NCBI RefSeq assembly: GCF_988243305.1 | Contig: NZ_OZ547136.1 | Strand: one strand, 5' to 3' | DNA: 64,000 bases | In this document: positions 1-64,000 of the stretch, piece by piece | How the letters are laid out: every line of letters begins with the position of its first letter | Numbering within the stretch: position 1 is the stretch's first letter | Notes under the pieces: model-generated | What the model was told of the DNA's origin: nothing | Databases searched by the model: none | What the model saw: only the letters and a program-made list of their open reading frames with translations | Made by a program: the position numbers and the translations under genes

Positions 1-49
1 CCGGTAACGATAGTTTGTGTCAGTACATTGTTGCTCATCACTAACCCCC

Positions 50-3000
50 TTAATACAACGTATCCGGTAAACGGAATTGGCTGAACAGACCACCGGTGAA
101 CGGGTTATCTTCGGTATCCACATGCACCCGATAAACCATCGCGCCGCCGTCCACGTTAAAGCGCACGTTAAAGGTGTCACTGGTCACGTTGGTCAACTGG
201 CCCGCGCCGAACAGGCGGAACTGCGCCCACGGTCCACTGAAAGCGATACTGCGCGGTGCTCCACCGCTGGTGCCAACCAGCGTCAGCTTGCTTTCATTGC
301 CTTCACGCATGTTGTTTGGCCAGACCAGATGGGCGGTATAGTTGCGTCCCTGGCTGTAGTCCACTAACTGGCCGTCCAGGTTAAGTACGCTGCGCCGTTT
401 ATTGCCGGAAAGCGACACCGTTTCCACGGCAAATTGTGTGCCCAGCCCGTTCTGCTGGCTGAAGAAGATGTCGCGGATTTTTTGCGCGGTATCCAGTTGT
501 TGTCGGATATCTTCACGGATCAGCACTCTGCCGTCGTCGCCAAAGGTCAGATCGTTTTCAAGGAACAGTCGCAGGTTGTCCTTATAGAAATTGTCCAGAA
601 TGCCATCCGGTTTAAAGAAACGTTCAAACGCATCCAGTGAGGCATCCTGTGAGGCGCGTGGATTAAACGGATAGTTACCGGCAAGCTGTTCGTTGAAGGG
701 TTTCACTACATTGTCGCGCCAGTCCACTTCCATGTAATGAACAGCTTCCACCATCACCACGTGCCAGGCCTGATCCGCCAGCTTGCCCACCCAGCGGTTA
801 AGCGGTGCAGGCAGGGTTTTTGCCATCTGGCGGGTGGCGAAGATTGGATCGCTGCTGTTTTGATCCAGGCGTAGCTGCACTGCTTTCAGCGCCGATTTTC
901 CCGGCACTGGCGAGTTCTGGATCGCCAGCAGGTAACGGTGCAGCTCGGTCAGTTGCTGGTACACGGCCTGTAGCGTACTCGCCTTGTCCTTTTGCTCCTC
1001 CAGTGCGCTGTTTTCCGGTGCGAACTCATGCCCCAGCCGGGACAACAGGCGGTAATCCATCTCATTTATCACCGCTTCCCGCGCCTTATCGTCCAGTTTG
1101 CCGGAGAGCGTCAGCGCGTGTGTATTATCGCGCAGCGCCGTCAGCGCACGCTGGAATGGCTGATCGCCGCTGATAATCTGCTCCAGCGCGTCGGTCAGCG
1201 CCGGCATGGCCTCATAGTCACGGACGTTGAGATTATCCATTCCGGCACGCCATGTAGCGGTATAGTCACTGAGGTACTGTTCAGTGATATGGCGCTGGAT
1301 CTCTTCACGGTCGGCCTCGCTGTAGGCGACGCTTTGCGTCAGGTTCAGCACCCACGAATCCAGCGCGGTCAACTCAACGAGACCGTCGTGTTGTTTGATA
1401 AAATAGCTTTGCAGGCCATAGCGGGTGAGAAACTGCGGGATCACCAGTTTTTCATCATTACCGGCGACGAACACGTTGTCGAAGGTGGGACCAACCTGGT
1501 CGCGCAAATTCAAATCGGCGGGCAACACGCTTAATGCTTTGGTGCGTAGGGTCTGGTAGACACGCTGGTATATCGGCAGTTTGCTCAGTTCATGTTGCGC
1601 ATTAATGACCGGTTTATCATAGGGTGTCCAGCGGCTGATGGCGTCGCTGTCGCCGCTCTGGCGCTGCGCGTGCCAGTCGGTGTGTTCCAGCGCATAGTCC
1701 AGATGTGCCATCAGTTGCGCCTGAATATCACGCTGGCCGTGAAATTCATTGCTCCAGCGCCGCGCCATGTACTGTTTTACCGCCTCGTTGTTGCGCCCAC
1801 TTTTGTCTTCCATCATGCGCACTACGCGCAGCACGGCGAGTTTTTCTTCACTCTCAGGCGGGGCATTGTTCAGATCCCGGATCAGGCCGTTCATTAACGA
1901 GGGGAGATAACGCTGCTCAAGAAGCTGAATGTAGGTTTGTTCCACATATGGCCCTACGCGGACGCCCTGGTACAATCCCATATCCGCCAGAAAACCGTGA
2001 TCGCGGTAATCGCCGTAGGCGAGGGTGGCATCGCGTACCGGGTTGAGTAACGGCAGTTGCAGATTGCCGAATTCATCCTTTCCCTGCGGTGGTGGTACGT
2101 CCATAAAGGCTTTAGCCTGTGCCAGTACGTTAACGCCGGACTGCCAGTTCTGGTTGTAATAATGGTGCCAGCTTCCGACCAGCAATGCCGCCAGTGCCGC
2201 GCCACAGGCGGAAAAGGCGGTCAGCCTGCGCCGGGAGCTGTTCAGCCAGACGCTGTTTTCACCTGCAAGGTTTGGCTCGGCTAGCAGGACTTCCGGGAAG
2301 AGGCGGCGGGTGAAATACGGCGTTGTTTCCACCAGGGGCCAGGTCGCCAGCGAGCTGTTGCCCAGCCCGTACTGGCGGGCGGCGGACTGCGTGAAAATAT
2401 CATCCACCTGGCCGCGCTGTAGCGAGGATGTGAGCCAGACGCCGCGCAGCATCACATCCATATTCTCGCCGTCCAGCAATGCGGCGAGCAGTGAAGTGAC
2501 GATTTCTCCCGTTCCCTGCATCTGACGGGAGAAGCTGAACACGGCGCTGCGTAGCGCAGCACCGGTCTGCACGAGCATCAGGTCTGACAGGGCCAGGTTC
2601 ATCTGTTGTCCCCAGGTCTGCCAGAAGGTGCTCAGCTCGCTGCGCCAGTCATCGTTTTCATGAGCGCGGCGGGTAAACGTGACGCCGAGGATCGCGTCGC
2701 GGTCTTTTTTATCCAGTGAATGGAACAGCGCGGCAAAGCCGGTCAGTAGATCCAGCCGGGTCAGCACCACATAAACGGGCAACCGGCAGTGCAGGCACTG
2801 GCGAATTTCCTGAAGTTGCTGACGCAGATTTTGTACCAGTGCTTCGCGACGGAGTTTATCCGCCGTCAGCAGTTCGGGAAGATCGAGCGTCAGGATCAGA
2901 CCATTGAGCGGCTGGCGTGCGCGCGTTTCCATCAGCCAGCCCAGCCAGTGTTCGCGCAGGCGGCGGTGGAGCAGATCATCCCCGCCGGGGGAGGTCAGTA

Positions 3001-3577
3001 CGCCGTCAACATCGAAAATTACTGCCTGGTTGCCCACTCGCGGTGTGATCAGCGGATGATATTCCACACCCCGGATGCTTTCCGGCATGTAAATAATGTC
3101 AGACGGAAAGCCCTCGCGCAGCAGCGTGCTTTTGCCGCTACCCGCAGGACCAATGACCATATACCACGGCAACTGCCACAGATAACTGCGGTTATCCAGA
3201 TGGCGGCGCAGGCGCAGCAGCCAGTGATCCAAATATTGCTGCTGGTGGTGGAGTTCCACGGTCAACGGATCTTTTTCTTCCTCCCGCTGCTGTTTCTGCT
3301 GTTTTTCCAGCTTTTGCAGACGCTTCATTACCCGCCAGGTGAGCCAGACCAGAGCGATAAGCCCCCAGACGGCGGTCGCCAGCCAGCGGTTTGCCAGCGG
3401 AGCCAGCCAGTGCTGCTCATAGAGCGTCCATTTTGGACCCTGCCACCAGATCCACACCAGCAGAAAAATCCATGCCAGCGCCAGCAGCCAGGCGGCGGAT
3501 ACCTTGAATCGCGGCATCGCTGGCCTGAGCGCAGATCTCAACGAGCTGAACAGTCGGGATGTGGGAAATTTGAACAC
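50..3577 (-). CDS. tssM: Type VI secretion membrane subunit TssM (IcmF family)
   Basis: 1175-aa ORF; N-terminal hydrophobic helices (AWLLALAWIFLLVWIWW); Walker A-like GPAGSGKST; size and position typical of TssM; last gene of the minus-strand T6SS operon. Confidence 0.9.
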   Translation of the reverse strand: MFKFPTSRLFSSLRSALRPAMPRFKVSAAWLLALAWIFLLVWIWWQGPKWTLYEQHWLAPLANRWLATAVWGLIALVWLTWRVMKRLQKLEKQQKQQREEEKDPLTVELHHQQQYLDHWLLRLRRHLDNRSYLWQLPWYMVIGPAGSGKSTLLREGFPSDIIYMPESIRGVEYHPLITPRVGNQAVIFDVDGVLTSPGGDDLLHRRLREHWLGWLMETRARQPLNGLILTLDLPELLTADKLRREALVQNLRQQLQEIRQCLHCRLPVYVVLTRLDLLTGFAALFHSLDKKDRDAILGVTFTRRAHENDDWRSELSTFWQTWGQQMNLALSDLMLVQTGAALRSAVFSFSRQMQGTGEIVTSLLAALLDGENMDVMLRGVWLTSSLQRGQVDDIFTQSAARQYGLGNSSLATWPLVETTPYFTRRLFPEVLLAEPNLAGENSVWLNSSRRRLTAFSACGAALAALLVGSWHHYYNQNWQSGVNVLAQAKAFMDVPPPQGKDEFGNLQLPLLNPVRDATLAYGDYRDHGFLADMGLYQGVRVGPYVEQTYIQLLEQRYLPSLMNGLIRDLNNAPPESEEKLAVLRVVRMMEDKSGRNNEAVKQYMARRWSNEFHGQRDIQAQLMAHLDYALEHTDWHAQRQSGDSDAISRWTPYDKPVINAQHELSKLPIYQRVYQTLRTKALSVLPADLNLRDQVGPTFDNVFVAGNDEKLVIPQFLTRYGLQSYFIKQHDGLVELTALDSWVLNLTQSVAYSEADREEIQRHITEQYLSDYTATWRAGMDNLNVRDYEAMPALTDALEQIISGDQPFQRALTALRDNTHALTLSGKLDDKAREAVINEMDYRLLSRLGHEFAPENSALEEQKDKASTLQAVYQQLTELHRYLLAIQNSPVPGKSALKAVQLRLDQNSSDPIFATRQMAKTLPAPLNRWVGKLADQAWHVVMVEAVHYMEVDWRDNVVKPFNEQLAGNYPFNPRASQDASLDAFERFFKPDGILDNFYKDNLRLFLENDLTFGDDGRVLIREDIRQQLDTAQKIRDIFFSQQNGLGTQFAVETVSLSGNKRRSVLNLDGQLVDYSQGRNYTAHLVWPNNMREGNESKLTLVGTSGGAPRSIAFSGPWAQFRLFGAGQLTNVTSDTFNVRFNVDGGAMVYRVHVDTEDNPFTGGLFSQFRLPDTLY

Positions 3578-3596
3578 AGTAACTCCTTGTTATCTT

Positions 3597-5039
3597 TTAC
3601 TGTTCTGCCGTGAATTTTTGTTCCAGTGCTTTCAGCAGGGAAGGCTCCCATTCGGGTAGCATCATGTGTAAGCCTGTTTTGAAGAGCATCCGGTACTGCT
3701 GTTGTGCAAGCTGAACCATACCGGCTTCTTCCAGTAACTGCGCGCCGAAAAATTGGCGATGAAACTGGTTACGGGGATCACCTTCGGGCAGGTTTTCCAG
3801 ATACCGCAGCGCGGTTTCCAGCCCGTTCTCATCGAAGCACGCCCTGGCCGCCTGTAATTCTTCATCGGTCTGTACAGCTGCTGCGGTTTGGTTGCCTGAG
3901 CCCGATGGTGCCAGCCACTGTTTCGTCTGTTCGGACACAAACGGAGTGCGGTCGTTAAACAACAGGTTGATCAGTGCGGGCAGGCGAGCAAGAAAACTGG
4001 TAACTTCATCACGGATAGCATCCGCCACCTGTATATAACCAAGGCGCAACGCGGTCTGTGCTGAGAGGTAATGGCCGTCCAGCCAGTACGGGGCCAGCAG
4101 CAGGCTTTTTTCCACCTGCTGCCAAAGCGCCATGTCGGCATTGTTCAGTCGCGCCAGATAGTCATCCATCATATCTACAGGGAAAGCAGCCAGAGGGGTC
4201 CGGCCATCGCTTTCTGCCTGCGGGGTACTGGTGATGGTCTGCCACAGCGCATGGCGGCGCAGGCGGTAACCCAGCGGTGACTCCGGCTGACGTTCACAGA
4301 GAATGGCGGCTACCTTCAACAGGGTGTCGCGCCATGCTTTATCATCGTGGCTGTCCACGGTGACCTGCGGGATTGGAGTGGCTGCAACAGGAGGCTGAGC
4401 GGAAACTGTGTGCGGTAACATATCCGGTGCAGATCCGGTCGTGGCCTGCGGCGCAATGGCGGCGGTTCGTGCAGATGATGGCATTTCAGGCGCTACATCA
4501 CGAAACGCGCGCTGAAACAGAGTAAATAAATCGTCTGTCGCCTTAGCCAGCTCAGGCGCGTTGTGCGCCTGCCAGCACAGTGCCAGTTTTGCCAGCTCTC
4601 CCAGCAAAGCATCGCGCTGTGTTGTCACAGCATTCCCGGCAAAGTCATGAATGGCCGACTCAAAGCGTTTTATCACTTGGGTGGCGAAGCGTTTTTTGTG
4701 GGCCATGTTCTGCGGCGCGGCGCATGTCCAGTAGTGCTCTGTATATTGTGTCAGTATCCTGGAGGCCAGCAGAATATCACCGGCATGTTGCAGGGTACGC
4801 AGCAGGTGGGCCAGCAGGCGAAAATCTTTGGTTTCTGAGGCCAGAAGCATCAGGCCCCGGCGCTGAAGTTCGGGGATATCAAGCTGGCTGTGCGCCAGTG
4901 AACCGAGCTTGACGATTTCGCTGTCGATAAACTCCCAGTCTGCATTGCCATCATCAAGCGCGGCGGACAGCTTATCTTCCGGCAGGTTTTCCAGCAGGTG
5001 TGCAAGCCATATATCAGGATTACGTAAGTCCATTGCCAT
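3597..5039 (-). CDS. tssA: Type VI secretion protein TssA (ImpA family)
   Basis: ORF track gives 3597..5105; preferred start is the ATG at 5039 (MAMDLRNPDIW...), which has an AGGAGA Shine-Dalgarno 8 nt upstream on the minus strand and avoids overlap with the upstream gene; about 480 aa. Confidence 0.8.
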   Translation of the reverse strand: MAMDLRNPDIWLAHLLENLPEDKLSAALDDGNADWEFIDSEIVKLGSLAHSQLDIPELQRRGLMLLASETKDFRLLAHLLRTLQHAGDILLASRILTQYTEHYWTCAAPQNMAHKKRFATQVIKRFESAIHDFAGNAVTTQRDALLGELAKLALCWQAHNAPELAKATDDLFTLFQRAFRDVAPEMPSSARTAAIAPQATTGSAPDMLPHTVSAQPPVAATPIPQVTVDSHDDKAWRDTLLKVAAILCERQPESPLGYRLRRHALWQTITSTPQAESDGRTPLAAFPVDMMDDYLARLNNADMALWQQVEKSLLLAPYWLDGHYLSAQTALRLGYIQVADAIRDEVTSFLARLPALINLLFNDRTPFVSEQTKQWLAPSGSGNQTAAAVQTDEELQAARACFDENGLETALRYLENLPEGDPRNQFHRQFFGAQLLEEAGMVQLAQQQYRMLFKTGLHMMLPEWEPSLLKALEQKFTAEQ

Positions 5040-5043
5040 ATTT

Positions 5044-5787
5044 TTATTCTCCTGCCCAGTGGCAGGCGTCGCGTAGCGGCGCAATAACCCGCGCCAGCCC
5101 GTCAATGTTAAAGGTCAGCTTTCCGGCAGCATTGTCTGTGCCGGTATCAACCGTCAGTGTTTTAGCAGCGAATAGTTGCTTAATTTCATCAATACCGGAT
5201 AACCCCCGGCTGGACTCCAGCAGGGTGCCGTTCTCGCGCACAAACCAGTGGCTGCGCAATGCCCGGCTGTCGGCATTCAGGGTGACGGCGATATCATGGA
5301 CATCCAGAGGATGCATCAGCGCCACCTGCATCCGGGTGATATTGTCCACGCAACTGAACATCAGCACCGGGCGCGGCGGAACATGACCGATAGCCGGGGT
5401 GGTTATCACTACCGTCGGGCGTTCACCCGGCACCTGCGTCACCAGCAGCTCTGTGGTGCTGCCCTGGCGGCGTTTTTCCTGCTCTGTGGCGCGGGTCCAG
5501 GCTTCGCCCACAAAGCTGGCTTTGACCAGTGCGGCGTTGCCGAAGCCGGGCTGTTCCGGTGCAAGAATGCGGTCATAACAGTCAAGCCGCTCCAGCGCCG
5601 CAGATTCCCGCCGACAGGACTGCATGGCCTGTAACGTGGCTGTCGCATCCGGCGGGGGCGTGGTGGCGACGGCGACCGCCGCACCGGCCATTGACGATGT
5701 TTCTGCGGGCGCGGCACTGGCGGGTAAGCCCGCCATCAGGCCCGCGATAAACCATCCTGCCTGCCGGAAAACGCGCAACCTGCTCAT
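5044..5787 (-). CDS. T6SS-associated exported protein (VasI/TagO-like); family assignment tentative
   Basis: 247-aa ORF embedded between clpV and tssA; N-terminal signal-peptide-like segment (FIAGLMAGLPASAAPA); 4-nt overlap with the clpV stop suggests translational coupling. Confidence 0.5.
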   Translation of the reverse strand: MSRLRVFRQAGWFIAGLMAGLPASAAPAETSSMAGAAVAVATTPPPDATATLQAMQSCRRESAALERLDCYDRILAPEQPGFGNAALVKASFVGEAWTRATEQEKRRQGSTTELLVTQVPGERPTVVITTPAIGHVPPRPVLMFSCVDNITRMQVALMHPLDVHDIAVTLNADSRALRSHWFVRENGTLLESSRGLSGIDEIKQLFAAKTLTVDTGTDNAAGKLTFNIDGLARVIAPLRDACHWAGE

Positions 5788-8516
5788 AAAACCGTTTCAT
5801 CCTTTGTGACAAACTCGTCGTCCTGAGCATCTTCCACGTCTGCCGTGAACGCGCCGTCTGCCGCCGACAGGCGGATACGGGCAATCGCCGTGTTGGCTGC
5901 CATTTTCTGCAACAGCAGCAGCGAGAGCGGCGGCAGCATGTCGCCATCGATGACCGATTCCAGCATCCTCGCGCCGTTTTCCGCGCGGGTGACGCGGCTC
6001 ATGATTTCGTCCGTCACTTCCGGCTCAATAATCACGTCCGCGCCAAAGCGGCTGCGCAGCACGTTATCCAGACGGGCCAGTTTCCCGGCAATAATGGTGG
6101 CGAGCGTCTCTTTCGACAGCGGCAGGTATGGCACCACTTCCATACGCGCCAGCAGCGCCGGTTTAAAGAAGTCCGCCAGCACCGGATAGAGCACTTCCTG
6201 CATGGTTTCCGGGTCATCGGCGTGTTCGACAATCACCTGATAACCAAGGTTGGAGGTGAGGAAGAAAACGATGTTTTTACAGTCAATCAGGCGGCCTTCG
6301 CCGTCTGCCATCTCGCCCTTGTCGAACGCCTGGTAGAACAGGTTGAGGACATCCGGGTGCGCTTTTTCCACTTCATCGAGCAGCACCACCGAGTAGGGTT
6401 TCTGGCGGATCGCTTCGGTCAGTACGCCGCCTTCGCCATAGCCGACATAGCCCGGAGGGGAGCCAATCAGCCGCGAGACGGTGTGTTTCTCCTGGAACTC
6501 GGACATATTGATGGTGGTCAGGTACTGGCGACCGCCGTAGAGCAGCTCTGCCAGTTGCAGGACGGTTTCGGTTTTACCCACGCCGCTGGGGCCAGCCAGC
6601 AGGAACGCGCCGAGCGGGCGTCCCGGACGGCGCAGGTCGGCGCGTGCGGTCAGCAGGTGTTTATGCAGGCTGGCAATTGCCAGGTCCTGGCCTTTGATGG
6701 TGTCACCAAGCCACTTCGGCAGGTCGGTGATGACCGACATTTCATTCTGCGACAGGCGGTTAAGCGGTACGCCGGTCCATTCGGCAATCACCGCCGCAAT
6801 CTGTTTTTTATCGACGTGCGGGGAAACCAGCAACCGGTCGTTATGCAGGGCGTCCAGTTCGGCAGTGAGTTGTACTAGCTGCTGCACCGGGGAAACTGTT
6901 TCAGCGGTCTCTTCCGGCTGTGTACTGCCCGCATCATCAGCCGGTGCGGTACCGGTATTATCCTGTTCTGACTCTGGCGGCGTATCCACTACGGCATCTG
7001 TGTCCTCTGTCACACCCAGCAATAGCTGGCGCAGCGCGATAATTTCCCGTACCAGCTTCTGCTGCTGGTGCCAGGCCGCTTCCAGTTCATCCAGCGCCGT
7101 CAGCGTTTCATCGTACTGCACCAGCACCTCAGTCATCCGTGAAGTGTCGGTACGCAGCCCGATGCGAAGCTCGCGCTCAAGCTGGCGAATTTCCGCCTCC
7201 TGCTGGTGGCTCAGGGTGGTCAGCGCCGAGATTTGCTTCGGTGGCGATGACAGGTTGATGGCCACACGGGCGCAGGCGGTATCCAGCACATCAATGGCTT
7301 TGTCCGGCAACTGACGCCCGGAGAGATAACGCTCGCTCAGCGTTGCTGCGGCCTGCAAGGCGTCATCATCAATCAGCACGCCGTGAGACTGTTCATAGAC
7401 CGCCGACAAACCGCGCAGAATAATGGTGGCTTCGGTGGCGTTGGGTTCGCTGATCTTCACTAACTGGAAGCGGCGCGACAAAGCTGCATCTTTCTCGAAG
7501 TATTTTTTGTATTCGCTCCAGGTTGTGGCGGCGATGGTTTTCAGTTCGCCACGCGCCAGCGCCGGTTTGAGCAGGTTGGAGATATCCAGCCCGCCCTGCT
7601 GGTTGCCCGCGCCAATCAGAGTATGTGCTTCGTCGATAAACAGAATGACTGGCACCGGAGAGGAAATGACCTCCGCCATCAGCCCCTTGAAGCGTTTTTC
7701 AAACTCACCTTTCACCGACGCACCGGCCTGTAATGCGCCCAGGTCAAGGGTCATAATATCGGTGTTTTTCAGCTTGTCCGGCACCTGGCCTGAGACAATA
7801 CGCAGCGCCAGCCCTTCGATTAAGGCACTTTTACCCACACCCGCTTCACCCACCACCACCGGATTGTTTTTACGACGGCGGCAGAGAATGTCGATCATCA
7901 GGTCGATTTCATGGTCACGGCACAGTACAGGGTCAAGTTTGCCGTTACGGGCATCTTCGGTCATGTTTTTGGCGTAGCGGGCAAGCCCGCTGTCGCCGGT
8001 TTCAGGCGTGCCGGGTGCCTGTCCGCCAACCTGGTTCACGGATTCGGCGGACTCTTTAGTCCATGACGCGAAATCCTGCTGTAACTGGTCGCGGTTTATG
8101 GCCGTCAGCAGACGGGCAGCAGCGGGTGGAATATAGCGCAGCGGTGAATGCAGCAGAGCCAGCAGCAGCACGCCGCCGCGTAGTTCGCTGTGCTGCATCT
8201 GGGCCGAGGCCAGCAGCCATGACTCCTTGAGCCATTCGACCAGCATCGGGGAGAAGCTGGGATAGCCTTCGGCGGAACGTCCGCTGGGATAACTCTCCAC
8301 GGTCAGCGCCTGGCGTAGCTCCTCCGCACTGATGCCTGTGCGTTCGGTAATTACCCTTACGTCGTTGCGCGGGATAGACAGCATCTGCAACAGCACATGG
8401 GCAACGGTGATCTCACTGGCCTGCTGGCTCATACACTCCGAGGCAGCCATTTCCAGCGCCTGTTTTGCAAAGGGGTTAAGCCGCTTTACCAGCGTGGCTA
8501 AATCAATCTGGATCAT
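5784..8516 (-). CDS. clpV: T6SS AAA+ ATPase ClpV (TssH)
   Basis: 910-aa ORF with two AAA+ modules: Walker A GEAGVGKS and GPSGVGKT; Clp N-domain-like N-terminus. Confidence 0.9.
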   Translation of the reverse strand: MIQIDLATLVKRLNPFAKQALEMAASECMSQQASEITVAHVLLQMLSIPRNDVRVITERTGISAEELRQALTVESYPSGRSAEGYPSFSPMLVEWLKESWLLASAQMQHSELRGGVLLLALLHSPLRYIPPAAARLLTAINRDQLQQDFASWTKESAESVNQVGGQAPGTPETGDSGLARYAKNMTEDARNGKLDPVLCRDHEIDLMIDILCRRRKNNPVVVGEAGVGKSALIEGLALRIVSGQVPDKLKNTDIMTLDLGALQAGASVKGEFEKRFKGLMAEVISSPVPVILFIDEAHTLIGAGNQQGGLDISNLLKPALARGELKTIAATTWSEYKKYFEKDAALSRRFQLVKISEPNATEATIILRGLSAVYEQSHGVLIDDDALQAAATLSERYLSGRQLPDKAIDVLDTACARVAINLSSPPKQISALTTLSHQQEAEIRQLERELRIGLRTDTSRMTEVLVQYDETLTALDELEAAWHQQQKLVREIIALRQLLLGVTEDTDAVVDTPPESEQDNTGTAPADDAGSTQPEETAETVSPVQQLVQLTAELDALHNDRLLVSPHVDKKQIAAVIAEWTGVPLNRLSQNEMSVITDLPKWLGDTIKGQDLAIASLHKHLLTARADLRRPGRPLGAFLLAGPSGVGKTETVLQLAELLYGGRQYLTTINMSEFQEKHTVSRLIGSPPGYVGYGEGGVLTEAIRQKPYSVVLLDEVEKAHPDVLNLFYQAFDKGEMADGEGRLIDCKNIVFFLTSNLGYQVIVEHADDPETMQEVLYPVLADFFKPALLARMEVVPYLPLSKETLATIIAGKLARLDNVLRSRFGADVIIEPEVTDEIMSRVTRAENGARMLESVIDGDMLPPLSLLLLQKMAANTAIARIRLSAADGAFTADVEDAQDDEFVTKDETVL

Positions 8517-8525
8517 AAGATGTCC

Positions 8526-9299
8526 TTATCGGAGTAATTTATTGAGCTGATGCAGAATATCCTGTGTCTGGCTGTCCAGACGCAGCAGATAAAACAGATA
8601 AAATACGGCCAGCACAACAAGACCGCCGCACATTACATGCCTGATGGTCAGCCGCCGGATTAACTGATAACGCCCGCCCTGTATGTTGTTCTTCTGGTGA
8701 AGCAGCGGAAATGGCGCGTCACCGCGCAGTTTGTGCAGGGCATGGTGCAGGCGCTGGTAGATCCGCTCAAATTCATCCTGTTGCTGAATGGCAACCTTGT
8801 AGCGCCCGCGAAAGCCGAGCGAAAAACAGAGATATAAAAATTCCAGCAGATCCTGGTAACGTACCGGCTCCCGGATCAGGCGTTCGAGCAGGATAAACAC
8901 TTTCTCGCCGCCCCAGGCTTCGTTATGAAAATGAACCAGCAGCGACTGTTTGATCCATTCGTTTTTGTTGGACCAGCCGTTGCCCAGCGCCGCTTCGTCA
9001 ATAAACGTGCAGAGAATGTAGCGGAACGAAACAATGACGCCCGGCTCGTAACCCTGCTCCTGGAGTAGTTGTTCCACAGCCTGGACATCGGTTACCACCT
9101 GGGCAAACAGATGTTCCGGCATGGCCTGGCTGTTCATGGTGGACAGACGCATCACCATGCCGAGCAACGGCGTGGCGGCGTCAATCATTGGGTTCAGGCT
9201 GTTGCCGCGAAGGGCGAGACGATACTGACGTCCTGATGTTCCGCTCTCCGGCTCCATGGGAAAAACCGACGGTTCACCCATATCGCTGATATCGCTCAT
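8526..9299 (-). CDS. tssL: T6SS membrane protein TssL (DotU family)
   Basis: 257 aa; C-terminal transmembrane helix (GGLVVLAVFYLFYLL); position between tssK and clpV. Confidence 0.85.
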   Translation of the reverse strand: MSDISDMGEPSVFPMEPESGTSGRQYRLALRGNSLNPMIDAATPLLGMVMRLSTMNSQAMPEHLFAQVVTDVQAVEQLLQEQGYEPGVIVSFRYILCTFIDEAALGNGWSNKNEWIKQSLLVHFHNEAWGGEKVFILLERLIREPVRYQDLLEFLYLCFSLGFRGRYKVAIQQQDEFERIYQRLHHALHKLRGDAPFPLLHQKNNIQGGRYQLIRRLTIRHVMCGGLVVLAVFYLFYLLRLDSQTQDILHQLNKLLR

Positions 9300-9303
9300 T
9301 CAC

Positions 9304-10650
9304 TTATCCCCTTATCGCCCAGAGCTGAAGGTTCAGATCGGGGAAGGTGCCGGAGATATGCAGCGCCAGCGCGCCCGCTTTTATCACGTCCTGCCAGGCT
9401 GGGGTGCCTTTTTCCAGTTCGAAGTAAACATAACCTTCATGCCAGGGCAACTGACGCGGCGCAGCGGTAAGCGTGTGCAGCGGAATACCCGGCACCTGCA
9501 CGCTGACCACGCTGCGGATTTTGTCGGTAGCGGCCACTTTCGACTGCTGGATGAACTGGCGCTGCACCTGGTCGTAGGGCATCCTGGCGCGCACTGCCAG
9601 TACCAGCTTGCAGGACTGCAACAGTGTGGGATCGCTGATGGTGGCGATCCAGGTCCCCTCTGAAAAGAACAGCGGCAGATTCTGCGCACGCGGTACCAGC
9701 ACGGTATTGAGTGCGCGCCGCAGTTCCGGAATTACTGTTCTGGTGAAGGTCGCGGTAAGATCCCGGTGATTATACGGCTCCACGGTGCAGGGCAGGCGAT
9801 TACCTTCGGTGAAGGTCATCAGTTCTCCCAGCAGCCCCACCAGATCCCGGTAGAAGGCTTCCGGATGCAGCGTGTGCAGTTGGGAACGATGCGTGAACTG
9901 CATTTGATGGCGGTTAAGCATCTGCAACATCATAAATTCGGCCACATCGGCGATCCCGCTCTGTTCAGGCGAACCGATGCGCCCGGCCAGGTCGGCGGCG
10001 CGGGTGGCAAGTAGCCCCTGCACCTCGCCGGAGAATGCCCCGAGCAACCCGCTGACACGGACGGCCTGAATGGTGGGAATAAAGGTGTTGTCCAGCACCA
10101 GTGCGCCGGTAGCATTTTTATTGAGGATACGGCACAGGGGGAGGGTCACCATCGCGCTGAGATCATCTGCGCCGCTGACTATCCTGGGGATCAACTGCCC
10201 CAGACCGACCGGCTGTTCGTCGCCTTCGTCAGTGTGAAAATCACGGACGCGGGTATGGGTGAGGCGGTAACGTTCCGTGCCCTGACCGGCGCTGTGCAAC
10301 CCCTGGATTTCATTGATCACGTCGCTGATTACAGGCAGTGCCAGATAAATATTGTGGCTCTCTTTCGATGAAAGGGTTCCCGGCTGGAAAGGTTCCGGCA
10401 GCAGATCCTGGTCGGGAATGCTGAATACGGTGCCGTCAGGCATACAGCCCGCCGCACGGTCAATCATGATTTTGCCCTGGGCAAGCAGTTCGGTATTGAT
10501 GGAGAGTTCTGTAAAGCCCCAGAAAAAATCACCCTGAGCATCCAGACGACGGGTCAGCAGGTACTCGCAGTGACGCTGCTGTTGCTGAAAATGCTGCGGC
10601 AGGGCAAACAGCCCTTCCTGCCAGATCACCTTGTTTTTCATTGTTGCCAT
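9304..10650 (-). CDS. tssK: T6SS baseplate protein TssK
   Basis: 448 aa; N-terminus VIWQEGLFALPQHFQQQ typical of TssK; start could instead be the ATG 9 nt downstream (MKNKV...). Confidence 0.85.
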   Translation of the reverse strand: MATMKNKVIWQEGLFALPQHFQQQQRHCEYLLTRRLDAQGDFFWGFTELSINTELLAQGKIMIDRAAGCMPDGTVFSIPDQDLLPEPFQPGTLSSKESHNIYLALPVISDVINEIQGLHSAGQGTERYRLTHTRVRDFHTDEGDEQPVGLGQLIPRIVSGADDLSAMVTLPLCRILNKNATGALVLDNTFIPTIQAVRVSGLLGAFSGEVQGLLATRAADLAGRIGSPEQSGIADVAEFMMLQMLNRHQMQFTHRSQLHTLHPEAFYRDLVGLLGELMTFTEGNRLPCTVEPYNHRDLTATFTRTVIPELRRALNTVLVPRAQNLPLFFSEGTWIATISDPTLLQSCKLVLAVRARMPYDQVQRQFIQQSKVAATDKIRSVVSVQVPGIPLHTLTAAPRQLPWHEGYVYFELEKGTPAWQDVIKAGALALHISGTFPDLNLQLWAIRG

Positions 10651-10652
10651 CG

Positions 10653-11177
10653 TCAGTTTTCCTCTTTTTTCATCTCAATCGCACTGGCGCGGATATGCAC
10701 CAGCAGGCGATAGTGGTGGCCGATACTTTCTACCGGCTCAATTTGTTTCCATTCTGTGGCCTGATCGTCTGAAAAATAGGCAATGACACCGATATAACCG
10801 GTTTTCTCATCCAGCTTGATCGGCGGCAGTGTTTTTACGGTGTCCGGCAACAGGTTGAAGTCCTGGTGATCGATATAGTTCTTCCCCAGCACGTCGGGCA
10901 GCGCGGTGGTGGCAATCTGATCGTAATCGGCGGCCTGGAATTTGGAGTCGTCGCTCAGATACACCAACTGGACATCCACCGGCGCGGCTTCGCCGTCCGC
11001 CGTCAGGTTGCTGTCCGGCTCGGTCAGCAGCGTGACGGTCAGTTCGGTTGACTGCTCCATCAGCTTTCCGACCTGAATATCCGGATTGCGGATCACTTGG
11101 CTGATTTTTTTCGCTGTTTCACAGCCAGTTAACACAACGCTCATCAGAACGCAGGCCAGAAACGCTTTGCCGTTCAT
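10653..11177 (-). CDS. tssJ: T6SS outer-membrane lipoprotein TssJ
   Basis: 174 aa; signal peptide with lipobox LTGC. Confidence 0.85.
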   Translation of the reverse strand: MNGKAFLACVLMSVVLTGCETAKKISQVIRNPDIQVGKLMEQSTELTVTLLTEPDSNLTADGEAAPVDVQLVYLSDDSKFQAADYDQIATTALPDVLGKNYIDHQDFNLLPDTVKTLPPIKLDEKTGYIGVIAYFSDDQATEWKQIEPVESIGHHYRLLVHIRASAIEMKKEEN

Positions 11178-12466
11178 GCTTCCGGCTCCCGCTGTTTTTC
11201 GCGCAGCACTCGGTCATAGACCTGGGCATAAACTTCATTGAACAGCATTTCAAATCCCTGCTGTCGGCTGGAGGCCAGTTCATCGTAATAGTTGCTGTAC
11301 ATCTGCCATGCCCAGGCGTTGTCCATTTTCTGGCGCAGCTCATGGCTGCGGCGGTATTGCGCAAAGCGGCGCATCAGGTTGCCCGGCGAGAAGGCGTCCA
11401 GCATGACACGCAACGCTTCCACAATCGCCGCCCGGTTGGCCTCTTCATGATGCCGGATGTTGCGCAGGCTTTCGGCGATGGCCGCAGGTGCTGCGAGATG
11501 TACCGGGCTTTTACCCTCGGCGAACATGACGTTCAGCGCGGTGGCATAGTCCATATCAAGGCGCAACGGGTTGTCTTCCAGTGGACGCAGGTGTTTATCC
11601 GACAGGCTGTTCTGTTGTTGTTGCAGACTCAGCAATCCCTTAATGGCGGCCTGCAACGCCCGTCCGGCCTCTTCGAGAAACTCATCCGCATCCTGAGAAT
11701 TGTGCAGCGTCAGCGGACACTCCATACCGCGCAGCAGCGGGGTTACGGCCAGGTGGTACTGCGCCATGGCAGAAAATTCATCGCCGTCCTCATGACGGGC
11801 ATTGCCGGGTGGCAGATCCATAAACGGCGTGTTGATCCCGTTTGCACCTGTCAGATCGGAGGCGGTGGCAACGGGCCGGGAAACGCGTGGGGCGATCGGA
11901 TCATCTGCCACCATCAGGCTTTCCGTCTGGAGTGCCTGGAGCGGATCGCTGGAAAAACCGTGCGCCACCGTGGGGGCAAGCTGATGCTGGAACGGCATTC
12001 CCGGATACGCCGGTTGTCCCTCGGTGGTCAACAGGGTGTCCGCCAGACTGTCGCGGTTCATTACAATCGTTTCCGGGGTCGCCATCCGCTCGTCATAGGT
12101 AACAGCTGCACCGTCATGCAGAAACACTTTCAGCGCCAGTGCGCCGAGCTGGATCTCATCCCCCTGGCGCAGGCGGATGAGCGCATCGGAAGAGACCGGG
12201 GCCAGATTAATCATCAGTCCCGGCGTCAGGCACCGCAGGCAATAGGCTCCGTCGTGCCGGATAACGGTACAGGCACGCGCAGCAATGCTTCCCGCCCGGT
12301 CCTGTACCTGCCAGTGACATTCCGGCGTATGGCCAATATCACCGCCGTTTTCGCTGAACAGGCATTTTGCGGCGCGTCCGCTTTCCAGTTCGTTGCCATT
12401 CATCACCTGTAAAGTCAGTGAGGCCTGGCGGGATTGCTGTTTTTCCTCAGCCATAAGTGGTTCCAT
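11174..12466 (-). CDS. tagH: T6SS-associated FHA-domain protein TagH (Fha)
   Basis: N-terminal FHA-like domain (...IGHTPECHWQVQD...CTVIRHDGAYCLRCL...GDEIQLGALALKV); ORF track start 12616 is probably too far upstream; preferred ATG at 12466 (MEPLMAEEKQQ) lies 5 nt from the tssG stop. Confidence 0.8.
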   Translation of the reverse strand: MEPLMAEEKQQSRQASLTLQVMNGNELESGRAAKCLFSENGGDIGHTPECHWQVQDRAGSIAARACTVIRHDGAYCLRCLTPGLMINLAPVSSDALIRLRQGDEIQLGALALKVFLHDGAAVTYDERMATPETIVMNRDSLADTLLTTEGQPAYPGMPFQHQLAPTVAHGFSSDPLQALQTESLMVADDPIAPRVSRPVATASDLTGANGINTPFMDLPPGNARHEDGDEFSAMAQYHLAVTPLLRGMECPLTLHNSQDADEFLEEAGRALQAAIKGLLSLQQQQNSLSDKHLRPLEDNPLRLDMDYATALNVMFAEGKSPVHLAAPAAIAESLRNIRHHEEANRAAIVEALRVMLDAFSPGNLMRRFAQYRRSHELRQKMDNAWAWQMYSNYYDELASSRQQGFEMLFNEVYAQVYDRVLREKQREPEA

Positions 12467-12470
12467 AGAA

Positions 12471-13520
12471 TTATTCCCTGATTCGGATTGTGATGGCGGG
12501 CGGTACTTTCGGCTGACCAATAAAGCTGGTTCTGCCGAGGCGGGAGCTGGCCGGATCGCCAAGGTGCATCCCTTTAGCCTGCTGTGGTGCCAGGCACAGC
12601 CGTAAATCCCAGGCAAACTGGTCGCGCAGAATAAAGGAAAGGAACATGGTCAGCGGCAGGTGATTTTCGCCATCGGGTAAAAATGAGAGATAACGCTCCC
12701 GCGACAGGCCGCCAATCTGCAACAGGAATTTTCCGCTGCGATCCGGCACCCGTGCGCCGAGGGTAAAATTAACGCCGAGTATGGAGCGTCCCGGAATATG
12801 TCCAGCCGTTTTTCCTTTCGGATTACGTACACCCAGCCGGTTCTGGTGTGCCGGATCAATGGCGACTTTACGCAGTTGCCAGCGTTCAATGGTGACATCC
12901 GGCAAATCAAAACAGTGCGACACAAGATTACAGATGACCTCCGGCGCGCGGCCTGGTGTTGCCAGAATTCCGGCGTAGGCCAGCATTTTGCTGTGGTTAA
13001 TGGCAAGCCTGTCACGCACGCTCTGATTACCCAGCCCGACCAGTGCGTACATGCGCTGTGAAAAGGTGTCAGTACCGCCGTTACGAAAGCAGATGTAGTA
13101 GCGGTATTTGCGCCAGGCATGATAGGCAAACTGTGTCCAGCGGTGGCTGAATAGATCGAGAAATTCTTTCAGGCCGTCTTCGTTCTGTGCGGACTCCTGC
13201 GCCATCTGATCCAGATAATAGCCCGGTAGCGGCGACTGGCTGCCGGAAAAACCCAGGAACCGGGTTTGCAGTACATACTGTCCGTTCTGGCTACGGGAAA
13301 GCGCACTCAGGTCCGTACCCGGAAAACCGATACTGGCGTCAGAGCTGAAACGCACGATCTCCCGGGCAGGCTCGGTACGCAGGGAAATGTCCTGGCCCGG
13401 CGTGCCATACCGACGGTACAGCGCCTCCATTAGCACATAGAAATTGCAGTTGCGCACATCCGCCGGTAACGGCGGTTTTGCCGCTATATCAGGGCGTGCT
13501 GGCCCATTTTCTCCTGCCAT
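12471..13520 (-). CDS. tssG: T6SS baseplate protein TssG
   Basis: 349 aa; operon position between tssF and tagH; the 37-nt overlap with tssF means the true start could be the internal ATG at 13430. Confidence 0.8.
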   Translation of the reverse strand: MAGENGPARPDIAAKPPLPADVRNCNFYVLMEALYRRYGTPGQDISLRTEPAREIVRFSSDASIGFPGTDLSALSRSQNGQYVLQTRFLGFSGSQSPLPGYYLDQMAQESAQNEDGLKEFLDLFSHRWTQFAYHAWRKYRYYICFRNGGTDTFSQRMYALVGLGNQSVRDRLAINHSKMLAYAGILATPGRAPEVICNLVSHCFDLPDVTIERWQLRKVAIDPAHQNRLGVRNPKGKTAGHIPGRSILGVNFTLGARVPDRSGKFLLQIGGLSRERYLSFLPDGENHLPLTMFLSFILRDQFAWDLRLCLAPQQAKGMHLGDPASSRLGRTSFIGQPKVPPAITIRIRE

Positions 13521-15343
13521 TCCCAGGACTCCTGACTTTCCGTGTTAATGATTTTCAGACAGTGATACGAATTGATGCTGGCGTAGAGGGCAAAAAAGTG
13601 CGAGAGCACGGTACCCAGAAGATAAATTTCACCTTCGCAGATAAACGGATCGGGACGTATCCACAGCGTGGTCGCCAGCCCGCGAACCGGTACGCCTTTA
13701 AACAACCTGTCAACAGGTTTGGTTTCGAGTTTTTCTATGGCATCCAGTTTCTGGCGTGACAGTCTGGCCCGCTGCGGATGGTGAGCACCCGGCAGGTCGA
13801 AGGTCCGCAGGATCTGGATCAGTGTCTCCCTGTCCAGCAGGGAGAGGTAGTTCAGGTTCATCGCGGAAATCAGCGACCAGTGCATGTCGCCGTCCGTGAC
13901 CGGCCAGAGCGGTTGTGTCGGGCGCGTAACATTATGAAATGAGGCCACCGCCGGGTTTTTGTTGACGGCCACGCAGATATCGCCGGTATGCAGCCGGGCA
14001 GGGATCATACGGTTGGTACAGATTAATGACGTGGTGATCACATCATCATTAAACCGTGAGCTGTCCGGAATGCTGCCGTCCGCATGGACAAAGGCGATGG
14101 AATGTTCAAGCCCATGGTGAAGCAGGGACGTTTTAGTCCGGTGATGCCAGTAGACGACTTCCCGCTGGCGGCTGTACTCCATCTGGTGCTGGAAACTTTC
14201 AAATTCGGGCCAGACACGCACCTGGCTGCCGGGGCTGGAATCAGTCCCTGAAACTTTGATTTTACTGGTGACTGTGCTGACCTGAAAAATGTCATAGGCG
14301 TCCGGATGCTTATGGCTGGCGCGCAGCGGGTATTCCGCCATCCGCCCATCCGGCCTGACGGGTTCCGCATAATGCGTAAACAGGTTAATGGCTGGCGTAC
14401 AGTGCAGACGCAGCGAATCCTGGCGCAGCTTGATGTCGGCAGGTAATGGGCGGTTAAAGTGCAGGCGCAGCGTAAACGCACTCACCGGGAAATCGTCTGG
14501 TAGCGGCGCAACATCGCGCAGATGGAAAAAGAAGAAGGCTTCGGGATAGCAGAAATACTCCTGAAGCACGCGGTAGCCGTTGTGGACATTTTTCGGCCAC
14601 GGCAGCAGGGCATCCTGGTTGTCAAAACCCGCAGCATCCAGCCACAGATCCGGCAGCGGCAGGCTGTGCTCTCCGGCAATCAGTTCCGCATCCATCAGGC
14701 ATTCGCAAAACCACAGATAAAGCTGGTGTCGGGTATAATCGTCTTCATTACCCAGCCAGAACGTGATTTTGTTCAGGTCAAGCATGGCGGGGGAGACATT
14801 GTTATCTGCGGTAAAACTGATATCTATGATGCCTTCTTTCAGACTGCTGGCGTTGCGGGTGTCGAGAATGCGCAGCGGTTGCAGCCAGATATCGCGCGCC
14901 AGCGTGAAATGGCAGGCTACGGAAGAAACGATTTTATCATGATTGTCAGCCAGCACCTTCTGAGCAGCCGGGGAGGACTTTTCTGATCGGCTTCTGATCA
15001 GTTCATTACGGCAGACCTGAACAGGGACTTTTAACTGATCGGTTTTGGGTTCATAGGCAATAACCGTCATGGCCGGAACCGGGCGTAAATAGTTTGCCCA
15101 CAGCATACGGATCAGCCCATGGGTGAATTCGGGAAATTCGTCTTCAAGTTTCTGGCGCAGGCTACCGGACATAAAGGCAAAGGCTTCCATCAGTCGCTCC
15201 ACATCCGGATCACCCTCTTTCTCGGCCAGAAAATGGGCCAGATGCGGTTTTTCCTGCGCCAACAGTTTGCCAAGCTGGCGCAGATAATCCAGTTCTTCGC
15301 GGTAGTAACGTTCTTCAAAAGCCACAGAGATCACTCCACACAA
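13484..15343 (-). CDS. tssF: T6SS baseplate protein TssF
   Basis: 619 aa; N-terminal EERYYREELDYLRQLG motif typical of TssF. Confidence 0.85.
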   Translation of the reverse strand: MCGVISVAFEERYYREELDYLRQLGKLLAQEKPHLAHFLAEKEGDPDVERLMEAFAFMSGSLRQKLEDEFPEFTHGLIRMLWANYLRPVPAMTVIAYEPKTDQLKVPVQVCRNELIRSRSEKSSPAAQKVLADNHDKIVSSVACHFTLARDIWLQPLRILDTRNASSLKEGIIDISFTADNNVSPAMLDLNKITFWLGNEDDYTRHQLYLWFCECLMDAELIAGEHSLPLPDLWLDAAGFDNQDALLPWPKNVHNGYRVLQEYFCYPEAFFFFHLRDVAPLPDDFPVSAFTLRLHFNRPLPADIKLRQDSLRLHCTPAINLFTHYAEPVRPDGRMAEYPLRASHKHPDAYDIFQVSTVTSKIKVSGTDSSPGSQVRVWPEFESFQHQMEYSRQREVVYWHHRTKTSLLHHGLEHSIAFVHADGSIPDSSRFNDDVITTSLICTNRMIPARLHTGDICVAVNKNPAVASFHNVTRPTQPLWPVTDGDMHWSLISAMNLNYLSLLDRETLIQILRTFDLPGAHHPQRARLSRQKLDAIEKLETKPVDRLFKGVPVRGLATTLWIRPDPFICEGEIYLLGTVLSHFFALYASINSYHCLKIINTESQESWEWQEKMGQHALI

Positions 15344-15756
15344 TAGCGTTGATGGTTGTCCAGCAAAATGTCAAATTCAAACACTCCCCTGGTCTCGCTG
15401 ACATCGATCGTAGCCACAATATGAAAACGCAGTTCCACAGGGGCGTATTCATCCGGTGCCGCAGCCGTAACAACAACATCGGTAATACGAGGTTCGTAAT
15501 GTAAAATGCACTGGCTAATGGACTTACGGATTTCTCGTCTGAAATCGCTGGAGGCCAGCGATTCATCATTTAAATCAGTAATCCCCAGCTCCGGTGAGCC
15601 ATAACAACTGCCGGAGCGGGTATTCAGGACCTGTCGCAGGTTACGTCTGATGGAACGTATCAGTGCTTCTTTTGGATTCTGATATGAAGGCGGATTTGCC
15701 GCCTCACGGATACGTTCAAAAAGACTGCCGGTTGGTCCTGAATCCCGTCTTTGCAC
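15331..15756 (-). CDS. tssE: T6SS baseplate protein TssE (gp25-like)
   Basis: 141 aa; gp25/GPW-like small baseplate protein downstream of tssC. Confidence 0.85.
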   Translation of the reverse strand: MQRRDSGPTGSLFERIREAANPPSYQNPKEALIRSIRRNLRQVLNTRSGSCYGSPELGITDLNDESLASSDFRREIRKSISQCILHYEPRITDVVVTAAAPDEYAPVELRFHIVATIDVSETRGVFEFDILLDNHQRYCVE

Positions 15757-15760
15757 CGGA

Positions 15761-17245
15761 TTATTCCTTATCCAGTCGTCCGACCAGGCTCAGGTCGAAA
15801 CTGGCACCCATGTATTTAAAATGCGGTCTGACAGAAATCGCGACCTGGTACCAGCCCGGCTCACCATCCACATCCAGTACCTCGATCTTAGCCTGACGCA
15901 AAGGCCGGTGGCTGCGGACTTCGGCAGGCGGATTTTCCTGGTCAGCAACATACTGGCGAATCCAGGTGTTCAGCTCACGCTCCAGGTCACTACGTTCTTT
16001 CCATGAGCCAAGCTGTTCGCGCTGAATTACCTTGATGTAATGCGCTAACCTGCTGATAACAAACAAGTATGGCAGCTGGGTGCCGAGTTTATAGTTGGTC
16101 TCCGCAGCCTTGCCTTCGGGGGTTTTGGGGAATGTTTTGGGTTTCTGCACCGAGTTGGCCGAGAAAAAGCACGCATTATCAGACCCTTTACGCATGGTCA
16201 GTGTGATAAAGCCCTCTTCCGCCAGCTCATACTCTCTCCGGTCAGTGATCAACACTTCAGTCGGAATTTTTGCCTGCATTTGCCCCATGGATTCATACAG
16301 ATGCACCGGGAGGTCTTTGACTGCGCCGCCGCTGGAAGGGCCAATAATATTTGGGCACCAGCGATACTTAGCAAAACTTTCCGCCAGGTTGGCGGCCAGT
16401 AAAAACGAGGTATTCCCCCACAGATAAGACTCATGACTCTGGCTGACATCTTCATGGTAACGGAAGGTTTTGACAGGGTTTTCATCCGGTGAGTAAGGGT
16501 GGCGCAGCAGGAACCGGGGGGCGGTCAGGCCCAGGTAACGGGAATCTTCCGATTCACGCAGGGCGCGCCAGCGGGAGTAGGCCGGGCCTTCAAAGATGGC
16601 ACCCGGTTCTTTGATCCCCGGTAACTCTGTCCATGAATCCAGACCGAAAAATTCGGATGATACTGACGACAGGAACGGGCTGTGCGCCATCGCGCTGACC
16701 TGGCTGATATATTTCAGCAACTTCATATCCGGCGTGGTGTTCTTAAAGGCAAAGTTGCCGATTACCGCCGCCACTGGCTCACCGCCAAATTGTCCGTAAC
16801 CGCTTGAATATACATGCTTGTAATACGCAGACTGCGTGATTTCAGGTGCAAATTCGAAATCATCCAGCAGTTCTTCCTGAGTGACATTCAGGAAATGGAC
16901 TTTGATGTTTTCCCGTGTATCCGCGCGTTCAACCAGCAGCTTCAGCGAGCGCAGCAGGGATTCCAGTTCCTGAAACTCCGGGGCATGAATAATGGCATCC
17001 ATCTGCCTGCTGGTTCGGGCATCAATATCAGCAATCATGGCGTCAACGGCCAGGATATTGATAGGTTCAGCGCTACTGTCGCCCTGTAACATGGCGGCAA
17101 TAAAGGCGCTCACGCCCTGGCGGGTGATATCGTAGCTTTCTGATTTAGGCTGGACGCGGGTTTGCGCCATGATTTCATCAAGCAGAGATGGGGGCGCGGC
17201 GGTTTGAGACGCGCTGACGGGAGCAATTTCTTCCTTTACTGACAT
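15761..17245 (-). CDS. tssC: T6SS contractile sheath large subunit TssC (VipB)
   Basis: 494 aa; size and sequence character of TssC; follows tssB. Confidence 0.9.
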   Translation of the reverse strand: MSVKEEIAPVSASQTAAPPSLLDEIMAQTRVQPKSESYDITRQGVSAFIAAMLQGDSSAEPINILAVDAMIADIDARTSRQMDAIIHAPEFQELESLLRSLKLLVERADTRENIKVHFLNVTQEELLDDFEFAPEITQSAYYKHVYSSGYGQFGGEPVAAVIGNFAFKNTTPDMKLLKYISQVSAMAHSPFLSSVSSEFFGLDSWTELPGIKEPGAIFEGPAYSRWRALRESEDSRYLGLTAPRFLLRHPYSPDENPVKTFRYHEDVSQSHESYLWGNTSFLLAANLAESFAKYRWCPNIIGPSSGGAVKDLPVHLYESMGQMQAKIPTEVLITDRREYELAEEGFITLTMRKGSDNACFFSANSVQKPKTFPKTPEGKAAETNYKLGTQLPYLFVISRLAHYIKVIQREQLGSWKERSDLERELNTWIRQYVADQENPPAEVRSHRPLRQAKIEVLDVDGEPGWYQVAISVRPHFKYMGASFDLSLVGRLDKE

Positions 17246-17267
17246 ACTGAAAATCCTTCTGTGAAAA

Positions 17268-17771
17268 TTATTTCTGAACGGCGATACCCAGTTCCTGGAT
17301 CAGCTGCTCGCGGCTGTCTTCGTTTTCCAGTAGCGCCTGAAGTTGTGCGCGGAAGGCCGGAATATTGCCTAGTGGAGACTTAAGTGCGACCAGTGCCTCA
17401 CGCAGCTCCAGCAGGCGCTTTATTTCCGGCACCTGACTGGCAATATGGTCAGGAGAAAGGTCATCCATAGATTTGACTTTCAGGTTGACGTACATTTGCT
17501 CATTGGGAGCGTCACTGAGTTCAGCCGGAACAACAAACTCCCGTTCAATGTCAGCTTCTGAAATGACTGCGTTGAGGTTATAGCGGTTGATAGCAATGGC
17601 AGTTCGCTCATCCAACGGCGTGTTATCTGGTTTCCCTTTCAGATTGCCGGTGATCAATAAATTCAGCGGCAATTCGATATCAGCAGCCACCCCATCAACT
17701 TTTGGTGTATACCGAACGCTGATTCTTTCTTTCGGCGCGACACTGCCGCCATTGTTGTTCATTTTGCTCAT
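17268..17771 (-). CDS. tssB: T6SS contractile sheath small subunit TssB (VipA)
   Basis: ORF track 17268..17822 starts at a TTG; preferred start is the ATG at 17771 (MSKMNNNGGSVAPKERISVRY...), giving about 167 aa; first gene of the operon. Confidence 0.85.
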   Translation of the reverse strand: MSKMNNNGGSVAPKERISVRYTPKVDGVAADIELPLNLLITGNLKGKPDNTPLDERTAIAINRYNLNAVISEADIEREFVVPAELSDAPNEQMYVNLKVKSMDDLSPDHIASQVPEIKRLLELREALVALKSPLGNIPAFRAQLQALLENEDSREQLIQELGIAVQK

Positions 17772-18474
17772 AAAAATGTTCCCGTTCAGGCCATGAGCAC
17801 AGCATTTTCGTACTGCATACAAATACCGACAATACCGTTTCAGTGGCAGTTAGATAATGTAACCTTCTTTCTGTTGTGATCGGTATTCTACTCATGAAAT
17901 AAAATATTAAAAGAACTATTTATATTTTTGAAAGAGATGTATCCTTCATTATTAATACATGATAGTGAAATCAATTTTGGTATTTATAGACTTGGTGAAT
18001 ATAATTTTACGGCCAATAAAGTGCAATAACACATTGATTTATATGTGTTTATTAAATTGATTAATAAGTTTTGTGTATGGTTTTATAAATTAGTTAATTG
18101 CTAGCAATACATCATAAGAAATTCCTTTAAGGAATATCTTAATTGCGTGCAGGAACGATGGTGAAGTAAGTGTTGTAATAATTTATTTTTGACGAAACTG
18201 TAGGTTTTTATGGGGATAAGGATACGTTATGGATAATTCTACTGTTGATGTTGATATATTTTTAGCTTATGTGACCGTGTTCTGAAATTGACTAAAAATA
18301 TATTTAAACACCATAAAAGAGTTTTTCGGTAGGTGCTAATTACGTGTGCCTGTAACTCGAATAAAGAAAAGGGTGTGGTTCCTGATGTGAGCCGCATCAC
18401 ACTCTAACCTGTCGGGGATTAACGACGGGTTGTTCGTAAAAACAGCAGTTGATAATTTCACAAGGAGTTCACAA
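17772..18474. promoter_or_regulatory. AT-rich divergent control region between tssB (minus) and hcp (plus)
   Basis: About 700 bp of non-coding, strongly AT-rich DNA between divergent operon starts; contains two short perfect or near-perfect palindromes at 18097-18108 and 18121-18135. Confidence 0.5.
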
Positions 18475-18993
18475 ATGCCAACCCCATGTTACATTTCTAT
18501 TACGGGCCAGACCCAGGGGAACATCACTGCCGGTGCTTTCACCGCGGATTCTGTCGGCAATATCTACGTGCAGGGGCACGAAGATGAAATGCTGGTGCAG
18601 GAGTTTTTGCACAACGTTACTGTTCCAACCGATCCGCAGTCTGGCCAGCCTTCCGGCCAGCGCGCGCACAAACCGTTCATTTTCACCGTGGCGCTGAACA
18701 AAGCCGTTCCGCTGCTGTACAACGCGCTGGCCTCCGGTGAAATGCTGCCGAAAGTGGAGCTGCACTGGTGGCGTACTTCAGTTGAAGGCAAGCAGGAGCA
18801 CTACTTCACCACACGTCTTACTGACGCGACGATTGTGGACATGAACCTGCACATGCCGCACTGCCAGGACCCTGCACAGCGTGAGTTTACGCAATTGCTC
18901 GCAGTATCACTGGCATACCGTAAGGTTGAGTGGGAGCACATCAAATCCGGTACTTCTGGTGCCGATGACTGGCGTGCACCGCTGGAAGCATAA
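18475..18993 (+). CDS. hcp: T6SS inner tube protein Hcp (TssD)
   Basis: ATG at 18475 (MPTPCYISITGQTQGNITAGAF...) preceded by AAGGAG 7 nt upstream; 172 aa; ORF track start 18430 is an upstream TTG. Confidence 0.9.
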   Translation: MPTPCYISITGQTQGNITAGAFTADSVGNIYVQGHEDEMLVQEFLHNVTVPTDPQSGQPSGQRAHKPFIFTVALNKAVPLLYNALASGEMLPKVELHWWRTSVEGKQEHYFTTRLTDATIVDMNLHMPHCQDPAQREFTQLLAVSLAYRKVEWEHIKSGTSGADDWRAPLEA

Positions 18994-19004
18994 ATCTGAG
19001 TCAA

Positions 19005-19038
19005 CAACATCCTGCCTTCGTGCAGGATGTTGTTTTTG
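19005..19038 (+). terminator. Rho-independent terminator/attenuator between hcp and vgrG
   Basis: 11-bp perfect stem (CAACATCCTGC / GCAGGATGTTG) with a 6-nt loop, followed by TTTTT, 12 nt after the hcp stop. Confidence 0.6.
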
Positions 19039-19213
19039 TACGTGTAAAAAATGAGTGTCAGTAAGGAGTTACGCTTTCATGAGGGAGATGGCGGATGCCG
19101 GAAACCCGGGCGGTAGCGTACCTGAAAATGTAAAGATGAGTGTAACGCTGCACTGGCACCCTTTGCTGCATGGTGAGAATCATTTGGTCCGTGAATAAAT
19201 CAGGGGGGTCATT

Positions 19214-21196
19214 ATGTCCTTAAAAGGTCTGCGCTTTACGCTGGAGGTTGACGGCCAGGAGCCGGACACCTTTGCAGTGGTGAATTTCAGGTTAATCCAG
19301 AACCAGTCATATCCGTTTGTGATGAGTGTGGATGTTGCCAGCGACTCTTTTATGCAGACGGCGGAGATGCTGCTGGAGAAGAAGGCGACACTGACCATCT
19401 GGCAGGGCGCAGTGGCGCAGCGTTATGTCACCGGCGTGGTGGCGGGTTTTGGCATGCAGGAGAATAACGGCTGGCAGATGCGTTATCACCTGCGTATTGA
19501 GCCGCCGTTATGGCGGTGCGGGCTGCGGCAGAACTTCCGTATCTTCCAGCAGCAGGATATCCGGACGATATCGGCCACGTTACTGAACGAGAACGGCGTC
19601 ACGGAGTGGACGCCGCTGTTTTATGAGGACCATCCGGCGCGGGAGTTCTGTGTCCAGTACGGGGAGTCGGACCTGGCGTTTCTGTCCCGGCTGTGGGCGG
19701 AGGAGGGAATTTTCTTCTTTGAGCGGTTTGCGGCGGACAGTCCGGAGCAGAAGCTGACGCTGTGCGACGATGTGGCGGGGCTGTCACAGGCGGGAGAGCT
19801 TCCGTTTAACCCGGACACATCGACAGGAGCGGAGACGGAGTGTGTCAGTATGTTCCGTTATGAGGCGCATGTCCGCCCGTCGTCGGTGCAGAGCCAGGAT
19901 TACACGTTTAAGGTGCCGGACTGGCCGGGGATGTATGAGCAGCAGGGTGAGAACCTGAACGGACAGCTGGCGCAGTATGAGATATTTGATTATCCGGGAA
20001 GGTTCAAGGACGAGCAGCACGGCAAGGATTTCACGCTGTACCAGATGGGCAGCCTGCGCAGTGATGCGGAAAAGGCCACAGGGCAGAGTAATTCACCGAA
20101 GCTGTGGCCGGGAACGCAGTTTACGCTGACGGGGCATCCGCAGAAGATGCTGAACCGTGAATGGCAGGTGGTACAGAGCATACTGTCAGGAAGCCAGCCG
20201 CAGGCGCTGCACGGCAGCCAGGGGAGAGGAACCACGCTGGGAAATCAGTTAGAGGTGATACCGGCAGACCGGACGTGGCGTCCACGGCTGCAAAGCAAAC
20301 CGAAGGTGGACGGGCCACAGAGCGCCATTGTCACCGGGCCTGCGGGAGAGGAAATCTTCTGCGACGAACATGGCCGGGTACGGGTGAAGTTCCACTGGGA
20401 CCGTTATCACGGGATGACGGAGGCGAGTTCATGCTGGGTGCGGGTATCGCAGGCGTGGGCGGGGCCGGGTTTCGGCAATCTGGCGATACCGCGGGTGGGT
20501 CAGGAGGTGATTGTTGATTTCCTGAACGGCGACCCGGACCAGCCGATAATCATGGGACGGACATACCATGAGGACAACCGTTCGCCGGGGAGTCTGCCGG
20601 GGACGAAGACGCAGATGACGATACGGTCGAAGACCTATAAAGGAAGCGGATTTAACGAACTGCGCTTTGAGGACGCCACAGATAAGGAACAGGTCTATAT
20701 TCACGCGCAGAAGAACATGGATACGGAAGTGCTGAATGACCGGACGACGGACGTGAAGCATGACCACACGGAAACCATTGGTAACGACCAGAAGATAACG
20801 GTGGGGTTGGGCCAGACGGTGAATGTGGGGAGCAAAAAGGAAGGTGGTCATGACCAGAAAGTGACGGTAGCGAACGATCAGCATCTCACGATAAAAAATG
20901 ACCGGCACAAGGTTGTAAATAACAACCAGACAAGCAAGGTGACGGGAACTGATACCGAAGAAGTCGTCAAAAAACAGAGTATTAAAATAGGTGATAATTA
21001 CGAACTGAAAGTTGAGCATGGTACAAAAATCATATCTGGGGACAGTATTGAGCTAATTTGTGGGCAGGGAGAGAGCGGGACTTGTTCCATAAAACTGGAG
21101 AAAACAGGAAAGATAATAATACGGGGGACGGAGTTTCTATTTGAGGCTACCGGTCCTGTAGATATTAAAGGAAAAGATATTCATCTGAACGGATAG
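19214..21196 (+). CDS. vgrG: T6SS spike protein VgrG (TssI), no C-terminal effector extension
   Basis: 660 aa; gp27/gp5-like organisation ending in beta-helix repeats; GGGGGG-type ribosome-binding site upstream. Confidence 0.9.
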   Translation: MSLKGLRFTLEVDGQEPDTFAVVNFRLIQNQSYPFVMSVDVASDSFMQTAEMLLEKKATLTIWQGAVAQRYVTGVVAGFGMQENNGWQMRYHLRIEPPLWRCGLRQNFRIFQQQDIRTISATLLNENGVTEWTPLFYEDHPAREFCVQYGESDLAFLSRLWAEEGIFFFERFAADSPEQKLTLCDDVAGLSQAGELPFNPDTSTGAETECVSMFRYEAHVRPSSVQSQDYTFKVPDWPGMYEQQGENLNGQLAQYEIFDYPGRFKDEQHGKDFTLYQMGSLRSDAEKATGQSNSPKLWPGTQFTLTGHPQKMLNREWQVVQSILSGSQPQALHGSQGRGTTLGNQLEVIPADRTWRPRLQSKPKVDGPQSAIVTGPAGEEIFCDEHGRVRVKFHWDRYHGMTEASSCWVRVSQAWAGPGFGNLAIPRVGQEVIVDFLNGDPDQPIIMGRTYHEDNRSPGSLPGTKTQMTIRSKTYKGSGFNELRFEDATDKEQVYIHAQKNMDTEVLNDRTTDVKHDHTETIGNDQKITVGLGQTVNVGSKKEGGHDQKVTVANDQHLTIKNDRHKVVNNNQTSKVTGTDTEEVVKKQSIKIGDNYELKVEHGTKIISGDSIELICGQGESGTCSIKLEKTGKIIIRGTEFLFEATGPVDIKGKDIHLNG

Positions 21197-21302
21197 TGCA
21201 GGATATAAAACATGGTGATTGTATTTGCTTTATACGCCTGTGAATCACCATTTGTGATTGTTTAAATTAATCATAGCATGACTTATTCAGGAATCAATAA
21301 GC

Positions 21303-22349
21303 ATGATAGAAATGAAAAATAACACACCATTTCCTTTGTTGTCATTTGAAAAATATGGTCGTTATGGTCTTTTGTTTGATGTTATTGCTATTAAAATGTC
21401 ATTGCGAATTAAAAATGGATTTTATGCTGATCTTGCTGAGTTTCAAAAAGAATTGTCCATGTCTGATGAATACTATGGGGAGTCTGAAACAAGTAGTCTA
21501 AAATCTGAAACAGACTTAGTTCTTTGTAAAAGAAATACAGATATTCACGTGACAGGTAGTGCTCATGCCCCTCCAGGGGATAAGTCTAAGTGGAAGGCTT
21601 GTGTGAGGGTTAATAGTTTTTCTAAAGAACTGAGTTTATCTGGTGTCCGCTACTTACAATATGAGCGAAATCGTTGGCAGATGAGCTTACCAGATAAAAT
21701 TATTAATGTTCCTCTACGCTATGAGCTTGCTTACGGTGGTATTTGGCAACCAGATGGTATGGAGAAATTGGTTTTTTCAGCAAACCCTGTAGGTTGTGGA
21801 TATTATCCTGATATTTCTCAACTTAATACAAGTTGTCAATATAAACTCCCACAAATAACCAGCTCTGCTTTGTCAGAAAACGCTACCATTTTTAATGGGG
21901 AATCTGACTTTTTTCAAGGTGTTGGCCCTGTATCTCGATGGTGGAAAAGTCGCCTCCAGTATGCAGGAACCTACAATGAAGTATGGCGTGAAAAGCGCTA
22001 TCCCTATTTGCCGGATGATTTTGATGAGCGGTTCTACAATAGTGCTCATCCGGATATGATATACACGGGGTTTCTCTCTGGCGATGAAAACATCTCTCTT
22101 GAAGGTTTTTTTAAATTTGAACAGGTTGTTAAGACAAAATTGCCAGGTATACGACCTGTACTTATATTAAAAACCAAGCATAATACATCACATATGTTCT
22201 TACCTGTTGCGGATACAATGGTTATCGATTTAAGTCGACAGGAAATATACCTTACCTGGAGATTAACAATACCTGATTTTTTTGGAATGAAAGAAGGAGT
22301 GCTGAGTTGTATTATTCCTGAATGTATAGGGAAAAAATATTATGGGTAA
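21303..22349 (+). CDS. T6SS adaptor-like protein (DUF2169-type suspected from context and size)
   Basis: 348-aa AT-rich ORF immediately downstream of vgrG; 8-nt overlap with the following PAAR-like gene; the family call rests on genomic context, not on a motif I can verify. Confidence 0.45.
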   Translation: MIEMKNNTPFPLLSFEKYGRYGLLFDVIAIKMSLRIKNGFYADLAEFQKELSMSDEYYGESETSSLKSETDLVLCKRNTDIHVTGSAHAPPGDKSKWKACVRVNSFSKELSLSGVRYLQYERNRWQMSLPDKIINVPLRYELAYGGIWQPDGMEKLVFSANPVGCGYYPDISQLNTSCQYKLPQITSSALSENATIFNGESDFFQGVGPVSRWWKSRLQYAGTYNEVWREKRYPYLPDDFDERFYNSAHPDMIYTGFLSGDENISLEGFFKFEQVVKTKLPGIRPVLILKTKHNTSHMFLPVADTMVIDLSRQEIYLTWRLTIPDFFGMKEGVLSCIIPECIGKKYYG

Positions 22350-23382
22350 CTATCATATCGGGGATGGTGAATGTAGATTTAGAGTCGTGTGTTCTTCACC
22401 AGATGTATGTGAAGTAGGAGGTTACAAGGTTCCTTTTGACAGTTACCAGACTTTAGATAGTGAAAGACAGTACAGTTCAACGGTATGGGCGCGTGGATGC
22501 AGAGCTTTAAATGTTGGTTCAGTGATTGCTGGAACTCAAAGTAATGCCGGTAAAGGTGTCATATCCGGTACATCTCAAGGAACGGGTGACTGTGTTATTT
22601 TAACGGGAAGTCCGACTGTAACAATAGAAGGGAAACCTGTTGCTTATCATGGTTCAGTTGTTGGGATTAATAACCATAACTGCCTTGGTAAATTGTATAC
22701 CAAAATAAAATCACCAATGATTTCTGTCATTGATAAAACTTTTAGTTATGAAAGGACTGCTGAAGTAATACACGATTTACTGCTTCTGAAGGATCTCCTT
22801 TCTGTTGGGAATATTTTGGGCGGAGATATTTCACCTGAGGTTAAAAATGATTTATTTCAAATAAAAGATCCTGACCAATCATGGGGGGAGTTTTTTTCAA
22901 TAAAGAATATCAGAGAATCTCTCAGGAATGGTATTGAAGGAGATAAATCTCAGATCAGAGAATGGTTTGGAGAGAACACACTTACTCAAATGGGCAATGG
23001 AGCAATCACCACTTTACATGGTGTGGCGGATTTAGCCTTAGTTACATTCGATGCTCTGTTAGATACGGCAACGGCAACGGTTGCTTGCCCGATAGGCGAA
23101 GATGGGTTATGTGAACAGGCAAATATAAATTTAAATGAAAAAGAACAGGCTTTATTTAATATTAGTAATTCATTGATAAATGGGCAAGCATGGGATGCAC
23201 TTAAAAAAATGATAATGGATACAAATAATGGTGATCAGATTGCTCTGGAGCATTTTGCCAGCTTTTTATGGGGCTTTATGATACCCGCAAAAATACCAGA
23301 AGAAAATATCTCTGGGAAAGTATTTGTAGAGCCAGTAGTTTTAGAAGGTGGTGCTGGTGGCAATTGGACAGTATTTGATTAG
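22342..23382 (+). CDS. PAAR-like (DUF4150-type) T6SS spike-tip protein with C-terminal extension
   Basis: N-terminus CRFRVVCSSPDVCEVGGYKVPFDSY...GDCVILTGSPTVTIEGKPVAYHGSVV resembles PAAR-like DUF4150 domains; 346 aa; ends at a TAG that is in frame with the next ORF. Confidence 0.65.
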   Translation: MGNYHIGDGECRFRVVCSSPDVCEVGGYKVPFDSYQTLDSERQYSSTVWARGCRALNVGSVIAGTQSNAGKGVISGTSQGTGDCVILTGSPTVTIEGKPVAYHGSVVGINNHNCLGKLYTKIKSPMISVIDKTFSYERTAEVIHDLLLLKDLLSVGNILGGDISPEVKNDLFQIKDPDQSWGEFFSIKNIRESLRNGIEGDKSQIREWFGENTLTQMGNGAITTLHGVADLALVTFDALLDTATATVACPIGEDGLCEQANINLNEKEQALFNISNSLINGQAWDALKKMIMDTNNGDQIALEHFASFLWGFMIPAKIPEENISGKVFVEPVVLEGGAGGNWTVFD

Positions 23383-23409
23383 GTTTTAGATTCAAATGTA
23401 ATAAAGCAA

Positions 23410-23781
23410 TTGACTTTAACAGGCTGTGGAGCGGCCTGTGGGGAAATGTTGCTTAGGGATAGGTATATTTTTGTCACGCAAAATGTAATTGGAACAGAAT
23501 TAACATCTATGACGTCGCTGGCAAACAAGCTTAATAAATTTGATGTCGGCTGGGAAGGGAATGAAGTGAGCGAATCTAGTTTATATGCCCTCAGTAATAC
23601 TGGTTCATGGGGAGCAATGATGTGGGATTCTGGAAGTAAAGTAGGGCATTGGGTACTTGTTAAGGGTGTTGATGATGCTGGGAATGTGATAATATATGAT
23701 CCATATCAAGGGAGTCGATATCTGATGACTGAACAGGAATTTAAGGAGGTATGGAATGGGCATAGTGTTTACAAACCATAA
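23410..23781 (+). CDS. Papain-fold (C39-like) cysteine peptidase domain, candidate toxin domain; possibly the 3' part of a disrupted PAAR-toxin fusion
   Basis: Candidate catalytic motifs CGAACGEM (Cys), GHWVLVKG (His), IIYDPYQG (Asp); same reading frame as 22342..23382 with only one TAG between them; ORF-track start is a TTG. Confidence 0.5.
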   Translation: MTLTGCGAACGEMLLRDRYIFVTQNVIGTELTSMTSLANKLNKFDVGWEGNEVSESSLYALSNTGSWGAMMWDSGSKVGHWVLVKGVDDAGNVIIYDPYQGSRYLMTEQEFKEVWNGHSVYKP

Positions 23782-24046
23782 TATTGATTTGTTATCGGTT
23801 GAATTTGATGAGATTACAAAAAATTGTAATTACACTTTTAGTGTAGATGGAGAGACGGCTATCTTTACTGCTAGAATATCAATAATAAGAAATATAAAGG
23901 GAATTAAATATAGCGAAGAACTTGATAAATTTATAATGTCAATAATGCCATTGCAGCCTAAAGTATCAAAAATTTTGGGAGGTGTTACTTGGGATTGTAT
24001 TTGTGGTAAGGAAGTTGGATTTCCTGTGAGATTAATTGGTAAGTGA
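23756..24046 (+). CDS. Small protein, candidate cognate immunity protein
   Basis: 96-aa ORF whose ATG overlaps the last 26 nt of the peptidase-domain ORF; no signal peptide; AT-rich. Confidence 0.35.
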   Translation: MGIVFTNHNIDLLSVEFDEITKNCNYTFSVDGETAIFTARISIIRNIKGIKYSEELDKFIMSIMPLQPKVSKILGGVTWDCICGKEVGFPVRLIGK

Positions 24047-24303
24047 AGGGTGGTGAGGTATTTCTATATTTTTTTTCGTGAAAGTCTTTAAAACTAAAAT
24101 TATCTTGTTGGGAGCCCAAGGTGAGATCATAAAACGTATTATTTTATAAATATTGTTATGCAGGGAAAGGTCAAGTAATGCTGCTTTTTTGTACTAAATA
24201 ATTCGCATTTTATGTTCAATAATTGAGGTGTTCCTTATTACCTAAAGCTGTTTTTCATTGCTTATACATGATCAAATACTCATTGCATAATTAAGGGGGC
24301 AAA

Positions 24304-25250
24304 ATGGAACTTAAAAAATTGATGGAACATATTTCTGTTATCCCCGATTACAGGCAAGCCTGGAAAGTGGAACATAAATTGCCAGATATTCTATCTGTTA
24401 ACTATTTGCGCCGTTATTTCTGGTGCATAAGGCTGGGAAGATATAGAGGATTTGGGGAAACACATCTCGATTTTTTGAAGTGATATGGTGATTTTGAAAA
24501 TGGTATTCCTGTTCACGATATCATTGCCAGAGTTGTATCCTGTATCAGTCCTGCAAAATTTTACGAGTGCTTTATTAACTGGATGCGTGACTGTCATTCT
24601 TCAGATGATAAAGACATCATCGCAATTGATGGAAAAACGCTCCGGCACTCTTATGATAAAAGTCGTCAAAAGGGAGCAATTTATGTCATTAAAATCCGTC
24701 TTCATATTGTTTGCATGTCTCTGATGAATTTATTGATTTTACGTTTGAATGGAAAGGGCTGAAGAAATTATGCATGGCAGTCTCATTTCGCTCAATAATA
24801 GCAGAACAAAAGAAAAATCCCGAAATGACGGTCAGATATTATAGCATTTCTGCTGATTTAACCGCAGAGAAGTTCGCCACAGCGAACCGAAATCACTGGC
24901 AAGTGGAGAATAAATTGCACTGGCATCTGGACGTGGTAATGAATAAAGACGACTTCAAAATAAGAAGAGGAAATGCAGCAGAATTATTTTCAGGGATACG
25001 GAAGATCGCTATTAATATTTTAACGAAAGATAAGATAATCAAGGCAGGGGCAAGATGTAAGATGTGAAAAGCAGCTGCGGACAGAGACTACCTCGCGTCA
25101 GTCCTTGCGGGGGCGGGCTTTCGTAATCTTGTTCTGCAAGGGATGATAAAAAGTGCAACTTTATTCCACGCAGCTATTTAGACAGCGTACAGTAAACAAA
25201 CGAAAGTTGTTATTTCAATGGTCAGGGCAAGAGCATGAAGTGTTTACTAC
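24304..25250 (+). mobile_element. Degenerate ISAs1-family (H-repeat) element with disrupted transposase
   Basis: N-terminus [26 protein letters not shown]... and C-terminal fragment ...[27 protein letters not shown]...[17 protein letters not shown]... match the ISAs1/H-repeat transposase from memory; frameshifts and an internal deletion are evident; right boundary approximate. Confidence 0.7.
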
Positions 25251-25295
25251 ACACTATGCTCTTGTCCTGGAGTCAGGTCTTGTCTGGAGGGATAA

Positions 25296-25799
25296 ATGGT
25301 AGATATTGTCGAGGCCGATAAAACGGATATTTATTTCATTCAGGAGAGTGTTTATGGCAAAATCGGGTTGCCAGCTTTGGGTAATACAATAGGACCATCC
25401 GCACAGCAAGTTGTTAAAAAGGTATTCGCTGTCGTTAAAGAACGAGATAAGACACATGCAAAACAGAGATTATTGTTGGAATATAATGGTAACAAACTCT
25501 GGATGAATGCTATTGATGGCAGTGAAGCTATCCTACCAACAGAATTTTCTAAGCGGTACGAACTTTCATTATTCAATACTACTAATTTTGGAGAAGATCC
25601 TTTTCCTGATGTTAATTTATATAATAATATGAAATCAAGTTTTTTTGTAAGGTTTGGTGGAACATCCCATCCCGAGGCTTGGGCTATTTATAATGCAAGT
25701 ACGAAAGAGGTTAAATATATAGAAACTGCAAGAGAAATTGATAAAATATTCAGTGATTTTAACTTGAGTGGTACATTGCCAATTCACATTGGTCAATGA
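25296..25799 (+). CDS. Hypothetical protein (cassette gene 1, unknown function)
   Basis: 167-aa ORF with GGAGGG ribosome-binding site 5-6 nt upstream of the ATG; no signal peptide; AT-rich; flanked by ISAs1 remnants. Confidence 0.4.
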   Translation: MVDIVEADKTDIYFIQESVYGKIGLPALGNTIGPSAQQVVKKVFAVVKERDKTHAKQRLLLEYNGNKLWMNAIDGSEAILPTEFSKRYELSLFNTTNFGEDPFPDVNLYNNMKSSFFVRFGGTSHPEAWAIYNASTKEVKYIETAREIDKIFSDFNLSGTLPIHIGQ

Positions 25800-25864
25800 T
25801 TTTTAAATTGTGTGATTAAATAATTGAACATTAATGATGATTTATAGCATCATTATTCTATAAC

Positions 25865-26377
25865 ATGAATAAACGGATTGAATGTGTTATGTTAAAAATG
25901 AGTTTATACGTAATAATATTGTTATTTTCCTTTCAGATTAGTGCAGCCATTACTAGCAAGGAAAGTGAGGTTGTTTCACCATTATTAATGGATGTTAATT
26001 CTTCACTAACAATGGAAAATATATCTGAATTATCCACATCATCGGAACCATCGCAACAGGGGGTATTTCCTGTAATATGTACTCGACTTCATCCTGGCTC
26101 CGTAATGAAACGCCAGTTATTAACCGGCTGGGGGCCTGTTTTTATAATTGGTGATGATCCTTTTTCTCTGCGCTGGATGAGTGAACATCTGGAGATCCTT
26201 AAATCGCTAAATGCCCTTGGTTTGGTTGTTAATGTTGAATCAGTAGAACGAATGGAGGTATTACAGCAGCGGGCTGATGGGTTATTGTTATTGCCAGTTA
26301 TCTGCGATAATTTCGTGCAAACTCTGCAATTAAATGCTTATCCGGTATTAATCACAGAGATGGAAATATCACAATGA
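25865..26377 (+). CDS. Hypothetical exported protein (cassette gene 2, unknown function)
   Basis: 170-aa ORF; signal-peptide-like segment MSLYVIILLFSFQISAAI; true start may be an internal ATG at 25889 or 25898. Confidence 0.4.
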   Translation: MNKRIECVMLKMSLYVIILLFSFQISAAITSKESEVVSPLLMDVNSSLTMENISELSTSSEPSQQGVFPVICTRLHPGSVMKRQLLTGWGPVFIIGDDPFSLRWMSEHLEILKSLNALGLVVNVESVERMEVLQQRADGLLLLPVICDNFVQTLQLNAYPVLITEMEISQ

Positions 26378-26409
26378 TTAATAACATAATTACTGCAAAT
26401 AATATCGTA

Positions 26410-26612
26410 ATTTTGAAAATGGTAATCCTGTTCACGACACCATAATTAGAGTTATGTCTTGTATCCGTTCAGTATAATTTCACGAATGCTTTATTAACTG
26501 GATGCGAGATTGCCATTCATCAAATGATAAAGACGTCATCGCAATTGATGGAAAAGCGCTTCCACACTCCTATGATAAAAGTGGTCGCAGGAGAGCGGGC
26601 TTTCGTAGTCAT
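26410..26612 (+). mobile_element. Second, shorter ISAs1 (H-repeat) transposase remnant
   Basis: About 180 bp at roughly 85% identity to 24491-24672 (encodes ...FENGNPVHDT...[29 protein letters not shown]...), joined directly to H-repeat 3'-end-like sequence (GGGCTTTCGTA). Confidence 0.6.
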
Positions 26613-26648
26613 ACCCCGACTCTCCCCAGCCCTAAACACAACCCCCAC

Positions 26649-27419
26649 TCACCACAACCTAAACTCATCCGCATCCCGCCATGCCGGAAACTTTTCTCTA
26701 TACTCCCGCAACGCCATCATCGACAGCTCCGCATCAATGCGCGTTGCCTGATGCGCGTCGGCAGTAGCGATAATCTCGCCTTGCGGATTAATCACCCGGC
26801 TGTCACCACGATAATGGCAGCCGTTGCCATCGCTGCCGACGCGATTGCATCCCGCCACATACGCCTGATTCTCAATCGCGCGGGCTGTCAGCAATGCCTG
26901 CCAGTGCAGAGAGCGCGGAGCAGGCCAGTTGGCGACGTACAGGGCGAGGTCATAATCGTTGAGATTGCGCGACCACACCGGAAAACGTAAGTCGTAGCAC
27001 ACCAGCGGCAAAATACGCCAGCCGCGCCATTCCACAATCACTCGCGCATTGCCCGCTTTATAATGTAGATGCTCATCTGCCATGCGGAACAGATGACGCT
27101 TATCATAAAAATGTACCGTGCCGCCCGGCTCAACCAGCAAAAAGCGGTTAACCGAACCAGACTCCGTTTGTAATGCAACACTGCCTGCAATCAGCGCATT
27201 GCACTGCTGCGCTTTGGCTGTCATCCAGTTCACTACGTCATCTTGTGCTAGCGACGAAGCTGCCGCTTCCATGGCAAAGCCGCTGGTAAACATCTCCGGT
27301 AGAACGATCACATCGCGTCCGGTAATACCTTCCAGTTGACGATCAAAATGACGCAGGTTGGCAGGACCATCCATCCACACCAGTGGTTGCTGCAAAAGCG
27401 TAATCTTCAAACCAGGCAC
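26649..27419 (-). CDS. yafV: Omega-amidase (nitrilase-family C-N hydrolase) YafV
   Basis: Protein matches E. coli YafV as recalled; ORF track start 27428; probable start 9 nt downstream. Confidence 0.85.
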
Positions 27420-27572
27420 GGTGTACAACTCCTTTATGCGAAGGGTTTTATAACTTTAACACCTTATCAGGCAGTTGCCTTAGCGCAGAATAAATTGATA
27501 ACAAATGCTGATATTGGAAATATCTGATTTGCAAATTATCGTGTTATCGCCAGGCTTTAGGAGGTTAATAAC

Positions 27573-28046
27573 ATGGGCAGGATAAGCTCGGGAGGAATGA
27601 TGTTTAAGGCAATAACGACAGTCGCCGCTCTGGTCATCGCCACCAGTGCAATGGCGCAGGATGATTTAACCATTAGCAGCCTTGCAAAGGGCGAAACCAC
27701 CAAAGCTGCGTTTAATCAGATGGTGCAAGGGCATAAGCTACCTGCATGGGTGATGAAAGGCGGTACTTATACTCCCGCACAAACCGTAACGTTGGGAGAT
27801 GAGACGTATCAGGTGATGAGCGCGTGCAAACCGCATGACTGTGGCTCGCAACGTATCGCTGTGATGTGGTCCGAGAAATCTAATCAGATGACGGGGCTGT
27901 TCTCGACTATTGATGAGAAAACGTCGCAAGAGAAACTCACCTGGTTGAATGTGAACGATGCGCTTTCGATTGATGGTAAAACGGTGCTGTTCGCGGCGTT
28001 GACCGGCAGCCTGGAAAACCATCCGGATGGCTTTAATTTTAAATAA
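27573..28046 (+). CDS. ivy: Inhibitor of vertebrate lysozyme Ivy
   Basis: 157 aa with signal peptide; matches Ivy (YkfE) as recalled. Confidence 0.85.
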   Translation: MGRISSGGMMFKAITTVAALVIATSAMAQDDLTISSLAKGETTKAAFNQMVQGHKLPAWVMKGGTYTPAQTVTLGDETYQVMSACKPHDCGSQRIAVMWSEKSNQMTGLFSTIDEKTSQEKLTWLNVNDALSIDGKTVLFAALTGSLENHPDGFNFK

Positions 28047-28060
28047 TTAGCGGATAAAGA

Positions 28061-28082
28061 AACGGAGCCTTTCGGCTCCGTT
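28061..28082. terminator. Bidirectional hairpin terminator between convergent ivy and fadE
   Basis: 9-bp perfect stem AACGGAGCC / GGCTCCGTT with TTTC loop between the two stop codons. Confidence 0.55.
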
Positions 28083-28088
28083 ATTCAA

Positions 28089-30533
28089 TTACGCGGCTTC
28101 AACTTTCCGCACTTTCTCCGGCAACTTTACCGGCTTCGTCGCCAGCTCTTCCGGATCAAAGTCATCAACGTTAATACTGCGCAGACGGCTTTCTTCAGCT
28201 TTCACCAGAATAGCGGCTTCATCTTTATCAATCAGCCCCTTCGCCAGCGCGTTATGCGCCAGTTCATCCAGACGGGTAAACGGCAGGTTTTTACCCAGCT
28301 CTTTACAGATCCGCTGATGAATTGGGTCGGCGGCAATCACATCCACCAGCGCCTCTTCCAGTAAGCCAACCGGGTTATGCTCGCTCGGCGTCAGGTACTG
28401 ACCGCGACCAATACGTGAACGGGTGGCGTTCGGCACTTGTAAAATCTTCGCCACCTTATGATCCAGCTTGTCAGAAGGTGCCAGATAATGACGTCCGGTC
28501 GGGAAGATCACCACATTCAGCAGCCCGGCAACCACGCGGTTCGGGAAGTTTTGCAGTAAATCATCCATCGCCTGTTCAGCCTGATACAGCGCATCCTGTA
28601 CGCCCCAGTGCACCAGCGGCAGGTCGGCTTCATTACGGCCTTCGTCGTCATAACGCTTCAGAACGGCAGAGGCGAGGTAAAGCTGGCTTAAAATATCCCC
28701 CAGACGTGCCGAGATACGCTCACGACGTTTCAGGCTGCCGCCCAGCACAGCCATCGAGACATCAGAAAGCAGGGCGAGGTTGGCGCTCAGGCGGTTCAGG
28801 TGCTGATAGTAGCGTTTAGTGGCATCGCCGGTTGGCGTGCTGCTGGTTAAACCGCGCGTCAGGCCCAGCCAGAAGCTGCGAACTTTGTTGCTACCGACGT
28901 GACCGATATGTTTAAACAGGAGTTTATCGAACGCGTTGACGTCATTGTTCTTCGCCGCTTCCATCTCTTCCAGCACGTACGGATGGCAACGAATCGCTCC
29001 TTGTCCGAAGATCATCATGCTGCGGGTCAGAATGTTAGCCCCTTCAACGGTGATGGCAATCGGCGCGCCCTGGTAAGCACGCGCCAGGAAGTTGCTCTGC
29101 CCGAGCATAATGCCTTTGCCACCAGTGATATCCATCGCATCAATAATCGACTGCTGCCCGCGGTGGGTACAGTGATACTTAACGATAGCCGACAGCACGG
29201 CAGGTTTTTCACCGAGCATAATGCCGTAGGTAATCAGCGATGCCGCAGCATCCATTACATAAGCGTTTCCGGCAATACGCGCCAGCGGCTCTTCAATCCC
29301 TTCCATCTTACCAATAGAGATTTTGAACTGACGGCGGATGTGCGCATACGCACCCGTTGCCAGCGCTACCGATTTCACGCCGCCGGTTGAGTTGGAAGGC
29401 AGGGTGATACCGCGGCCTACCGAGAGGCACTCCACCAGCATCCGCCAGCCTTGCCCGGCCATTTTTGGTCCGCCGATAATGTAATCGATCGGTACGAAGA
29501 CATCTTTACCGCGCGTCGGTCCGTTCTGGAACGGCACGTTCAGCGGGAAGTGGCGACGACCAATTTCCACGCCCGGCGTGGTAGTCGGGATCAGCGCACA
29601 GGTAATACCTAAATCTTCTGCACCGCCGAGTAATTTCTCCGGGTCGGAGAGTTTAAACGCCAGCCCAAGCACGGTCGCAATCGGTGCGAGCGTAATGTAA
29701 CGTTTGTTCCAGGTCAGACGCATCCCCAGCACCTGCTGGCCCTGCCATTCCCCCATGCAGACAATCCCGGTGTCCGGAATCGCGCCCGCATCGGAACCCG
29801 CTTCCGGGCTGGTCAGTGCAAAGCAAGGGATTTCCTGACCACGCGCCAGACGCGGCAGATAGTGATCTTTCTGCTCGTCAGTGCCGTAATGTTGCAGTAG
29901 CTCACCCGGGCCTAATGAGTTTGGCACGCCGACGGTAATCGCCAGGATCCCGCTCACGCCGGAGAGTTTTTGCAGCACGCGAGACTGGGCATAAGCCGAG
30001 AACTCCAGCCCGCCGTACTCTTTTTTGATGATCATCGCGAAGAAACGATGCTCTTTAAGGTACGCCCACAACTCCGGCGGCAAATCAGCCAGCTCATGAG
30101 TAATCTGGAAATCATTCGCCATCCGGCAGGCTTCTTCTACCGGGCCGTCGAGAAACGCTTGCTCTTCTGCGGTCAGGCGCGGCTGCGGATAGTTATGCAG
30201 CTTTTTCCAGTCCGGCTTGCCCTGGAACAAGTCGCCCTCCCACCATGTGGTGCCTGCGTCGATCGCTTCTTTCTCAGTGCGCGACATCGGCGGCATCACC
30301 TTACGGAAGCCGCGAAATACCGGCGCGGAAATCATCGACTTACGCATAGGCGCAAAGTTAAATGGCACGAGGATAATGGCCAGAGGCACCAGTACCCACG
30401 CCGACCACAGACCAGCAACGCCGAGGGCGGCTGTCCAGGCGAGCAAAATCAGACTGCTGATAAATAAGCTCACGCGGTGATAGAACAACGCGCCGAGCAG
30501 GACAACCGTAGCGAGAATACTCAAAATCATCAT
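28089..30533 (-). CDS. fadE: Acyl-CoA dehydrogenase FadE
   Basis: ORF track 28089..30611 (840 aa); start at internal ATG 30533 ([11 protein letters not shown]...) gives the 814 aa expected for FadE. Confidence 0.9.
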
Positions 30534-30772
30534 AACGAAAAGCCCCTTACTTGTAGGAGGTCTGACCACTTGTGATGATATGGTTGTAGTGGATGTAAAA
30601 ACATTTAGCAATGTGTTTACAATATAATTACAACAAAGCTCACATTGTTGCTGTTTTTATCCGCACTTCAGGTCAAAAAGTCCTGGTCATAGCACCTGCC
30701 CGTACTTCTCGCTTTTGGCGGTATCCGGTACACTGCATTTTGTCTATTACATTTATGCTGAAGGATATCCTC

Positions 30773-31351
30773 ATGTACCAGGATCTTATTCGTAACGAAC
30801 TGAACGAAGCGGCGGAAACGCTGGCTAACTTTTTAAAAGATGACGCCAATATTCACGCCATTCAGCGCGCGGCGGTCCTGTTAGCAGACAGCTTTAAAGC
30901 CGGTGGCAAAGTGCTTTCCTGCGGCAACGGCGGCTCCCATTGCGACGCTATGCACTTTGCCGAAGAGTTGACCGGTCGCTACCGTGAAAACCGTCCGGGC
31001 TACCCGGCGATTGCCATTTCTGACGTTAGTCATATTTCCTGCGTCGGTAACGATTTTGGTTTCAATGATATTTTCTCCCGTTACGTTGAAGCGGTAGGTC
31101 GCGAAGGCGATGTACTGCTGGGGATCTCCACCTCCGGTAACTCTGCAAACGTGATCAAAGCGATCGCGGCGGCGCGTGAGAAGGGGATGAAAGTGATCAC
31201 CCTGACCGGTAAAGACGGCGGTAAAATGGCTGGCACAGCGGATATCGAAATTCGCGTACCGCACTTTGGTTATGCCGACCGCATTCAGGAGATCCACATT
31301 AAAGTTATCCATATCCTGATCCAGTTAATTGAAAAAGAGATGGTTAAGTAA
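30773..31351 (+). CDS. gmhA: Sedoheptulose-7-phosphate isomerase GmhA (LpcA)
   Basis: ATG at 30773 ([17 protein letters not shown]...) with AAGGA ribosome-binding site; 192 aa; SIS domain. Confidence 0.9.
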
Positions 31352-31455
31352 GTCTGGCGTAGGCCGAATAATGCGTTTACGCCGCATCCGACCTGAAAAT
31401 ACTTAAATCAATCTTCGCCGGGGGCCATGCGCTCCCGCTGTTGTGGAGGTTACCC

Positions 31456-32223
31456 ATGTGCGAATTGCTCGGGATGAGCGCCAACGTCCCTACCGATATC
31501 TGCTTTAGTTTCACCGGTCTGGTGCAGCGTGGTGGTGGAACCGGGCCACATAAAGATGGCTGGGGCATTACCTTTTACGAAGGTAAAGGCTGTCGCACAT
31601 TTAAAGATCCGCAACCCAGCTTTAATTCCCCCATCGCCAAACTTGTCCAGGACTACCCGATAAAATCCTGTTCGGTGGTGGCTCATATTCGCCAGGCGAA
31701 TCGGGGCGAGGTGGCGCTGGAAAATACTCACCCGTTTACCCGCGAGTTATGGGGGCGTAACTGGACTTATGCCCATAACGGACAACTGACGGGGTACAAA
31801 TCACTGGAAACCGGCAACTTCCGCCCGGTCGGTGAAACCGACAGCGAAAAAGCCTTCTGCTGGCTCCTGCATAAATTAACGCAGCGTTACCCGCGCACAC
31901 CGGGCAACATGGCGGCAGTGTTTAAATATATCGCCTCACTGGCGGATGAACTGCGGCAGAAGGGCGTTTTCAACATGCTGCTTTCTGACGGGCGCTATGT
32001 AATGGCGTATTGCTCGACTAATTTACACTGGATCACCCGCCGCGCGCCGTTTGGCGTGGCAACGTTGCTGGATCAGGATGTGGAAATCGACTTCAGCTCG
32101 CAGACCACACCGAATGATGTGGTCACGGTGATTGCGACACAGCCCCTGACGGGCAATGAAACCTGGCAAAAGATTATACCAGGCGAATGGCGCTTATTTT
32201 GCCTCGGGGAGCGTGTAGTTTGA
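31456..32223 (+). CDS. yafJ: Class II glutamine amidotransferase YafJ
   Basis: [15 protein letters not shown]... with Cys2 nucleophile; GGAGG ribosome-binding site upstream; 255 aa. Confidence 0.85.
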
Positions 32224-32934
32224 TGCCAGCTGTGGTTGCACAACTTCGTGGCTTAACGGCTTGCTGACCACGTAACGGCCATTGACCACAGAAACGGTCG
32301 GTGGCTTACGGGTTTGCTCAAAGTAGTCGTAGCCCGGTTTCAGTTGCTCCCAGAAGTCCTTAAAGTTGGAATACTTATGGCGCTTCATATTGGCGTCGGT
32401 CATGCGGAACGGGTAAATACTCACTTGCACGCTCGGCTGACCAAACACCAGCGCACCAGTAACGAACTGGAAGATCTCATCAATACCCTGATTGGTCATC
32501 GCGTAGCAGCCGATGGAAACACAATCGCCGTGGATCATCAGGTATTTCCCTTCATAACCATGCGCACGGTCATAGGCATTGGGGAATCCAATATTAATCG
32601 CTTTGTAGTAACGGCTGTCTGGTTTTAACTGATTACGCTGGACGCTATAAAACCCTTCCGGGCTTTTGAAATCGCCCTGACGCTGTTTTGGCCCTAAACC
32701 GCCGGAATATTTACAGATTTTATAACTGTCGAGCAGCTGATATTGCTCGCCCATTTTGACGTAGAGATCGAGCGTACGTTCTTCCTTGAAGATCTGGATG
32801 TAGACAGGGGATCCCATCAACTGCTGCTTATACTCTTTGCTCACTGGCGTGGTTGAGCTACTGCTGCCCAGCAAACCGGCAAACGAAACGCACGGGATCA
32901 ACAACATCGCAAGAATTAATGCGATTTTACGCAT
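32194..32934 (-). CDS. yafK: L,D-transpeptidase family protein YafK
   Basis: 246 aa; signal peptide; catalytic [12 protein letters not shown] motif of the YkuD family. Confidence 0.85.
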
Positions 32935-33225
32935 ACTGCTTATTCCTTGATAAAACGGTTACACACGCCAGGACGGCAAAATGGATCCCAAATCGGAATA
33001 GTCTGGATTTGGAAGGCTCACATTATCACCAAAAGAGTTTTACGCAAGCCTGTCGGCGCAGGGTTTACAAATTTAGCACAGGGGCAGTTTTCAATAGTCC
33101 GAAAAGCGCATGTATCATTTATTTCCTAAGATTATGAAACCTCAATAGTAATATGCAAATAAGCAATTAATAATTCCGTTTACTCCTCCGGTCTTTTAAA
33201 ATTCTCACCTTCATTCAGCCGGTTT

Positions 33226-33984
33226 ATGTCCTTCATGTCTTCGTTCTTGCTCGGCAGATTTCTGCATCCAGGCGTGTTTTCGTTATGCGTTTTGCTCCCT
33301 TTACTCGCCAGCGCCACCACATCACATATCTCATTCAGCTACGCCGCCCGCCAGCGGATGCAAAACCGTGCGCGTTTATTAAAACAGTACCAAACCCATC
33401 TGAAAAAACAGGCCAGCTATATTGTGGAAGGCAATGCCGAAAGCAGAAAGGCGCTGCGCCAGCACAACCGCGAACAGATAAAACAGCATCCAGAATGGTT
33501 TCCTGCGCCGCTCAAGGCGAGTGACAGACGCTGGCAGGCGCTGGCGGAAAACAACCACTTTTTAAGCAGCGACCATCTGCATAACATCACCGAAGTGGCG
33601 ATCCACCGCCTGGAGCAGCAGCTTGGCAAGCCTTACATCTGGGGCGGCACGCGGCCTGATAAAGGCTTTGACTGTAGCGGGTTGGTTTTTTATGCCTACA
33701 ACAAGATCCTCGAGGCGAAACTCCCACGCACGGCTAATGAGATGTATCACTATCGCCGGGCAACCATTGTGGCGAATAACGACCTGCGCCGGGGAGATTT
33801 GCTGTTTTTTCATATCCACAGCCGCGAGATTGCCGACCATATGGGCGTGTATCTGGGCGATGGACAGTTTATTGAGTCGCCGCGCACCGGGGAAACCATA
33901 CGGGTAAGTCGGTTAGCTGAACCTTTCTGGCAGGATCATTTTTTAGGCGCGCGCAGGATTTTGACGGAAGAGACGATTTTGTAG
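33226..33984 (+). CDS. yafL: NlpC/P60-family lipoprotein YafL
   Basis: 252 aa; NlpC/P60 motif GFDCSGLVFYAY plus downstream His; matches YafL as recalled. Confidence 0.8.
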   Translation: MSFMSSFLLGRFLHPGVFSLCVLLPLLASATTSHISFSYAARQRMQNRARLLKQYQTHLKKQASYIVEGNAESRKALRQHNREQIKQHPEWFPAPLKASDRRWQALAENNHFLSSDHLHNITEVAIHRLEQQLGKPYIWGGTRPDKGFDCSGLVFYAYNKILEAKLPRTANEMYHYRRATIVANNDLRRGDLLFFHIHSREIADHMGVYLGDGQFIESPRTGETIRVSRLAEPFWQDHFLGARRILTEETIL

Positions 33985-34081
33985 GACGGCAATACTGCGA
34001 AAAAGTTAAAGTCGTACACGTTTTTCTCCCTCTCCCCAAAGGGGCGAGGGGACAGTCCGAGACCTTATATAGTCTCCCCCA

Positions 34082-35821
34082 TCAACTCAACGCCCCCATA
34101 ATCTTCAACTCCAGCTCGTCCGGCACTTCGTTATACGACAGCACATGCAGCCCCGGCGCAAACAACCTTGCATAACGCGCCAGCAAAGGACGCAACTGCG
34201 GCGGCACCAGCAGCACCGGGTCTTTCCCCGCCGCTTTCATCTGCTCTTTTACCTGCGGCATCGTACTCTGGAACTGGTTGAGCATATTCGGATCGACCGG
34301 CACGCTGTCGAGCATCACTTTCCCGCCCTGTTGCGCCTGATTCACCACGTTGGTCAGCAGATTTTCCAGTTCATTATTCAGCGTATACACCGCCAGCTCC
34401 TGCTTGCGAACGAACGGATGGGTAATGCTGCGCCGCAATGCCAGGCGCACATCGGCCGCCAGCAGGATATGATCTTTGGTCACTGTGCTACTGGCGACCA
34501 GCACGGTGGCGATGGTGACGATATCGCGCAGGGAAACGCCTTCGGTCAGCAGCGCCCGGTACACTTTCAACAACTGGCTGTAATTGAGTGCCGCGCTCAA
34601 ATCTTCCGCCAGCCGTGGTGCCATCGATGACAGGCGATTGTGTAACTGCGTGATGTCGTCATAGTTAAACAAATCAGGAATATAGCTGCGCACAATCTTG
34701 TTCACATGGGTGGCAATCACGCTGGCGCTGTCGATCACCTGATACCCCATATTCAGCGCCTTCGCCTTCTGCGCGGGCTGGATCCAGGTGACCGGCATCC
34801 CGTACGCCGGGTCGTTCCCCAGCACGCCGTCTATCTCGCCGTAGGTTTCGCTGGAGGGCAGCGCCATCAGTTTATCCGCCGGAATATCCGCTTCATCGGC
34901 CTTAATGCCGTTGATGAATATGGCGTACTGGCTGGGCTTGAGGCGGAAGTTTTCCCGAATGCGGATCTCCGGCAGCAGCACGCCGTTGCCGTCAGAAATC
35001 ACCTGCCGCACGCCGCGAATTCGCTGGGTGAGCGGGTTGCCCTGTGCTTTGTCCACCAACGCCACCAGCTTGTAGCCGAGACTTAAACTGATAGGCTCGA
35101 TCAGCGGAATGGTTTCCCAACTGACCTGTTGCTCGCTGGTTTCGGTGATAGTCCGGGTCAGCGTTTCGAGGCTTTTCTCTTCTGCCTCCGCCGCCTGCGG
35201 GCGTTTGCTCATCCGCCAGCCGGTAAAACCCAACAGGGCGCTGAACAGCAAAAACGGCAGATGCGGCATCCCCGGCACCACCGCCAGCACAAACATGATC
35301 CCGGTGGCGGTGTAGAGCACCGACGGGCTTGCCAGCAGCTGGTGGCGCACGTCATGGGCGATATCGCCGTTGTCGCTGACGCGGGTGACGATAATTGCCG
35401 CCGCGGTGGAGAGCAGCAGGGACGGGATCTGCGCCACCAGGCCGTCGCCGATGGTCATCAGCACATATTGCTGGAAGGCGGCATCGGCGCTCAGGTTGTA
35501 TTTGAAGATCCCGATACAGACGCCGCCGATCAGGTTGATCGCCAGAATCATCATCCCGGCGATGGCGTCCCCGCGCACAAACTTCGATGCCCCGTCCATT
35601 GCGCCGTAGAAATCAGCCTCGCTGGCAACATCTTTACGCCGGGTTTGCGCCTGCGCCTGGTTGATCAACCCGGCGTTAAGATCGGCGTCAATCGCCATCT
35701 GTTTGCCGGGCATCGCGTCCAGGGTAAAGCGGGCAGAAACCTCGGAAATACGCTCGGCCCCTTTGGTGACGACAATAAAGTTGATTGTCAACAGCGTCAG
35801 TAAATCCGAGCGTGAAAGCAT
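34082..35821 (-). pseudogene. lfhA: lfhA: 5'-truncated Flag-2 flhA homologue (promoterless fragment)
   Basis: 579-aa ORF homologous to FlhA from about residue 110 onward (...FIVVTKGAERISEVSARFTLDAMPGKQMAIDADLNAG...); lacks the FlhA N-terminal transmembrane region. Confidence 0.75.
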
Positions 35822-35825
35822 TATC

Positions 35826-36551
35826 GCCGCGCTGCACGGGCAGTCGATTTTTAACGGTGGCGGGCTGTCGCCGTTAAATAAAATCAGCCCGTCTCATCCG
35901 CCAAAACCTGCCACCGTGGCGGTGCCGGAAGAGACGGAGAAAAAAGCGCGTGACGTCAACGAGAAAACGGCGCTGCTGAAGAAGAAATCCGCTACTGAGC
36001 TTGGCGAGCTGGCGACCAGTATCAACACCATCGCCCGTGATGCACATATGGAAGCGAATCTGGAGATGGAGATTGTTCCCCAGGGACTGCGCGTGCTGAT
36101 TAAAGATGACCAGAACCGCAATATGTTTGAACGCGGCAGCGCGCAGATTATGCCGTTCTTTAAAACTTTGCTGGTGGAGTTAGCACTGGTTTTTGATTCG
36201 CTCGACAATAAGATCATCATCACCGGGCATACCGATGCGATGGCCTACAAAAACAATATTTACAACAACTGGAACCTTTCGGGCGATCGCGCGCTTTCGG
36301 CCCGTCGGGTGCTGGAAGAGGCCGGAATGCCGGAAGATAAAGTGATGCAGGTAAGCGCAATGGCGGACCAGATGCTGCTGGATGCCAAAAATCCGCAAAG
36401 CGCGGGCAACCGGCGCATTGAGATTATGGTGCTGACCAAAAGTGCGTCCGATACGCTGTATCAATACTTTGGTCAGCATGGGGATAAAGTGGTGCAGCCG
36501 CTGGTGCAAAAGCTGGATAAGCAGCAGGTGCTTTCGCAGCGAACGCGTTAA
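35826..36551 (+). pseudogene. lafU: lafU: 5'-truncated Flag-2 MotB-like gene (C-terminal OmpA-like domain only)
   Basis: C-terminal MotB/OmpA-like region (...NWNLSGDRALSARRVLEEAGMPEDKV...GNRRIEIMVL); N-terminal membrane anchor absent; 5' boundary approximate (ORF track 35661..36551 overlaps lfhA). Confidence 0.6.
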
Positions 36552-36621
36552 ATGCTGAATCTTTACGCATTTCTCAAACTCTGAAATCACTGTATACTTT
36601 ACCAGTGTTGAGAGGTGAGCA

Positions 36622-37677
36622 ATGCGTAAAATCATTCATGTGGATATGGACTGCTTTTTCGCCGCAGTGGAGATGCGCGACAATCCCGCCCTGCGCGATA
36701 TCCCTATTGCTATTGGCGGCAGCCGCGAACGTCGGGGGGTGATCAGCACCGCCAATTATCCCGCGCGTAAATTTGGCGTACGTAGCGCTATGCCTACTGG
36801 GATGGCGCTCAAATTATGCCCACATCTCACCTTGCTTCCGGGGCGCTTTGACGCTTACAAAGAAGCCTCAAATCATATCCGTGAAATCTTCTCGCGCTAC
36901 ACCTCGCGCATTGAACCGTTGTCACTGGATGAGGCCTATCTCGATGTCACTGATAGCGTCCATTGCCACGGTTCTGCGACCCTCATCGCCCAGGAAATCC
37001 GCCAGACAATCTTCAACGAGCTGCAACTGACGGCGTCTGCGGGCGTGGCACCAGTAAAGTTTCTCGCTAAAATCGCCTCCGACATGAATAAACCCAACGG
37101 CCAGTTTGTGATTACGCCGGCAGAAGTTCCGGCATTTCTGCAAACCTTACCGCTGGCAAAAATTCCCGGCGTCGGCAAAGTCTCGGCGGCAAAACTGGAA
37201 GCGATGGGGCTGCGGACCTGCGGTGATGTGCAAAAGTGTGATCTGGTGACTCTGCTCAAACGTTTTGGCAAATTTGGCCGCATTTTGTGGGAGCGTAGTC
37301 AGGGGATTGACGAGCGCGACGTTAACAGCGAACGGTTACGAAAATCCGTCGGCGTGGAACGCACGATGGCGGAAGATATTCATCACTGGTCTGAATGTGA
37401 AGCGATTATCGAGCGGCTGTATCCGGAACTTGAACGCCGTCTGGCAAAGGTGAAACCTGATTTACTGATTGCTCGCCAGGGGGTGAAATTAAAGTTCGAC
37501 GATTTTCAGCAAACCACTCAGGAGCACGTCTGGCCGCGGCTGAATAAAGCTGACTTAATTGCCACCGCGCGTAAAACCTGGGATGAACGTCGCGGCGGGC
37601 GCGGTGTGCGGCTGGTGGGGCTGCATGTGACGTTGCTTGACCCGCAAATGGAAAGACAACTGGTGCTGGGATTATGA
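36622..37677 (+). CDS. dinB: DNA polymerase IV DinB
   Basis: 351 aa; [26 protein letters not shown]... Y-family polymerase. Confidence 0.9.
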
Positions 37678-37728
37678 TGTATACTATTATGTCTATTCTG
37701 GTGTGCATTATTATGAGGGGATCACTGT

Positions 37729-38022
37729 ATGCATCGAATTCTCGCTGAAAAATCGGTCAATATCACTGAGTTACGTAAAAACCCAGCTAAATACTTTATT
37801 GATCAACCGGTTGCGGTTCTTTCTAATAATCGCCCCGCAGGATATCTCTTAAGTGCCAGCGCATTCGAAGCGTTAATGGACATGCTTGCAGAACAAGAGG
37901 AGAAAAAACTGGTGAAGGCGCGCTTCCGTCCGAGTGCCGCAAGATTAGAGGAAATTACACGCCGCGCTGAACAATATCTTAATGATATGACGGATGATGA
38001 TTTCAATGACTTTAAGGAATAA
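37729..38022 (+). CDS. yafN: Antitoxin YafN
   Basis: 97 aa; matches YafN as recalled; immediately upstream of yafO. Confidence 0.85.
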   Translation: MHRILAEKSVNITELRKNPAKYFIDQPVAVLSNNRPAGYLLSASAFEALMDMLAEQEEKKLVKARFRPSAARLEEITRRAEQYLNDMTDDDFNDFKE

Positions 38023-38024
38023 GG

Positions 38025-38423
38025 ATGCGGGTATTCAAAACAAAACTTATTCGCCTGCAACTTACAGCAGAGGAACTTGATGCGTTAACGGCGGATTTTA
38101 TTTCCTATAAGCGTGACGGTATTTTGCCAGATATATTTGGTCGCGATGCACTCTACGACGACTCGTTTACCTGGCCATTAATCAAATTTGAGCGAGTTGC
38201 TCATATTCATCTGGCAAATGTGAATAATCCATTTCCGCCACAGTTGCGCCAATTCAGCAGAACGAATGACGAAGCGCATTTGGTATATTGTCAGGGGGCG
38301 TTTGATGAGCAAGCATGGTTGCTCATTGCCATTCTGAAGCCTGAACCTCATAAACTGGCTCGAGATAACAACCAAATGCATAAAATTGGAAAAATGGCAG
38401 AAGCGTTTCGCATGCGTTTTTGA
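38025..38423 (+). CDS. yafO: Toxin YafO
   Basis: 132 aa; matches YafO as recalled; starts 3 nt after the yafN stop. Confidence 0.85.
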   Translation: MRVFKTKLIRLQLTAEELDALTADFISYKRDGILPDIFGRDALYDDSFTWPLIKFERVAHIHLANVNNPFPPQLRQFSRTNDEAHLVYCQGAFDEQAWLLIAILKPEPHKLARDNNQMHKIGKMAEAFRMRF

Positions 38424-38432
38424 ATTTATATT

Positions 38433-38846
38433 ATGAATAACATACAAATAAGAGATTATCAGCCTGGCGATTTTCAGCAACTATGCGCTATTTTCATTAG
38501 AGCGGTTACGATGACCGCCAGTCAGCATTATTCACCACAACAAATTGCCGCCTGGGCGCAGATTGACGAATCTCGCTGGAAGGAGAAACTCGCGAAATCA
38601 CAAGTGCGGGTTGCAGTCATTAATGCAAAACTGGTCGGCTTTATTACCTGCGTTGAACACTATATCGATATGTTATTTGTTGACCCTGAATACACCCGCC
38701 GTGGGGTTGCCAGCGCTTTGTTAAAACCTTTGATTAAGTCTGAATCCGAACTTACAGTGGACGCCAGCATAACCGCAAAACCCTTTTTTGAACGTTATGG
38801 TTTTCAGACAGTTAAGCAGCAGCGCGTTGAATGCAGGGGAGCGTGA
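38433..38846 (+). CDS. yafP: GNAT-family acetyltransferase YafP, apparently truncated by 13 codons
   Basis: 137-aa ORF ends at TGA (38844-38846); the next 12 in-frame sense codons (FTNFYMRYKPQH) then TAA would restore a 150-aa protein. Confidence 0.8.
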   Translation: MNNIQIRDYQPGDFQQLCAIFIRAVTMTASQHYSPQQIAAWAQIDESRWKEKLAKSQVRVAVINAKLVGFITCVEHYIDMLFVDPEYTRRGVASALLKPLIKSESELTVDASITAKPFFERYGFQTVKQQRVECRGA

Positions 38847-39129
38847 TTTACTAATTTTTATATGCGATATAAACCGCAACATTAAATTCAGCTTGCAATG
38901 AAAATAACACCCGCCTGGTATGTGCGCGTTTTCTTATTCCACAAACTGCAAGGAGGTAAATCATGACAAATCCTTTATCAATGACTCTTTGCAGACCTTT
39001 CCAGGATTAATTCTTTTTTCTTGCCCTGGATTCGTCTGCCATTTCCTGATTTTTATATTTATATACTCTAAATAATTCGAGTCGCAGTACATGCAACTTG
39101 AAGTATGACGAGTATAAATGGAATGATAC

Positions 39130-39684
39130 ATGGGCAAATATATTCGTCCCTTATCCGATGCGGTATTTACCATCGCATCTGATGACCTGTGGATCGAGAG
39201 TTTAGCGATTCAACAATTACACACCACGGCAAATTTACCCAACATGCAGCGCGTAGTAGGGATGCCAGATTTACACCCCGGACGCGGCTACCCGATTGGC
39301 GCAGCGTTATTCTCTGTTGGTCGTTTTTACCCGGCAAGACGTCGCGGTAACGGTGCTGGAAACAGAAACGGGCCGCTACTCTGACACGCTGCGTTCGGCG
39401 CTGATTTCTCTGGATGGCGATAACGCATGGGCATTAAGCGAAAGTTGGTGCGGCACTATTCAGTGGATTTGTCCGAGTCCGTATCGGCCTCATCATGGGC
39501 GCAAAAACTTGTTTCTGGGCATGCTAACAAGCGGCTGGCGCGATTGCTGATTGCCTGGAAGCTGGAACAACAGCAACAGGAAAATAGCGCGGTGCTGAAA
39601 TCGCGGCGGCGAATGTTCCATCACCAGATTGAACGTGGCAACCCGAGACGGACATTTACAGGGATGGCTTTTATCGAAGGATAA
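39130..39684 (+). pseudogene. ykfJ'/prfH' remnant: RtcB N-terminal fragment followed by fragmented release-factor-H homologue
   Basis: Three short overlapping ORFs in different frames: RtcB-like N-terminus (...[25 protein letters not shown]) and PrfH-like pieces (...[48 protein letters not shown]). Confidence 0.5.
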
Positions 39685-39740
39685 TGAAGGATGAAACTGC
39701 CGGAAGGCGATTAAACGCCATCCGGCAGCAAATCAAATAA

Positions 39741-41198
39741 TTACTTCGCCGGAATTTCTTTCAGCAGCTCAGTCAGCAGTGTCCAGTAATGACCTACGCT
39801 TTCGATGTGAACTTGCTCATCCGGAGAGTGTGGACCGGTGATTGTTGGCCCGATAGAAACCATGTCCATTTCCGGATACGGTTTTTTGAACAGACCACAT
39901 TCCAGGCCCGCGTGGATAATCTGGATGTTCGGCGTCTTGTTGAACAGACGCTGATAAGTTTCACGTACCAGATGCATCACCGGAGAATTAGCGTCCGGCT
40001 GCCAGCCAGGATATGCGCCTTTCGCTTCGGTTTTCGCGCCAGCCAGTTTACCCAGCGAATCCAGCATGCTCACCACGTAGTCTTTACCGCTGTCGATCAG
40101 AGAACGGATCAGGCAGTGAATTTCTACGTTATTGTCAGTCATGGTCACCACACCGACGTTCAGGGAGGTTTCGACCACACCTTTTGCCACGTCGGAGTTG
40201 CGGATCACACCGTTCGGGGTGGCGTTCAGCAGACGAATAAAGGTATCGCGAGATTTCGCAATCAGAGCTGCTTTATCGTTCGCTACAGAGTCCAGCAACA
40301 AGGCCAGATTCTTCTCTTTCTCTGCCAGCTCGTTTTTCAGGATCTCCTGATAGGTATTCACCAGAGATTTCAGGGCGTCGACTTTATCAGCTGCGACAGC
40401 AATGGTCGCAAAGGCTTCACGCGGGATGGCGTTACGCAGTGTGCCGCCGTTGAAATCAATAAGACGCAGGTCCAGTTCTTCTGCATGACCCGCCAGGAAG
40501 CGCACCAGCAGTTTGTTCGCGTTACCCAGGCCAACGTGGATTTCACCGCCGGAGTGACCGCCTTTCAGACCTTTTAAGGTTAACTTGAAGGTTTCAAAAC
40601 CAGCTGGAACTGCTTCACGATCTAAATGCAGGTTGGAGGTGAAGTCGATACCCCCCGCGCAACCCATGTAGATTTCACCTTCTTCTTCGGAGTCGGTGTT
40701 AATCAGAATATCAGCCTGCAACCAGTTGCTTTGTAAGCCAAAAGCACCGTCCATACCGGCTTCTTCGGTCATGGTCAGCAGCACTTCCAGCGGGCCGTGA
40801 ACCACGTTTTCGTCAGCCAGAACCGCCAGTGCAGAGGCCATACCAATGCCGTTATCCGCACCCAGCGTGGTGCCGCGCGCTTTAACCCATTCGCCATCAA
40901 TATAAGGCTGGATAGGATCTTTCGTGAAGTCATGCACGGTGTCGTTATTTTTCTGCGGCACCATATCGAGGTGGGCCTGCAAGACGACCGGTTTACGATT
41001 TTCCATACCTGCGGTAGCAGGTTTACGAATCAGGATATTACCTACCTGATCGCGTTCGACATGGAAACCTTTCTCTTTTGCCCAACCAACAATGTATTCA
41101 GCGAGTTGCTCTTCATGATAGGACGGGTGAGGAATAGAACAGATTTTGGCAAAAATATCCCACAGCGGCTGTGGAGATAATTGAGACAGTTCAGACAC
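39741..41198 (-). CDS. pepD: Cytosol non-specific dipeptidase PepD
   Basis: 485 aa; M20-family dipeptidase matching PepD. Confidence 0.9.
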   Translation of the reverse strand: MSELSQLSPQPLWDIFAKICSIPHPSYHEEQLAEYIVGWAKEKGFHVERDQVGNILIRKPATAGMENRKPVVLQAHLDMVPQKNNDTVHDFTKDPIQPYIDGEWVKARGTTLGADNGIGMASALAVLADENVVHGPLEVLLTMTEEAGMDGAFGLQSNWLQADILINTDSEEEGEIYMGCAGGIDFTSNLHLDREAVPAGFETFKLTLKGLKGGHSGGEIHVGLGNANKLLVRFLAGHAEELDLRLIDFNGGTLRNAIPREAFATIAVAADKVDALKSLVNTYQEILKNELAEKEKNLALLLDSVANDKAALIAKSRDTFIRLLNATPNGVIRNSDVAKGVVETSLNVGVVTMTDNNVEIHCLIRSLIDSGKDYVVSMLDSLGKLAGAKTEAKGAYPGWQPDANSPVMHLVRETYQRLFNKTPNIQIIHAGLECGLFKKPYPEMDMVSIGPTITGPHSPDEQVHIESVGHYWTLLTELLKEIPAK

Positions 41199-41458
41199 GT
41201 TAAGTCTCCTTGTCGATCACCCGCAAAACAGTATTGCAGGTCACAGGGTTAGCAGAAAATGTTGTCAACACAAGATAGGCTTGCGAGATATGTTTGAGAA
41301 TACCACTTTATCCCGCGTCAGGGAGAGGCAGTGCGTAAAAAGACGCGGACTCATGTGAAATACTGGTTTTTAGTGCGCCAGATCTCTATAATCTCGCGCA
41401 ACCTATTTTCCCCTCGAACACTTTTTAAGCCGTAGATAAACAGGCTGGGACACTTCAC

Positions 41459-41917
41459 ATGAGCGAAAAATACATCGTCACCTGGGACATGTTGCAGATC
41501 CATGCACGTAAACTCGCAAGCCGACTGATGCCTTCTGAACAATGGAAAGGCATTATTGCCGTAAGCCGTGGCGGTCTGGTACCGGGTGCGTTACTGGCGC
41601 GTGAACTGGGTATTCGTCATGTCGATACCGTTTGTATTTCCAGCTATGATCACGACAACCAGCGCGAGCTTAAAGTGCTGAAACGCGCAGAAGGCGATGG
41701 CGAAGGCTTCATCGTTATTGATGACCTGGTGGATACCGGTGGCACTGCGGTTGCGATTCGTGAAATGTATCCAAAAGCGCACTTTGTCACCATCTTCGCA
41801 AAACCGGCTGGTCGTCCGCTGGTTGATGATTATGTTGTTGATATCCCGCAAGATACCTGGATCGAACAACCGTGGGATATGGGCGTCGTATTCGTCCCGC
41901 CAATCTCCGGTCGCTAA
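41459..41917 (+). CDS. gpt: Xanthine-guanine phosphoribosyltransferase Gpt
   Basis: 152 aa; PRTase motif [11 protein letters not shown]. Confidence 0.9.
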
Positions 41918-42008
41918 TCTTTTCAACGCCTGGCACTGCCGGGCGTTGTTCTTTTTAACTTCAGGCGGGTTACAATAGTTTCCAGTAAGTATTCTGGAGG
42001 CTGCATCC

Positions 42009-43253
42009 ATGACACAGGCAAACCTGAGCGAAACCCTGTTCAAACCCCGCTTTAAACATCCTGAAACCTCGACGCTAGTCCGCCGCTTTAATCACGGCGC
42101 ACAACCGCCTGTGCAGTCGGCCCTTGATGGTAAAACCATCCCTCACTGGTATCGCATGATTAACCGTCTGATGTGGATCTGGCGCGGCATTGACCCACGT
42201 GAAATCCTCGACGTCCAGGCACGTATTGTGATGAGCGATGCCGAACGTACCGACGATGATTTATACGATACGGTGATTGGCTACCGTGGTGGCAACTGGA
42301 TTTATGAGTGGGCCACCCAGGCGATGGTGTGGCAACAAAAAGCCTGTGCGGAAGAAGATCCGCAACTCAGTGGTCGTCACTGGCTGCATGCGGCTACGTT
42401 GTACAACATTGCCGCCTATCCTCATCTGAAAGGAGATGACCTGGCCGAGCAAGCGCAGGCTTTGTCAAACCGCGCCTATGAAGAGGCCGCTCAGCGTCTG
42501 CCGGGCACCATGCGGCAGATGGAGTTTACCGTACCCGGCGGTGCGCCCATCACCGGCTTTTTGCATATGCCGAAAGGCGATGGCCCGTTCCCGACAGTAT
42601 TAATGTGTGGTGGTCTGGATGCGATGCAGACGGACTATTACAGCCTGTATGAACGTTATTTTGCGCCGCGCGGCATTGCGATGCTGACTATTGATATGCC
42701 GTCGGTGGGCTTTTCTTCAAAATGGAAGCTCACCCAGGACTCCAGCCTGTTGCATCAGCACGTCTTAAAGGCGCTGCCTAACGTACCGTGGGTAGATCAC
42801 ACTCGCGTCGCGGCCTTTGGTTTCCGTTTCGGCGCTAACGTTGCCGTACGTCTGGCATACCTTGAATCGCCGCGTCTGAAAGCGGTTGCCTGTCTTGGTC
42901 CGGTAGTTCATACCCTGTTGAGTGATTTTAAGTGCCAGCAACAGGTGCCGGAAATGTATCTTGACGTTCTGGCGAGTCGTTTGGGGATGCATGATGCTTC
43001 CGACGAAGCGTTACGCGTGGAGTTGAATCGCTATTCATTAAAAGTGCAAGGATTGCTGGGACGTCGTTGCCCAACGCCAATGTTATCAGGCTACTGGAAG
43101 AACGATCCGTTCAGCCCGGAAGAGGACTCACGCTTAATCACCTCATCATCTGCTGACGGTAAATTGTTAGAGATCCCATTTAACCCGGTGTATCGGAATT
43201 TTGACAAAGGTCTTCAGGAAATCACCGACTGGATCGAAAAACGATTGTGTTAA
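42009..43253 (+). CDS. frsA: Esterase FrsA (fermentation/respiration switch protein)
   Basis: 414 aa; alpha/beta hydrolase matching FrsA. Confidence 0.85.
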
Positions 43254-43712
<459 letters not shown>

Positions 43713-43721
43713 GTGAAATGT

Positions 43722-43742
43722 GCCGGATGCATCACATCCGGC
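43722..43742. terminator. Bidirectional hairpin between convergent crl and phoE
   Basis: 8-bp perfect stem GCCGGATG / CATCCGGC with 5-nt loop, between the two stop codons. Confidence 0.5.
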
Positions 43743-43750
43743 AATATCCA

Positions 43751-44806
43751 TTAAAACTGATAGGTCATGCCAACCGCGACAATATCATCATTATTGATGT
43801 TCAGCTTATTATCGCTATCCAGTTGGTTTATTTTATAATCAACAAATGCCGACATATTTTTGTTGAAATAATACGTAGCACCAACATCGATATAATTGAC
43901 CAGATCTTCATCACCGATGCCTTCAATATCTTTCCCTTTCGATAAGACATAACCCAGCGACGGACGCAGACCAAAGTCAAACTGGTATTGGGCGACCGCT
44001 TCAAAGTTCTGTGTCTTATTGGCAAAGCCGCCAGTTATTGGCGTCATTTTGCGTGTTTCAGAATAGAAAGTTGCCAGATAAATATTATTGGCATCGTATT
44101 TCAGACCTGTTGCCCATGCTTCTGCACGCTTGCCTGTGCCACGGCTTTGCAGGTTCTGCTCGTTAGTGCGATCGGAGTTGGTATAGGCCCCACTGATGGC
44201 GAAATCGCTGCCACCAAAGTCATATGTCAATGACGTACCGAAGCCATCGCCGTTTTGCTTTTTAACGTCGCGGTTTTCGTTTTTCCCTTGATATTGCAGG
44301 GTTAAGTTCAGGCCATCGATAACGCCGAAGAAGTCAGTGTTACGGTAAGTGGCCAGACCGCTGGCGCGTTTGGTCATAAAGTTGTCGGTCTGCGCCGAGG
44401 AGTCGCCACCAAATTCCGGGAACATATCGGTCCAGGCTTCCACGTCATACAGCGCGCCCAGGTTACGACCATAATCGAAAGAACCCAAATCTTTATATTT
44501 CAACCCGGCAAAAGCGAGACGCGTTTTTTGCTGTGCAGTATCACTCTCCGCTTTATTATCGGCAAACTCCGCTTCCCACCGACCATAACCCGTCAGTTGA
44601 TCGTTAATTTGTGTTTCGCCTTTAAAACCAAAACGGATATAACTCTGGTCGCCATCTTTACTGTCGTTATCACTCATATAATGCATGGCTTTAACTTTGC
44701 CATAGACATCCAGTTTATTACCGTCTTTGTTATATATTTCTGCGGCCTGTACGGATGCAGATGCCACAATGCCCATCACCACTAATGCCAGAGTGCTCTT
44801 TTTCAT
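43751..44806 (-). CDS. phoE: Outer membrane phosphoporin PhoE
   Basis: ORF track 43751..44812; start at [21 protein letters not shown] gives 351 aa; porin C-terminal F. Confidence 0.9.
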
Positions 44807-45093
44807 TTTCATTCCTGATTTTAATTAACGCGCGAATATTCAGCGGGAGAGTCCCGTTGAAAACAGGAAAGTTTTTAACCTGAGATTGTTAAAGATATAT
44901 TACAGATTAATAATATTCTTAAAATGTGGTAATTTATTAAATCTGTAATAAAAGCGTAAACAACTGCCGCTACGCTTGCTGATCCCGCGCAACAAAACAC
45001 CATGCTTTGCTCGCAGATGGTTGGCAACCGACGACAGTCCTGCTAAAACGTTCGTTTGATATCATTTTTCCTAAAATTGAATGGCAGAGAATC

Positions 45094-46197
45094 ATGAGTG
45101 ACAGCCAGACGCTGGTGGTAAAACTCGGCACCAGTGTGCTAACAGGCGGATCGCGCCGCCTGAACCGTGCCCATATCGTTGAACTTGTTCGCCAGTGCGC
45201 GCAGTTACATGCCGCCGGGCATCGGATTGTTATTGTGACGTCGGGCGCGATCGCCGCCGGACGTGAGCACCTGGGTTACCCGGAACTGCCAGCGACTATC
45301 GCCTCGAAACAACTGCTGGCGGCGGTAGGGCAGAGTCGACTGATTCAACTGTGGGAACAGCTGTTTTCGATTTATGGCATTCACGTCGGGCAGATGCTGC
45401 TGACCCGTGCTGATATGGAAGACCGTGAACGCTTCCTGAACGCCCGCGACACCCTGCGTGCGTTGCTCGATAACAATATCGTTCCGGTAATCAATGAGAA
45501 CGATGCTGTCGCTACTGCAGAGATTAAGGTCGGCGATAACGATAACCTTTCTGCGCTGGCGGCGATTCTGGCGGGTGCCGATAAACTGTTGCTGCTGACC
45601 GATCAAAAAGGTTTGTACACCGCTGACCCGCGCAGCAATCCGCAGGCAGAACTGATTAAAGATGTTTACGGCATTGATGACGCACTGCGCGCGATTGCTG
45701 GCGACAGCGTTTCAGGCCTCGGAACTGGCGGCATGAGTACCAAATTGCAGGCCGCAGACGTGGCTTGCCGTGCGGGTATCGACACCATTATTGCCGCGGG
45801 CAGCAAGCCGGGCGTTATTGGTGATGTGATGGAAGGCATTTCCGTCGGTACGCTGTTCCATGCCCAGGCGACTCCGCTTGAAAACCGTAAACGCTGGATT
45901 TTCGGTGCGCCACCGGCGGGTGAAATCACGGTAGATGAAGGGGCAACCGCCGCCATTCTTGAACGCGGTAGCTCCCTGTTGCCGAAAGGCATTAAGAGCG
46001 TAACTGGCAACTTCTCGCGTGGTGAAGTCATCCGCATTTGTAACCTCGAAGGTCGCGATATCGCCCACGGCGTCAGTCGTTATAACAGCGATGCATTACG
46101 CCGTATTGCCGGACACCACTCGCAAGAAATTGATGCAATACTGGGATATGAATACGGCCCGGTTGCCGTTCACCGTGATGACATGATTACCCGTTAA
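45094..46197 (+). CDS. proB: Glutamate 5-kinase ProB
   Basis: Start at ATG 45094 ([16 protein letters not shown]...) gives 367 aa; ORF track start 45007 is upstream. Confidence 0.9.
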
Positions 46198-46208
46198 GGA
46201 GCTGGCCG

Positions 46209-47462
46209 ATGCTGGAACAAATGGGCATTGCCGCGAAGCAAGCCTCGTATAAATTAGCGCAACTCTCCAGCCGCGAAAAAAATCGCGTGCTGGAAAAAAT
46301 CGCCGATGAACTGGAAGCACAAAGCGAAATCATCCTCAACGCTAACGCCCAGGATGTTGCTGACGCGCGTGCCAATGGCCTTAGCGAAGCGATGCTTGAC
46401 CGTCTGGCACTGACGCCCGCACGGCTGAAAGGCATCGCCGACGATGTGCGTCAGGTGTGTAATCTCGCCGATCCGGTGGGGCAGGTAATCGATGGCGGCG
46501 TACTGGACAGTGGTCTGCGTCTGGAGCGCCGTCGCGTGCCGCTGGGGGTGATTGGCGTGATTTATGAAGCGCGCCCGAACGTGACGGTAGATGTCGCTTC
46601 GCTGTGCCTGAAAACAGGTAACGCGGTGATCCTGCGCGGCGGCAAAGAAACGTGTCGCACTAACGCTGCAACGGTGGCGGTGATTCAGGACGCCCTGAAA
46701 TCCTGCGGCTTACCGGCGGGTGCCGTGCAGGCGATTGATAATCCTGACCGTGCGCTGGTCAGTGAAATGCTGCGTATGGATAAATACATCGACATGCTGA
46801 TCCCGCGTGGTGGCGCTGGCCTGCATAAACTGTGCCGCGAACAGTCGACGATCCCGGTGATCACAGGTGGTATAGGCGTATGCCATATTTATGTTGATGA
46901 AAGTGCAGAGATCGCTGAAGCCCTGAAAGTAATCGTCAACGCGAAAACTCAGCGTCCGAGCACATGTAATACGGTAGAAACGTTGCTGGTGAATAAAAAC
47001 ATCGCCGATAGCTTCCTGCCAGCATTAAGCAAGCAAATGGCGGAAAGCGGCGTGACATTACACGCAGATATAGCTGCGCTGGCGCAGTTGCAGGCAGGCC
47101 CCGCGAAGGTGGTGGCTGTTAAAGCCGAAGAGTATGACGATGAGTTTCTGTCATTAGATTTGAACGTCAAAATCGTCAGCGATCTTGACGATGCCATCGC
47201 CCATATTCGTGAACACGGCACGCAACACTCCGATGCGATCCTGACCCGCGATATGCGCAACGCCCAGCGTTTTGTTAACGAAGTGGATTCGTCCGCTGTT
47301 TACGTTAACGCCTCTACGCGTTTTACCGACGGCGGCCAGTTTGGACTGGGTGCGGAAGTGGCGGTAAGCACACAAAAACTCCACGCGCGTGGCCCAATGG
47401 GGCTGGAAGCACTGACCACTTACAAGTGGATCGGCATTGGTGATTACACCATTCGTGCGTAA
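46209..47462 (+). CDS. proA: Gamma-glutamyl phosphate reductase ProA
   Basis: 417 aa; starts 12 nt after the proB stop. Confidence 0.9.
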
Positions 47463-47576
47463 ATAAAACCGGGTGATGCAAAAGTAGCCATTTGATTCAC
47501 AAGGCCATTGACGCATCGCCCGGTTAGTTTTAACCTTGTCCACCGTGATTCACGTTCGTGAACATGTCCTTTCAGG

Positions 47577-47652
47577 GCCGATATAGCTCAGTTGGTAGAG
47601 CAGCGCATTCGTAATGCGAAGGTCGTAGGTTCGACTCCTATTATCGGCACCA
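47577..47652 (+). tRNA. thrW: tRNA-Thr (anticodon CGU)
   Basis: 76-nt sequence GCCGATATAGCTCAGTTGGTAGAGCAGCGCATTCGTAATGCGAAGGTCGTAGGTTCGACTCCTATTATCGGCACCA with D-loop, CGT anticodon in ATTCGTAAT loop, T-loop GGTTCGACTCC and encoded CCA. Confidence 0.9.
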
Positions 47653-47665
47653 TTAAATCAATAAG

Positions 47666-47830
47666 TTACACATAATTAGTACCTTCCTTTTTTTTTGACT
47701 GGGACAAATTTGGGACCGATGGGTTCAGGACTGAGTCTATTTGCCGTGCGTGTTCGGTAAGGTGATTAGGCGCGAGGTGAGCATATCGACGAACCATTTC
47801 GATAGACTCCCAGCCTCCCATTTCTGAAAA
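47666..47830 (-). pseudogene. 3'-terminal remnant of a tyrosine-recombinase (phage/island integrase) gene
   Basis: Only about 55 C-terminal codons with integrase-like ...[28 protein letters not shown]...; stop is 14 nt from the thrW 3' end; upstream boundary approximate. Confidence 0.65.
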
Positions 47831-47836
47831 TGCAAG

Positions 47837-48388
47837 TTGGATGTCACAGACCGACAGTCCATGGCAGATTTCGTGCAAGCAGCGCTGGATAGCTGGGGGC
47901 GAGTTGATGTTCTTATCAATAATGCGGGCGTTATGCCGCTTTCACCGCTTGCAGCAGGAAAACAAGATGAATGGGAACTCACTATTGACGTGAATATCAA
48001 AGGCGTACTTTGGGGAATTGGCGCTGTACTTCCGGTGATGGAAGCACAGGGTTCCGGTCAGATAATCAATCTTGGTTCTATTGGTGCCCTTTCTGTTGTG
48101 CCCACAGGCGCAGTCTATTGTGCATCAAAATTTGCAGTACGGGCTATTTCGGATGGCTTACGGCAGGAAAGCTCGAAAATCCGTGTGACCTGCGTAAATC
48201 CTGGGGTTGTAGAAAGTGAACTGGCTTCAACCATTACCCATGTGGAAACCATGAAGTCAATGGACGCCTACCGTTCTGTTGCACTTCAACCCGCGGATAT
48301 TGCCCGTGCTGTAAGGCATATTATTGAGTCTCCCGAAAGCGTTGATACAACCGAAATTACCATCAGACCTACTGCATCTGCAAACTGA
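47837..48388 (+). pseudogene. 5'-truncated short-chain dehydrogenase/reductase (SDR) gene
   Basis: Homology starts within the SDR fold (...DVLINNAGV...; catalytic YCASK) but the N-terminal Rossmann TGxxxGIG segment is absent; overlaps the integrase remnant at a probable deletion junction. Confidence 0.6.
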
Positions 48389-48603
48389 AGAATAACTTTT
48401 ATATTCACGTTTTATTAAATAGGTCGGAAGGAAAATTTATATCCACTGTTTTGAATAGCAAGATGCATTATATTATGCATTGCTCACTCCGAAGGAGATG
48501 AAGGTTTAATTACAGTAAGATTATTTTCACAGGGAGTAAACATGACTCATATTTAATGCCTTTGTATATAAAACTCATCCTCTCAATTGTCAGGAGAATT
48601 AGC

Positions 48604-48834
48604 GTGAATACTATCTGTTCTTTAATTGTTGTTGTTACACTGTCTTTATTATCATTCAGTAGCGTCGCCAAAACGATTACTGCCGTCGGTTCAACCATCG
48701 ACAGCACTGAAAAAGAAATTTCTTTACAGGCAGCAAAACAAGGAAAATCATATAAAATTCTGGGCGCGTTTTTTAAGAACAGAGTTTATATGATAGCAAA
48801 GTTAATACCAGTCAGTAAAAATGATGCTTCGTAA
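48604..48834 (+). CDS. Small exported protein, DUF1471 (YdgH/BhsA/McbA)-like
   Basis: GTG at 48604 with AGGAGA 6 nt upstream; signal-peptide-like N-terminus followed by ...ITAVGSTIDSTEKEISLQAAKQGKSYKILGA...; about 76 aa; family call tentative. Confidence 0.45.
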   Translation: MNTICSLIVVVTLSLLSFSSVAKTITAVGSTIDSTEKEISLQAAKQGKSYKILGAFFKNRVYMIAKLIPVSKNDAS

Positions 48835-49535
48835 GGCTCATGGTCTAATTTTTAAGACATGATCAAGAAGCATGTCTATTGATTCAAAATTGTCATTATT
48901 ATGGCAATGGAATGCCCGACAAATGACGCTATACCATCCTTCTGTACCAGTCGTCCTGCTAATCCCACCGATGCTTCGGTCTGGAGTGGTAAATTAATAT
49001 TGGACACAGTTTTATTTTCTCTCTTTTTCGAGGGGGGGATATCAACAGGAAGAATACATCCCTAAGCGGTTAATGCTGGCGTAATCAATAGACCAACATT
49101 AATCACGGATGATTACCAATCAGACTGAAATGGTTAAATCGTCGAATTCATATTTAATACGTTTTCTTTCGCCGCTGAACAACTTGAAAAGGATACATAT
49201 TTTAAATATCAGTGAAGTGAACAGTTTATTGCCATTATTAATAGAGATGGAGGAATAAATACGCGTATTCGACTATTGCAACAAAAACAACGATGATGAT
49301 CAGTTTTCATAATGAAGTAACCTGACAGATATAAAAATGTTGATTGAGGCTAAATGCCCGGATGAAGGTTGTCGAGGGAGCCAGGTGGTTTTTTCTTTTG
49401 GGTGATCTCCATTGCTGGATAGTCCCCTTGTACAGATAAGCCTGCTCTTTCTCGCTCAAAGCAGACCCTGGAATTGAACGCAGAGGGACTACCTGACACA
49501 ATTTTGCACAGTGAAGAGTCGGTCGTTATTAACGT

Positions 49536-50420
49536 TCAGATTTTCAATGTATCAATGACCATCCGCAGGGCGGGGGAGACGTTGCGATGAGGGTAATAGA
49601 GAAACAATCCCTCCATTCGCAGGCTGTAACGCTGCAACACCCTGATAAGCTTACCGTGTTCTAAATCATCCGCGACCAGTTCAACAGGAACATAGGCCAA
49701 TCCGAGGCCCAGCCGGGCGGCTTCTGCTTCCATATAGCTGTCGGATAGGGCCCATTGCCCTTCAGGGCGATGAGTGATTTTTTTATCATCCTGATTGAGT
49801 TCCCACTGGTATACGCTGCCGTCGGCAAACTGATAGGCGATACAGGGATGCGCCTTTAAATCCGCCGGGGTTTGCGGAAAACCATAGCGACGAAAATGTT
49901 CCGGAGTCCCCACAATTGCCATCTCCATATCGGGCGTGATGCGTACCGCGACCATACCCTGGCCGACTTCAGGCCCCAGGCGGACACCTGCATCGAATCT
50001 TTCCTCGATGATATCGACGAACCGGCTCTCATTTATCAGTTCAAGCCGGATATCAGGATATCTCTGTTTAAATACCGCCAGCTTTGGCAGCAGGCATTTA
50101 TCAATCGCGTGCTGGCTGGCATTGATACGCACCGTGCCGGAGGGCGTCTCTCGATAGTGCGCCAGCGTGGCAAGCCCAAGATCTAACATTTCAAATCCAG
50201 ATGCCGTCTTCTGGTAGAGCTGCTCGCCTGCTTGTGTCAGCGACAGTTTACGCGTGGTGCGCACTAGCAGCTGGACGCCCAGCCTTTCTTCAAGCTCGCG
50301 AACAGAACGGCTGACTCCTGACTGAGCAAGACCCAGCCGCTGAGCCGCTGCGGTAAAGCTGCCTTCCCGCACCACCTGCATAAACAGGTACAGCTCGTTG
50401 TAGTTCTCCCTTTTCGCCAT
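49536..50420 (-). CDS. LysR-family transcriptional regulator
   Basis: 294 aa; N-terminal helix-turn-helix FTAAAQRLGLAQSGVSRSVRELEERLGVQLL; divergent from the hydrolase gene. Confidence 0.8.
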   Translation of the reverse strand: MAKRENYNELYLFMQVVREGSFTAAAQRLGLAQSGVSRSVRELEERLGVQLLVRTTRKLSLTQAGEQLYQKTASGFEMLDLGLATLAHYRETPSGTVRINASQHAIDKCLLPKLAVFKQRYPDIRLELINESRFVDIIEERFDAGVRLGPEVGQGMVAVRITPDMEMAIVGTPEHFRRYGFPQTPADLKAHPCIAYQFADGSVYQWELNQDDKKITHRPEGQWALSDSYMEAEAARLGLGLAYVPVELVADDLEHGKLIRVLQRYSLRMEGLFLYYPHRNVSPALRMVIDTLKI

Positions 50421-50606
50421 TGAAACATCCCCCCTTCATGCCGGCAATCTCCGCATTAATTTATAACAATATGGTATTAATCTTAGCATTAATCGCCCCC
50501 TAATCAGCACTAATTCTGCTCACTATAATGACCCCATCAAAGTAAAGCACCGCAGCGTTGTCCGTCGGAAACCTGTATCTCTCTGTTGTTTTTTATGGGG
50601 ATTTTT

Positions 50607-51743
50607 ATGAAAGCCTTCACCCGCACGCTAAAAACCGCGATGCCGACCATGCTGCTTTTCGCATCATTAAGTGGAGTCACGACAATGAGTTATGCTGATT
50701 CAACCAATCCTAATGCCCCTGTGTCCATGACAGATAAATGGGATAAAACGTTCGCCGAGAGCCAGAAAGTCGATCACCGTAAAGTCTCGTTCCCGAACCG
50801 ATATGGCATCACCTTAGTGGGCGATCTTTACCTGCCTAAAGACCGTGGCGATCGCAAGCTGGCGGCGATTGCGGTCAGTGGGCCATTTGGCGCGGTGAAA
50901 GAGCAATCCAGCGGCTTGTATGCGCAGACGCTGGCGGAACGAGGGTTTGTTACCCTGGCGTTCGATCCTTCTTACACCGGGGAAAGCGGCGGCTATCCGC
51001 GAAACGTCGCCTCACCGGATATCAACACTGAAGATTTCAGCGCGGCGGTGGATTTCTTAGGGCTGCAAAAAGAGGTAGATCGCAACCGTATCGGGCTGCT
51101 CGGTATTTGTGGCTGGGGCGGCATGGCGCTGAACGACGTGGCGATGGATACCCGCGTTAAAGCGGTAGCTACCAGCGTGATGTATGACATGAGCCGGGCG
51201 ATGGGTCATGGTGTGGGGGATGGCAAAGACCGTTATTCTACCGCCGACCGTCGTGCCGTTCTGCAATATCTGAATGAACAGCGCTGGCAGGATGCGCAGA
51301 GCGGAACGTTCGCTCACGGTGGTCATGATATTAATGTCGATAGCAACGGCAAGGTCAGTGCGGGCGAGCGCATTCTGCCAGAAACGCTGCCGGCAAATCC
51401 TCATCCGGTACTGAAAGAGTTCTTTGACTACTATCGCATGCCGCGCGGCTTCCACGAACGTTCCGTTAACTCTACCGGGGCGTGGACGGCAACGATGCCG
51501 CTGTCATTTATGAATATGCCGCTGTTGAGCTACGCCAGTGAAATCACCATTCCGACGCTGATTGTGACCGGTGAGAAAGCACATTCACGCTATTTTGCTG
51601 AAGATGCTTACAAGGCGGTTGGCAGTAAAGACAAAGAGTTGGTGGTGGTACCAGGGGCAAATCACGTGGACCTGTACGATAACGTGGCCGGAAAAATACC
51701 TTTCGCGAAGTTCGAACAATTTTTCCAGACCAAACTGAAATAA
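50607..51743 (+). CDS. Secreted alpha/beta hydrolase (dienelactone-hydrolase-like)
   Basis: ORF track 50586..51743; start at ATG 50607 (MKAFTRTLK...) preceded by GGGGA; signal peptide; nucleophile-elbow-like GICGWGG. Confidence 0.65.
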   Translation: MKAFTRTLKTAMPTMLLFASLSGVTTMSYADSTNPNAPVSMTDKWDKTFAESQKVDHRKVSFPNRYGITLVGDLYLPKDRGDRKLAAIAVSGPFGAVKEQSSGLYAQTLAERGFVTLAFDPSYTGESGGYPRNVASPDINTEDFSAAVDFLGLQKEVDRNRIGLLGICGWGGMALNDVAMDTRVKAVATSVMYDMSRAMGHGVGDGKDRYSTADRRAVLQYLNEQRWQDAQSGTFAHGGHDINVDSNGKVSAGERILPETLPANPHPVLKEFFDYYRMPRGFHERSVNSTGAWTATMPLSFMNMPLLSYASEITIPTLIVTGEKAHSRYFAEDAYKAVGSKDKELVVVPGANHVDLYDNVAGKIPFAKFEQFFQTKLK

Positions 51744-51818
51744 AACCTCTCCTGAATTGATGCAAAGCCACCGGCCATAGGCTGGTGGCTTTTATCCTGA
51801 TCTTTGTGAAATTTCACT

Positions 51819-53012
51819 ATGTCGACACTAAGCCAAACACTATCACCTCATCATCAGCGCGCATACTGGGGCGGTATTTTTGCCATGACCCTGTGCGTGT
51901 TTGTGCTGATTGCTTCTGAATTTATGCCCGTCAGCCTGCTCACGCCGATTACCCGCGATTTAGGCGTGACGGAGGGGCTTGCAGGGCAGGGGATTGCTAT
52001 CTCCGGCGCGCTGGCGGTTCTGACCAGCCTGACGCTTTCAACGCTAGCTGGAAAGATGAATCGTAAGTTCCTGCTGCTGGGGATGACGGTTCTGATGGCC
52101 GTATCGGGGCTTATTATTGCGCTGGCTTCCAGTTATCTGATGTATATGGTCGGTCGTGCGATGATTGGTGTGGCTATTGGCGGATTCTGGTCGATGTCAG
52201 CGGCAACGGCGATTCGTCTGGTGCCGCAGCATCAGGTCACGCGTGCGCTGGCAATTTTCAACGCCGGTAATGCGCTGGCGACGGTCGTGGCCGCACCGCT
52301 GGGAAGCTATCTGGGGGCTACGGTCGGATGGCGAGGCGCTTTCTTGTGCCTGGTGCCCATCGCGGTTGTCGCCTTTATCTGGCAGTGCATCAGCCTGCCA
52401 AGCATGGATGCGAATAAAAGCCACACTTCATGTGGCGCGGTATTCCGCTTATTTAGCCGCCGCATGGTTGTGGTCGGCATGATAGCTTGTGGCCTGTTTT
52501 TCATGGGGCAGTTTGCGCTATTCACCTATGTGCGCCCGTTTCTGGAGTCGGTGACACGGGTTAATTCCTTAGGCTTGTCGTCGATTTTGCTGATTATCGG
52601 CGTGGCCGGTTTTATTGGCACGCTGGTTGTTTCGGCATTTCTCAACAGAAAATTCTACCCCACGCTGATGGCCATACCCGGACTGATGGCCGTCATTGCC
52701 ATCGGTCTGATGCTTACCGGGCATCACGTCTGGACGGTCTCGCTGCTGTTAGGACTCTGGGGCATGCTGGCCACCGCCGCGCCAACCGGATGGTGGACAT
52801 GGATTGCGCGTACGTTGCCTGACAACGCCGAAGCTGGAGGCGGGCTCATGGTCGCGGTGATTCAGCTCGCCATCGCCCTTGGATCAACGGCAGGAGGCAT
52901 TGTGTTTGACCGCCTTGGCTGGCAGAGCACGTTTGCTATGAGTAGCGTGCTGCTCCTTTGCGCTGGCGTACTGACCTTTGTTACCGCACGCCAGAAGGCC
53001 GGTGCGCTTTAG
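51819..53012 (+). CDS. MFS-family transporter
   Basis: 397 aa; about 12 predicted hydrophobic helices. Confidence 0.75.
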   Translation: MSTLSQTLSPHHQRAYWGGIFAMTLCVFVLIASEFMPVSLLTPITRDLGVTEGLAGQGIAISGALAVLTSLTLSTLAGKMNRKFLLLGMTVLMAVSGLIIALASSYLMYMVGRAMIGVAIGGFWSMSAATAIRLVPQHQVTRALAIFNAGNALATVVAAPLGSYLGATVGWRGAFLCLVPIAVVAFIWQCISLPSMDANKSHTSCGAVFRLFSRRMVVVGMIACGLFFMGQFALFTYVRPFLESVTRVNSLGLSSILLIIGVAGFIGTLVVSAFLNRKFYPTLMAIPGLMAVIAIGLMLTGHHVWTVSLLLGLWGMLATAAPTGWWTWIARTLPDNAEAGGGLMVAVIQLAIALGSTAGGIVFDRLGWQSTFAMSSVLLLCAGVLTFVTARQKAGAL

Positions 53013-53055
53013 TCCGGCGAGGGCGCGCGTTGCTGAATAAGTTACACAAGGCGAT

Positions 53056-53088
53056 GAGCGCCCACTATGGGTTGGGCGCTCTTTTAAA
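53056..53088 (+). terminator. Rho-independent terminator after the MFS transporter gene
   Basis: 9-bp stem GAGCGCCCA / TGGGCGCTC with 8-nt loop, followed by TTTTAAA. Confidence 0.55.
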
Positions 53089-53192
53089 CGATTTAGGTGA
53101 TTTTCTAAAACGGCTACTGCAGATTTTTTCTCTTAATTTATGGGTATTTCCCCCGGAGGCGAGAAAGCGCTCTCCACGCCCGGCCGCAAGGA

Positions 53193-54149
53193 TCAGGACG
53201 ACGGGGGCAGGCATGAATCCTCATCCTGATGGAGACGTACAGAGGCGACTTCTGCCAGCACGGAGAGTGCCAGAGTATGCGCATCCCGGGCTTTGGGGAA
53301 TATCCCGACGGGTGCCCGGATTTGCGCTGTCTCCTCCCTGGACCATCCCAGCTCGTGGAGCTTTTGCAGACGTAAAGTGTGGGTTCGATAGCTGCCCAAT
53401 GCGCCGAGATAAAAGGGTTTTGCTTCTCGCGCGGCCTGCAACACTGGCAGCTCCCGGTTGAGATCATGGCACAGCAAAATGACCGCCGTATCGGTATCGA
53501 TCTGAGCGCTGGCTGAGGCCGGAAAAAGATCGAAGATATGGCTGTCATAGCCTGTGGCTGCTGCAAGACTCGCGGTTGCCTGCGCTTCAAGAGAACGTCC
53601 GTAAATCATCAGCCTGACGCATGGCCTGAACCCCACCTCAAAGCCATTGAGATTCCAGCCCGTCCGGGTTTGCGTGGGCAGGCACACCAGCGATTGAGCT
53701 TGCGGATCGTAGCGCAGACCCGCCGGTTTTCTCTGTTCCAGGCGGTTCAGCACGGCGAGCAGAGGCTGTGCCGAGCGTAGTTTATGGAGCGTCAGCGTGA
53801 TCCCACCGCCGCAGGGCAGAACGATGTCAAACCACGGCGAACCTTCGCCATAGCGAATTTCGCGATCGCGGTCTGAGCCCATCATCTCCAGCGCTTCAAA
53901 AGCGGCAGCGGCCTCCACGCAGCCGCCAGAGACAAAACCGCAATAACGACCATCTTCGCGCACCACCATCTGTGCCCCGAGCGGGCGCGCCGCGCCGCCG
54001 CGTATTTCCACCAGCGTCACCAGCACCGCTCCTTTACCGGACATTAGCGCCTCTACGGCGAAGCGCAGAATGGTCCGGTGGTCATCGGTGAGAAACGCCT
54101 GCTCTGGCTTATGCCAGTGCTCGTCTTTGTCAAAAAGCGAGTATGACAT
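53193..54149 (-). CDS. paoD: Molybdenum cofactor insertion chaperone PaoD (XdhC family)
   Basis: 318 aa; matches YagQ/PaoD as recalled. Confidence 0.85.
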   Translation of the reverse strand: MSYSLFDKDEHWHKPEQAFLTDDHRTILRFAVEALMSGKGAVLVTLVEIRGGAARPLGAQMVVREDGRYCGFVSGGCVEAAAAFEALEMMGSDRDREIRYGEGSPWFDIVLPCGGGITLTLHKLRSAQPLLAVLNRLEQRKPAGLRYDPQAQSLVCLPTQTRTGWNLNGFEVGFRPCVRLMIYGRSLEAQATASLAAATGYDSHIFDLFPASASAQIDTDTAVILLCHDLNRELPVLQAAREAKPFYLGALGSYRTHTLRLQKLHELGWSREETAQIRAPVGIFPKARDAHTLALSVLAEVASVRLHQDEDSCLPPSS

Positions 54150-54158
54150 TGTTCCTCC

Positions 54159-56357
54159 TTAAACCACATCCGGCAGTTTATCGAGCAGCTTATCCAGAGT
54201 GATGGGATAATCCCGTACCCGAATACCGGTGGCGTTATACACCGCGTTGGCGATAGCCGCGCTCACGCCGCACAGGCCCAGCTCACCGACACCTTTGGCC
54301 TTCATCGGGGAGGATATGGGGTCGGTATCATCCAGGAAAATCACCTCCTGTTTTGGGATATCCGCATGGACCGGCACCTCATACCCCGCCATATCGTGAT
54401 TAACGAAGTAGCCCAAACGGTCATCTACCGCCAGCTCCTCCATCAGTGCCGCGCCCATGCCCATAGTCATCGCGCCAATGACCTGGCTGCGTGCAGTTTT
54501 CGGATTCAGGATGCGTCCTGCAGCACACACAGCGAGCATACGCCGGACCCGAACTTCTCCCGTCGCGCTATGCACGCCGACCTCCACAAAATGCCCGGCA
54601 AAGGTCGATTGCTGGTACTCCTTGCTCAGTGTTCCGAATTCAATGCTCTCTTCCGCTGTCAGTCTGCCGCCTGCGGTGGCCTCATGTAGCATGGCGCTTC
54701 GGGTACCGTTGGTAATCTTGCCGTCGGCAAACTGCGACTGCTCAGGATCAAACCCGACTGCCGAGGCAATCATTTCGCGAAGCTTCACACAGGCGGCGTA
54801 AACGCCGGAGGTGGAGGTATTCGCGCCCCATTGTCCACCAGAACCCGCAGAAACCGGGAAACTGGAATCGCCGAGGTGAACCGCAACCTGCTCCAGCGGT
54901 ACGCCAAGCATTTCCGCTGCCGTCTGGGCCAGAATGGTGTAGCTGCCAGTGCCAATATCGGTCATGTCCGTTTCCACGGTAACGGTGCCGTTTTGTTCTA
55001 GGTGAACCCGCGCACCCGATTTTTCCAGCAGATTATTGCGAAAGCCCGCCGCAACACCGTGGCCGACTAGCCACTCCCCGTCGCGTACCTGTCCGGGTGT
55101 GGCGTTGCGCAGCTTCCAGCCAAATTTATCCGCTCCGGTGCGCAAGCACTCGATAAGCTGACGGCGAGAGAAGCGGCGCGTCGGGTCGGCGGGGTCAACC
55201 TGAGTGTCATTCAGGATGCGAAACTCGACGGGATCGATGCCCGCTTTTTCCGCCAGTTCGTCGATCGCGATTTCGAGCGCCATCAGACCGGGGGCTTCGC
55301 CGGGCGCACGCATGGCGTTCCCTTCCGGCAAATCAAGCGTGGCGAGCCGCAGGCCGGTATGACGATTCGCCCCTGCGTAAAGAAATTCGCTTTGCTGTAC
55401 CGCCGTTTCCGGCGTGCCGCCGGGCAGGTTTCCGGACCAGCTTTCATGTGAGATAGCGGTGATTTTCCCGCTCTGGTCGGCACCGATACGCAGGTGCTGA
55501 AGGGTGGCGGGGCGGTGCGTGGTGTTATTGGGAATAGTGGGGCGGGGGAGCATCACTTTAACCGGACGTTTCACCGCACGGGCGGCGAGGGCCGCCAGCA
55601 GCGCATCGCTTCTCAGGAACAGCTTGCCGCCAAACCCTCCACCGATATACGGGGAGATAATACGCACATTCTCCACGGGCACTTTCAGCGTTTTTGCCAG
55701 ATCGGTGCGGCACCAGTCAATCATCTGATTTGAGGTCCAGAGGGTAAGCTTATTTCCATCCCAGACGGCCATCGAGGCATGCGGCTCCATCGCCATATGG
55801 CTCTGGTCCGGGGTCGTGTAGGTAGCATCAATCTTCACCGCAGCGGAGGTGAAAGCCCCGTCAAAGTCACCAACATTTTTATCGGGCGTGTCTTCCGGCG
55901 GCTGACTGACGGCCTGTTTCTCGTCCGCCAGGGAGTAAGCTCCTTTATTACGGCGATAGTGCGCCTGCACCAGCGAGGCCGCCGCTCGCGCCTGTTCGAA
56001 GGTCTCGGCCACTACCAGCGCAATGGCCTGATGATAGTGCTCAATAGTGGGGCCGGCTAACAGCCTGGCGGTGTTTTTGTCGCCTTTGCCGAGTGCCCCA
56101 GCGTTACTGGCGGTAATGACAGCCAGTACGCCCGGCGCTTTTTGCGCGGCGTCCGTATCAAGGGCGGTGAGGCGTCCTTTGGCAATGGCAGAACTGACGA
56201 TATAACCATAGGCGGCGTTGGGGGCTTCTTCATGCCATTCGTAGGCGTAGCGTGCCGTGCCGGTAGTTTTCAGCGGTCCGTCGATGCGGTCATGGGGACG
56301 ACCGACAACCTTCAGCTGATCGATCGGGTTTTCCCCTGCGGGTTTATCAAATTTCAT
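54159..56357 (-). CDS. paoC: Periplasmic aldehyde oxidoreductase molybdopterin subunit PaoC
   Basis: 732 aa; xanthine-dehydrogenase-family molybdopterin subunit. Confidence 0.9.
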
Positions 56358-57310
56358 GCCTGTGCCCTCGCTTCAGCCAGTACGGAGGCAAGCGTTCGCT
56401 TCGCCAACAGGAGTTTAAAGGTGTTTTCAGCGGTGGGATGGGCGCTGGCGAACAGCGCGTCATACACGGCCTGCGCCCCCTGGGATAGCTGAGCATCCGC
56501 AGCCTCAATGCGCCAGGGCTTATGTGCTACTCCGCCCAGCGCGACGCGCCCGCTGCCGTCAGGCTGAATAATCGCCGCGACCGATACCAGGGCAAAGGCG
56601 TAGGAGGCGCGATCGCGCACCTTGCGGTAGATATGTTTTCCGCCGAGCGGCGGAGGTAACGTCACCGCAACGATAAGCTCACCGGGAAGCAGGGCGGTTT
56701 CAATGTGCGGCGTTTTTCCCGGAGGGTGATAAAAATCAGCCAGTGTGATACTGCGAGTCTTTCCCTCCGGCGTGATGGTTTCCACCACCGCATCCAGCAA
56801 CCGCATTGCGACCGCCATATCGCTCGGATGGGTGGCAATGCAGGCTTCGCTTACGCCTACCACCGCGTGCTGACGGCTAAAGCCTTCAAGTGCCGCGCAG
56901 CCGCTCCCGGGCAGGCGCTTATTGCAGGGCTGATTGGTGTCGTAAAAATAGGGGCAGCGCGTGCGCTGGAGCAGATTACCTGCGGTGGTTGCCTGATTAC
57001 GTAACTGACCAGACGCGCCAGCGAGCAGGGCGCGGGAGAGTACCGCGTAATCACGACGAACGCGCTCGTGAGCTGCCAGGTCGGTGTTCCGTACCAGTGC
57101 GCCGATGCGCAGCCCACCCGCGTCGGTCACTTCAATCTTATCGAGCCCGAGCCCGTTCACATCGATAAGGTGGGTTGGCGTTTCAATTTCCAGCTTCATC
57201 AGGTCCAGCAGATTGGTCCCGCCCGCGATAAATTTTGCGCCGGGTACGCGCTGAGCGCTAAGTGCCGCCTCGGCAGGGGTGTTCACACGTTCATAGGTAA
57301 ACGCCTTCAT
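56354..57310 (-). CDS. paoB: Aldehyde oxidoreductase FAD-binding subunit PaoB
   Basis: 318 aa; overlaps paoC start by 4 nt. Confidence 0.9.
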
Positions 57311-57996
57311 GATTTTATCTCCCCCGCAGCGTCTTCAATGGCGGCAAGGATGTTAGCGTATGCACCACAGCGACAGATGTTGCCGCTCATACGTTCACGG
57401 ATCTCATCGGCAGTTCTTTCTGGAGGGGAAACCAAATCGACCGTGACGTGACTGGGAATGCCGTCCTGAATCTCTTTTAGCACCGCTACTGATGAGCAAA
57501 TTTGCCCGGAGGTGCAGTAGCCGCACTGGAAGCCATCATGCTTGATAAAGGCCGCCTGCATGGGGTGAAGATTCTCTGGTGAACCCAGGCCTTCAATGGT
57601 GGTGATCTCGGCCCCCTGATGCATGACTGCAAGCGTCAGGCAGGCATTAAGCCTGCGACCATTGACCAGCACGGTACAGGCTCCGCACTGCCCGTGATCG
57701 CAACCTTTCTTGGTACCGATCAGATGCAGATTTTCACGCAAAGCGTCCAGTAGCGTGGTTCGGGTATCAACGTCCAACTGCTCGGTTTTGCCGTTCACCT
57801 TAAGTGTCAGGGGCATTATCTCTGGCGCGGGTGTAGCTGCCGGAACGCTTGCTGCAAGCGTAGAATGAGGATAAACCACGGCGGTCGCCGCCGTTGCGGC
57901 GCTGACTTTAATCAGATCGCGACGGGTCAAACTAAAATCGTGCGGCTCGTGCTTCCCAACCCGATTATCTTCGGGGTATTCGCCTTGGTTGCTCAT
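57307..57996 (-). CDS. paoA: Aldehyde oxidoreductase 2Fe-2S subunit PaoA (Tat-exported)
   Basis: 229 aa; twin-arginine signal ([18 protein letters not shown]); ferredoxin-type Cys clusters. Confidence 0.9.
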
Positions 57997-58402
57997 ACCA
58001 GGCCTCCGGTATTCTAAAGGGGAAAATAAGAGAGCGTTGCGAGAGTTCTGATGCTTTTTTAAACGTTAAGCATAGTCGGTGAGAGCAGGAGGATTATTCT
58101 TAAAACGCGAATGCAGCTATGAGCCCGGCTAATTAATTCATATTCGCCGATGACGGGAGCTCGTTTATTGCTTTAGTTGTGCGATGCAAAAACCGATAAG
58201 GAAACCTGTGATTGTCAGCTCAGCATCACCCTACAAATCTTTGTCACTTTTAACATAAAAATAGGGAGAAATGATGGTGCTTATATTCATTGGCGATTAG
58301 GAAACTATTTTGTTATACAAAACAATACAGTTCTTTACATTTGTCTTGTTTTATGAATACTCCTGAAGAGGTGTATAACATAATGGTACAAGCAGGGTAG
58401 AT

Positions 58403-59017
58403 ATGAATATATTTGAACAAACTCCACCGAACCGCAGACGTTATGGTCTTGCTGCATTCATTGGGCTGATTGCTGGCGTTGTTTCCGCATTTGTGAAGTG
58501 GGGGGCTGAAGTTCCATTGCCGCCACGTAGCCCGGTGGATATGTTTAATGCAGCGTGTGGCCCGGAATCATTAATCAGGGCTGCTGGGCAAATTGATTGC
58601 TCCCGTAATTTTCTCAATCCTCCGTATATTTTTCTTCGAGACTGGCTAGGGCTGACAGATCCCAATGCGGCTGTTTATACCTTTGCCGGGCATGTCTTTA
58701 ACTGGGTTGGCGTTACGCACATTATCTTTTCGATAGTGTTTGCCGTTGGTTACTGTGTGGTCGCTGAAGTATTTCCAAAAATTAAACTCTGGCAGGGCTT
58801 ACTGGCAGGTGCTTTAGCCCAACTTTTTGTTCATATGATTTCATTCCCTCTCATGGGACTGACGCCACCTCTGTTTGATCTCCCTTGGTATGAGAATGTT
58901 TCTGAAATTTTTGGACATTTAGTCTGGTTCTGGTCCATTGAAATTATTCGCAGAGATTTACGAAACAGAATTACTCATGAGCCAGACCCTGAGATCCCTT
59001 TAGGCTCAAACAGATAA
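58403..59017 (+). CDS. yagU: Inner membrane protein YagU (DUF1440)
   Basis: 204 aa; matches YagU as recalled. Confidence 0.85.
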
Positions 59018-59265
59018 TGCATTGAATAATAAAAATGGCGCAAATGCAGCGCCATTTTTATAGGTTAAAAACATTGCTTTTTACTTTCTGAAGCAGATAG
59101 CCAGTGAGTACATCACGCTACTTCAGGATGCTGTAGATCCGGAGAACACTATAGAGGAAGAGGCATTGTTGCTGGCAGATGGAAGAAGTTTCGGGTTTTG
59201 TTATCCCTGAAAAACGAAGCCCCGCGATTATAGCTGGCGGGGCAGTGCAATTAATTATTGCATAT

Positions 59266-59595
59266 TTATAACGGTGTCAGCCCGTATTTAGCTCTTGCAC
59301 GATTGCAAGCCTCATTGACGACTCCGTTCTCACCAGACATGGCGAATTCTCTGCACGTGGACGATCGATTTTTATATATCGTGCAGCAGGCATTTTTGCC
59401 CGGTGTTCCTGCAAGGGCAATACATCGGGGATTTTTCTGATTGGTACCGCTCATGCATCGGTGAAAAGGGGATATTTGTTCAGTGAGCCTGGCGGGAATG
59501 GTACCGCCAGCATCGTCGGCTTCGGCCCAGTAAAAAGAGACGCGGAAAAATGCACAACAGGCACCACACGTCATGCATGGATTCAGATTGCTCAT
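59266..59595 (-). CDS. ykgJ: Cys-rich YkgJ-family protein
   Basis: 109 aa; [11 protein letters not shown] motif. Confidence 0.8.
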
Positions 59596-59908
59596 AATTC
59601 ACCAGTACAGCTTTAAATCGTAAAGAGAACAGCGGTACATCGTATGTAAGAACGTACCGCGGTTGGCTGGTGTACTTTCGATAGTGTGAGTATTGAATGA
59701 TTTCCAGCCTTTACCGATTTTACGTACTAATTCGTGAATAAACCACTCGTTAGCAGGCTGCCTGGTACCTTTCCGTGTCTCCTGAACACTATGGTGTGCA
59801 TATGAGAAAGCCCATCGTTACAGGTGATATTGACGATCGCGTCCACATCATTTAAACGATTATTTGAGTCTCTGAGGTGGAGTTCTTCCCTCGACCGATG
59901 GATAAGTC

Positions 59909-60619
59909 TTAGTCCGCCGAAGGGGGCTTAGCCGGACAGGAATCGCTAATCTTAATGAATTTGTCGTTATAGACCAGATAATGATTCCCCGGCTGACGTA
60001 ACTCAGGCTGATGAACAACGTCTCCCGGACGTAGGTACCAGGCATCGCCTTCCTCTTCGGTCGAATCACATCCTGGCTTAATCAGTAGCTTAAACCATGT
60101 GTTGCCAGTGTTACTTACCGTTCCTGTCACCTGGTCGAAGGACCATTTAAACTGAACCTGACGTGGTCGTACTACCAGAATGGTATCCATCACCACCACC
60201 GGCTCCGTGCTGACCTCGCCGCCGGTTGGGCTGCGTCTTGTCTGGTTGCGAGTGGGGACCTCGCGAAATGAGACCCGGTAGTAGCGCTCGCGGTTATCCT
60301 GTGGACCATGATAGTAAAATTTAAAATACTCGCTCTCACCAGCCTGCAACGCCAGCTGGCGGGGGGCGAAAAGCAGTTCACCATCCACCGGTCGGGTGCG
60401 TAATTCACTGCTGCCCGGGCTATCGATAGCACTGATGGCAATACGGTATATCCGCGCGCTTTTGTTGTTATTCACTACACGTTTGCTGACAAAGTCAGTC
60501 TCGGACGGCAGCGAAAATGTCAGATTGCCGACCGAAATCGCCTGTGTCAAAGGTGCCGCCAGCATACAGACCGCTGTCAGCAGGGCCTTAGTTAATGTTA
60601 CGCCACGTCGCCTGAACAT
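59909..60619 (-). CDS. ecpE: E. coli common pilus chaperone EcpE
   Basis: ORF track 59909..60664; start at [14 protein letters not shown]... gives 236 aa with signal peptide. Confidence 0.8.
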
Positions 60620-62231
60620 GAATTTCTCCTGAAGCGCTGACTTCGCCAAACCAGCCGTTATCATCTACCGTACGCAGCGAAATGGCGTTATCCATTGGAA
60701 TCGAAAATTTGACTGTGGTCTTATCCATCTGCCCCACTTCGCCAGAGATATCAGTCCACGGTGTGGTCAGCCACAGCGCATCGGTCATATCCCGCCAGCT
60801 ATCATCGCACCCGGCATCGTAGGTTTTTGTAGCTCCGTTGCGGGTAATAAAGGAAAGTGTCGCCGGGAACGGTACTTTCGCCTTACCGTCATCGGAGCTG
60901 AAGACACAATAGGAGCGCCCGCCAATCACCTGCGCGGGTCCGGTCACCTTGATCAGCACTTCGTCGGCAGCTGTTTTACCGCTGGTGGTTACGATATAGC
61001 CGAAATCGAGTGCCGACTCGCCGCTGCCAACATATCCCTCCCGCGACGGTGTCTGAGTATATTCATCGGAGATAATACTGATGCTGAAATCACGGGGTTT
61101 GATAATCAGCGTGTTGGAGGTAGAAAATTCATACCAGCCAGACTCCGGTGATGTGGTGTTCTGAAAGCGAAAGTTGAATAGATCTTTAGTGTTGATATCG
61201 CTGATCCCGAGGTTCACCATCTGCTTAAAGAAGTTGCTCGAGAAGAAAACATAGATCGAGTCTGCGCTCTTCATCTCGTTGAAGGTGTAGTAATAGGCAG
61301 TATTGCTCACCGGTTTCCATGAACTGCCATTCAGACTGAACTGCATATCGTACGCCCCGACGGCCGAGGCTAACGACGAGTTGGCGATCGCCGGGAATAT
61401 ATGGATTGAGGTGTTGCTGAGTCCGTTTGTTTGCAGGGTATAGTTAACCATCTTACAACTTAATCCTGAACGGCTGCCGATGGTTTGCGTCCGGCAGTCG
61501 GCGTTCCCTTCGCCCAGAGTCGGTACTCCGTCGCTGTTGATAAACACCTCCGCCAGCGAGTGGGTATTTATCAACCGTAGATTTGCTGCTTTCGTATGGG
61601 TGACGTTGCGAACATACCAGTTGCCGGAGGCCTGATCCTTACAGCGTGCGCCGCTGCTGGCGTCATAGTTCACAGAGGTCTGGCAGGCATTGATGGTCAT
61701 TGTAAAGCTGCTGCCGACGGGCATTTGTTGCAGATACTGGTAAAACGCGTCTGACAACATGCCGTGCATCCACTTCGCGCCGCCGCTGGTCACCGTCGCG
61801 CCATAAAATCCACTGGCGTCGGTGGTTTGCGGCAGGATAAGACTGGTGGTCATATTACACCCAGCGTACCAGTTGATGCAGCGCAAGCCAGTTAAAGGAG
61901 ATGAAACTGGTGAATTTTCCAGCCACATATCAAACTTCCAGTTGGTATAAAGGCCGGTGTTGTAACCGTTATCAATGTAGCCGAGGCTTTGCTGATAGAT
62001 GGTTCCTGAACCATTGTATTTTAAACCGGTCCAGCGGTTGGCACCGGTCAGGCGCGGATCCAGCGCCCCGCCAGGAGTGACGAAAAAGTTGTCGTCTGAG
62101 TTGTTTTCGACAAACACAAACTCGCGTGCCGGAGCATCCGCCCAGGTTGTTTTGCTCACTGCCGCTCTGAGCGCGGTTGCAGGCCAGATTAGCGCAAAGA
62201 TTATCATCGCTATCAGTAGGTTAACTCTCAT
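60588..62231 (-). CDS. ecpD: E. coli common pilus tip adhesin EcpD
   Basis: 547 aa with signal peptide; matches EcpD/YagW. Confidence 0.8.
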
Positions 62232-64000
62232 TCTCTTCTCCTGTCTGCGTCACCGCCGCCCACGATGAGAGGCCGCTGCAGACCACATCACCGACCCAGA
62301 CGGCACCGCGCGCCTGGTTGAGTTCCAGTGCCACTTCGCAGGTTTTATTGCCACTGTAGCGAAAATCGATAGTGGGGTATTTCTTATCTACGTCCATGAC
62401 AAACTCGCCGTTTTCATCGGTTCGGGTTCGGCCGATATGGTTGTTAATCCGTGCGTTAGCCAGCAGTGTGCCGTCTTCCGCACGGATACGACCGGAGACG
62501 GTAACCATCTGCTTCACCTCTGGCTCAATGACAGCGACATTGCCTGGATAGAGAGTCAGATGGCTTTTGCGACCGCTGACGATATCGTAACTGTCGAGTG
62601 AGTTTTTGCTGTTCTGCAACTCCACCTCATATCTTCCATAGGGAGAGAGCGGGAGATAGTTACGCTTGCCGTTAAGCGTGAAAATCCGCCCGTTGATTTT
62701 GGCGCTGATCTGACCATCGTTCTCCAGGCCAGTGTCGAATATCACCCCAGCGTTGCCATCGGTCCGCCCGCTGGCAGCGATGTTTTTACCCTGCCAGCCG
62801 ACGCTGCCGTTGGCGGTCAAATTGGTATTGATGTAGCCGTCCGCCGCGCTATTAACGTTCAGCGTTCCGCTGGCGTAACGAGCGTCGAACTGTGCATACG
62901 CCCCACCGCTGAGGGTTTTGTCATCACCGGTATCGCCGGAGATGGCTCGTGACAGATTGGCACCAACAGTGCGAATGGTCCCTTCATCAAACTGCTTGCG
63001 TGCTGACAGGTTTGCCATGGTGTAGCCGTTTTGATGAGTCATCCCTGCGCTAAACCAGTTGCCCAGTGGTAGCGAGAGATCGAGAGCGATATATTTCCCT
63101 GTATTGGCGTTGCTGTCGCCGTTGTTATAGCGCTGAATACCGGCCCGCAGGCCAAGCGAACCAAAGGTACCGCTGTAGACATTTTGATAGTAATCTGCCG
63201 TGTAATAATGGCTGTTGTAACGGCGGTCATCATTGTAGCTGATGCTGAATGTGCCCAGCTTCGACCACAGTGAGTTCAGGTTGAGTGTGCCGCCGATAGC
63301 ACGGTTGTCGGCATCGCTACGTCGCAATTGATTGCCAATGCGGGTTTTTTCCTGGTTAACCCACAGCGAACTAAAGCCTCCCGGTAGAGTGGCGCTGATG
63401 CTGCCGATGCTGCTCCATGAGCTGTCACTGGCCAGCATATTTTGCAGGTTAACGTTGATCGCCCCCCCAAGCGGCAGCGTCAGACGGGTTTCACCCACCG
63501 CCTGATTATCGTATCCATATCCCGTTGCCGCCCAGCTAAACGTACTCAGTGAGCCGGAGGTCGAGGCACCTGCCAGCCAACTCTCTTTAGCTGGTCGCGT
63601 CTTTTTCCCGTTTTCCGACCAGCGATCCATATGAAAGCTACCGCCCCATATCTGCCACGCCAGTGGTGCACCGACGCCGCGCCCCCGGCTAAACAGCTTA
63701 TTGACCCGTTGAGTGCGTTTGCTGATCACGCGACCGTTAACGATGACCTCAACTTCCACATCGTAAATACCGTACGGTAGACCCCGGGTATCCACTTCAT
63801 GATTGCCCATGGTGAAGTTCTGAACGCTTAGTAGCCGCCCATCACGGGTGAGATGTACTTCGCCCGCCGCCGGTAAAAAGGCGATCACTGGCGTGGCTGA
63901 ATGGCTGCTGTCGAAGATGGTGGAGCTGGCCTGGTTTCCCCAGGAAAGGCCGTAAATCTTCCCTGCTGAAATGGCGGTCATCGGCCCTAAGGACTGCAAG
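62221..64000 (-). CDS. ecpC: E. coli common pilus usher EcpC (partial; 5' end beyond window)
   Basis: 592 codons of an open frame running to the window edge; C-terminal portion of an outer-membrane usher. Confidence 0.8.

Follow-up and report, generated by a model that had tools for sequence, protein, structure and literature searches.

The vgrG gene and its surroundings

Does the vgrG gene of an Escherichia coli T6SS locus have a single ancestry, or did its last hundred codons arrive together with the effector genes that follow? The question is raised by contig NZ_OZ547136.1 (assembly GCF_988243305.1), from which we analysed one stretch of 64,000 nucleotides, here called the window. An earlier note, made from the letters of this DNA, had placed a compositional break inside vgrG near position 20880 and suggested that recombination had exchanged the 3' end of the gene together with its cargo. 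The features that bear on this proposal are as follows.

50-17822, minus strand: T6SS structural genes, tssM-like to tssB, as open reading frames; GC 0.51 to 0.61 per kb
18475-18993, plus strand: hcp (tssD), directly 5' of vgrG; TIGR03344, 208.8 bits
19214-21196, plus strand: vgrG/tssI, 660 amino acids; TIGR03361, 605.8 bits (cutoff 186), amino acids 8-519
19214-20770, plus strand: conserved, GC-rich vgrG core, common to E. coli paralogues with different cargo
20665-20905, plus strand: junction zone in the gp5-like beta-helix repeats, from the homology ends of each cargo class and the SNP-density step
20891-21196, plus strand: AT-rich vgrG C terminus, about 100 codons, from the changepoint and shuffle test; GC 0.40, GC3 0.39
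21303-22349, plus strand: DUF2169 (TvpA/Tap2-type) accessory gene; PDB 8vth, E=2e-14; RefSeq name DUF2169 family T6SS accessory protein
22342-23781, plus strand: cpe1 (RefSeq name); PAAR-like carrier, amino acids 15-115, and papain-like/C39 cysteine protease toxin, amino acids 352-474
23240-23260, plus strand: second, nested junction between carrier/linker and toxin domain, from the comparison with strain ET350
23756-24046, plus strand: cpi1 immunity gene (RefSeq annotation); 100% identical across four strains
24186-25137, plus strand: degenerate ISAs1-family transposase remnant (NF033564 match) with an internal deletion of ~312 nt; right edge of the cassette
25296-25799, plus strand: hypothetical open reading frame in the AT-rich island
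25865-26377, plus strand: PFL_4695-type ICE protein gene in the AT-rich island
26401-26597, plus strand: second ISAs1 fragment in the AT-rich island
26649-28046: resident chromosomal flank, yafV (minus strand) and ivy (plus strand), from annotation; GC back to 0.50-0.55

The assignment of the gene as tssI/vgrG is secure, with its score well past the curated cutoff and a second family match to TIGR01646 (420 bits). Pfam domains were found for Phage_GPD (34-328), Phage_base_V (385-451), and Gp5_trimer_C (468-542 and 545-603), so that the gp27-like, gp5 OB-fold, and beta-helix domains are all present, and amino acids 37-555 are matched by solved VgrG structures in the PDB. Both hcp and the T6SS structural cluster adjoin it. 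Syntenic genes in strains KC-Dl-1 and PMV-1 are annotated as tssF, tssE, tssC, and tssB, and the name hcp stands at the syntenic position in the same two annotations. With a GC3 of 0.52-0.69, the structural genes at 50-17822 are the GC-rich resident context of the locus; the remainder of the island on the other side, 25296-26597, has a GC of 0.35-0.38.

The cargo genes were identified from Pfam, PDB, and RefSeq names; NCBIfam assigned neither the DUF2169 protein nor Cpe1 to a family. PF09937 is present on homologues of the DUF2169 protein, including a 99%-identical cluster representative, and the matched structure, 8vth, is itself a DUF2169 protein. Cpe1 carries Tox-PAAR-like (PF13665, amino acids 15-115) and Peptidase_C39 (amino acids 352-474) domains, and its toxin domain matches the solved Cpe1tox structure, PDB 9l5u, at E=2.5e-94. 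This homology and the adjacent cpi1 identify a Cpe1/Cpi1 effector/immunity pair. The DUF2169 gene lies directly 3' of vgrG, and the product of the next gene carries a PAAR-like (DUF4150/PF13665) domain at its N terminus, the arrangement of a Class I Tvp/Tap2 locus.

A compositional break within vgrG

In a 200-nt sliding profile, GC is 0.55-0.65 up to about 20600, 0.42-0.46 in 20800-21200, and 0.29-0.40 downstream. A single-breakpoint maximum-likelihood scan of 19214-24046 put the break at 20891 (2-unit support 20820-20917), separating a left part with a GC of 0.581 from a right part with 0.374 (LRT 189). Within vgrG, GC3 falls from 0.72 to 0.35, the step lying at codon ~577 (support 535-581); its maximum LRT of 46.1 was reached in 0 of 2000 codon-order shuffles, which gave a mean of 4.8 and a maximum of 19.3. 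The break proposed near 20880 is thus real, and neither sliding GC nor codon usage is uniform over 19214-24046. The further claim that the gene resembles the T6SS core on one side and the effector genes on the other was also borne out: GC3 shifts toward that of the cargo genes (DUF2169 0.28, cpe1 0.29, and cpi1 0.23, against 0.52-0.73 for T6SS core genes), the C-terminal value of 0.39 being intermediate between core (0.73) and cargo (0.28).

How much of this reflects foreign DNA was examined by rewriting the last 101 codons with the codon preferences of the T6SS core. The expected GC is 0.464, compared with 0.399 observed and 0.581 in the core; about two thirds of the drop in total GC is amino acid composition, the C terminus being rich in Lys, Ile, Asn, and Thr, and about one third lies at synonymous sites. 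Because of that two-thirds share, and because the vgrGs of Hafnia and L009, which belong to the same C-terminal family, also show a lower total GC over their final 300 nt with no GC3 break, total GC alone overstates the signal, and after the decomposition it was rejected as proof of foreign origin by itself. The synonymous shift in GC3 is the cleaner signal of foreign DNA, and the argument for foreign origin therefore rests on GC3 and on comparative data.

The compositional break is allele-specific. E. coli vgrG paralogues with DUF4123 or M35 cargo have a GC of 0.53-0.56 in the matching 3' part. The position of the break (20891) coincides with the end of homology to other alleles (20877-20903), and the composition beyond it matches that of the downstream island. 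A domain border was also considered for the seam and rejected, the second Gp5_trimer_C match (amino acids 545-603) lying inside the AT-rich part.

Discordant relatives of the core and the C terminus

A census of 5,426 E. coli genomes separated the two parts of the gene. The vgrG core was found in 686 of them, mostly at 90-97% identity, while the 3' segment past ~20903 was found in about 300-335, in single copy and always with the DUF2169 gene adjoining; in 327 of 335 genomes with the segment it was at least 99% identical. A conserved core (686 genomes) is thus joined to an allele-specific C terminus (about 300) among paralogues and strains of one species. None of the 5,426 genomes had the C terminus without a DUF2169 neighbour, and in other strains or genera DUF2169 lay downstream at each of the eight loci whose C terminus is homologous, so that the counter-case, the same C terminus beside unrelated loading machinery, was sought in both sets and not found. 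A contig-level genome scan for the C terminus, made with a single peptide pattern, confirmed only three loci, which extends the linkage to DUF2169 but is too small a number for a census across species.

Relatives from farther away were few. When the C-terminal 120 amino acids were compared with proteins in a word-indexed search, the matches were E. coli fragments only, with no full-length or foreign proteins, and carried no information on origin. A donor of the cassette was not found, the closest non-E. coli DUF2169 relatives (Salmonella salamae, Escherichia sp., and Hafnia) being 55-59% identical. Two candidates for a second lineage, P0018 (84%) and P0004 (80%), were rejected as frameshifted or low-quality E. 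coli contigs with 96-99% DNA identity.

The last 100 residues are 55-62% identical to those of DUF2169-linked VgrGs (Hafnia, L009, and L007) and 13-46% identical to those of E. coli paralogues with other cargo, with only 13-37% for the M35 and DUF4123 alleles. The core shows the reverse, being closer to the E. coli paralogues. Against Hafnia paralvei, identity is 77% in the core, 62% in the C terminus, 56% in DUF2169, and 63% in the PAAR-like domain; against E. coli NC101, the corresponding values are 95%, 46%, 35%, and 54%. In identity matrices, linkage, and nearest relatives alike, the C terminus co-varies with adaptor and carrier, and the core is discordant.

Alignment of the alleles, a check suggested in the earlier note, confined the divergence to the 3' end. 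In a sliding comparison with five alleles, the gene is made up of blocks of 82-100% identity as far as about 20700; the core is a mosaic that serves as a recombination substrate. Homology to the DUF4123 class ends at 20665-20714, to a distant vgrG class at 20802, to M35 and other classes at 20877-20903, and to the NC101 class after about 20894. The last motif in common is TVANDQ, with its end at about 20882.

Strains with the same cargo give a more recent view. Compared with UTI89-type strains, the core is 93-94% identical, and the DNA from the C terminus through cpi1 is 99.2-100% identical, with a sharp step in SNP density at 20773-20795 in a pairwise comparison of five genomes and BLAST identity bands, which is not a formal recombination test. 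By this comparison, the edge of the recently exchanged haplotype appears to lie at 20773-20795, some 100 nt on the 5' side of the break in composition, so that the left end of the cassette would carry a short, conserved, GC-rich stretch of beta-helix. The proposal that the last ~100 codons were co-acquired with the cargo is supported, with the amendment that the recent unit begins some 100 nt earlier.

The core closest to that of the window (97.1%) is from PS10-3, where it is attached to a different cargo module. Strain Z1323HEC0462 differs from the window at 5 positions over 7.5 kb and has the order hcp, vgrG_A with DUF4123 cargo, PAAR, and vgrG_B with the Cpe1 cassette, whereas in the window hcp is joined directly to the cassette-bearing vgrG. 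The tandem vgrG_A and vgrG_B of that strain show no difference up to 20665, and concerted evolution of the cores is therefore active. In Ec15103, the cassette is attached to the upstream flank of an orphan island. Comparison with Z1323HEC0462 and Ec15103 shows what appears to be core recombination in the near ancestry of the window, and the high diversity of cores stems partly from gene conversion among paralogues, rather than from old age.

A nested toxin module and the right edge

The toxin does not belong to the same unit as the C terminus. Strain ET350 is near-identical to the window from 20714 to ~23230 and unalignable beyond; it has the same C terminus, DUF2169, and carrier and a different toxin/immunity pair. 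Orphan toxin and immunity fragments in O145 and 33E begin at window position 23280. From these alignments, the co-inherited unit would be the VgrG C terminus, the DUF2169 chaperone, and the PAAR-like carrier domain of Cpe1, and the toxin and immunity genes would be a nested submodule with a junction of their own at about 23240. The idea that the C terminus goes with adaptor and effector thus stands for the DUF2169 protein and the PAAR-like carrier and fails for the toxin.

The window lacks an intact carrier-toxin reading frame. Relative to Ec15103, its cpe1 has a nonsense mutation, E347* (GAG to TAG, 23380-23382), between carrier and toxin domain; the same stop occurs in Z1323HEC0462, and cpe1 is annotated as split in NY1601. 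At the right edge, the same deleted ISAs1 remnant, ~91.7% identical, lies 3' of unrelated cargo modules in 33E and PS10-3.

Origin of the seam

We consider it highly probable that 20880-20890, approximately, is a seam between two DNA ancestries in vgrG, a resident core and an acquired, AT-rich cargo cassette exchanged by recombination. Upstream of the seam would lie the resident GC-rich spike core, made up of the gp27/gp5-like domains and the first beta-helix repeats, common to several E. coli vgrG paralogues and kept similar by gene conversion. Downstream would lie a horizontally acquired cassette ending in ISAs1 debris and containing the last ~100 VgrG codons (beta-helix end and tip), the DUF2169 chaperone, the Cpe1 fusion of PAAR-like carrier and toxin, and Cpi1. 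The core and the DNA of the beta-helix repeats would presumably provide the left-hand homology for homologous recombination, such that a crossover anywhere in the core could install, remove, or relocate a full compatible loading set and leave the secretion machine untouched. The toxin/immunity pair could be exchanged separately at the second junction, about 23240. Exchange of the C terminus with its cargo by recombination inside vgrG, the central suggestion of the earlier note, is thereby supported by composition, census, incongruence, and the SNP step.

Segment 20891-21196 is a cassette-specific spike tip. From the literature, its beta-helix end would be the docking surface for the cognate PAAR-like domain, chaperoned by DUF2169, and these three parts would therefore have to be inherited together. 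Stand-alone DUF2169 proteins chaperone the PAAR-like (DUF4150-type) domain, probably without contact with VgrG (PMC13373197). Given that probable lack of contact, what the C terminus specifies is most likely the PAAR-like tip and not the adaptor. The notion that it picks both adaptor and effector is accordingly retained as to specificity and modified as to the partner.

A rather unlikely course of events is that a whole foreign vgrG, with a core about 75-80% identical to that of E. coli, arrived with the cargo and that gene conversion from resident vgrG paralogues later replaced its first ~1.6 kb. The seam would then be the place where conversion tracts stop as homology ends, and not the point at which a C terminus was swapped. 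The identity of the tandem vgrGs in Z1323HEC0462 to 20665 accords with this as concerted core evolution, as do the blocks of 82-100% identity in the core and the existence of Hafnia-type relatives with a colinear vgrG, whose 77% identical core would be enough to seed conversion. However, the near-identical cassette on cores 6-7% apart also fits direct transfer of the cassette between strains, and none of the alleles compared was an intermediate whose core is foreign in part. Since overwriting would yield the same final locus and the same inherited unit as cassette exchange, we regard it as a variant of that explanation and not a true alternative; swap-in of a C terminus and arrival of a whole gene with later core overwriting may both fit the data.

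It is very improbable that no horizontal event took place, that is, that AT-richness follows from the composition or constraint of the C-terminal beta-helix and that the cargo is AT-rich for unrelated reasons. The GC of 0.464 expected from amino acid composition, well below the 0.581 of the core, would be in keeping with this, as would the Hafnia and L009 genes of the same family with their lower total GC and unbroken GC3. It does not account for the fall in GC3 from 0.73 to 0.39, the lack of a drop at this position in alleles with other cargo, the end of paralogue homology at the same place, or the SNP-density step and discordant nearest relatives. Nothing was found in favour of a chance fluctuation or a chimeric contig, which 0/2000 shuffles and the same junction in about 300 independent complete genomes leave with a negligible probability.

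A broader and more doubtful extension of the cassette-exchange explanation is that the E. coli T6SS-1 vgrG islands are a dedicated exchange system in which a homology arm is maintained on each side. On the left, this arm would consist of the vgrG core together with the gp5-like octapeptide-repeat region, homogenised among paralogues by intragenomic gene conversion. Repeat number in this region varies by 8-residue units, and the cargo classes would join at different repeat registers (20665-20714, 20802, and 20877-20903). The right arm would be the one internally deleted ISAs1 remnant behind unrelated cargo modules. Concerted evolution of the core might then be selected, keeping all cassettes interchangeable.

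Comparison with known systems

Exchange of cargo through vgrG has already been published for Pantoea/Erwinia, Vibrio, and Agrobacterium, and the E. coli locus is an ordinary further example that leaves current understanding unchanged. De Maayer et al. (2011, PMC3235180) reported this GC pattern for T6SS-1 vgrG islands in Pantoea and Erwinia and drew the same conclusion from it, the N-terminal vgrG region having the G+C content of the conserved T6SS core, 63.7% in that case. Those genes mostly have long "evolved" C-terminal extensions, in contrast to the ~100-residue beta-helix end of the 660-amino-acid VgrG here, and that study used composition and gene content only, whereas allele census, SNP density, and discordant nearest relatives are added here.

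In Agrobacterium, recombination within vgrG moves the C-terminal coding part and all downstream genes (Wu et al. 2021, PMC8546570), and C-terminal subtypes of many kinds are joined to one monophyletic COG3501/TIGR03361 core (PMC8546570). The order there is likewise vgrG, DUF2169 (tap2), and a DUF4150 effector, with effector specificity set by the C terminus. That the VgrG C terminus sets effector specificity is attributed to Bondage 2016 and Flaugnatti 2016, as cited in PMC6971182, where VgrG1 and VgrG2 of strain C58 are described from Bondage et al. 2016 as ~92% identical paralogues differing at the C terminus. The Agrobacterium case differs in its alphaproteobacterial host, its toxins, and the lack of emphasis on GC3 contrast, and the present case is known from sequence alone.

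The effector modules of Vibrio cholerae are lower in GC (Unterweger 2014/2015, PMC4557670; Kirchberger 2017, PMC5361080), and the variable C terminus of its VgrG changes together with the genes for adaptor, effector, and immunity. The 5' region of vgrG, which is conserved, serves for homologous recombination there, and immunity genes that have been displaced persist as orphans (all PMC4557670; PMC5361080); the cpe1tox-cpi1 remnants in 33E and O145 are their counterpart. Adaptors in V. cholerae are mostly DUF4123 (Tap-1) or VasW, and natural competence is the proposed route. With the Class I Tvp/Tap2 loci, the window shares the order vgrG, DUF2169, and PAAR-like effector, with no intervening DUF6484 or PRK06147 genes; VgrGs there usually have 700-800 amino acids, compared with 660 here (PMC13373197), and the present assignment is from genes. 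By analogy with these systems (PMC6971182, PMC13373197), delivery of Cpe1 would depend on the cognate VgrG C terminus and DUF2169.

The locus is a clear, quantitatively backed case of a T6SS changing its weapon and not its gun. It defines an obligate travel set of spike tip, DUF2169 chaperone, and PAAR-like carrier, from which toxin and immunity genes are separable. This could be of use in annotating effector cassettes in ExPEC and APEC genomes, in predicting VgrG-effector compatibility, and in engineering chimeric spikes, for which the seam at residues ~520-560 is a natural graft point.

According to a 2019 review (PMC6730261), there was no such analysis for E. coli at that date. The paper on Cpe1/Cpi1 of E. 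coli ATCC 11775 (PMC12136450) does not deal with vgrG, DUF2169, or GC content, "DUF2169" and "GC content" each occurring 0 times. The pair described there is the one found in the window. Compared with RefSeq-annotated cpe1 strains, the window has an identical cpi1 and a 99.2% identical cpe1 (12 differences/1440 nt), which departs from that of ATCC 11775 in its premature stop at codon 347.

Organization of the vgrG locus

The window is from an Escherichia coli chromosome, and megablast found its region 19214-24046 at 100% identity in strain NY1601 and at 97.5 to 98% identity in many ExPEC and APEC genomes. The features are as follows.

50-17822, minus strand, T6SS structural cluster
18475-18993, plus strand, hcp
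19214-21196, plus strand, vgrG, 660 amino acids (TIGR03361 at residues 8-519, 605.8 bits)
21303-22349, plus strand, DUF2169 gene
22342-23781, plus strand, cpe1
23756-24046, plus strand, cpi1
3' of cpi1, ISAs1 debris and two small ORFs
beyond the ISAs1 debris and small ORFs, the resident genes yafV and ivy

The Pfam domains of VgrG are Phage_GPD (residues 34-328), Phage_base_V (385-451), and Gp5_trimer_C (468-542 and 545-603). Cpe1, a papain-like protease with GyrB and ParE as its cleavage targets (PMC12136450), has Tox-PAAR-like (15-115) and Peptidase_C39 (352-474) domains, and its toxin domain matches PDB 9l5u. The divergent tssB-hcp intergenic region (17800-18400) is extremely AT-rich (GC, 0.20 to 0.35) and is probably the promoter region; activation of this T6SS required a Δhns background in the Cpe1 paper (PMC12136450).

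Composition changes within vgrG

An earlier note on this DNA had described a vgrG that is GC-rich up to about 20880 and AT-rich like the effector genes over its last ~100 codons, and both the position and the extent proved accurate. Sliding-window GC was 0.55 to 0.65 up to about 20600, 0.42 to 0.46 at 20800-21200, and 0.29 to 0.40 further on. In a single-changepoint likelihood scan, the break fell at 20891 (support, 20820-20917; LRT, 189), and GC was 0.581 on its left side and 0.374 on its right side. Codon usage was likewise not uniform, as the GC3 of vgrG fell from 0.72 to 0.35 near codon 577 (support, 535-581), with a maximum LRT of 46.1 that was reached by 0 of 2,000 codon-order shuffles (null maximum, 19.3). 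By gene, GC3 was 0.52 to 0.73 in the T6SS genes and the conserved vgrG core (19214-20770), 0.39 in the last 101 vgrG codons, and 0.23 to 0.29 in the DUF2169 gene, cpe1, and cpi1. When the C-terminal residues were recoded with T6SS-core codon preferences, GC still reached only 0.464, indicating that about two-thirds of the total-GC drop comes from the Lys/Ile/Asn/Thr-rich sequence and about one-third is synonymous. The drop is not general to vgrG 3' ends; GC there is 0.53 to 0.56 in E. coli paralogues with DUF4123 or M35 cargo, and it goes down to 0.385 in NC101, which has a second DUF2169-linked allele. The M35-linked vgrG of Nissle 1917 (L002 7001-9406) has its own GC3 break farther 3', at about codon 694 (0.74 to 0.37; LRT, 52.8).

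Homology ends inside the repeat helix

The initial ~1,500 nt of vgrG are a mosaic, with 82 to 100% identity to paralogous alleles that have other cargo. Homology then stops at 20665-20714 for the DUF4123 class, at 20802 for a more distant vgrG class, and at 20877-20903 for the M35 class and others. In the NC101 class, whose vgrG precedes a different DUF2169 gene and PAAR-like effector, it stops after ~20894, yet blastn carries a 79.7% match to 21013. The seam position seems to differ from one cargo class to the next. The final motif common to all alleles, T-V-A-N-D-Q, ends at ~20882; beyond this point, DUF2169-class alleles vary by complete β-helix units of 8 residues, which places the seam in the gp5-like repeat helix. 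A domain border at the seam was considered and rejected.

Core and C terminus have incongruent relatives

Compared with Hafnia paralvei (L005), identity was 77% in the VgrG core, 62% in the C terminus (residues 561-660), 56% in DUF2169, and 63% in the PAAR-like domain, and the Hafnia toxin, an Rhs, is unrelated to that of the window. The corresponding values for E. coli NC101 were 95%, 46%, 35%, and 54%. In 30-residue blocks, residues 571-660 showed 13 to 37% identity to the M35 allele and 17 to 50% to the DUF4123 allele. Thus, across genera, the C terminus clusters with its loading partners, and the core clusters with the host species. The search for relatives identified no donor of the cassette, the AT-rich stretch from the vgrG 3' end through cpi1; only three loci were confirmed by the cross-species scan.

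Among E. coli strains, a handful of genomes and BLAST identity bands were used for SNP density: the UTI89-type strains Ec15103, KC-Dl-1, and PMV-1 were 93.2 to 94.2% identical to the window over 19214-20770 and 99.2 to 100% identical over 20771-24046. The last core SNPs cluster at 20752, 20759, 20760, and 20773 (20795 in PMV-1); after these, no SNP occurs until 21028. Compared with the cassette, the flanks of these strains are less alike, with upstream T6SS genes differing from the window at ~1 to 4% of sites and the yafV/ivy flank ~96.5% identical. The next-nearest core to that of the window (97.1%), in the yncG orphan island of PS10-3, is joined to NC101-type cargo.

A census of 5,426 complete E. 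coli genomes found the core in 686, with at least 99% identity to the window in only 2, 95 to 99% in 186, and 90 to 95% in 502. The cassette (20900-24046) was present in 335, always as one chromosomal copy, and was at least 99% identical in 327 of these. By sensitive blastn, all 300 genomes that match beyond ~21013 also match the DUF2169 gene, and a window-type VgrG C terminus beside other loading genes was found in none of the 5,426.

Proposed mechanism of exchange

The sequence shows that a foreign cassette starts inside the vgrG β-helix. Exchange would proceed by homologous recombination in which the conserved core serves as left arm, and the right end may use an ISAs1 remnant. Such a remnant borders the cassette on the right (24186-25137; also 26401-26597) and, set against an intact copy, lacks ~312 nt internally. 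In 33E and PS10-3, unrelated cargo modules are followed by the same deleted remnant at ~91.7% identity. The loci covered by the remnant comparison were L011 (33E) 4388-5340, L019 10629-11583, and L007 6530-7802. A PFL_4695-family integrating-conjugative-element protein gene (25865-26377; TIGR03765, 120.6 bits) is isolated in the AT-rich island between ISAs1 fragments, with no further ICE genes nearby.

A functional basis for the linkage can be taken from published work. Effector specificity is conferred by the VgrG C terminus, according to work cited in PMC6971182 (Bondage 2016, Flaugnatti 2016). DUF2169 proteins chaperone DUF4150-type PAAR domains and, in the simplest class, are predicted to make no contact with VgrG (PMC13373197). 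Given these findings, what the VgrG C terminus specifies is most likely Cpe1's PAAR-like tip.

A variant of cassette exchange, which we consider unlikely, is that an entire foreign vgrG locus was acquired and its core was afterwards overwritten by gene conversion. This fits the concerted evolution seen in strain Z1323HEC0462, whose tandem vgrG_A and vgrG_B cores are mutually identical up to window-equivalent 20665; it gives the same inheritance unit as a direct C-terminus swap. That amino acid composition alone explains the break is highly improbable, as GC3, the census, and the incongruence all contradict it. The permutation test and ~300 independent genomes exclude chance or artifact.

The compositional split is the same observation as that of De Maayer et al. 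(2011) in Pantoea and Erwinia, where N-terminal vgrG is 63.7% G+C like the core and C-terminal extensions are 46.6% like the island (PMC3235180). Wu et al. (2021) describe recombination within vgrG that moves the part coding for the C terminus together with every downstream gene (PMC8546570), and Vibrio equivalents are known (Kirchberger 2017, PMC5361080; Unterweger 2015, PMC4557670). In light of these Pantoea/Erwinia, Agrobacterium, and Vibrio precedents, the window adds a well-supported case of a mechanism that is already known, not a new mechanism. A 2019 review noted that a study of this kind was then lacking for E. coli (PMC6730261), and vgrG, DUF2169, and GC content are not discussed in the Cpe1 paper (PMC12136450).

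The toxin is a separate submodule

The earlier note had the C terminus co-acquired with the effector module, and the tie holds for DUF2169 and the PAAR-like carrier but not for the toxin/immunity pair. ET350 and the window are nearly identical over 20714 to ~23230, a stretch that covers the VgrG C terminus, DUF2169, and the Cpe1 carrier/linker; beyond it they are unrelated, and ET350 has a different toxin domain and immunity gene. A second modular junction thus lies within cpe1 at ~23240-23260 (ET350, L021 6443-8286), the first ~300 effector residues being common to ET350. Relatives from Hafnia, Escherichia sp., and a metagenome have a homologous C terminus, DUF2169, and PAAR-like domain but Rhs, Ntox15, or EndoU toxins. 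These swaps indicate that the obligatorily linked unit is the spike tip, chaperone, and PAAR-like carrier, and that toxin and immunity gene form a separate submodule.

The window cpe1 has a nonsense mutation (GAG to TAG, E347*, 23380-23382) exactly between the carrier/linker and the C39-like protease domain. The strain would make a PAAR-like protein without toxin, with cpi1 still intact. The split gene also occurs in Z1323HEC0462 and NY1601; UTI89-type strains have an intact 479-amino-acid gene.

A small extra gene lies between vgrG and the DUF2169 gene in Kluyvera georgiana (L017 549-1145), E. whittamii (L018 722-1324), and ET350 (L021 11766-12308). Its ET350 annotation is DUF6484, and it has a weak resemblance to the OB-fold region of VgrG; these loci would belong to another Tvp class than that of the window.

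Recombination among vgrG copies

Z1323HEC0462 shows 5 differences from the window over the 7.5 kb from vgrG to yafV, and its gene order (L020 1-7983) is hcp, vgrG_A with DUF4123 cargo, PAAR, and vgrG_B with the Cpe1 cassette. In the window (18994-19231), hcp is directly joined to the cassette-bearing vgrG, with a match to vgrG_A at 19231. It looks as if the window is the deletion product, or Z1323HEC0462 the insertion product, of recombination between tandem vgrG cores. In Ec15103 (L001 3698-8833), the Cpe1 cassette and yafV-ivy flank are joined to a PAAR/DUF4123 orphan-island flank, and homology to the window begins at the vgrG start, 3 nt before the ATG; this junction suggests a large rearrangement via vgrG copies.

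In the yncG-yddH orphan vgrG island of 33E (L011 6001-8241) and O145 RM9467-C1 (L022 4527-6767), an M35-peptidase module is preceded by a vgrG truncated at its 3' end, a fragment of the cpe1 toxin domain, and an intact cpi1. These genes look like the trace of a cassette that was displaced and left its immunity gene orphaned, resembling the displaced orphan immunity genes of V. cholerae (PMC5361080).

Follow-up and report, generated by a model that had tools for sequence, protein, structure and literature searches.

An AT-rich segment between vgrG and yafV of Escherichia coli: the probable cargo end of an aspV-linked T6SS island

What does the AT-rich DNA between vgrG and yafV carry, and does its composition reflect decay, a mobile element or secretion cargo? 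The window, i.e. the whole 64,000-nt stretch of contig NZ_OZ547136.1 (assembly GCF_988243305.1) analysed here, contains such a segment at positions 21200–26640. The segment very probably represents the cargo end of the aspV-linked E. coli T6SS island, with an exchanged cassette, a disarmed effector and an ISAs1-bracketed remnant. It is a typical AT-rich T6SS cargo region, already known biology. Two parts can be distinguished: a cargo cassette (20878–24185), which would form a matched delivery set of VgrG C-terminal tip, DUF2169 chaperone, Cpe1 and Cpi1, and an ISAs1-bracketed remnant (24160–26610) with two small conserved genes. The main value of the analysis lies in a correction: what seemed an AT-rich island without identity proves to be a weapon-and-antidote module that had already been published.

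Composition and limits of the segment

The GC content of 21200–26640 is 0.370 vs 0.533 in the remaining window (z = −4.9), with 0.553 in the T6SS core (1–21199) and 0.522 in the downstream backbone. All 955 windows of equal size elsewhere have a GC of at least 0.483, and 500-bp bins inside and outside the segment differ in GC with p = 4e-7 (Mann-Whitney). The segment lies at a symmetrised dinucleotide distance of 118 from the remaining sequence (other windows: 39.6 ± 10.2, maximum 63.4), and its CpG relative abundance is 0.69 vs 1.10. GC3 is 0.23–0.32 in the island genes, 0.73 in the vgrG 5′ part and 0.59–0.64 in yafV/fadE. The marked AT-richness relative to both flanks reported in the first-pass annotation is thus borne out by GC, z, dinucleotide distance and GC3, and the quantitative profile differs significantly from that of the flanking DNA.

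The limits proposed there, the vgrG stop and yafV, hold on the right side only. A maximum-likelihood two-change-point fit places the right edge of low GC at 26581 (2-lnL interval 26526–26595), next to yafV (26649–27428, minus strand; 2-oxoglutaramate amidase, GC 0.547), which is the first backbone gene and the right boundary. The left edge falls at 20891 (2-lnL interval 20830–20969), approximately 300 bp inside vgrG, whose stop lies at 21196; GC is 0.404 over the final 319 bp of the gene (20878–21196). Alternative cargo and immunity genes at the locus are also AT-rich, to differing degrees (GC 0.33–0.48), so that low GC may be typical of this kind of cargo in general and need not mark horizontal acquisition, as suggested in the first-pass annotation, from a low-GC donor.

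The AT-rich DNA may be silenced by H-NS, as suggested by the delta-hns donor that was necessary in the Cpe1 study (PMC12136450). An Rfam scan of 17000–28500 (E ≤ 0.1) gave no RNA family, and PADLOC defence models gave no match to four island proteins. A promoter/terminator consensus scan showed 30 promoter-like sites vs 21.6 ± 4.8 in shuffles, a count that is uninformative in AT-rich DNA.

The exchangeable vgrG tip, DUF2169, cpe1 and cpi1 cassette

The 660 aa vgrG (19214–21196, plus strand) is annotated TssI/VgrG in the closest genomes and is composed of two segments. The 5′ core (19214–20877, GC 0.581) is common to strains with other cargo; the 3′ tip is part of the cassette (20878–24185, plus strand, GC 0.373), together with the DUF2169 gene, cpe1, cpi1 and a spacer. 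The DUF2169 T6SS accessory protein (21303–22349, plus strand) is an intact 348 aa chain matching Pfam PF09937 over its full length (E-value = 2.7e-71), with two amino acid differences from the S88 protein. DUF2169 proteins are chaperones for PIPY/DUF4150 spike tips and are required for VgrG-PIPY spikes (PMC11883445), and the window protein has a putative chaperone role as described there. NCBIfam shows no match for the DUF2169 protein, either cpe1 piece, or cpi1; these were identified through Pfam and PDB searches.

The first 8 nt of cpe1 are also the last 8 nt of the DUF2169 gene. In the layout proposed for Cpe1, an N-terminal PAAR-like/PIPY domain would cap VgrG and be joined by a linker to a C-terminal protease of the papain-like type, which would cleave GyrB and ParE in the cell under attack. 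GyrB/ParE cleavage and toxicity in target cells were demonstrated with the ATCC 11775 protein only (PMC12136450). In the window the gene is split. The 5′ part (22342–23382, plus strand), 346 codons of PAAR-like (DUF4150/PIPY) and middle region, ends at a premature TAG; in the intact S88 orthologue the Tox-PAAR-like domain PF13665 is found at residues 15–115 (E-value = 1.4e-11). A three-way DNA alignment shows that the TAG (23380–23382, plus strand) arose from GAG (Glu347) by a single G>T change and is in frame with the toxin domain. E347* sits exactly at the carrier/toxin junction, as the crystallised toxin construct begins at residue 348. Translation would end at this junction, so that the product would be at most a toxin-less 346-aa spike cap, which may itself be absent or unstable, and toxin delivery is inferred to be lost in the window allele. 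The TAG allele is rare; the exact 69-mer is present in 2 of the 332 complete genomes carrying cpe1, and one of the two, NY1601, has ISEc31 inside vgrG.

The toxin domain (residues 348–479; 23383–23781, plus strand) is detached from its carrier, whereas the fusion of the two in one open reading frame is intact in S88. It is identical at 131 of 132 positions to PDB 9L5U chain A (E-value = 9e-88), and the intact S88 orthologue matches Peptidase_C39 (E-value = 1.2e-5). The Cys-His-Asp triad of papain-like cysteine proteases is present: Cys362 is kept, and His436 and Asp453 are found by position. The domain also carries A408E, a substitution within the hydrophobic exosite. Upstream of Cys362, a TTG at 23410 might in principle serve as a restart codon. 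The S88 orthologues are annotated cpe1/cpi1 by RefSeq. Cpe1 and Tsap of ExPEC RS218 are one protein (PMC10434152), and the Tsap peptide WDALKKMIMDT of RS218 is found in the window open reading frame.

The cpi1 gene (23756–24046, plus strand) lies directly downstream of the toxin and overlaps the cpe1 stop by 26 nt. It has AAGGAGG ahead of its ATG and encodes an intact 96 aa protein identical at all 96 positions to PDB 9L5U chain C "Cpi1". Cpi1 binds the exosite of Cpe1 (PMC12136450). With the immunity gene intact and the effector disarmed, the strain is expected to be protected against Cpe1 but unable to attack with it. A natural allele of this type, with a stop exactly at the carrier/toxin junction, is a modest but useful detail. 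Thus the view that the segment holds only unassigned genes does not stand: its left 3.3 kb are a published DUF2169/Cpe1/Cpi1 effector-immunity module (PMC12136450, PMC10434152, PMC11883445).

Comparison of the same locus in other E. coli shows both presence/absence and alternative cargo (Tle1, Rhs and a double module). In NGF1 a DUF4123/DUF3304/Tle1 cassette replaces 20878–24185, and the sequences are collinear to 20877 and again from 24186, with identical flanks. Rhs cargo occupies the locus in STN0717-20 (GC 0.613 in the core, 0.442 in the tip, and 0.326 in the immunity gene), and the double module is a further cargo type at the site. K-12 has only a remnant; the ST131 site is empty, with nothing between tRNA-Asp and yafV. 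The cassette is 99.5% identical to that of S88 vs 95.3% for the adjoining hcp and vgrG 5′ region (Fisher p = 2e-27); mismatches to S88 per 250 bp number 7–21 and drop to 0–2 after 20773. The homology breakpoints, the GC change point and the identity jump all coincide near 20780–20890. O145 RM9872 has a second locus at which this cpe1 3′ end and cpi1 lie beside a vgrG and an ISAs1 relic.

The cassette would be swapped between strains by homologous recombination, with the conserved vgrG 5′ core and the left end of ISAs1 (H-repeat) as inferred anchors, an interpretation drawn from a handful of genomes out of 5,426 complete genomes. Such anchored recombination would explain why identity is mosaic and why one site holds different cargo, and this pair of anchors would account for T6SS cargo swapping among E. 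coli here. The first-pass annotation's suggestion of a variable, recombination-prone region on a conserved secretion apparatus is in agreement with the K-12 remnant, the empty ST131 site and the coinciding breakpoints.

The ISAs1-bracketed remnant and its two genes

The IS debris noted in the first-pass annotation is resolved into two ISAs1 remnants. Copy 1 (24160–25130, plus strand) is an ISAs1-family (H-repeat) transposase pseudogene of which a C-terminal piece matches NCBIfam NF033564 (E-value = 9e-28), spanning profile positions 220–314 only. It displays frameshifts, stops and an approximately 312-bp internal deletion at 24691/24692 relative to the 1137-bp copy of STN0717-20; its relatives are annotated as a pseudogene by PGAP. 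Copy 2 (26402–26610, plus strand), detected by direct repeats and blastn, abuts yafV and joins an internal part of the element to the right end of the IS. Its direct repeat D1 is 82% identical to 24478–24677, and the right-end repeat D4 is GCGGGCTTTCGTA. The ISAs1 fragment that K-12 retains is the counterpart of copy 2 (blastn vs K-12 and STN0717-20). Neither copy is an intact ISAs1 with a DDE transposase open reading frame and terminal repeats, copy 1 being broken and copy 2 a 0.2-kb fragment.

Between the two copies are two open reading frames with dN/dS values of 0.28 and 0.32, respectively. The first, a 167 aa open reading frame (25296–25799, plus strand) of an uncharacterised family, is under purifying selection; it shows no Pfam, NCBIfam or PDB sequence match, and its structure model has no resemblance to any solved fold. 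The second (25865–26377, plus strand; PGAP start 25889) encodes a DUF2859/PFL_4695-family protein. Its membership in the curated family is given by the TIGR03765 score of 120.6 bits (cut-off 59.75) and by PF11072 (E-value = 2.4e-28), and it displays one signal-like N-terminal hydrophobic segment (residues 4–22).

Relatives of the 167 aa open reading frame, approximately 190 aa in length, are found in Serratia, Morganella, Pantoea, Yersinia and Burkholderia. A gene for a 135–155 aa protein follows in nearly all contexts examined. Six such partner proteins were checked, and each has at least two, mostly four, predicted membrane-spanning segments, an immunity-like trait; a DUF805-type small membrane protein often comes next. 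One relative is situated directly after an orphan hcp, one is inside a T6SS core cluster with effector/immunity-like genes around it, and another is 3.6 kb from a Tlde1-immunity-hcp module. The 12 contexts on which the T6SS linkage rests suggest that the family is sometimes T6SS-linked and usually paired with a four-TM protein. The E. coli form is about 30 residues shorter than its relatives and has the DUF2859 protein as partner instead of a four-TM protein. It is conceivable, though rather doubtful, that the 167 aa open reading frame represents a so far overlooked family of small effectors carried as T6SS cargo, and the predicted-secreted DUF2859 protein might serve as its immunity protein. 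A family-less small gene with some T6SS linkage is a candidate new effector.

Alternative explanations and known systems

The low GC could also be the product of decay in place, i.e. a dead region drifting to AT by mutational bias and relaxed selection. The cpe1 nonsense codon and A408E, the two ISAs1 pseudogenes, and the IS in vgrG of NY1601 are all in keeping with decay. However, the same low GC (GC3 0.23–0.29) is displayed by the intact, experimentally active ATCC 11775 and S88 alleles, which are 98–99.5% identical; the DUF2169 gene and cpi1 are intact, both right-hand open reading frames have low dN/dS, and GC falls sharply at a recombination breakpoint. The shared composition of intact active alleles largely refutes decay in place as the source of the low GC, and this explanation is considered very improbable. 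A similarly slight chance is given to the split cpe1 being still a working weapon, by amber read-through or suppression, or with the toxin domain expressed separately and loaded non-covalently. The position of the stop exactly at the domain junction, the nearly unchanged toxin domain with its Cys362, and the in-frame TTG ahead of that residue would permit this, but no Shine-Dalgarno-like sequence precedes 23410 and the PGAP open reading frame starts at Met369, without Cys362. In addition, A408E alters the hydrophobic exosite, a surface needed for toxicity as judged from neighbour mutations, and the allele is rare, with NY1601 decayed further. With both E347* and A408E, the window cpe1 is therefore read as a pseudogene or split allele.

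An ICE fragment or an ISAs1 composite transposon beside yafV, unrelated to the T6SS, is unlikely as the origin of the island or of its right half, but less so than the two preceding alternatives. The DUF2859 protein scores above the cut-off of an "ICE" family, the 1.27-kb two-gene segment is enclosed by two ISAs1 copies in direct orientation, and this segment is combined with different left-hand cargo and is more widespread than cpe1 (758 vs 332 genomes). On the other hand, no further ICE genes (integrase, T4SS, relaxase) are found among the window open reading frames or in five annotated strain neighbourhoods, and relatives of the 167 aa open reading frame adjoin hcp or sit in a T6SS cluster. 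A diverged allele of the same gene pair also occupies this position in another lineage, which indicates that the pair has long been resident and did not transpose recently. For the left 3.3 kb an ICE origin is rejected.

E. coli Rhs/vgrG cargo islands carry H-repeat (ISAs1) elements, AT-rich tips and immunity genes. The cargo end described here shares with them a GC-rich conserved 5′ part, an AT-rich variable 3′ tip with an immunity gene, and a distal ISAs1/H-repeat, but the carrier in the window is VgrG plus a PIPY-toxin and not an Rhs cage. The left part resembles the "synteny type B" modules of Sachar et al. (JBC 2025, PMC11883445), in which vgrG, a single-domain DUF2169 gene and a DUF4150-toxin fusion are adjacent in that order; here the DUF2169 gene likewise has vgrG upstream and the DUF4150 gene downstream. 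Where the DUF4150 domain of those modules has the P(I/V)P(Y/F) motif, the window sequence reads G-Y-K-V-P-F: Lys stands at the position of the first Pro, and VPF is present.

The island as a whole is the aspV-linked PAI I of LF82, UTI89, S88, 536 and APEC O1, situated between tRNA-Asp and yafV (PMC2941450), but the window begins inside tssM and the tRNA end lies beyond it. A tRNA-linked island is evident nevertheless: tRNA-Asp flanks it in the closest genome, and presence/absence polymorphism is seen in ST131, where tRNA-Asp adjoins yafV. The closest known system is Cpe1-Cpi1 of ATCC 11775 (Song et al., PLoS Biol 2025, PMC12136450; PDB 9L5U), which has the same locus and the same gene order and shares 98.3% DNA identity over the whole island. 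Relative to the ATCC 11775 Cpe1, the window allele carries E347* and A408E.

AT-rich composition and the left-hand module

The stretch at 21200–26640 has a GC content of 0.370 versus 0.533 in the remainder of the window (z = −4.9), the lowest value among 955 same-size windows elsewhere being 0.483. Per kb, GC is 0.36–0.38 from 21 to 26 kb, 0.51–0.61 in the T6SS core and about 0.47–0.58 downstream; in 500-bp bins the difference gives a Mann-Whitney p = 4e-7. The dinucleotide distance to the remainder is 118 (other windows 39.6 ± 10.2, maximum 63.4), CpG relative abundance is 0.69 vs 1.10 in the comparison, and GC3 is 0.23–0.32 in island genes, 0.73 in the 5′ part of vgrG and 0.59–0.64 in backbone genes. 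The signal is genuine and statistically strong, and the marked AT-richness described in the first-pass annotation holds in both profiles proposed there for checking it, GC and dinucleotide. Such composition is typical of T6SS cargo modules, and an origin from a foreign donor of low GC is putative.

By maximum likelihood, a fit with two change points sets the edges at 20891 (2-lnL interval 20830–20969) and 26581 (26526–26595). The right edge stands as first drawn, but the left edge actually falls some 300 bp before the vgrG stop, within the gene; the first 1664 bp of vgrG have a GC of 0.581 and the last 319 bp 0.404. The divergent tssB-hcp intergenic region (17800–18430) is more AT-rich than the island, with a GC of 0.316 overall and down to 0.205 in one 200-bp window, and probably serves the T6SS as divergent promoter and silencing region.

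Open reading frames of the + strand were compared with annotated near-identical loci. vgrG (19214–21196, +; TssI/VgrG in annotated relatives) is followed by a DUF2169 protein gene (21303–22349, +; Pfam E = 2.7e-71), the toxin gene cpe1 (22342–23781, +) and the immunity gene cpi1 (23756–24046, +), the product of the last showing 96/96 identity to PDB 9L5U chain C. Identification of cpe1 comes from PDB 9L5U (131/132 identity of the toxin domain to chain A) and from the intact S88 orthologue, which displays Tox-PAAR-like (DUF4150) and Peptidase_C39 domains at residues 15–115 and 352–474; RefSeq names the S88 genes cpe1/cpi1. The Tsap peptide WDALKKMIMDT is also found in the window cpe1 open reading frame. 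The DUF2169 stop and cpe1 start overlap by 8 nt (22342–22349) and the cpe1 stop and cpi1 start by 26 nt (23756–23781), so that all three appear to form a single compact operon. cpi1 is preceded by an AAGGAGG of its own, so its translation may persist despite an upstream nonsense codon. The island is a previously described T6SS cargo module, and its left 3.3 kb contradicts the initial view that all its genes are unassigned. The IS debris noted at the same time is present as two ISAs1 remnants (24160–25130 and 26402–26610).

Locus states and cassette breakpoints

The T6SS island as a whole sits between tRNA-Asp (aspV) and yafV, and is known as PAI I of LF82, UTI89 and S88 (PMC2941450). The same-locus comparison advised in the first-pass annotation showed empty, remnant and alternative-cargo states. 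ST131 has an empty site with tRNA-Asp directly adjoining yafV, and K-12 a remnant consisting of a lipoprotein gene, ykfM, a partial gene and an ISAs1 fragment. B2 strains and the window carry a T6SS with DUF2169-cpe1-cpi1, and NGF1 a T6SS with DUF4123, three DUF3304 genes and a Tle1-like phospholipase. STN0717-20 displays a diverged T6SS (71–79% identity) with Rhs and immunity genes; WS1933D has this same type, with near-identical core proteins and a degraded Rhs. The cpe1 stretch is present in 332 genomes and at least 80% of the island in 298. For the two-gene segment on the right the count is 758 genomes, 541 of them covering 80% or more.

Collinearity between NGF1 and the window runs as far as 20877 and resumes at 24186. 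In ISAs1 copies of other strains homology to the window begins at 24160–24192, thus the right boundary of the cassette (20878–24185, vgrG tip to spacer) is the ISAs1 left end. Identity to S88 is 95.3% in hcp and the vgrG 5′ part and 99.5% in the cassette (Fisher p = 2e-27), then 96.0% in ISAs1 copy 1, 98.7% in the two-gene insert, 90.5% in copy 2 and 98.5% in the backbone; mismatches number 7–21 per 250 bp, then 0–2 beyond 20773. At about 20.78–20.89 kb three independent signals meet: homology to a strain with other cargo ends, identity to a strain sharing the cargo jumps, and the GC change point falls. Homologous recombination would exchange the cassette, with the vgrG core and the ISAs1/H-repeat as putative anchors. 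As a pair, the tandem-module genome and the window resemble the two sides of a vgrG-vgrG recombination event. Resolution of the recombination anchors is new but minor, and the locus states and breakpoints bear out the earlier picture of a variable, recombining accessory region.

O145 RM9872 (NZ_CP028379.1; locus L011, 7158–12031) has a second chromosomal locus, yncG-pptA, with a PAAR, further small open reading frames and an ISAs1 relic. Through a deletion, a truncated vgrG there runs into the final ~500 bp of cpe1, with cpi1 identical. This locus is an orphan toxin-tip/immunity array.

The gene pair between the ISAs1 remnants

ISAs1 copy 1 (24160–25130, +) is a pseudogene with an NF033564 match on its C-terminal piece and an internal deletion of ~312 bp when compared with the 1137-bp STN0717-20 copy. 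Copy 2 (26402–26610, +; repeats D1 and D4) is an internal piece fused to the IS right end, and the IS terminal sequence GCGGGCTTTCGTA is found twice, at 25113 and 26595. Between the copies lie a 167-aa open reading frame (25296–25799, +) and a DUF2859/PFL_4695 protein gene (25865–26377, +; TIGR03765 120.6 bits, cut-off 59.75; Pfam E = 2.4e-28). Beyond copy 2 ORF calls and annotated relatives give yafV (26649–27428, −), then ivy and fadE. In STN0717-20 and K-12 a lone ISAs1 remnant adjoins yafV.

A diverged allele of the pair occupies the same position in E. coli GCA_910664955.1, with amino acid identities of 68.5% (167-aa frame) and 76.4% (DUF2859). The dN/dS values of 0.28 and 0.32, respectively, indicate that both genes are real and under constraint. 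Upstream of the 165-aa/DUF2859 pair in that genome (L009, 4931–9031) are genes of 327, 411 and 137 aa, the second with a sub-threshold TIGR02270 match and the third thioredoxin-like, and an intact ISAs1 follows the pair. No T6SS genes are found in the 8 kb upstream.

The 167-aa protein has no family match in Pfam, NCBIfam or PDB. HMMER, run in full against 1.84 billion representatives, gave 31 relatives, mostly about 190 aa; those named are all labelled hypothetical and come from Serratia, Morganella and Pantoea. T6SS linkage was judged on the contexts of 12 relatives. One is directly behind an orphan hcp, one within a T6SS core cluster after tssB-tssC amid small effector/immunity-like genes, and one 3.6 kb away from a Tlde1-immunity-hcp module; the others are in stand-alone operons in which a gene of 135–179 aa comes second and one of DUF805 type often third. 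All six partners checked have at least two hydrophobic segments, and five have four. This is suggestive of, and far from proof for, a small cargo effector of the T6SS paired with an immunity protein in the membrane. The E. coli form differs, being ~30 residues shorter than its relatives and having a different partner. The 167-aa frame is a new but minor candidate effector.

A metagenome contig (JGI 3300078837; L020, 7001–12062) carries a T6SS core cluster with a 167-aa relative between tssC and tssE, together with its 4-TM partner and some eight more small open reading frames, several with signal peptides. This interval looks like an effector/immunity array.

A cpe1 nonsense allele and the published Cpe1/Cpi1 system

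An in-frame TAG at 23380–23382 interrupts the cpe1 open reading frame where S88 has GAG (Glu347), a single G>T difference. The PDB 9L5U toxin construct starts at residue 348 and the RS218 study set the C39 part at nt 1041–1437 (PMC10434152), thus the stop falls exactly at the experimental carrier/toxin junction. The detached toxin domain also carries A408E (codon 408, 23563–23565). The published structure counts A408 among the six non-polar residues through which the exosite binds Cpi1 and substrate; the need of the exosite for toxicity was shown by mutating L387, M426 and W428, a set without A408 (PMC12136450). Relative to S88, Cpi1 is unchanged and DUF2169 has two residue differences. The lineage is predicted to make at most a toxin-less PIPY cap while keeping immunity. 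This rare nonsense allele is new but minor. NY1601, one of two complete genomes with the TAG allele, has its vgrG split by ISEc31 (L012, 5608–8851), which adds to the decay of the module.

Cpe1 of E. coli ATCC 11775, a strain with 98.3% identity to the window over the whole island, is a T6SS-delivered papain-like cysteine protease that cleaves the GyrB and ParE ATPase domains, and Cpi1 neutralises it by binding to a hydrophobic exosite (PMC12136450). Tsap of ExPEC RS218 is the earlier name of Cpe1 (PMC10434152). T6SS activity in the Cpe1 study was obtained only with a delta-hns donor (PMC12136450), which fits a putative H-NS silencing of AT-rich DNA. VgrG-PIPY (DUF4150) spike complexes require DUF2169 chaperones, and the window order vgrG-DUF2169-DUF4150 matches the arrangement termed 'synteny type B' (PMC11883445).

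Follow-up and report, generated by a model that had tools for sequence, protein, structure and literature searches.

The window analysed here, a stretch of 64,000 nucleotides (contig NZ_OZ547136.1 of the NCBI RefSeq assembly GCF_988243305.1), carries the full T6SS-1 cluster of E. coli next to yafV/ivy/fadE; all 13 of its T6SS core genes, as well as hcp and vgrG, have their whole length and contain no internal stop. The vgrG gene and the cargo features described below lie on the + strand. The spike gene vgrG (19214-21196) is intact, encodes 660 aa, matches TIGR03361 with an E-value of 5.7e-182 and aligns with the gene annotated as Vgr in S88 and ATCC 11775. Downstream of it, after a gap of 106 nt, stand four cargo ORFs: ORF1 (21303-22349, 348 aa), ORF2 (22342-23382, 346 aa), ORF3 (23410-23781, 123 aa when counted from a TTG) and ORF4 (23756-24046, 96 aa). 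Neighbouring ORFs share 8 nt (ORF1 and ORF2) and 26 nt (ORF3 and ORF4), and the GC content is 0.34-0.40 over positions 21000-24500 as compared to 0.50-0.62 in vgrG and hcp, in agreement with the initial annotation, which had described four tightly coupled AT-rich ORFs behind vgrG. A promoter scan of the region returned 23 sites against a mean of 14.4 in shuffled sequence, an excess that we take to reflect the AT-rich sequence, and a terminator scan yielded sites no more numerous than in shuffled sequence and none 3' of the last ORF; neither scan is considered informative. Further downstream, a 167-aa ORF (25296-25799) gave no Pfam match.

Sequence comparison identifies the four-ORF module as the known E. 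coli T6SS toxin-immunity pair Cpe1-Cpi1 accompanied by its DUF2169 chaperone, and its gene order is the vgrG / DUF2169 / cpe1 / cpi1 order of E. coli T6SS-1. RefSeq labels cpe1, cpi1 and DUF2169 at the corresponding site in 99.5%-identical genomes, and the pair is held in the public protein collection as CPE1_ECOU5 and CPI1_ECOU5. The closest comparison is with ATCC 11775, where the same pair occupies the same chromosomal site, flanked on one side by vgrG/DUF2169 and on the other by an ISAs1 remnant adjacent to yafV, with 99.5% nucleotide identity across 2.9 kb. ORF2 and ORF3 belong to one frame, cpe1 (22342-23781), of 479 codons with a single internal stop, an amber at codon 347; this frame aligns over its full length, and with 98.7% amino acid identity counting the stop, to WP_000528852.1, the Cpe1 of S88 and ATCC 11775, in both of which cpe1 is a single 479-codon gene. 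Relative to ATCC 11775, the window allele carries E347amber, A408E and four substitutions in the linker that follows the PAAR-like domain (R132K, N135S, F159L and D160G). The residues numbered in the Cpe1 paper (C362, L387, M390, M426, W428 and V434) fall at the same positions in the window. Searches of the four cargo proteins with the NCBIfam HMMs gave no match; the RefSeq names cpe1 and cpi1 probably derive from a non-HMM rule, and this blank is no argument against the identification.

The first cargo gene encodes the putative chaperone. ORF1 matches Pfam DUF2169 (PF09937, E 2.7e-71) over residues 27-320, that is, over model positions 7-294 of 294, which bears out its earlier description as adaptor-like; RefSeq names it "DUF2169 family type VI secretion system accessory protein", and it differs from its ATCC 11775 counterpart by two substitutions, S91P and Q96K. 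It is encoded together with vgrG (19214-21196) and with the DUF4150 gene that starts at 22342. A role of DUF2169 proteins in VgrG-DUF4150 ("PIPY") spike complexes was described by Sachar et al. (JBC 2025, PMC11883445), in which the PIPY motif of DUF4150 forms a hydrophobic patch that DUF2169 binds. The locus resembles these DUF2169-dependent complexes by its vgrG - DUF2169 - DUF4150-toxin order and its strong Pfam matches, but differs in that its tip domain lacks a literal PIPY, the closest candidate by eye being KVPFDSY (residues 28-34), which contains a single proline rather than two.

This tip domain (22384-22686, residues 15-115) is PAAR-like (DUF4150 / "PIPY"), with a Pfam Tox-PAAR-like match (PF13665, E 1.4e-11) that agrees with the N-terminus proposed in the initial annotation, and a weak match to PAAR_motif (0.0024). 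It is followed by a middle domain (22906-23346) homologous to the cytoplasm-entry domain of StbD-CT, a CDI toxin, the phmmer alignment to PDB 8SSK_A (E 2.4e-32) starting at residue 189 and pairing query residues 189-346 with residues 27-184 of the structure. A GGAGG linker, G336-G340 (23347-23361), comes next, within a GGAGGNW motif that is identical in StbD-CT. Auto-processing of StbD-CT takes place after Gly158, 25 residues ahead of its catalytic Cys183 (preprint 10.64898/2026.05.07.723447); the distance from G337 to C362 in the Cpe1 frame is likewise 25 residues, and by analogy Cpe1 is predicted to cleave itself after G337. The amber codon lies 10 codons past this predicted site.

The C-terminal part of the frame (23383-23778, residues 348-479) is the C39-type papain-like cysteine peptidase toxin, Cpe1tox. 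Its assignment draws on a Pfam Peptidase_C39 match in the joined ORF2 and ORF3 frame (E 7.9e-6, model positions 3-124 of 133) and on the crystal chain 9L5U_A, to which it is identical at 131 of 132 residues (E 9.3e-88). Like those to DUF2169 and Tox-PAAR-like, these matches are much stronger than chance would give. The Gln, Cys, His and Asp motifs of papain type that had been read from the translation could be placed, with numbering through the stop, at Q356 (23407-23409), C362 (23425-23427), H436 (23647-23649) and D453 (23698-23700). All three residues of the Cys-His-Asp triad of the C39-type papain fold are present, C362 being the first Cys in CGAACGEM and the catalytic Cys of Cpe1 (PMC12136450), and H436 and D453 aligning with His258 and Asp275 of StbD.

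Immediately downstream of the toxin, and overlapping its 3' end, cpi1 (23756-24046) is intact, with a product of 96 aa identical at 96 of 96 residues to 9L5U chain C, "Cpi1" (E 3.6e-62), and with no nucleotide difference from either ATCC 11775 or S88. Its Shine-Dalgarno sequence, AAGGAGG (23743-23749), is located within the 3' end of cpe1 and forms an anti-Shine-Dalgarno duplex of -13.4 kcal/mol, compared to a regional median of -2.9. With DUF2169, a PAAR-like carrier joined to a C39 toxin, and the overlapping Cpi1, the adaptor / PAAR-toxin / immunity layout deduced from the letters is recovered.

Publications already cover this effector family, from its structure and targets to the way immunity works and the accessories used in delivery. 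Cpe1-Cpi1 was reported by Song et al. (PLoS Biol 2025, PMC12136450) with the structure PDB 9L5U, C362A as a control and competition assays for the T6SS. [quoted passage not shown] TsaP, from the ExPEC strain RS218 (Lu et al., Microbiol Spectr 2023, PMC10434152), has the same described architecture and length, being mapped as PAAR (1-324 bp), middle (324-1041 bp) and C39 peptidase (1041-1437 bp) with toxicity on expression only from the C-terminal part; its 1041 bp boundary corresponds to codon 347 of the cpe1 in the window. By its matching described architecture, TsaP would be Cpe1; that study did not define its substrates or an immunity protein. The suggestion that a C39-like domain serving as terminal T6SS toxin fell outside the described effector families is thus contradicted by two publications and by the RefSeq names.

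More distant relatives are StbD-CT and StbI of Citrobacter rodentium (PDB 8SSK, 8SSM and 12AJ). StbD-CT shares with Cpe1 a homologous C39 peptidase (E 3e-44), the entry domain and linker described above and the same GyrB/ParE Gly-Gly target, and StbI is related to Cpi1 (8SSM_C, E 6e-9); however, StbD-CT is borne by a CdiA-like two-partner secretion carrier (contact-dependent inhibition) and not by a PAAR-like T6SS tip, and its sequence identity to Cpe1 is moderate. The preprint on this homologue independently confirmed GyrB/ParE cleavage for StbD-CT, stated the entry-domain homology between the two proteins, and proposed for Cpe1, by analogy, a YajC-dependent entry and a redox-controlled self-cleavage (10.64898/2026.05.07.723447). 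The C39 maturation proteases of ABC transporters (ComA, LahT; PF03412) are N-terminal exporter domains that process leader peptides of the double-glycine type, whereas Cpe1 is an interbacterial toxin directed against topoisomerases and has no ABC fusion. A canonical bacteriocin-processing role was rejected, as no ABC transporter gene is adjacent and the domain forms the C-terminus of a PAAR-like T6SS tip protein.

What distinguishes the window is the state of cpe1. Alignment to S88 and ATCC 11775 reveals a G to T change at 23380 that turns GAG (Glu347) into the amber codon TAG (23380-23382), an in-frame break between the ORF2 carrier and the ORF3 toxin. Judged from this alignment, the division into ORF2 and ORF3 is a nonsense mutation in a normally single gene, a point that the initial annotation missed; toxin and T6SS carrier do not share one intact ORF here, and the window holds a disrupted allele of the type gene of the family. 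The initial annotation had the frame of ORF2 continue into the peptidase; the two do share a frame, but it is not continuous, since the TAG intervenes, and the domain range given there (23383-23781) starts right after this stop. The functional reading of the initial annotation is otherwise right; its view of the C39 domain as the terminal T6SS toxin holds for the family, but the domain is probably not working in this window. The second change of the toxin region, A408E (GCA to GAA, 23563-23565), falls in the hydrophobic exosite: the Cpe1 paper counts A408 as part of the hydrophobic concave surface to which Cpi1 binds, the exosite residues that it mutated being L387, M426 and W428 (PMC12136450).

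Of 332 complete E. coli genomes, two contain an exact match to the 61-base stretch with the E347 amber; these two were sequenced independently and come from China (chicken) and Korea (human). The exact 346-aa truncated product occurs on 185 public contigs. These matches show that the amber change is real and inherited. That the stop is a sequencing or assembly error in an intact gene, as a single-base difference from some 330 other genomes might suggest, is effectively refuted by the same base in these two genomes, by the 185 contigs and by the linked A408E, whose own 61-base stretch has exact matches in these two genomes and no others of the 332; we attach a negligible probability to it.

The peptidase remnant appears to have no usable start that would retain both Gln356 and Cys362. 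The TTG at 23410 is the sole start codon that preserves Cys362, and it has no Shine-Dalgarno sequence (duplex of -0.1 kcal/mol, regional median -2.9); the start assigned by PGAP is an ATG at 23446 (M369), 3' of Cys362. These observations bear on whether the split gene could be a working two-part effector, the peptidase being made alone, for instance through re-initiation at the TTG, loaded non-covalently and delivered. This TTG lies in frame 27 nt past the TAG and keeps Cys362, His436 and Asp453, and a stop only 10 codons beyond the predicted self-cleavage site leaves a remnant that resembles a released toxin fragment. PLCP toxin genes that are separate from and downstream of their carriers are moreover known in other species (PMC12136450), so that a split arrangement is not non-functional in principle. 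However, the duplex at the TTG is below the regional median, a product started there would be deprived of residues 348-356 and hence of Gln356, A408E stands in the exosite, and the only ORF called by PGAP, from M369, is without Cys362; besides, at 99.5% identity to its fused counterpart, the locus has diverged too recently for a docking interface to have evolved. We regard such a two-part effector as very unlikely.

A different objection is that read-through of the amber codon would supply a biologically relevant amount of full-length Cpe1 and render the allele attenuated, not null. The frame is indeed open beyond the stop, its toxin domain is one substitution away from the crystallised protein, and a strongly translated cpi1 fits a residual need for immunity. 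Amber read-through occurs at a low rate, and traces of full-length Cpe1 may be made. In wild-type E. coli it is nevertheless normally rare, no evidence of a suppressor is present within the window, and A408E may weaken any product further. Defence against Cpe1-armed relatives accounts equally well for a retained cpi1, and cpi1 is also kept intact in other lineages in which cpe1 has decayed, namely AR_0017, where cpe1 bears an IS3 insertion, and O145 RM9872, where its 5' part is deleted. A relevant contribution of read-through seems quite improbable to us.

We thus consider with high confidence that the module is Cpe1-Cpi1, that delivery of its toxin has most likely been lost through the amber mutation while immunity to Cpe1 from relatives is probably retained, and that the truncated tip is perhaps still usable; a disabled toxin next to an intact immunity gene is the most likely state of this strain. 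The sequence comparisons show which genes these are, the mutation and its frequency, and the biochemistry is that of the publications. Intact Cpe1 is a 479-aa protein composed of a PAAR-like tip, an entry-homologous middle domain, the GGAGG linker as a likely self-cleavage point and the C39-type peptidase. The DUF2169 chaperone helps to seat the PAAR-like domain on the VgrG spike, the delivered peptidase cleaves GyrB and ParE and thereby halts DNA supercoiling and chromosome segregation, and Cpi1 shields the producer through the exosite next to the active site. With the G to T change creating an amber at codon 347, the strain is expected to produce a carrier of 346 aa that comprises the PAAR-like domain, the entry domain and the linker but lacks the toxin. 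The peptidase remnant would be uncoupled from the spike and altered by A408E in its exosite, unchanged cpi1 would be translated from its own strong ribosome-binding site, and the truncated tip protein may still serve the assembly and firing of an otherwise intact T6SS.

The window thereby records a natural, probable loss-of-function allele of cpe1 (E347amber with A408E) within an otherwise intact T6SS-1 whose immunity gene has not changed. Alongside the alleles that IS3 or a deletion has disrupted in other genomes, it indicates that the weapon was repeatedly lost and the shield kept, which bears on the turnover of T6SS arsenals within E. coli. It is unlikely, though worth stating, that the amber has divided a once fused effector into two natural parts, a carrier that still caps the spike and a peptidase that is made separately or through read-through and still delivered, or, in a milder form, has given rise to an "immune but disarmed" cheater lineage. 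A split effector would show a separate-gene toxin arrangement in the making, and a cheater would be a successful lineage that keeps its T6SS firing with a toxin-less tip. A408E, for its part, is a ready natural variant for probing the published exosite model.

Behind the vgrG gene of the E. coli T6SS-1 (19214-21196, 660 aa; TIGR03361, E 5.7e-182), the ORF list of the window contains four packed ORFs of low GC on the plus strand, with exactly the coordinates given in the initial annotation: ORF1 (21303-22349, 348 aa), ORF2 (22342-23382, 346 aa), ORF3 (23410-23781, 123 aa from a TTG) and ORF4 (23756-24046, 96 aa). ORF1 overlaps ORF2 by 8 nt and ORF3 overlaps ORF4 by 26 nt, and GC content is 0.34-0.40 across the module, whereas it is 0.50-0.62 in hcp and vgrG. 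The reading frame of ORF2 was said to continue into ORF3; one-frame translation of 22342-23784 indeed places both in a common frame, but a TAG stop codon at 23380-23382 lies in between (...GGAGGNWTVFD*VLDSNVIKQLTLTGCGAACGEM...).

The profile searches that had been suggested were positive in Pfam. ORF1, proposed as adaptor-like, is a DUF2169 protein (E 2.7e-71). The joined translation of ORF2 and ORF3, numbered by reading through the TAG at codon 347, exhibits the expected PAAR-like N-terminus (Tox-PAAR-like, residues 15-115, E 1.4e-11) and a C39-type peptidase domain (Peptidase_C39, residues 352-474, model positions 3-124 of 133, E 7.9e-6), in which the proposed Gln, Cys, His and Asp correspond to Q356, C362, H436 and D453. 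Given these domain matches and located residues, the original observation is real and far beyond chance, and both its anatomy and its functional guess were good.

The claim that a C39-like T6SS toxin falls outside any described family is, on the contrary, out of date, since the Cpe1-Cpi1 pair has been published (Song et al., PLoS Biol 2025, PMC12136450), as have TsaP of ExPEC RS218 in 2023 (PMC10434152) and earlier antecedents, namely EvpQ of Edwardsiella and a 2012 polymorphic-toxin survey, both cited by PMC12136450. Song et al. worked with the ATCC 11775 copy of this E. coli locus, and their residue numbers fall on matching residues in the window. Residues 348-479 are identical to 9L5U chain A at 131 of 132 positions (E 9.3e-88, PDB sequence search), and the small overlapping ORF, correctly taken for an immunity gene, encodes a protein identical to chain C, "Cpi1" (96/96). 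When 21200-24100 was compared by megablast with all complete E. coli genomes, the module was retrieved from 335 of 5426, always as one chromosomal copy and with at least 99% identity in 324 of the 335. In several of them, RefSeq names the genes "DUF2169 family type VI secretion system accessory protein", "cpe1: cysteine protease effector protein Cpe1" and "cpi1: cysteine protease immunity protein Cpi1", and the pair has public protein entries (CPE1_ECOU5, CPI1_ECOU5).

The system is thus already known in structure and mechanism. The toxin domain was crystallized with Cpi1 at 1.87 Å, with C39 peptidase domains from ComA and LahT as its closest structural relatives; it cuts GyrB (G101/G102) and ParE (G97/G98) at a Gly-Gly pair within the LHAGGKF loop of their ATPase domain, and C362A abolishes toxicity and T6SS-dependent competition (PMC12136450). 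Cpi1 confers protection by binding a hydrophobic exosite (L387, M390, A408, M426, W428, V434) and not the active site (PMC12136450). TsaP was similarly divided into a PAAR part (1-324 bp), a middle part and a C39 part (1041-1437 bp), with toxicity in the C-terminal part (PMC10434152). The sole new detail here is a natural E347amber/A408E allele and its pattern of weapon lost and shield kept.

The window copy is a nonsense-mutated cpe1. In the reference strains S88 and ATCC 11775, cpe1 is a single gene of 479 codons; the alignment with both strains shows 13 substitutions over the three module genes, of which the critical one replaces G by T at 23380, turning Glu347 (GAG) into TAG. Another, C to A at 23564, yields A408E, and A408 belongs to the six residues listed above for the exosite. 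Between the TAG and the codon for Cys362, a single in-frame start is available, the TTG at 23410; the 20 nt preceding it give an anti-Shine-Dalgarno duplex of only -0.1 kcal/mol, against a regional median of -2.9, and the product of this start would be devoid of residues 348-356, including Gln356. The PGAP start, ATG 23446 (M369), comes after Cys362, so that its product would be catalytically dead, and both products would lack a connection to the spike. An independently translated peptidase remnant delivered non-covalently is therefore very unlikely on our estimate; meaningful read-through of the amber codon is hardly more probable, and a sequencing error at the stop codon is rated as practically negligible. 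The sequence evidence lends support to none of the three.

On the other hand, cpi1 is unchanged and preceded by AAGGAGG ahead of its ATG (-13.4 kcal/mol), and no internal stop interrupts any of the 13 T6SS core genes, hcp or vgrG, all of which have their full length. Since the amber codon has no good restart behind it and these genes are intact, the strain would possess a working T6SS-1 with a toxin-less tip protein, having probably lost Cpe1 delivery and retained immunity. Other genomes agree with toxin loss and immunity retention, as cpe1 has decayed independently elsewhere in E. coli. In AR_0017 (locus L006, own coordinates 1239-3932), it is split by an IS3 element; in O145 RM9872 (locus L005, 1957-4197), its 5' part is deleted together with the vgrG 3' end, so that a truncated vgrG is directly followed by a C39 remnant without Cys362 and then cpi1; this copy lies elsewhere in the chromosome (yncG...pptA). 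Both keep an identical Cpi1 (WP_000513317.1).

Sachar et al. (JBC 2025, PMC11883445) showed strict co-occurrence of DUF2169 genes with vgrG and with DUF4150 ("PIPY") tip domains, the DUF2169 products being chaperones required to form a functional VgrG-DUF4150 spike; the gene order in the window agrees with such systems. The literal PIPY string is absent from the window protein, the nearest candidate by eye being KVPFDSY (residues 28-34). In an exact-sequence look-up, the DUF2169 protein (21303-22346) shared a 90%-identity cluster with Cpe1, which is unexpected for unrelated proteins and may be an artefact of ORFs fused or mis-called over their 8-nt overlap.

The 230 residues between tip domain and toxin are more than a spacer: residues 189-346 match residues 27-184 of 8SSK_A (E 2.4e-32), in the N-terminal part of StbD-CT, a CDI toxin of Citrobacter rodentium, with an identical GGAGGNW motif. 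A 2026 preprint (10.64898/2026.05.07.723447) describes this part of StbD-CT as a YajC-dependent cytoplasm-entry domain and states that the C39 domain cuts its own linker after Gly-Gly, with the catalytic Cys following 25 residues later, a self-cleavage required for intoxication; according to the same preprint, Cpe1 shares the entry domain as well as the cleavage site. By register, Cpe1 would cleave itself after G337 (G336-G337 codons, 23347-23352).

Between cpi1 and yafV (24304-26990), GC is again low (0.30-0.42). In this region, annotated likewise in S88 and ATCC 11775, a frameshifted remnant of an ISAs1 transposase (about 24304-25067) is followed by a 167-aa ORF without Pfam or NCBIfam match (25296-25799), a PFL_4695-family integrating-conjugative-element protein (25865-26377; TIGR03765, E 2.2e-35) and, from about 26500, another ISAs1 fragment. 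The yafL-lafU interval is unlike that of S88, since the S88 REP-associated tyrosine transposase rayT has no tblastn match anywhere in the window (noted at 33981-35766). At 39130-39681, matches to S88 are limited to residues 1-69 of rtcB and two fragments of prfH (residues 26-95 and 149-204), suggesting that this pair was deleted or decayed. Finally, identity to S88 is mosaic across the T6SS-1 cluster (53-21193), with 100% for TssC and Hcp, 99.3% for TagH, 96.5% for VgrG and about 93% for TssA, VasI and TssH, which suggests recombination inside the cluster.

Follow-up and report, generated by a model that had tools for sequence, protein, structure and literature searches.

A lineage-specific nonsense codon interrupts the T6SS-1 effector gene cpe1 of Escherichia coli upstream of an intact cpi1 immunity gene

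The cpe1-cpi1 locus and its closest relatives

Cpe1 and Cpi1 of E. coli ATCC 11775 are a papain-like cysteine protease delivered by the type VI secretion system (T6SS) and its immunity protein (PLoS Biol 2025, PMC12136450; PDB 9L5U). Cpe1 cuts GyrB and ParE at double-glycine motifs, its toxin domain (Cpe1tox) is toxic, and the change C362A abolishes toxicity (PMC12136450). Cpi1 neutralises Cpe1 via a hydrophobic exosite that comprises L387, M390, A408, M426, W428 and V434 (PMC12136450). PLCP toxins have been described both as fusions to a carrier and as separate downstream genes (PMC12136450). Homologous toxin domains are found in the CdiA-CT papain-like protease toxins (PDB 8SSK, 8SSM and 12AJ; E about 1e-50 to 1e-54), where the likeness spans the N-terminal GGAGGNW.V.DE segment and the Q-x5-C motif. 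Those toxins are intact and are delivered by CdiA in contact-dependent inhibition (CDI), whereas Cpe1 has a PAAR-like T6SS carrier. The C39 double-glycine peptidase domains of ABC transporters (ComA, LahT, CvaB) have weak sequence similarity and are transporter-fused housekeeping leader-peptide proteases, not secreted toxins.

Here we describe a cpe1 locus in a window of 64,000 nucleotides, the whole stretch of DNA that was analysed (contig NZ_OZ547136.1 of assembly GCF_988243305.1). The region is E. coli chromosome and holds the T6SS-1 cluster adjoining yafV/ivy/fadE. Window positions 4601-20520 are 99.97% identical to the sister genome NY1601, and the NY1601 annotation was carried onto the window for tssA, vasI, tssH, dotU, tssK, tssJ, tagH, tssG, tssF, tssE, tssC, tssB and hcp. 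The open reading frames (ORFs) of the window cluster have the lengths of the annotated genes, and the whole T6SS cluster is still open. The effector module and its upstream neighbours contain the following features.

18475-18993, plus strand: hcp/tssD, T6SS tube protein, 5' of the effector module (ORF list; NY1601 annotation at 99.97% identity)
19214-21196, plus strand: vgrG/tssI, 660 aa, intact in the window (ORF list; annotated tssI in L001, a locus that carries the same TAG)
21303-22349, plus strand: DUF2169 T6SS accessory (adaptor) gene (ORF list; PF09937)
22342-23781, plus strand: cpe1, frame of 479 codons, pseudogene through E347* (sequence comparison; PMC12136450)
22384-22686, plus strand: PAAR-like domain (Tox-PAAR-like/DUF4150), residues 15-115, kept in the 346-aa product (PF13665, E=1.4e-11)
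23347-23781, plus strand: papain-like cysteine protease domain (Cpe1tox, about residues 336-479; PDB 9L5U, Peptidase_C39 and homologue alignment)
23756-24046, plus strand: cpi1 immunity gene, 96 aa, intact, with its own strong Shine-Dalgarno sequence (SD) (product identical to WP_000513317.1, annotated Cpi1)

On sequence comparison we identify the interrupted gene at 22342-23781 as cpe1, the PAAR-like/papain-like cysteine protease effector of E. coli T6SS-1. When the two halves of the frame are joined, the protein matches Pfam Tox-PAAR-like (DUF4150, PF13665) at residues 15-115 and Peptidase_C39 at residues 352-474 (E=7.9e-6), and its toxin domain matches PDB 9L5U with E=1.4e-95. The domain plan is that of ATCC 11775 Cpe1, with a PAAR-like N-terminus and a C39/papain-like C-terminus. 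The published numbering also fits the window, in which C362 is TGT at 23425-23427, the first Cys codon of the peptide TGCGAAC. The T6SS context of cpe1 is present upstream (hcp, vgrG and the DUF2169 adaptor gene), and VgrG is the spike expected to carry Cpe1. The DUF2169 gene overlaps the start of cpe1 by 8 nt (22342-22349); cpi1, directly downstream, overlaps the end of cpe1 by 26 nt (23756-23781). These overlaps suggest translational coupling in the intact operon.

The ATCC 11775 locus (NZ_CP033092.2) has the same order, hcp-vgrG-DUF2169-cpe1-cpi1, next to yafV/ivy/fadE. We found only 10 nt differences from it over the 1,705 nt of cpe1-cpi1, and Cpi1 is identical. Four of these differences are synonymous, four are missense changes that are conservative or lie in the linker (R132K, N135S, F159L, D160G), and the remaining two are E347*, which precedes the catalytic residues, and A408E in the exosite. 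In newer RefSeq records the intact gene is called cpe1 (cysteine protease effector protein Cpe1) and its downstream neighbour cpi1. NCBIfam release 20 holds no Cpe1 or Cpi1 HMM, and none of its models matches even the intact ATCC 11775 protein; the RefSeq names are probably assigned by some other rule.

Several further observations concern the surrounding DNA. Between cpi1 and yafV the window carries ISAs1-family transposase remnants, frameshifted and with internal stops (24304-25067 and 26502-26700), which flank two small hypothetical genes and a gene for a DUF2859 'integrating conjugative element protein'. The same remnants occur in strains with intact cpe1. The alignment with NY1601 ends after about 35785, where NY1601 has a full second flagellar cluster of the Flag-2 type (flhA, flhB, fliR etc.). 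At about 34082-35821 the window has only a 579-aa ORF at the position of NY1601 flhA, which suggests that the Flag-2-type cluster has been deleted in this strain. A consensus scan for promoters and terminators gave 21 promoter-like sites (12.8 +/- 3.5 are expected in AT-rich DNA), one of them a 10/12 match at 23255-23282, and was uninformative on an internal cpi1 promoter.

Codon 347 is an inherited, clonal nonsense mutation

The sequence-only reading had noted a single in-frame TAG that splits two ORFs. The sequence, the ORF list and the translation all bear this out. The frame 22342-23781 (1,440 nt, 479 codons) has exactly one internal stop, TAG at codon 347, and ORFs 22342..23382 (346 aa) and 23410..23781 (123 aa) lie in the same frame. 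After the TAG at 23380-23382 come, as had been described, nine in-frame sense codons, GTT TTA GAT TCA AAT GTA ATA AAG CAA (VLDSNVIKQ, 23383-23409), followed by TTG at 23410. Since intact cpe1 genes match the entire 1,440-nt frame at 99.4% identity, the sharing of one frame by the two ORFs is not due to chance. The PAAR-like and papain-like/C39 domains are encoded in one frame, which the TAG interrupts, so that a single polypeptide with both is not expected.

The comparison with related genomes that had been proposed for this codon was run. An 81-mer with GAG at codon 347 was found exactly in 324 of the 332 complete E. coli genomes that carry the segment, and the corresponding TAG 81-mer in two of the 332. 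The intact loci of E10, ATCC 11775 and YP3 have GAG (Glu) at this codon within one 479-aa gene, annotated Cpe1 or PAAR-like, and more distant homologues have Glu at position 347 wherever it is covered. The word-indexed homologue search returned 13 proteins, enough to judge the conservation of E347, Q356 and C362 and the stand-alone architectures though not to survey the family. Because intact loci and homologues have GAG or Glu here, the stop is a derived G>T substitution at 23380, and the proposal that a PAAR-toxin fusion had been inactivated by a nonsense mutation is upheld. The two lineage-specific changes of the toxin domain are listed here.

23380-23382, plus strand: premature TAG at codon 347 (GAG, Glu, before the G>T change at 23380)
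23563-23565, plus strand: codon 408 GAA (Glu) in place of GCA (Ala), giving A408E in the hydrophobic exosite by GCA>GAA at 23564; linked to the TAG

The TAG allele is found in many assemblies. The exact 346-aa product is present on 185 public contigs (462 index blocks). We examined 11 other TAG loci (L001 and L005-L014, one of them a metagenome scaffold), and none has a mismatch to the window over the 1,705 nt of cpe1-cpi1. The two complete RefSeq genomes with the TAG come from different countries and hosts. The window itself is an assembly distinct from NY1601, since vgrG is intact in the window and interrupted by an insertion sequence (IS) in NY1601. Around the invariant cpe1-cpi1 segment the TAG loci vary: hcp together with an intact vgrG in some, vgrG disrupted by an IS in one and truncated in another, and a PAAR gene beside vgrG in some. 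The TAG allele is older than these secondary rearrangements on the vgrG side, and cpe1-cpi1 has had no substitutions since the allele arose. With zero divergence in the TAG lineage, there is no evolutionary signal either way on constraint of the two halves.

As to individual loci, vgrG of NY1601 is split by ISEc31, an IS3-family element (L005, 15919-17177), at a point that corresponds to about 20517-20520 of the window. The truncated vgrG is that of L011, and the loci with a PAAR gene (L008-L010) also have different genes 5' of vgrG.

A sequencing or assembly error at 23380 had been offered as one explanation of the stop, and the window does differ from the majority allele by one base only. 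However, the same base is present in the two complete RefSeq genomes and in nine further loci, including the metagenome scaffold, and the exact product recurs on the 185 contigs. The change is a base replacement rather than a miscounted homopolymer, and it is always linked to the second substitution, A408E. We therefore give an error at this base practically no chance; on comparison of independent assemblies, the TAG is an inherited, clonal nonsense mutation.

A408E is present in all TAG loci, and among the complete genomes only in the same two that have the TAG. A408 is named among the exosite residues and was not mutated in the published work (PMC12136450). A charged residue at this position may plausibly weaken the binding of both substrate and Cpi1. 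Both E347* and A408E are G:C>T:A transversions.

Effect of the stop on the toxin domain and downstream starts

The TAG had been placed between the PAAR-like protein and the peptidase domain. That there is a single stop is correct, but it does not separate the two domains. The crystallised toxin domain (PDB 9L5U) begins ...AGGNWTVFDE, and the CdiA-CT homologues (8SSK, 8SSM, 12AJ) begin at GGAGGNW.V.DE. As position 347 falls after the start of both the crystal construct and these homologues, the stop is about 11 residues into the toxin domain and not in the linker. Stand-alone cyanobacterial homologues of 173-181 aa also contain the segment that includes position 347. The positions that matter for any product made from the downstream part are as follows.

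23407-23409, plus strand: Gln356 codon, predicted oxyanion-hole residue, 6 residues before Cys362 (at least 90% conserved; papain/CvaB spacing)
23410-23412, plus strand: TTG (Leu357), the start used by the ORF lister, first in-frame start after the stop, without SD (anti-SD duplex -0.1 kcal/mol)
23425-23427, plus strand: catalytic Cys362 codon (C362A non-toxic, PMC12136450; numbering checked)
23446-23448, plus strand: ATG (Met369), the RefSeq/PGAP start of the 111-aa 'C39 domain-containing protein' WP_240089701.1, 3' of the catalytic Cys
23647-23649, plus strand: His436 codon, putative catalytic His (invariant alignment column H101)
23698-23700, plus strand: Asp453 codon, putative catalytic Asp (invariant alignment column D118)

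The TAG precedes every catalytic residue: the frame 3' of the stop still has the codons for Q356, C362, H436 and D453, none of which is expected to be translated. In the homologue alignment conservation is at least 90% at Q356 and at C362, and H436 and D453 stand in invariant columns. These columns point to His436 and Asp453 as the likely catalytic His and Asp. The Gln-x5-Cys spacing equals that of papain Gln19/Cys25 and of CvaB Gln26/Cys32, and CvaB Gln26 mutants are inactive (PMC3335142). By this family analogy and its conservation, Q356 is predicted to form the oxyanion hole; the paper on Cpe1 mentions neither 'oxyanion' nor Q356, H436 or D453 (PMC12136450). The earlier argument that this Gln lies 5' of the TTG at 23410, so that no complete catalytic domain can come from that start alone, holds up.

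We found that the TTG at 23410 pairs with the anti-SD at -0.1 kcal/mol, against -13.4 for cpi1, -10.9 for vgrG and -5.9 for cpe1. Since the TTG lacks an SD, a restart there is unlikely. A product from this codon would be without Gln356 and the first approximately 20 residues of the fold. Any start from ATG 23446 onward would leave out the nucleophile; the 111-aa WP_240089701.1 is without it because Met369 lies after Cys362. A downstream fragment would also lack the PAAR-like module for spike attachment and so would presumably not be delivered, and inside the cell it would probably be neutralised by Cpi1. The locus is not expected to yield a functional stand-alone protease.

Taken together, we assign a probability of about 0.93 to the reading that a lineage-specific nonsense mutation has made cpe1 of the window a pseudogene of a known effector and that its immunity gene has been kept. 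Intact Cpe1 rides on VgrG, aided by the neighbouring DUF2169 adaptor, and kills rivals by cleaving GyrB and ParE. In the lineage of the window a single G>T transversion turned codon 347 from GAG (Glu) into TAG. Translation would then stop after residue 346 and yield the PAAR-like domain and linker with no toxin, and a cell with the TAG would no longer deliver Cpe1. With cpi1 intact and preceded by a strong ribosome-binding site, the strain is probably still protected against Cpe1-armed relatives. The outcome would be the usual state in which the toxin is lost and the immunity kept. A408E and the secondary vgrG damage in sister genomes fit a decaying module. The premature stop would leave about 370 nt 5' of cpi1 free of ribosomes, and Rho-dependent polarity could lower cpi1 expression.

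Alternative readings and recurrent loss of cpe1

Low-level read-through of the TAG had been suggested, and a functional form of it would have UAG decoded rarely, yet often enough to matter biologically, so that a little full-length PAAR-toxin is made. All stop codons leak slightly, basal UAG read-through being typically far below 1%, and the downstream frame is fully open and otherwise nearly wild-type. However, a recent mutation with zero divergence would leave the frame open in any case, and the allele also has A408E in a functionally important surface. Nor is the stop conserved as a recoding site would be: GAG is found in 324 and TAG in two of the 332 complete genomes, and distant homologues have Glu. 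The gln tRNA cluster of the sister genome NY1601 has only the anticodons TTG, TTG and CTG, with no CUA tRNA-Gln that would act as a supE-type suppressor. The only tRNA in the window is tRNA-Thr(CGT), which leaves no suppressor tRNA there. A probe for the supE-type tRNA-Gln(CUA) matched 155 genomes, and the 60 matches listed all look like K-12 laboratory derivatives, which served as a positive control. We observed no sign of programmed read-through at the TAG and no positive support for it, and consider functional suppression very unlikely. In the NY1601 cluster (L015, 20231-20629) we counted two tRNA-Gln(UUG) and one tRNA-Gln(CUG); K-12 has two of each. A frameshift that bypasses the stop was dismissed, as two compensating shifts would be required and there is no hint of any.

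The locus might instead consist of two functional genes, a 346-aa carrier and a protease translated separately from TTG 23410 or nearby. RefSeq annotates two coding sequences here, in some other species the PLCP toxin has its own downstream gene (PMC12136450), and the stand-alone homologues of 173-181 aa exist. Those homologues, however, begin 5' of the GAGGxWxVxDE segment and contain the Gln, while in the window the first in-frame start beyond the stop lies 3' of Gln356. The weak anti-SD pairing of the TTG and the loss of the nucleophile from the PGAP start at M369 argue further against it, and the split architecture is found only in the TAG clone. We regard this arrangement as extremely improbable. 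The truncation could also be adaptive rather than neutral decay. The 346-aa remnant would then act as a toxin-less spike tip that lets a T6SS-1 intact in other respects go on firing other cargo and avoids the cost of Cpe1 or self-intoxication, with Cpi1 kept for defence and possibly a trace of toxin from UAG read-through. We hold this to be unlikely. The lineage-specific pseudogene remains the preferred reading, and the window gene is a pseudogene of the Cpe1 family, not a functional member of it.

The cpe1 gene has also been lost elsewhere. In CU37RT-2 (L003, 1261-3347) an IS3 insertion lies in the PAAR-like region together with an independent E325* (TAA), and cpi1 is intact. In O145 strains (L004, RM9872, about 2999-3167) a deletion fuses a truncated vgrG to the last approximately 170 codons of cpe1, again with cpi1 intact. 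The 90% protein cluster contains several other truncated forms on Mb-scale contigs. The Cpi1 protein is identical in every locus examined. Degraded effectors with retained ('orphan') immunity genes in T6SS and CDI loci have the same pattern, an inactivated toxin gene beside intact immunity. Unlike the lesions of such degraded loci, that of the window is one clean nonsense codon; the remainder of the frame is open, as is the whole T6SS cluster.

The literature already covers the effector with its structure, targets and immunity mechanism, and the split is already visible in RefSeq. The TAG allele is an ordinary loss-of-function allele and a case of ordinary gene decay. Its significance is mainly practical, and it raises no new question on translation or toxin biology. 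In RefSeq the locus appears as WP_240089697.1 ('PAAR-like domain-containing protein') plus WP_240089701.1 ('cysteine peptidase family C39 domain-containing protein'), both entered as ordinary proteins, and one pseudogene flag would be better. In predictions of T6SS competition phenotypes, strains of the clone should count as negative for Cpe1 and positive for Cpi1. Together with the CU37RT-2 and O145 lesions, the TAG allele shows repeated loss of cpe1 with cpi1 kept, as is expected for interbacterial toxin-immunity pairs.

Follow-up and report, generated by a model that had tools for sequence, protein, structure and literature searches.

An intact cpi1 immunity gene behind an amber-interrupted cpe1 effector gene in Escherichia coli, a probable orphan immunity gene

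Results and discussion

A vgrG-DUF2169-cpe1-cpi1 module at the end of a T6SS cluster

The 64,000-nucleotide stretch analyzed here (RefSeq assembly GCF_988243305.1, contig NZ_OZ547136.1; 'the window') is part of an E. coli chromosome. Read from left to right, it carries a T6SS cluster (tssA...tssB/C/E/F, hcp) and then, in order, vgrG, a DUF2169 gene, cpe1, cpi1, ISAs1 remnants, two small genes, yafV, ivy and fadE (Table 1). The G+C content of DUF2169-cpe1-cpi1 is 31-39%, versus 53-56% for vgrG, tssC and fadE; the cpi1 segment itself has 30.6%, against 52% across the whole window. This low G+C is consistent with a horizontally exchanged effector cassette, and the AT-rich vgrG-DUF2169-cpe1-cpi1 module at the end of the T6SS cluster would thus represent a horizontal acquisition.

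Table 1. Features of the cpe1-cpi1 locus, in window coordinates.
Feature	Coordinates	Strand	Description
vgrG (TssI)	19214..21196	+	Spike gene, head of the vgrG-DUF2169-cpe1-cpi1 module; ORF list and RefSeq annotation
DUF2169 gene	21303..22349	+	T6SS accessory/adaptor gene upstream of cpe1; RefSeq annotation of identical region
cpe1, 5' part	22342..23382	+	Codons 1-346 and TAG; PAAR-like/DUF4150 domain, entry domain, linker
Premature amber codon of cpe1	23380..23382	+	GAG to TAG, E347*; T at 23380 versus G in ATCC 11775 and S88
cpe1, 3' part	23383..23781	+	Papain-like/C39 protease domain Cpe1tox, residues 348-479; Cys362 at 23425-23427
cpe1 codon 408	23563..23565	+	Glu here (A408E, 23564 C>A), Ala in ATCC 11775; published exosite residue
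Shine-Dalgarno sequence of cpi1	23743..23749	+	AAGGAGG, 6 nt before ATG; raw sequence
Overlap of cpe1 3' end and cpi1 5' end	23756..23781	+	26 nt; upstream TAA at 23779-23781
cpi1	23756..24046	+	Cysteine protease immunity protein Cpi1, 96 aa, ATG start; RefSeq WP_000513317.1

The 96-amino-acid protein is Cpi1

An earlier note, made from the DNA letters alone, had described a candidate immunity ORF of 96 amino acids that overlaps the stop of a peptidase-domain ORF by 26 nt in another frame. The ORF list and the raw sequence both bear out this geometry: the two ORF starts differ in frame (23410 mod 3 = 1; 23756 mod 3 = 2), and the encoded protein starts MGIVFTNHNIDLLSVEFDEITKNCNYTF, exactly as that note had quoted it. 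A PDB sequence search returned identity at 96 of 96 residues to Cpi1, chain C of entry 9L5U (E=3.6e-62), the published neutralizer of Cpe1 (PMC12136450), so the candidate proves to be an immunity protein. All four residues of the binding interface probed by mutation, I47, M61, M64 and K72, are found in the window protein. In newer RefSeq annotation, WP_000513317.1 is already named 'cpi1: cysteine protease immunity protein Cpi1' beside 'cpe1' in E. coli S88. Cpi1 is therefore a known protein, published, crystallized and named in current annotation; its gene, structure and mechanism have been characterized before, and what remains of value here is annotation and population biology.

Scans of the Cpi1 sequence gave no Pfam-A match even at E<=10 and no NCBIfam match at E<=0.01, and a distant PDB match was to the CdiI immunity protein in 8SSM chain C (E=6e-09, residues 15-94). 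The earlier note could not assign the sequence to a known immunity family; no HMM of Pfam or NCBIfam covers it, but Cpi1 is a named family with a relative in StbI/CdiI of Citrobacter rodentium.

The start of cpi1 is built into the end of cpe1. Its Shine-Dalgarno sequence is embedded in the cpe1 codons Lys-Glu-Val, and its ATG spans the codons for Asn and Gly in WNGHSVYKP*, the conserved motif at the toxin C-terminus. With this strong Shine-Dalgarno sequence inside the end of cpe1, Cpi1 could initiate on its own, to judge by sequence features; loss of upstream translation might lower cpi1 expression. A promoter and terminator scan of 21200-24400 gave 21 promoter-like matches (12.3 +/- 3.6 in shuffles, a modest excess), identified no promoter specific to cpi1 and found no terminator-like site 3' of it. 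An Rfam scan of 21000-26500 on both strands had no match.

The N-terminus of Cpi1, MGIVFTNHNIDLLSVEFDE, has neither a basic n-region nor a long hydrophobic core when inspected by eye, in agreement with the earlier proposal that the protein lacks a signal peptide. The accompanying prediction of a cytoplasmic toxin was also correct, since Cpe1 cleaves GyrB and ParE (PMC12136450).

Published biology of Cpe1-Cpi1 and its relatives

The Cpe1-Cpi1 pair has been studied in E. coli ATCC 11775 (Song et al., PLoS Biol 2025, PMC12136450). Cpe1, a PAAR-linked T6SS effector, ends in a papain-like cysteine protease domain (catalytic residue C362), which cleaves GyrB and ParE in the cytoplasm and thereby blocks DNA relaxation, chromosome segregation and division (PMC12136450). 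Co-expression of Cpi1 rescues the toxicity of Cpe1tox, and binding of the two proteins is backed by pull-down, a competition assay and a crystal structure (PMC12136450). In the 1.87 A complex, Cpi1 leaves the active site uncovered and sits, with an interface of 1,050 A2, on a neighboring hydrophobic concave exosite (L387, M390, A408, M426, W428 and V434) that doubles as the substrate recognition site (PMC12136450). Cpi1 displaces the ParE ATPase domain, its Kd of 8.58 nM versus 343 nM being about 40-fold tighter, and a quadruple mutant at I47, M61, M64 and K72 loses both binding and protection (PMC12136450). The window protein would accordingly be expected to bind with nanomolar affinity at the exosite beside the Cpe1 catalytic pocket, and to compete with substrate docking without plugging the active site.

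The same module occurs in ATCC 11775, where cpi1 follows cpe1 in a vgrG-DUF2169-cpe1-cpi1 arrangement next to yafV-ivy-fadE. The Cpi1 protein (96/96) and the cpi1 DNA are identical to those of the window. Unlike the window, in which cpe1 carries E347* and A408E, ATCC 11775 has cpe1 as one intact 479-codon gene.

A more remote counterpart is StbI/CdiI of Citrobacter rodentium DBS100 (PDB 8SSM chain C), a homologous small immunity protein (E=6e-09), although the match is weak (39 bits over 80 aligned residues; comparably divergent family members are 25-48% identical). According to a 2026 bioRxiv preprint, StbD-CT, a CDI toxin, has the targets of Cpe1, and its immunity protein StbI works through an exosite as Cpi1 does, blocking GyrB docking (10.64898/2026.05.07.723447). 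Like Cpi1, StbI neutralizes its toxin, a C39 homolog of Cpe1 with GyrB and ParE as substrates, through exosite binding and leaves the active site open (10.64898/2026.05.07.723447). The delivery routes differ: the partner toxin of StbI is carried by a CdiA-like two-partner secretion protein, whereas Cpe1 is carried by the T6SS through PAAR. StbD-CT undergoes autoprocessing behind a diglycine, located in its linker to a YajC-dependent cytoplasm-entry domain, with cleavage at G157-G158|A159, 25 residues before the catalytic Cys, and Cpe1 has both features (10.64898/2026.05.07.723447). The authors of the StbD study also drew a likeness to the colicin DNase immunity proteins Im7 and Im9, which are high-affinity exosite inhibitors that leave the catalytic center free (10.64898/2026.05.07.723447); in this literature comparison, Im7/Im9 differ from Cpi1 in their unrelated fold and sequence, their nuclease targets and their delivery route.

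cpe1 is one gene split by an amber codon

The upstream peptidase-domain ORF (23410..23781, TTG start) had been taken as a gene of its own. Instead, it is the 3' fragment of an interrupted cpe1: the PAAR-like ORF 22342..23382 shares its frame, and only the TAG breaks the frame between them. When codons are numbered from 22342, the stop falls at codon 347, and Cys362, L387, M390, M426, W428 and V434 all fall at their published positions. Thus no intact effector ORF joins the PAAR/entry part to the protease domain in the window.

Beyond the stop, the 132 codons of Cpe1tox encode a domain identical at 131 of 132 residues to PDB 9L5U chain A (E=9.3e-88) and clearly homologous (E about 1e-44) to the toxin chains in 8SSM, 8SSK and 12AJ, and Pfam Peptidase_C39 matches it at 2.7e-07. 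Cys362 and the GHW His motif are found in the window, and the Cys-His-Asp triad and C39 fold are supported by this near-identity to the crystallized Cpe1tox. On the other side of the stop, residues 189-346 (22906-23379) match the YajC-dependent cytoplasm-entry domain of StbD-CT (PDB 8SSK_A, E=2.4e-32). The diglycine is conserved in the linker motif GGAGGNW, in agreement with the StbD study (10.64898/2026.05.07.723447). From the StbD register, in which cleavage lies 25 residues ahead of the catalytic Cys, we predict that Cpe1 is autoprocessed at G337|A338 (G336-G337|A338), and E347* falls 10 residues after this site.

The cpe1-cpi1 segment of the window differs from ATCC 11775 and S88 at 10 positions, all of which are in cpe1 and none in cpi1. 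Glu is kept at position 347 in all diverged homologs inspected (...NWNVIDEI..., ...SWNVLDEV...), so E347* is the derived state. We surveyed the alleles with a 41-nt probe centered on each SNP, a design in which the other allele cannot seed a megablast hit. Among 5,426 complete E. coli genomes, the E347* allele is present in two, Z1323HEC0462 and NY1601, and the A408E allele is confined to the same two. A sequencing artifact at 23380 was considered and rejected, given that the allele is present in two independent complete genomes. We likewise rejected A408E as a functionally decisive second lesion, because homologs vary at this residue (N, S, F) and it was not among the residues mutated in PMC12136450.

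In both genomes, the RefSeq/PGAP annotation has three proteins here, one 'PAAR-like' (346 aa), one 'C39 domain' (111 aa) and one hypothetical (cpi1), with no pseudogene label. The start chosen for the 111-aa protein is the ATG equivalent to 23446, which lies 3' of Cys362. We propose a single entry for cpe1 here, as a split gene or pseudogene, in place of the two separate genes.

This strain probably does not produce an active toxin domain, nor deliver one. Given E347*, full-length Cpe1 would not be made, and the nonsense codon would remove the whole protease domain from the deliverable protein. The 346-aa PAAR/entry fragment would be at most a spike tip, which may still cap VgrG. Any reinitiated protease fragment would be without the PAAR and entry domains needed for delivery and, if restarted at ATG 23446, without Cys362 as well. 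The coupling of toxin and immunity genes proposed in the earlier note is therefore right as to the partners, cpi1 being the partner of Cpe1, and wrong as to their present state: with cpe1 broken by a nonsense codon, the coupling in the window is a relic, not a working pair.

A diverged Cpi1 family that accompanies the protease domain

A word-indexed homolog search with Cpi1 recovered only near-identical E. coli sequences and fragments; the wider family emerged when HMMER was run exhaustively against 1.84 billion representative proteins (E<=0.001). This gave 33 clusters of Cpi1 relatives, most of them 90-101 aa long and 25-48% identical to the query, with W79 and P90 as the best conserved positions in the alignment.

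We inspected the genomic context of four diverged members (P0012, P0014, P0018 and P0028). Three of these (P0014, P0018 and P0028; 29-41% identical to Cpi1) are each encoded directly behind an ORF ending in a Cpe1tox-like domain, 61-69% identical to that of the window, just as Cpi1 is encoded directly 3' of Cpe1tox. Across metagenomic and Logan contigs (loci L009-L015), in which the immunity proteins are 29-41% identical to Cpi1, the two coding sequences again overlap by exactly 26 nt. This overlap is conserved because the Asn and Gly codons of the conserved toxin C-terminal motif WNG(H/G)xVYK(P/Q/H)* supply the start codon of the immunity gene.

The fourth member, P0012 (47% identical), lies in a CdiA orphan region (L006/L007, 2586-3288; L007 is GCA_008330085.1, CP040392.1) downstream of a CdiA of about 3,800 aa. 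It sits behind the remnants of a split Cpe1-like toxin, comprising a 94-aa N-terminal piece and a 30-aa C-terminal remnant, the latter with the same 26-nt overlap. The check suggested in the earlier note, whether homologs co-occur with the peptidase domain, thus came out in its favor: all four sampled diverged homologs stand behind a Cpe1-like C39 domain or its remnants. Cpi1 goes with the peptidase domain and can outlast it.

Orphan immunity or decaying remnant

We are confident that the 96-aa ORF is cpi1, the cytoplasmic immunity gene of the T6SS effector Cpe1, and that it is now a probable orphan immunity gene. Only the rare cpe1 allele with E347* (and A408E) is new at this locus, and it is this allele that makes cpi1 a probable orphan.

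The cpe1-cpi1 module has matches in 335 complete E. coli genomes and cpi1 in 332, about 6% of the 5,426. In those 332 genomes cpi1 is always full-length, single-copy and chromosomal, and 331 copies are at least 99% identical. In about 35 of the 335, under 80% of the cpe1-cpi1 query is covered. We inspected two such cases. One is GN02050 (L018, locus 1605-4291), in which an IS3 element is inserted near window-equivalent 22552, at about cpe1 codon 71, and an identical cpi1 is kept. The other is found in O145 strains (L017, RM10425-C1, locus 2051-4291), where only the final ~500 nt of cpe1 are left, fused to a truncated vgrG and followed by an identical cpi1 (WP_000513317.1); this remnant locus occupies a different chromosomal site (ansP-yncG...pptA). 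An intact immunity gene beside a truncated or missing toxin, the arrangement known from orphan immunity genes of T6SS and CDI systems, is therefore seen in the window, in O145, in GN02050 and in the CdiA loci L006/L007. The window departs from that concept in that its toxin coding sequence is still almost complete, and a protective benefit here is putative.

On balance, we favor the view that cpi1 most likely serves this strain at present as orphan immunity against Cpe1 delivered by other E. coli. Since Cpe1-armed neighbors are common, at about 6% of complete E. coli genomes, retention of cpi1 has a plausible benefit. A broader proposal, that selection keeps cpi1 as an 'immunity-only' defense after repeated independent loss of cpe1 in E. 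coli, we put forward more tentatively, as possible rather than probable. If true, the locus would be a naturally occurring instance of orphan T6SS immunity, directed against a toxin that cleaves topoisomerases and circulates in about 6% of E. coli. The combination of a broken cpe1 with an intact cpi1 offers a small, testable case of orphan-immunity retention in this species.

Three considerations could speak against an orphan role. The nonsense mutation could be recent and neutral, in which case the intactness of cpi1 is little informative, the gene being near-invariant in almost all strains. Termination 376 nt upstream could also reduce cpi1 expression, through lost translational coupling or Rho polarity. 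Moreover, the scan of 21200-24400 pointed to no promoter belonging to cpi1 itself. The first of these leads to the main alternative, in which cpi1 is a non-selected leftover of a decaying module and is intact only because too little time has passed since the nonsense hit. The rarity of E347* and its confinement to near-identical sequences fit such a history, and cpi1 DNA is so uniform across the species that its identity here is no proof of selection. Nonetheless, we consider it unlikely, as at least three independent kinds of cpe1 lesion are all accompanied by full-length, identical cpi1, and CdiA loci retain a distant orphan homolog behind the fragments of a broken toxin. The frequency of the locus also argues against it: most of the carriers are potential Cpe1-armed attackers, against which immunity is plausibly beneficial.

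Orphan immunity also has to be weighed against a pair that still works, in which the protease domain would arise through read-through of the amber codon or from a restart at TTG 23410 that retains Cys362, and Cpi1 would give self- or kin-protection. The frame 3' of the TAG is intact and encodes a domain 131/132 identical to active Cpe1tox, and the in-frame TTG follows only 28 nt after the stop. Against this, no Shine-Dalgarno-like sequence precedes TTG 23410, PGAP picks the ATG at 23446, past the catalytic Cys, and a reinitiated fragment, being without the PAAR and entry domains, would therefore not be loadable on VgrG. Wild-type E. coli normally reads through amber codons at a very low level, and the allele carries A408E in the substrate/immunity exosite besides. 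We accordingly judge a working pair to be very improbable. Still more speculative is the idea that the split at E347*, 10 residues past the autoprocessing diglycine, gives a two-piece effector that is still useful.

Finally, the notion that 23756..24046 is a chance, untranslated open frame, for which its small size and the lack of a Pfam or NCBIfam match might be cited, has a negligible probability given that the identical protein has been purified and crystallized (PDB 9L5U), that the ORF has a consensus Shine-Dalgarno sequence and belongs to a family conserved over diverged loci, and that an ORF as long as cpi1 is unlikely by chance (when a 601-nt stretch was shuffled 2000 times by mononucleotide with its composition kept, and all six frames were read, 10 replicates, 0.5%, had an ATG ORF of 96 aa or longer).

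Other rearrangements in the window

Z1323HEC0462, the closest complete genome, has an extra vgrG-DUF4123-effector-PAAR module of about 4.1 kb between hcp and the cpe1-linked vgrG, which is absent from the window. The window vgrG matches both vgrG copies of that genome over 19212-20719, which suggests that recombination between vgrG paralogs led to deletion or insertion of the ~4.1-kb module.

Downstream of cpi1 (24304-26650), ISAs1-family transposase remnants at 24304-25067 and about 26502-26650 flank two small ORFs. The first (25296-25799) encodes a hypothetical protein of 167 aa. The second (25865-26377) encodes 170 aa with a hydrophobic N-terminal segment and is called an 'integrating conjugative element protein' in RefSeq.

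Farther along, at about 39336-39519, the window lacks roughly 1 kb of the ATCC 11775 sequence, which there spans parts of prfH and of an rtcB-family RNA ligase gene. At 47577-58241, the tRNA-Thr(CGT) gene (47577-47652) is followed by about 10.6 kb without a counterpart in the fetched ATCC 11775 region. ATCC 11775 has the vat autotransporter island at this tRNA; judged by ORF sizes only (229, 318, 732 and 318 aa, minus strand), the content of the window at this position looks like K-12-type genes.
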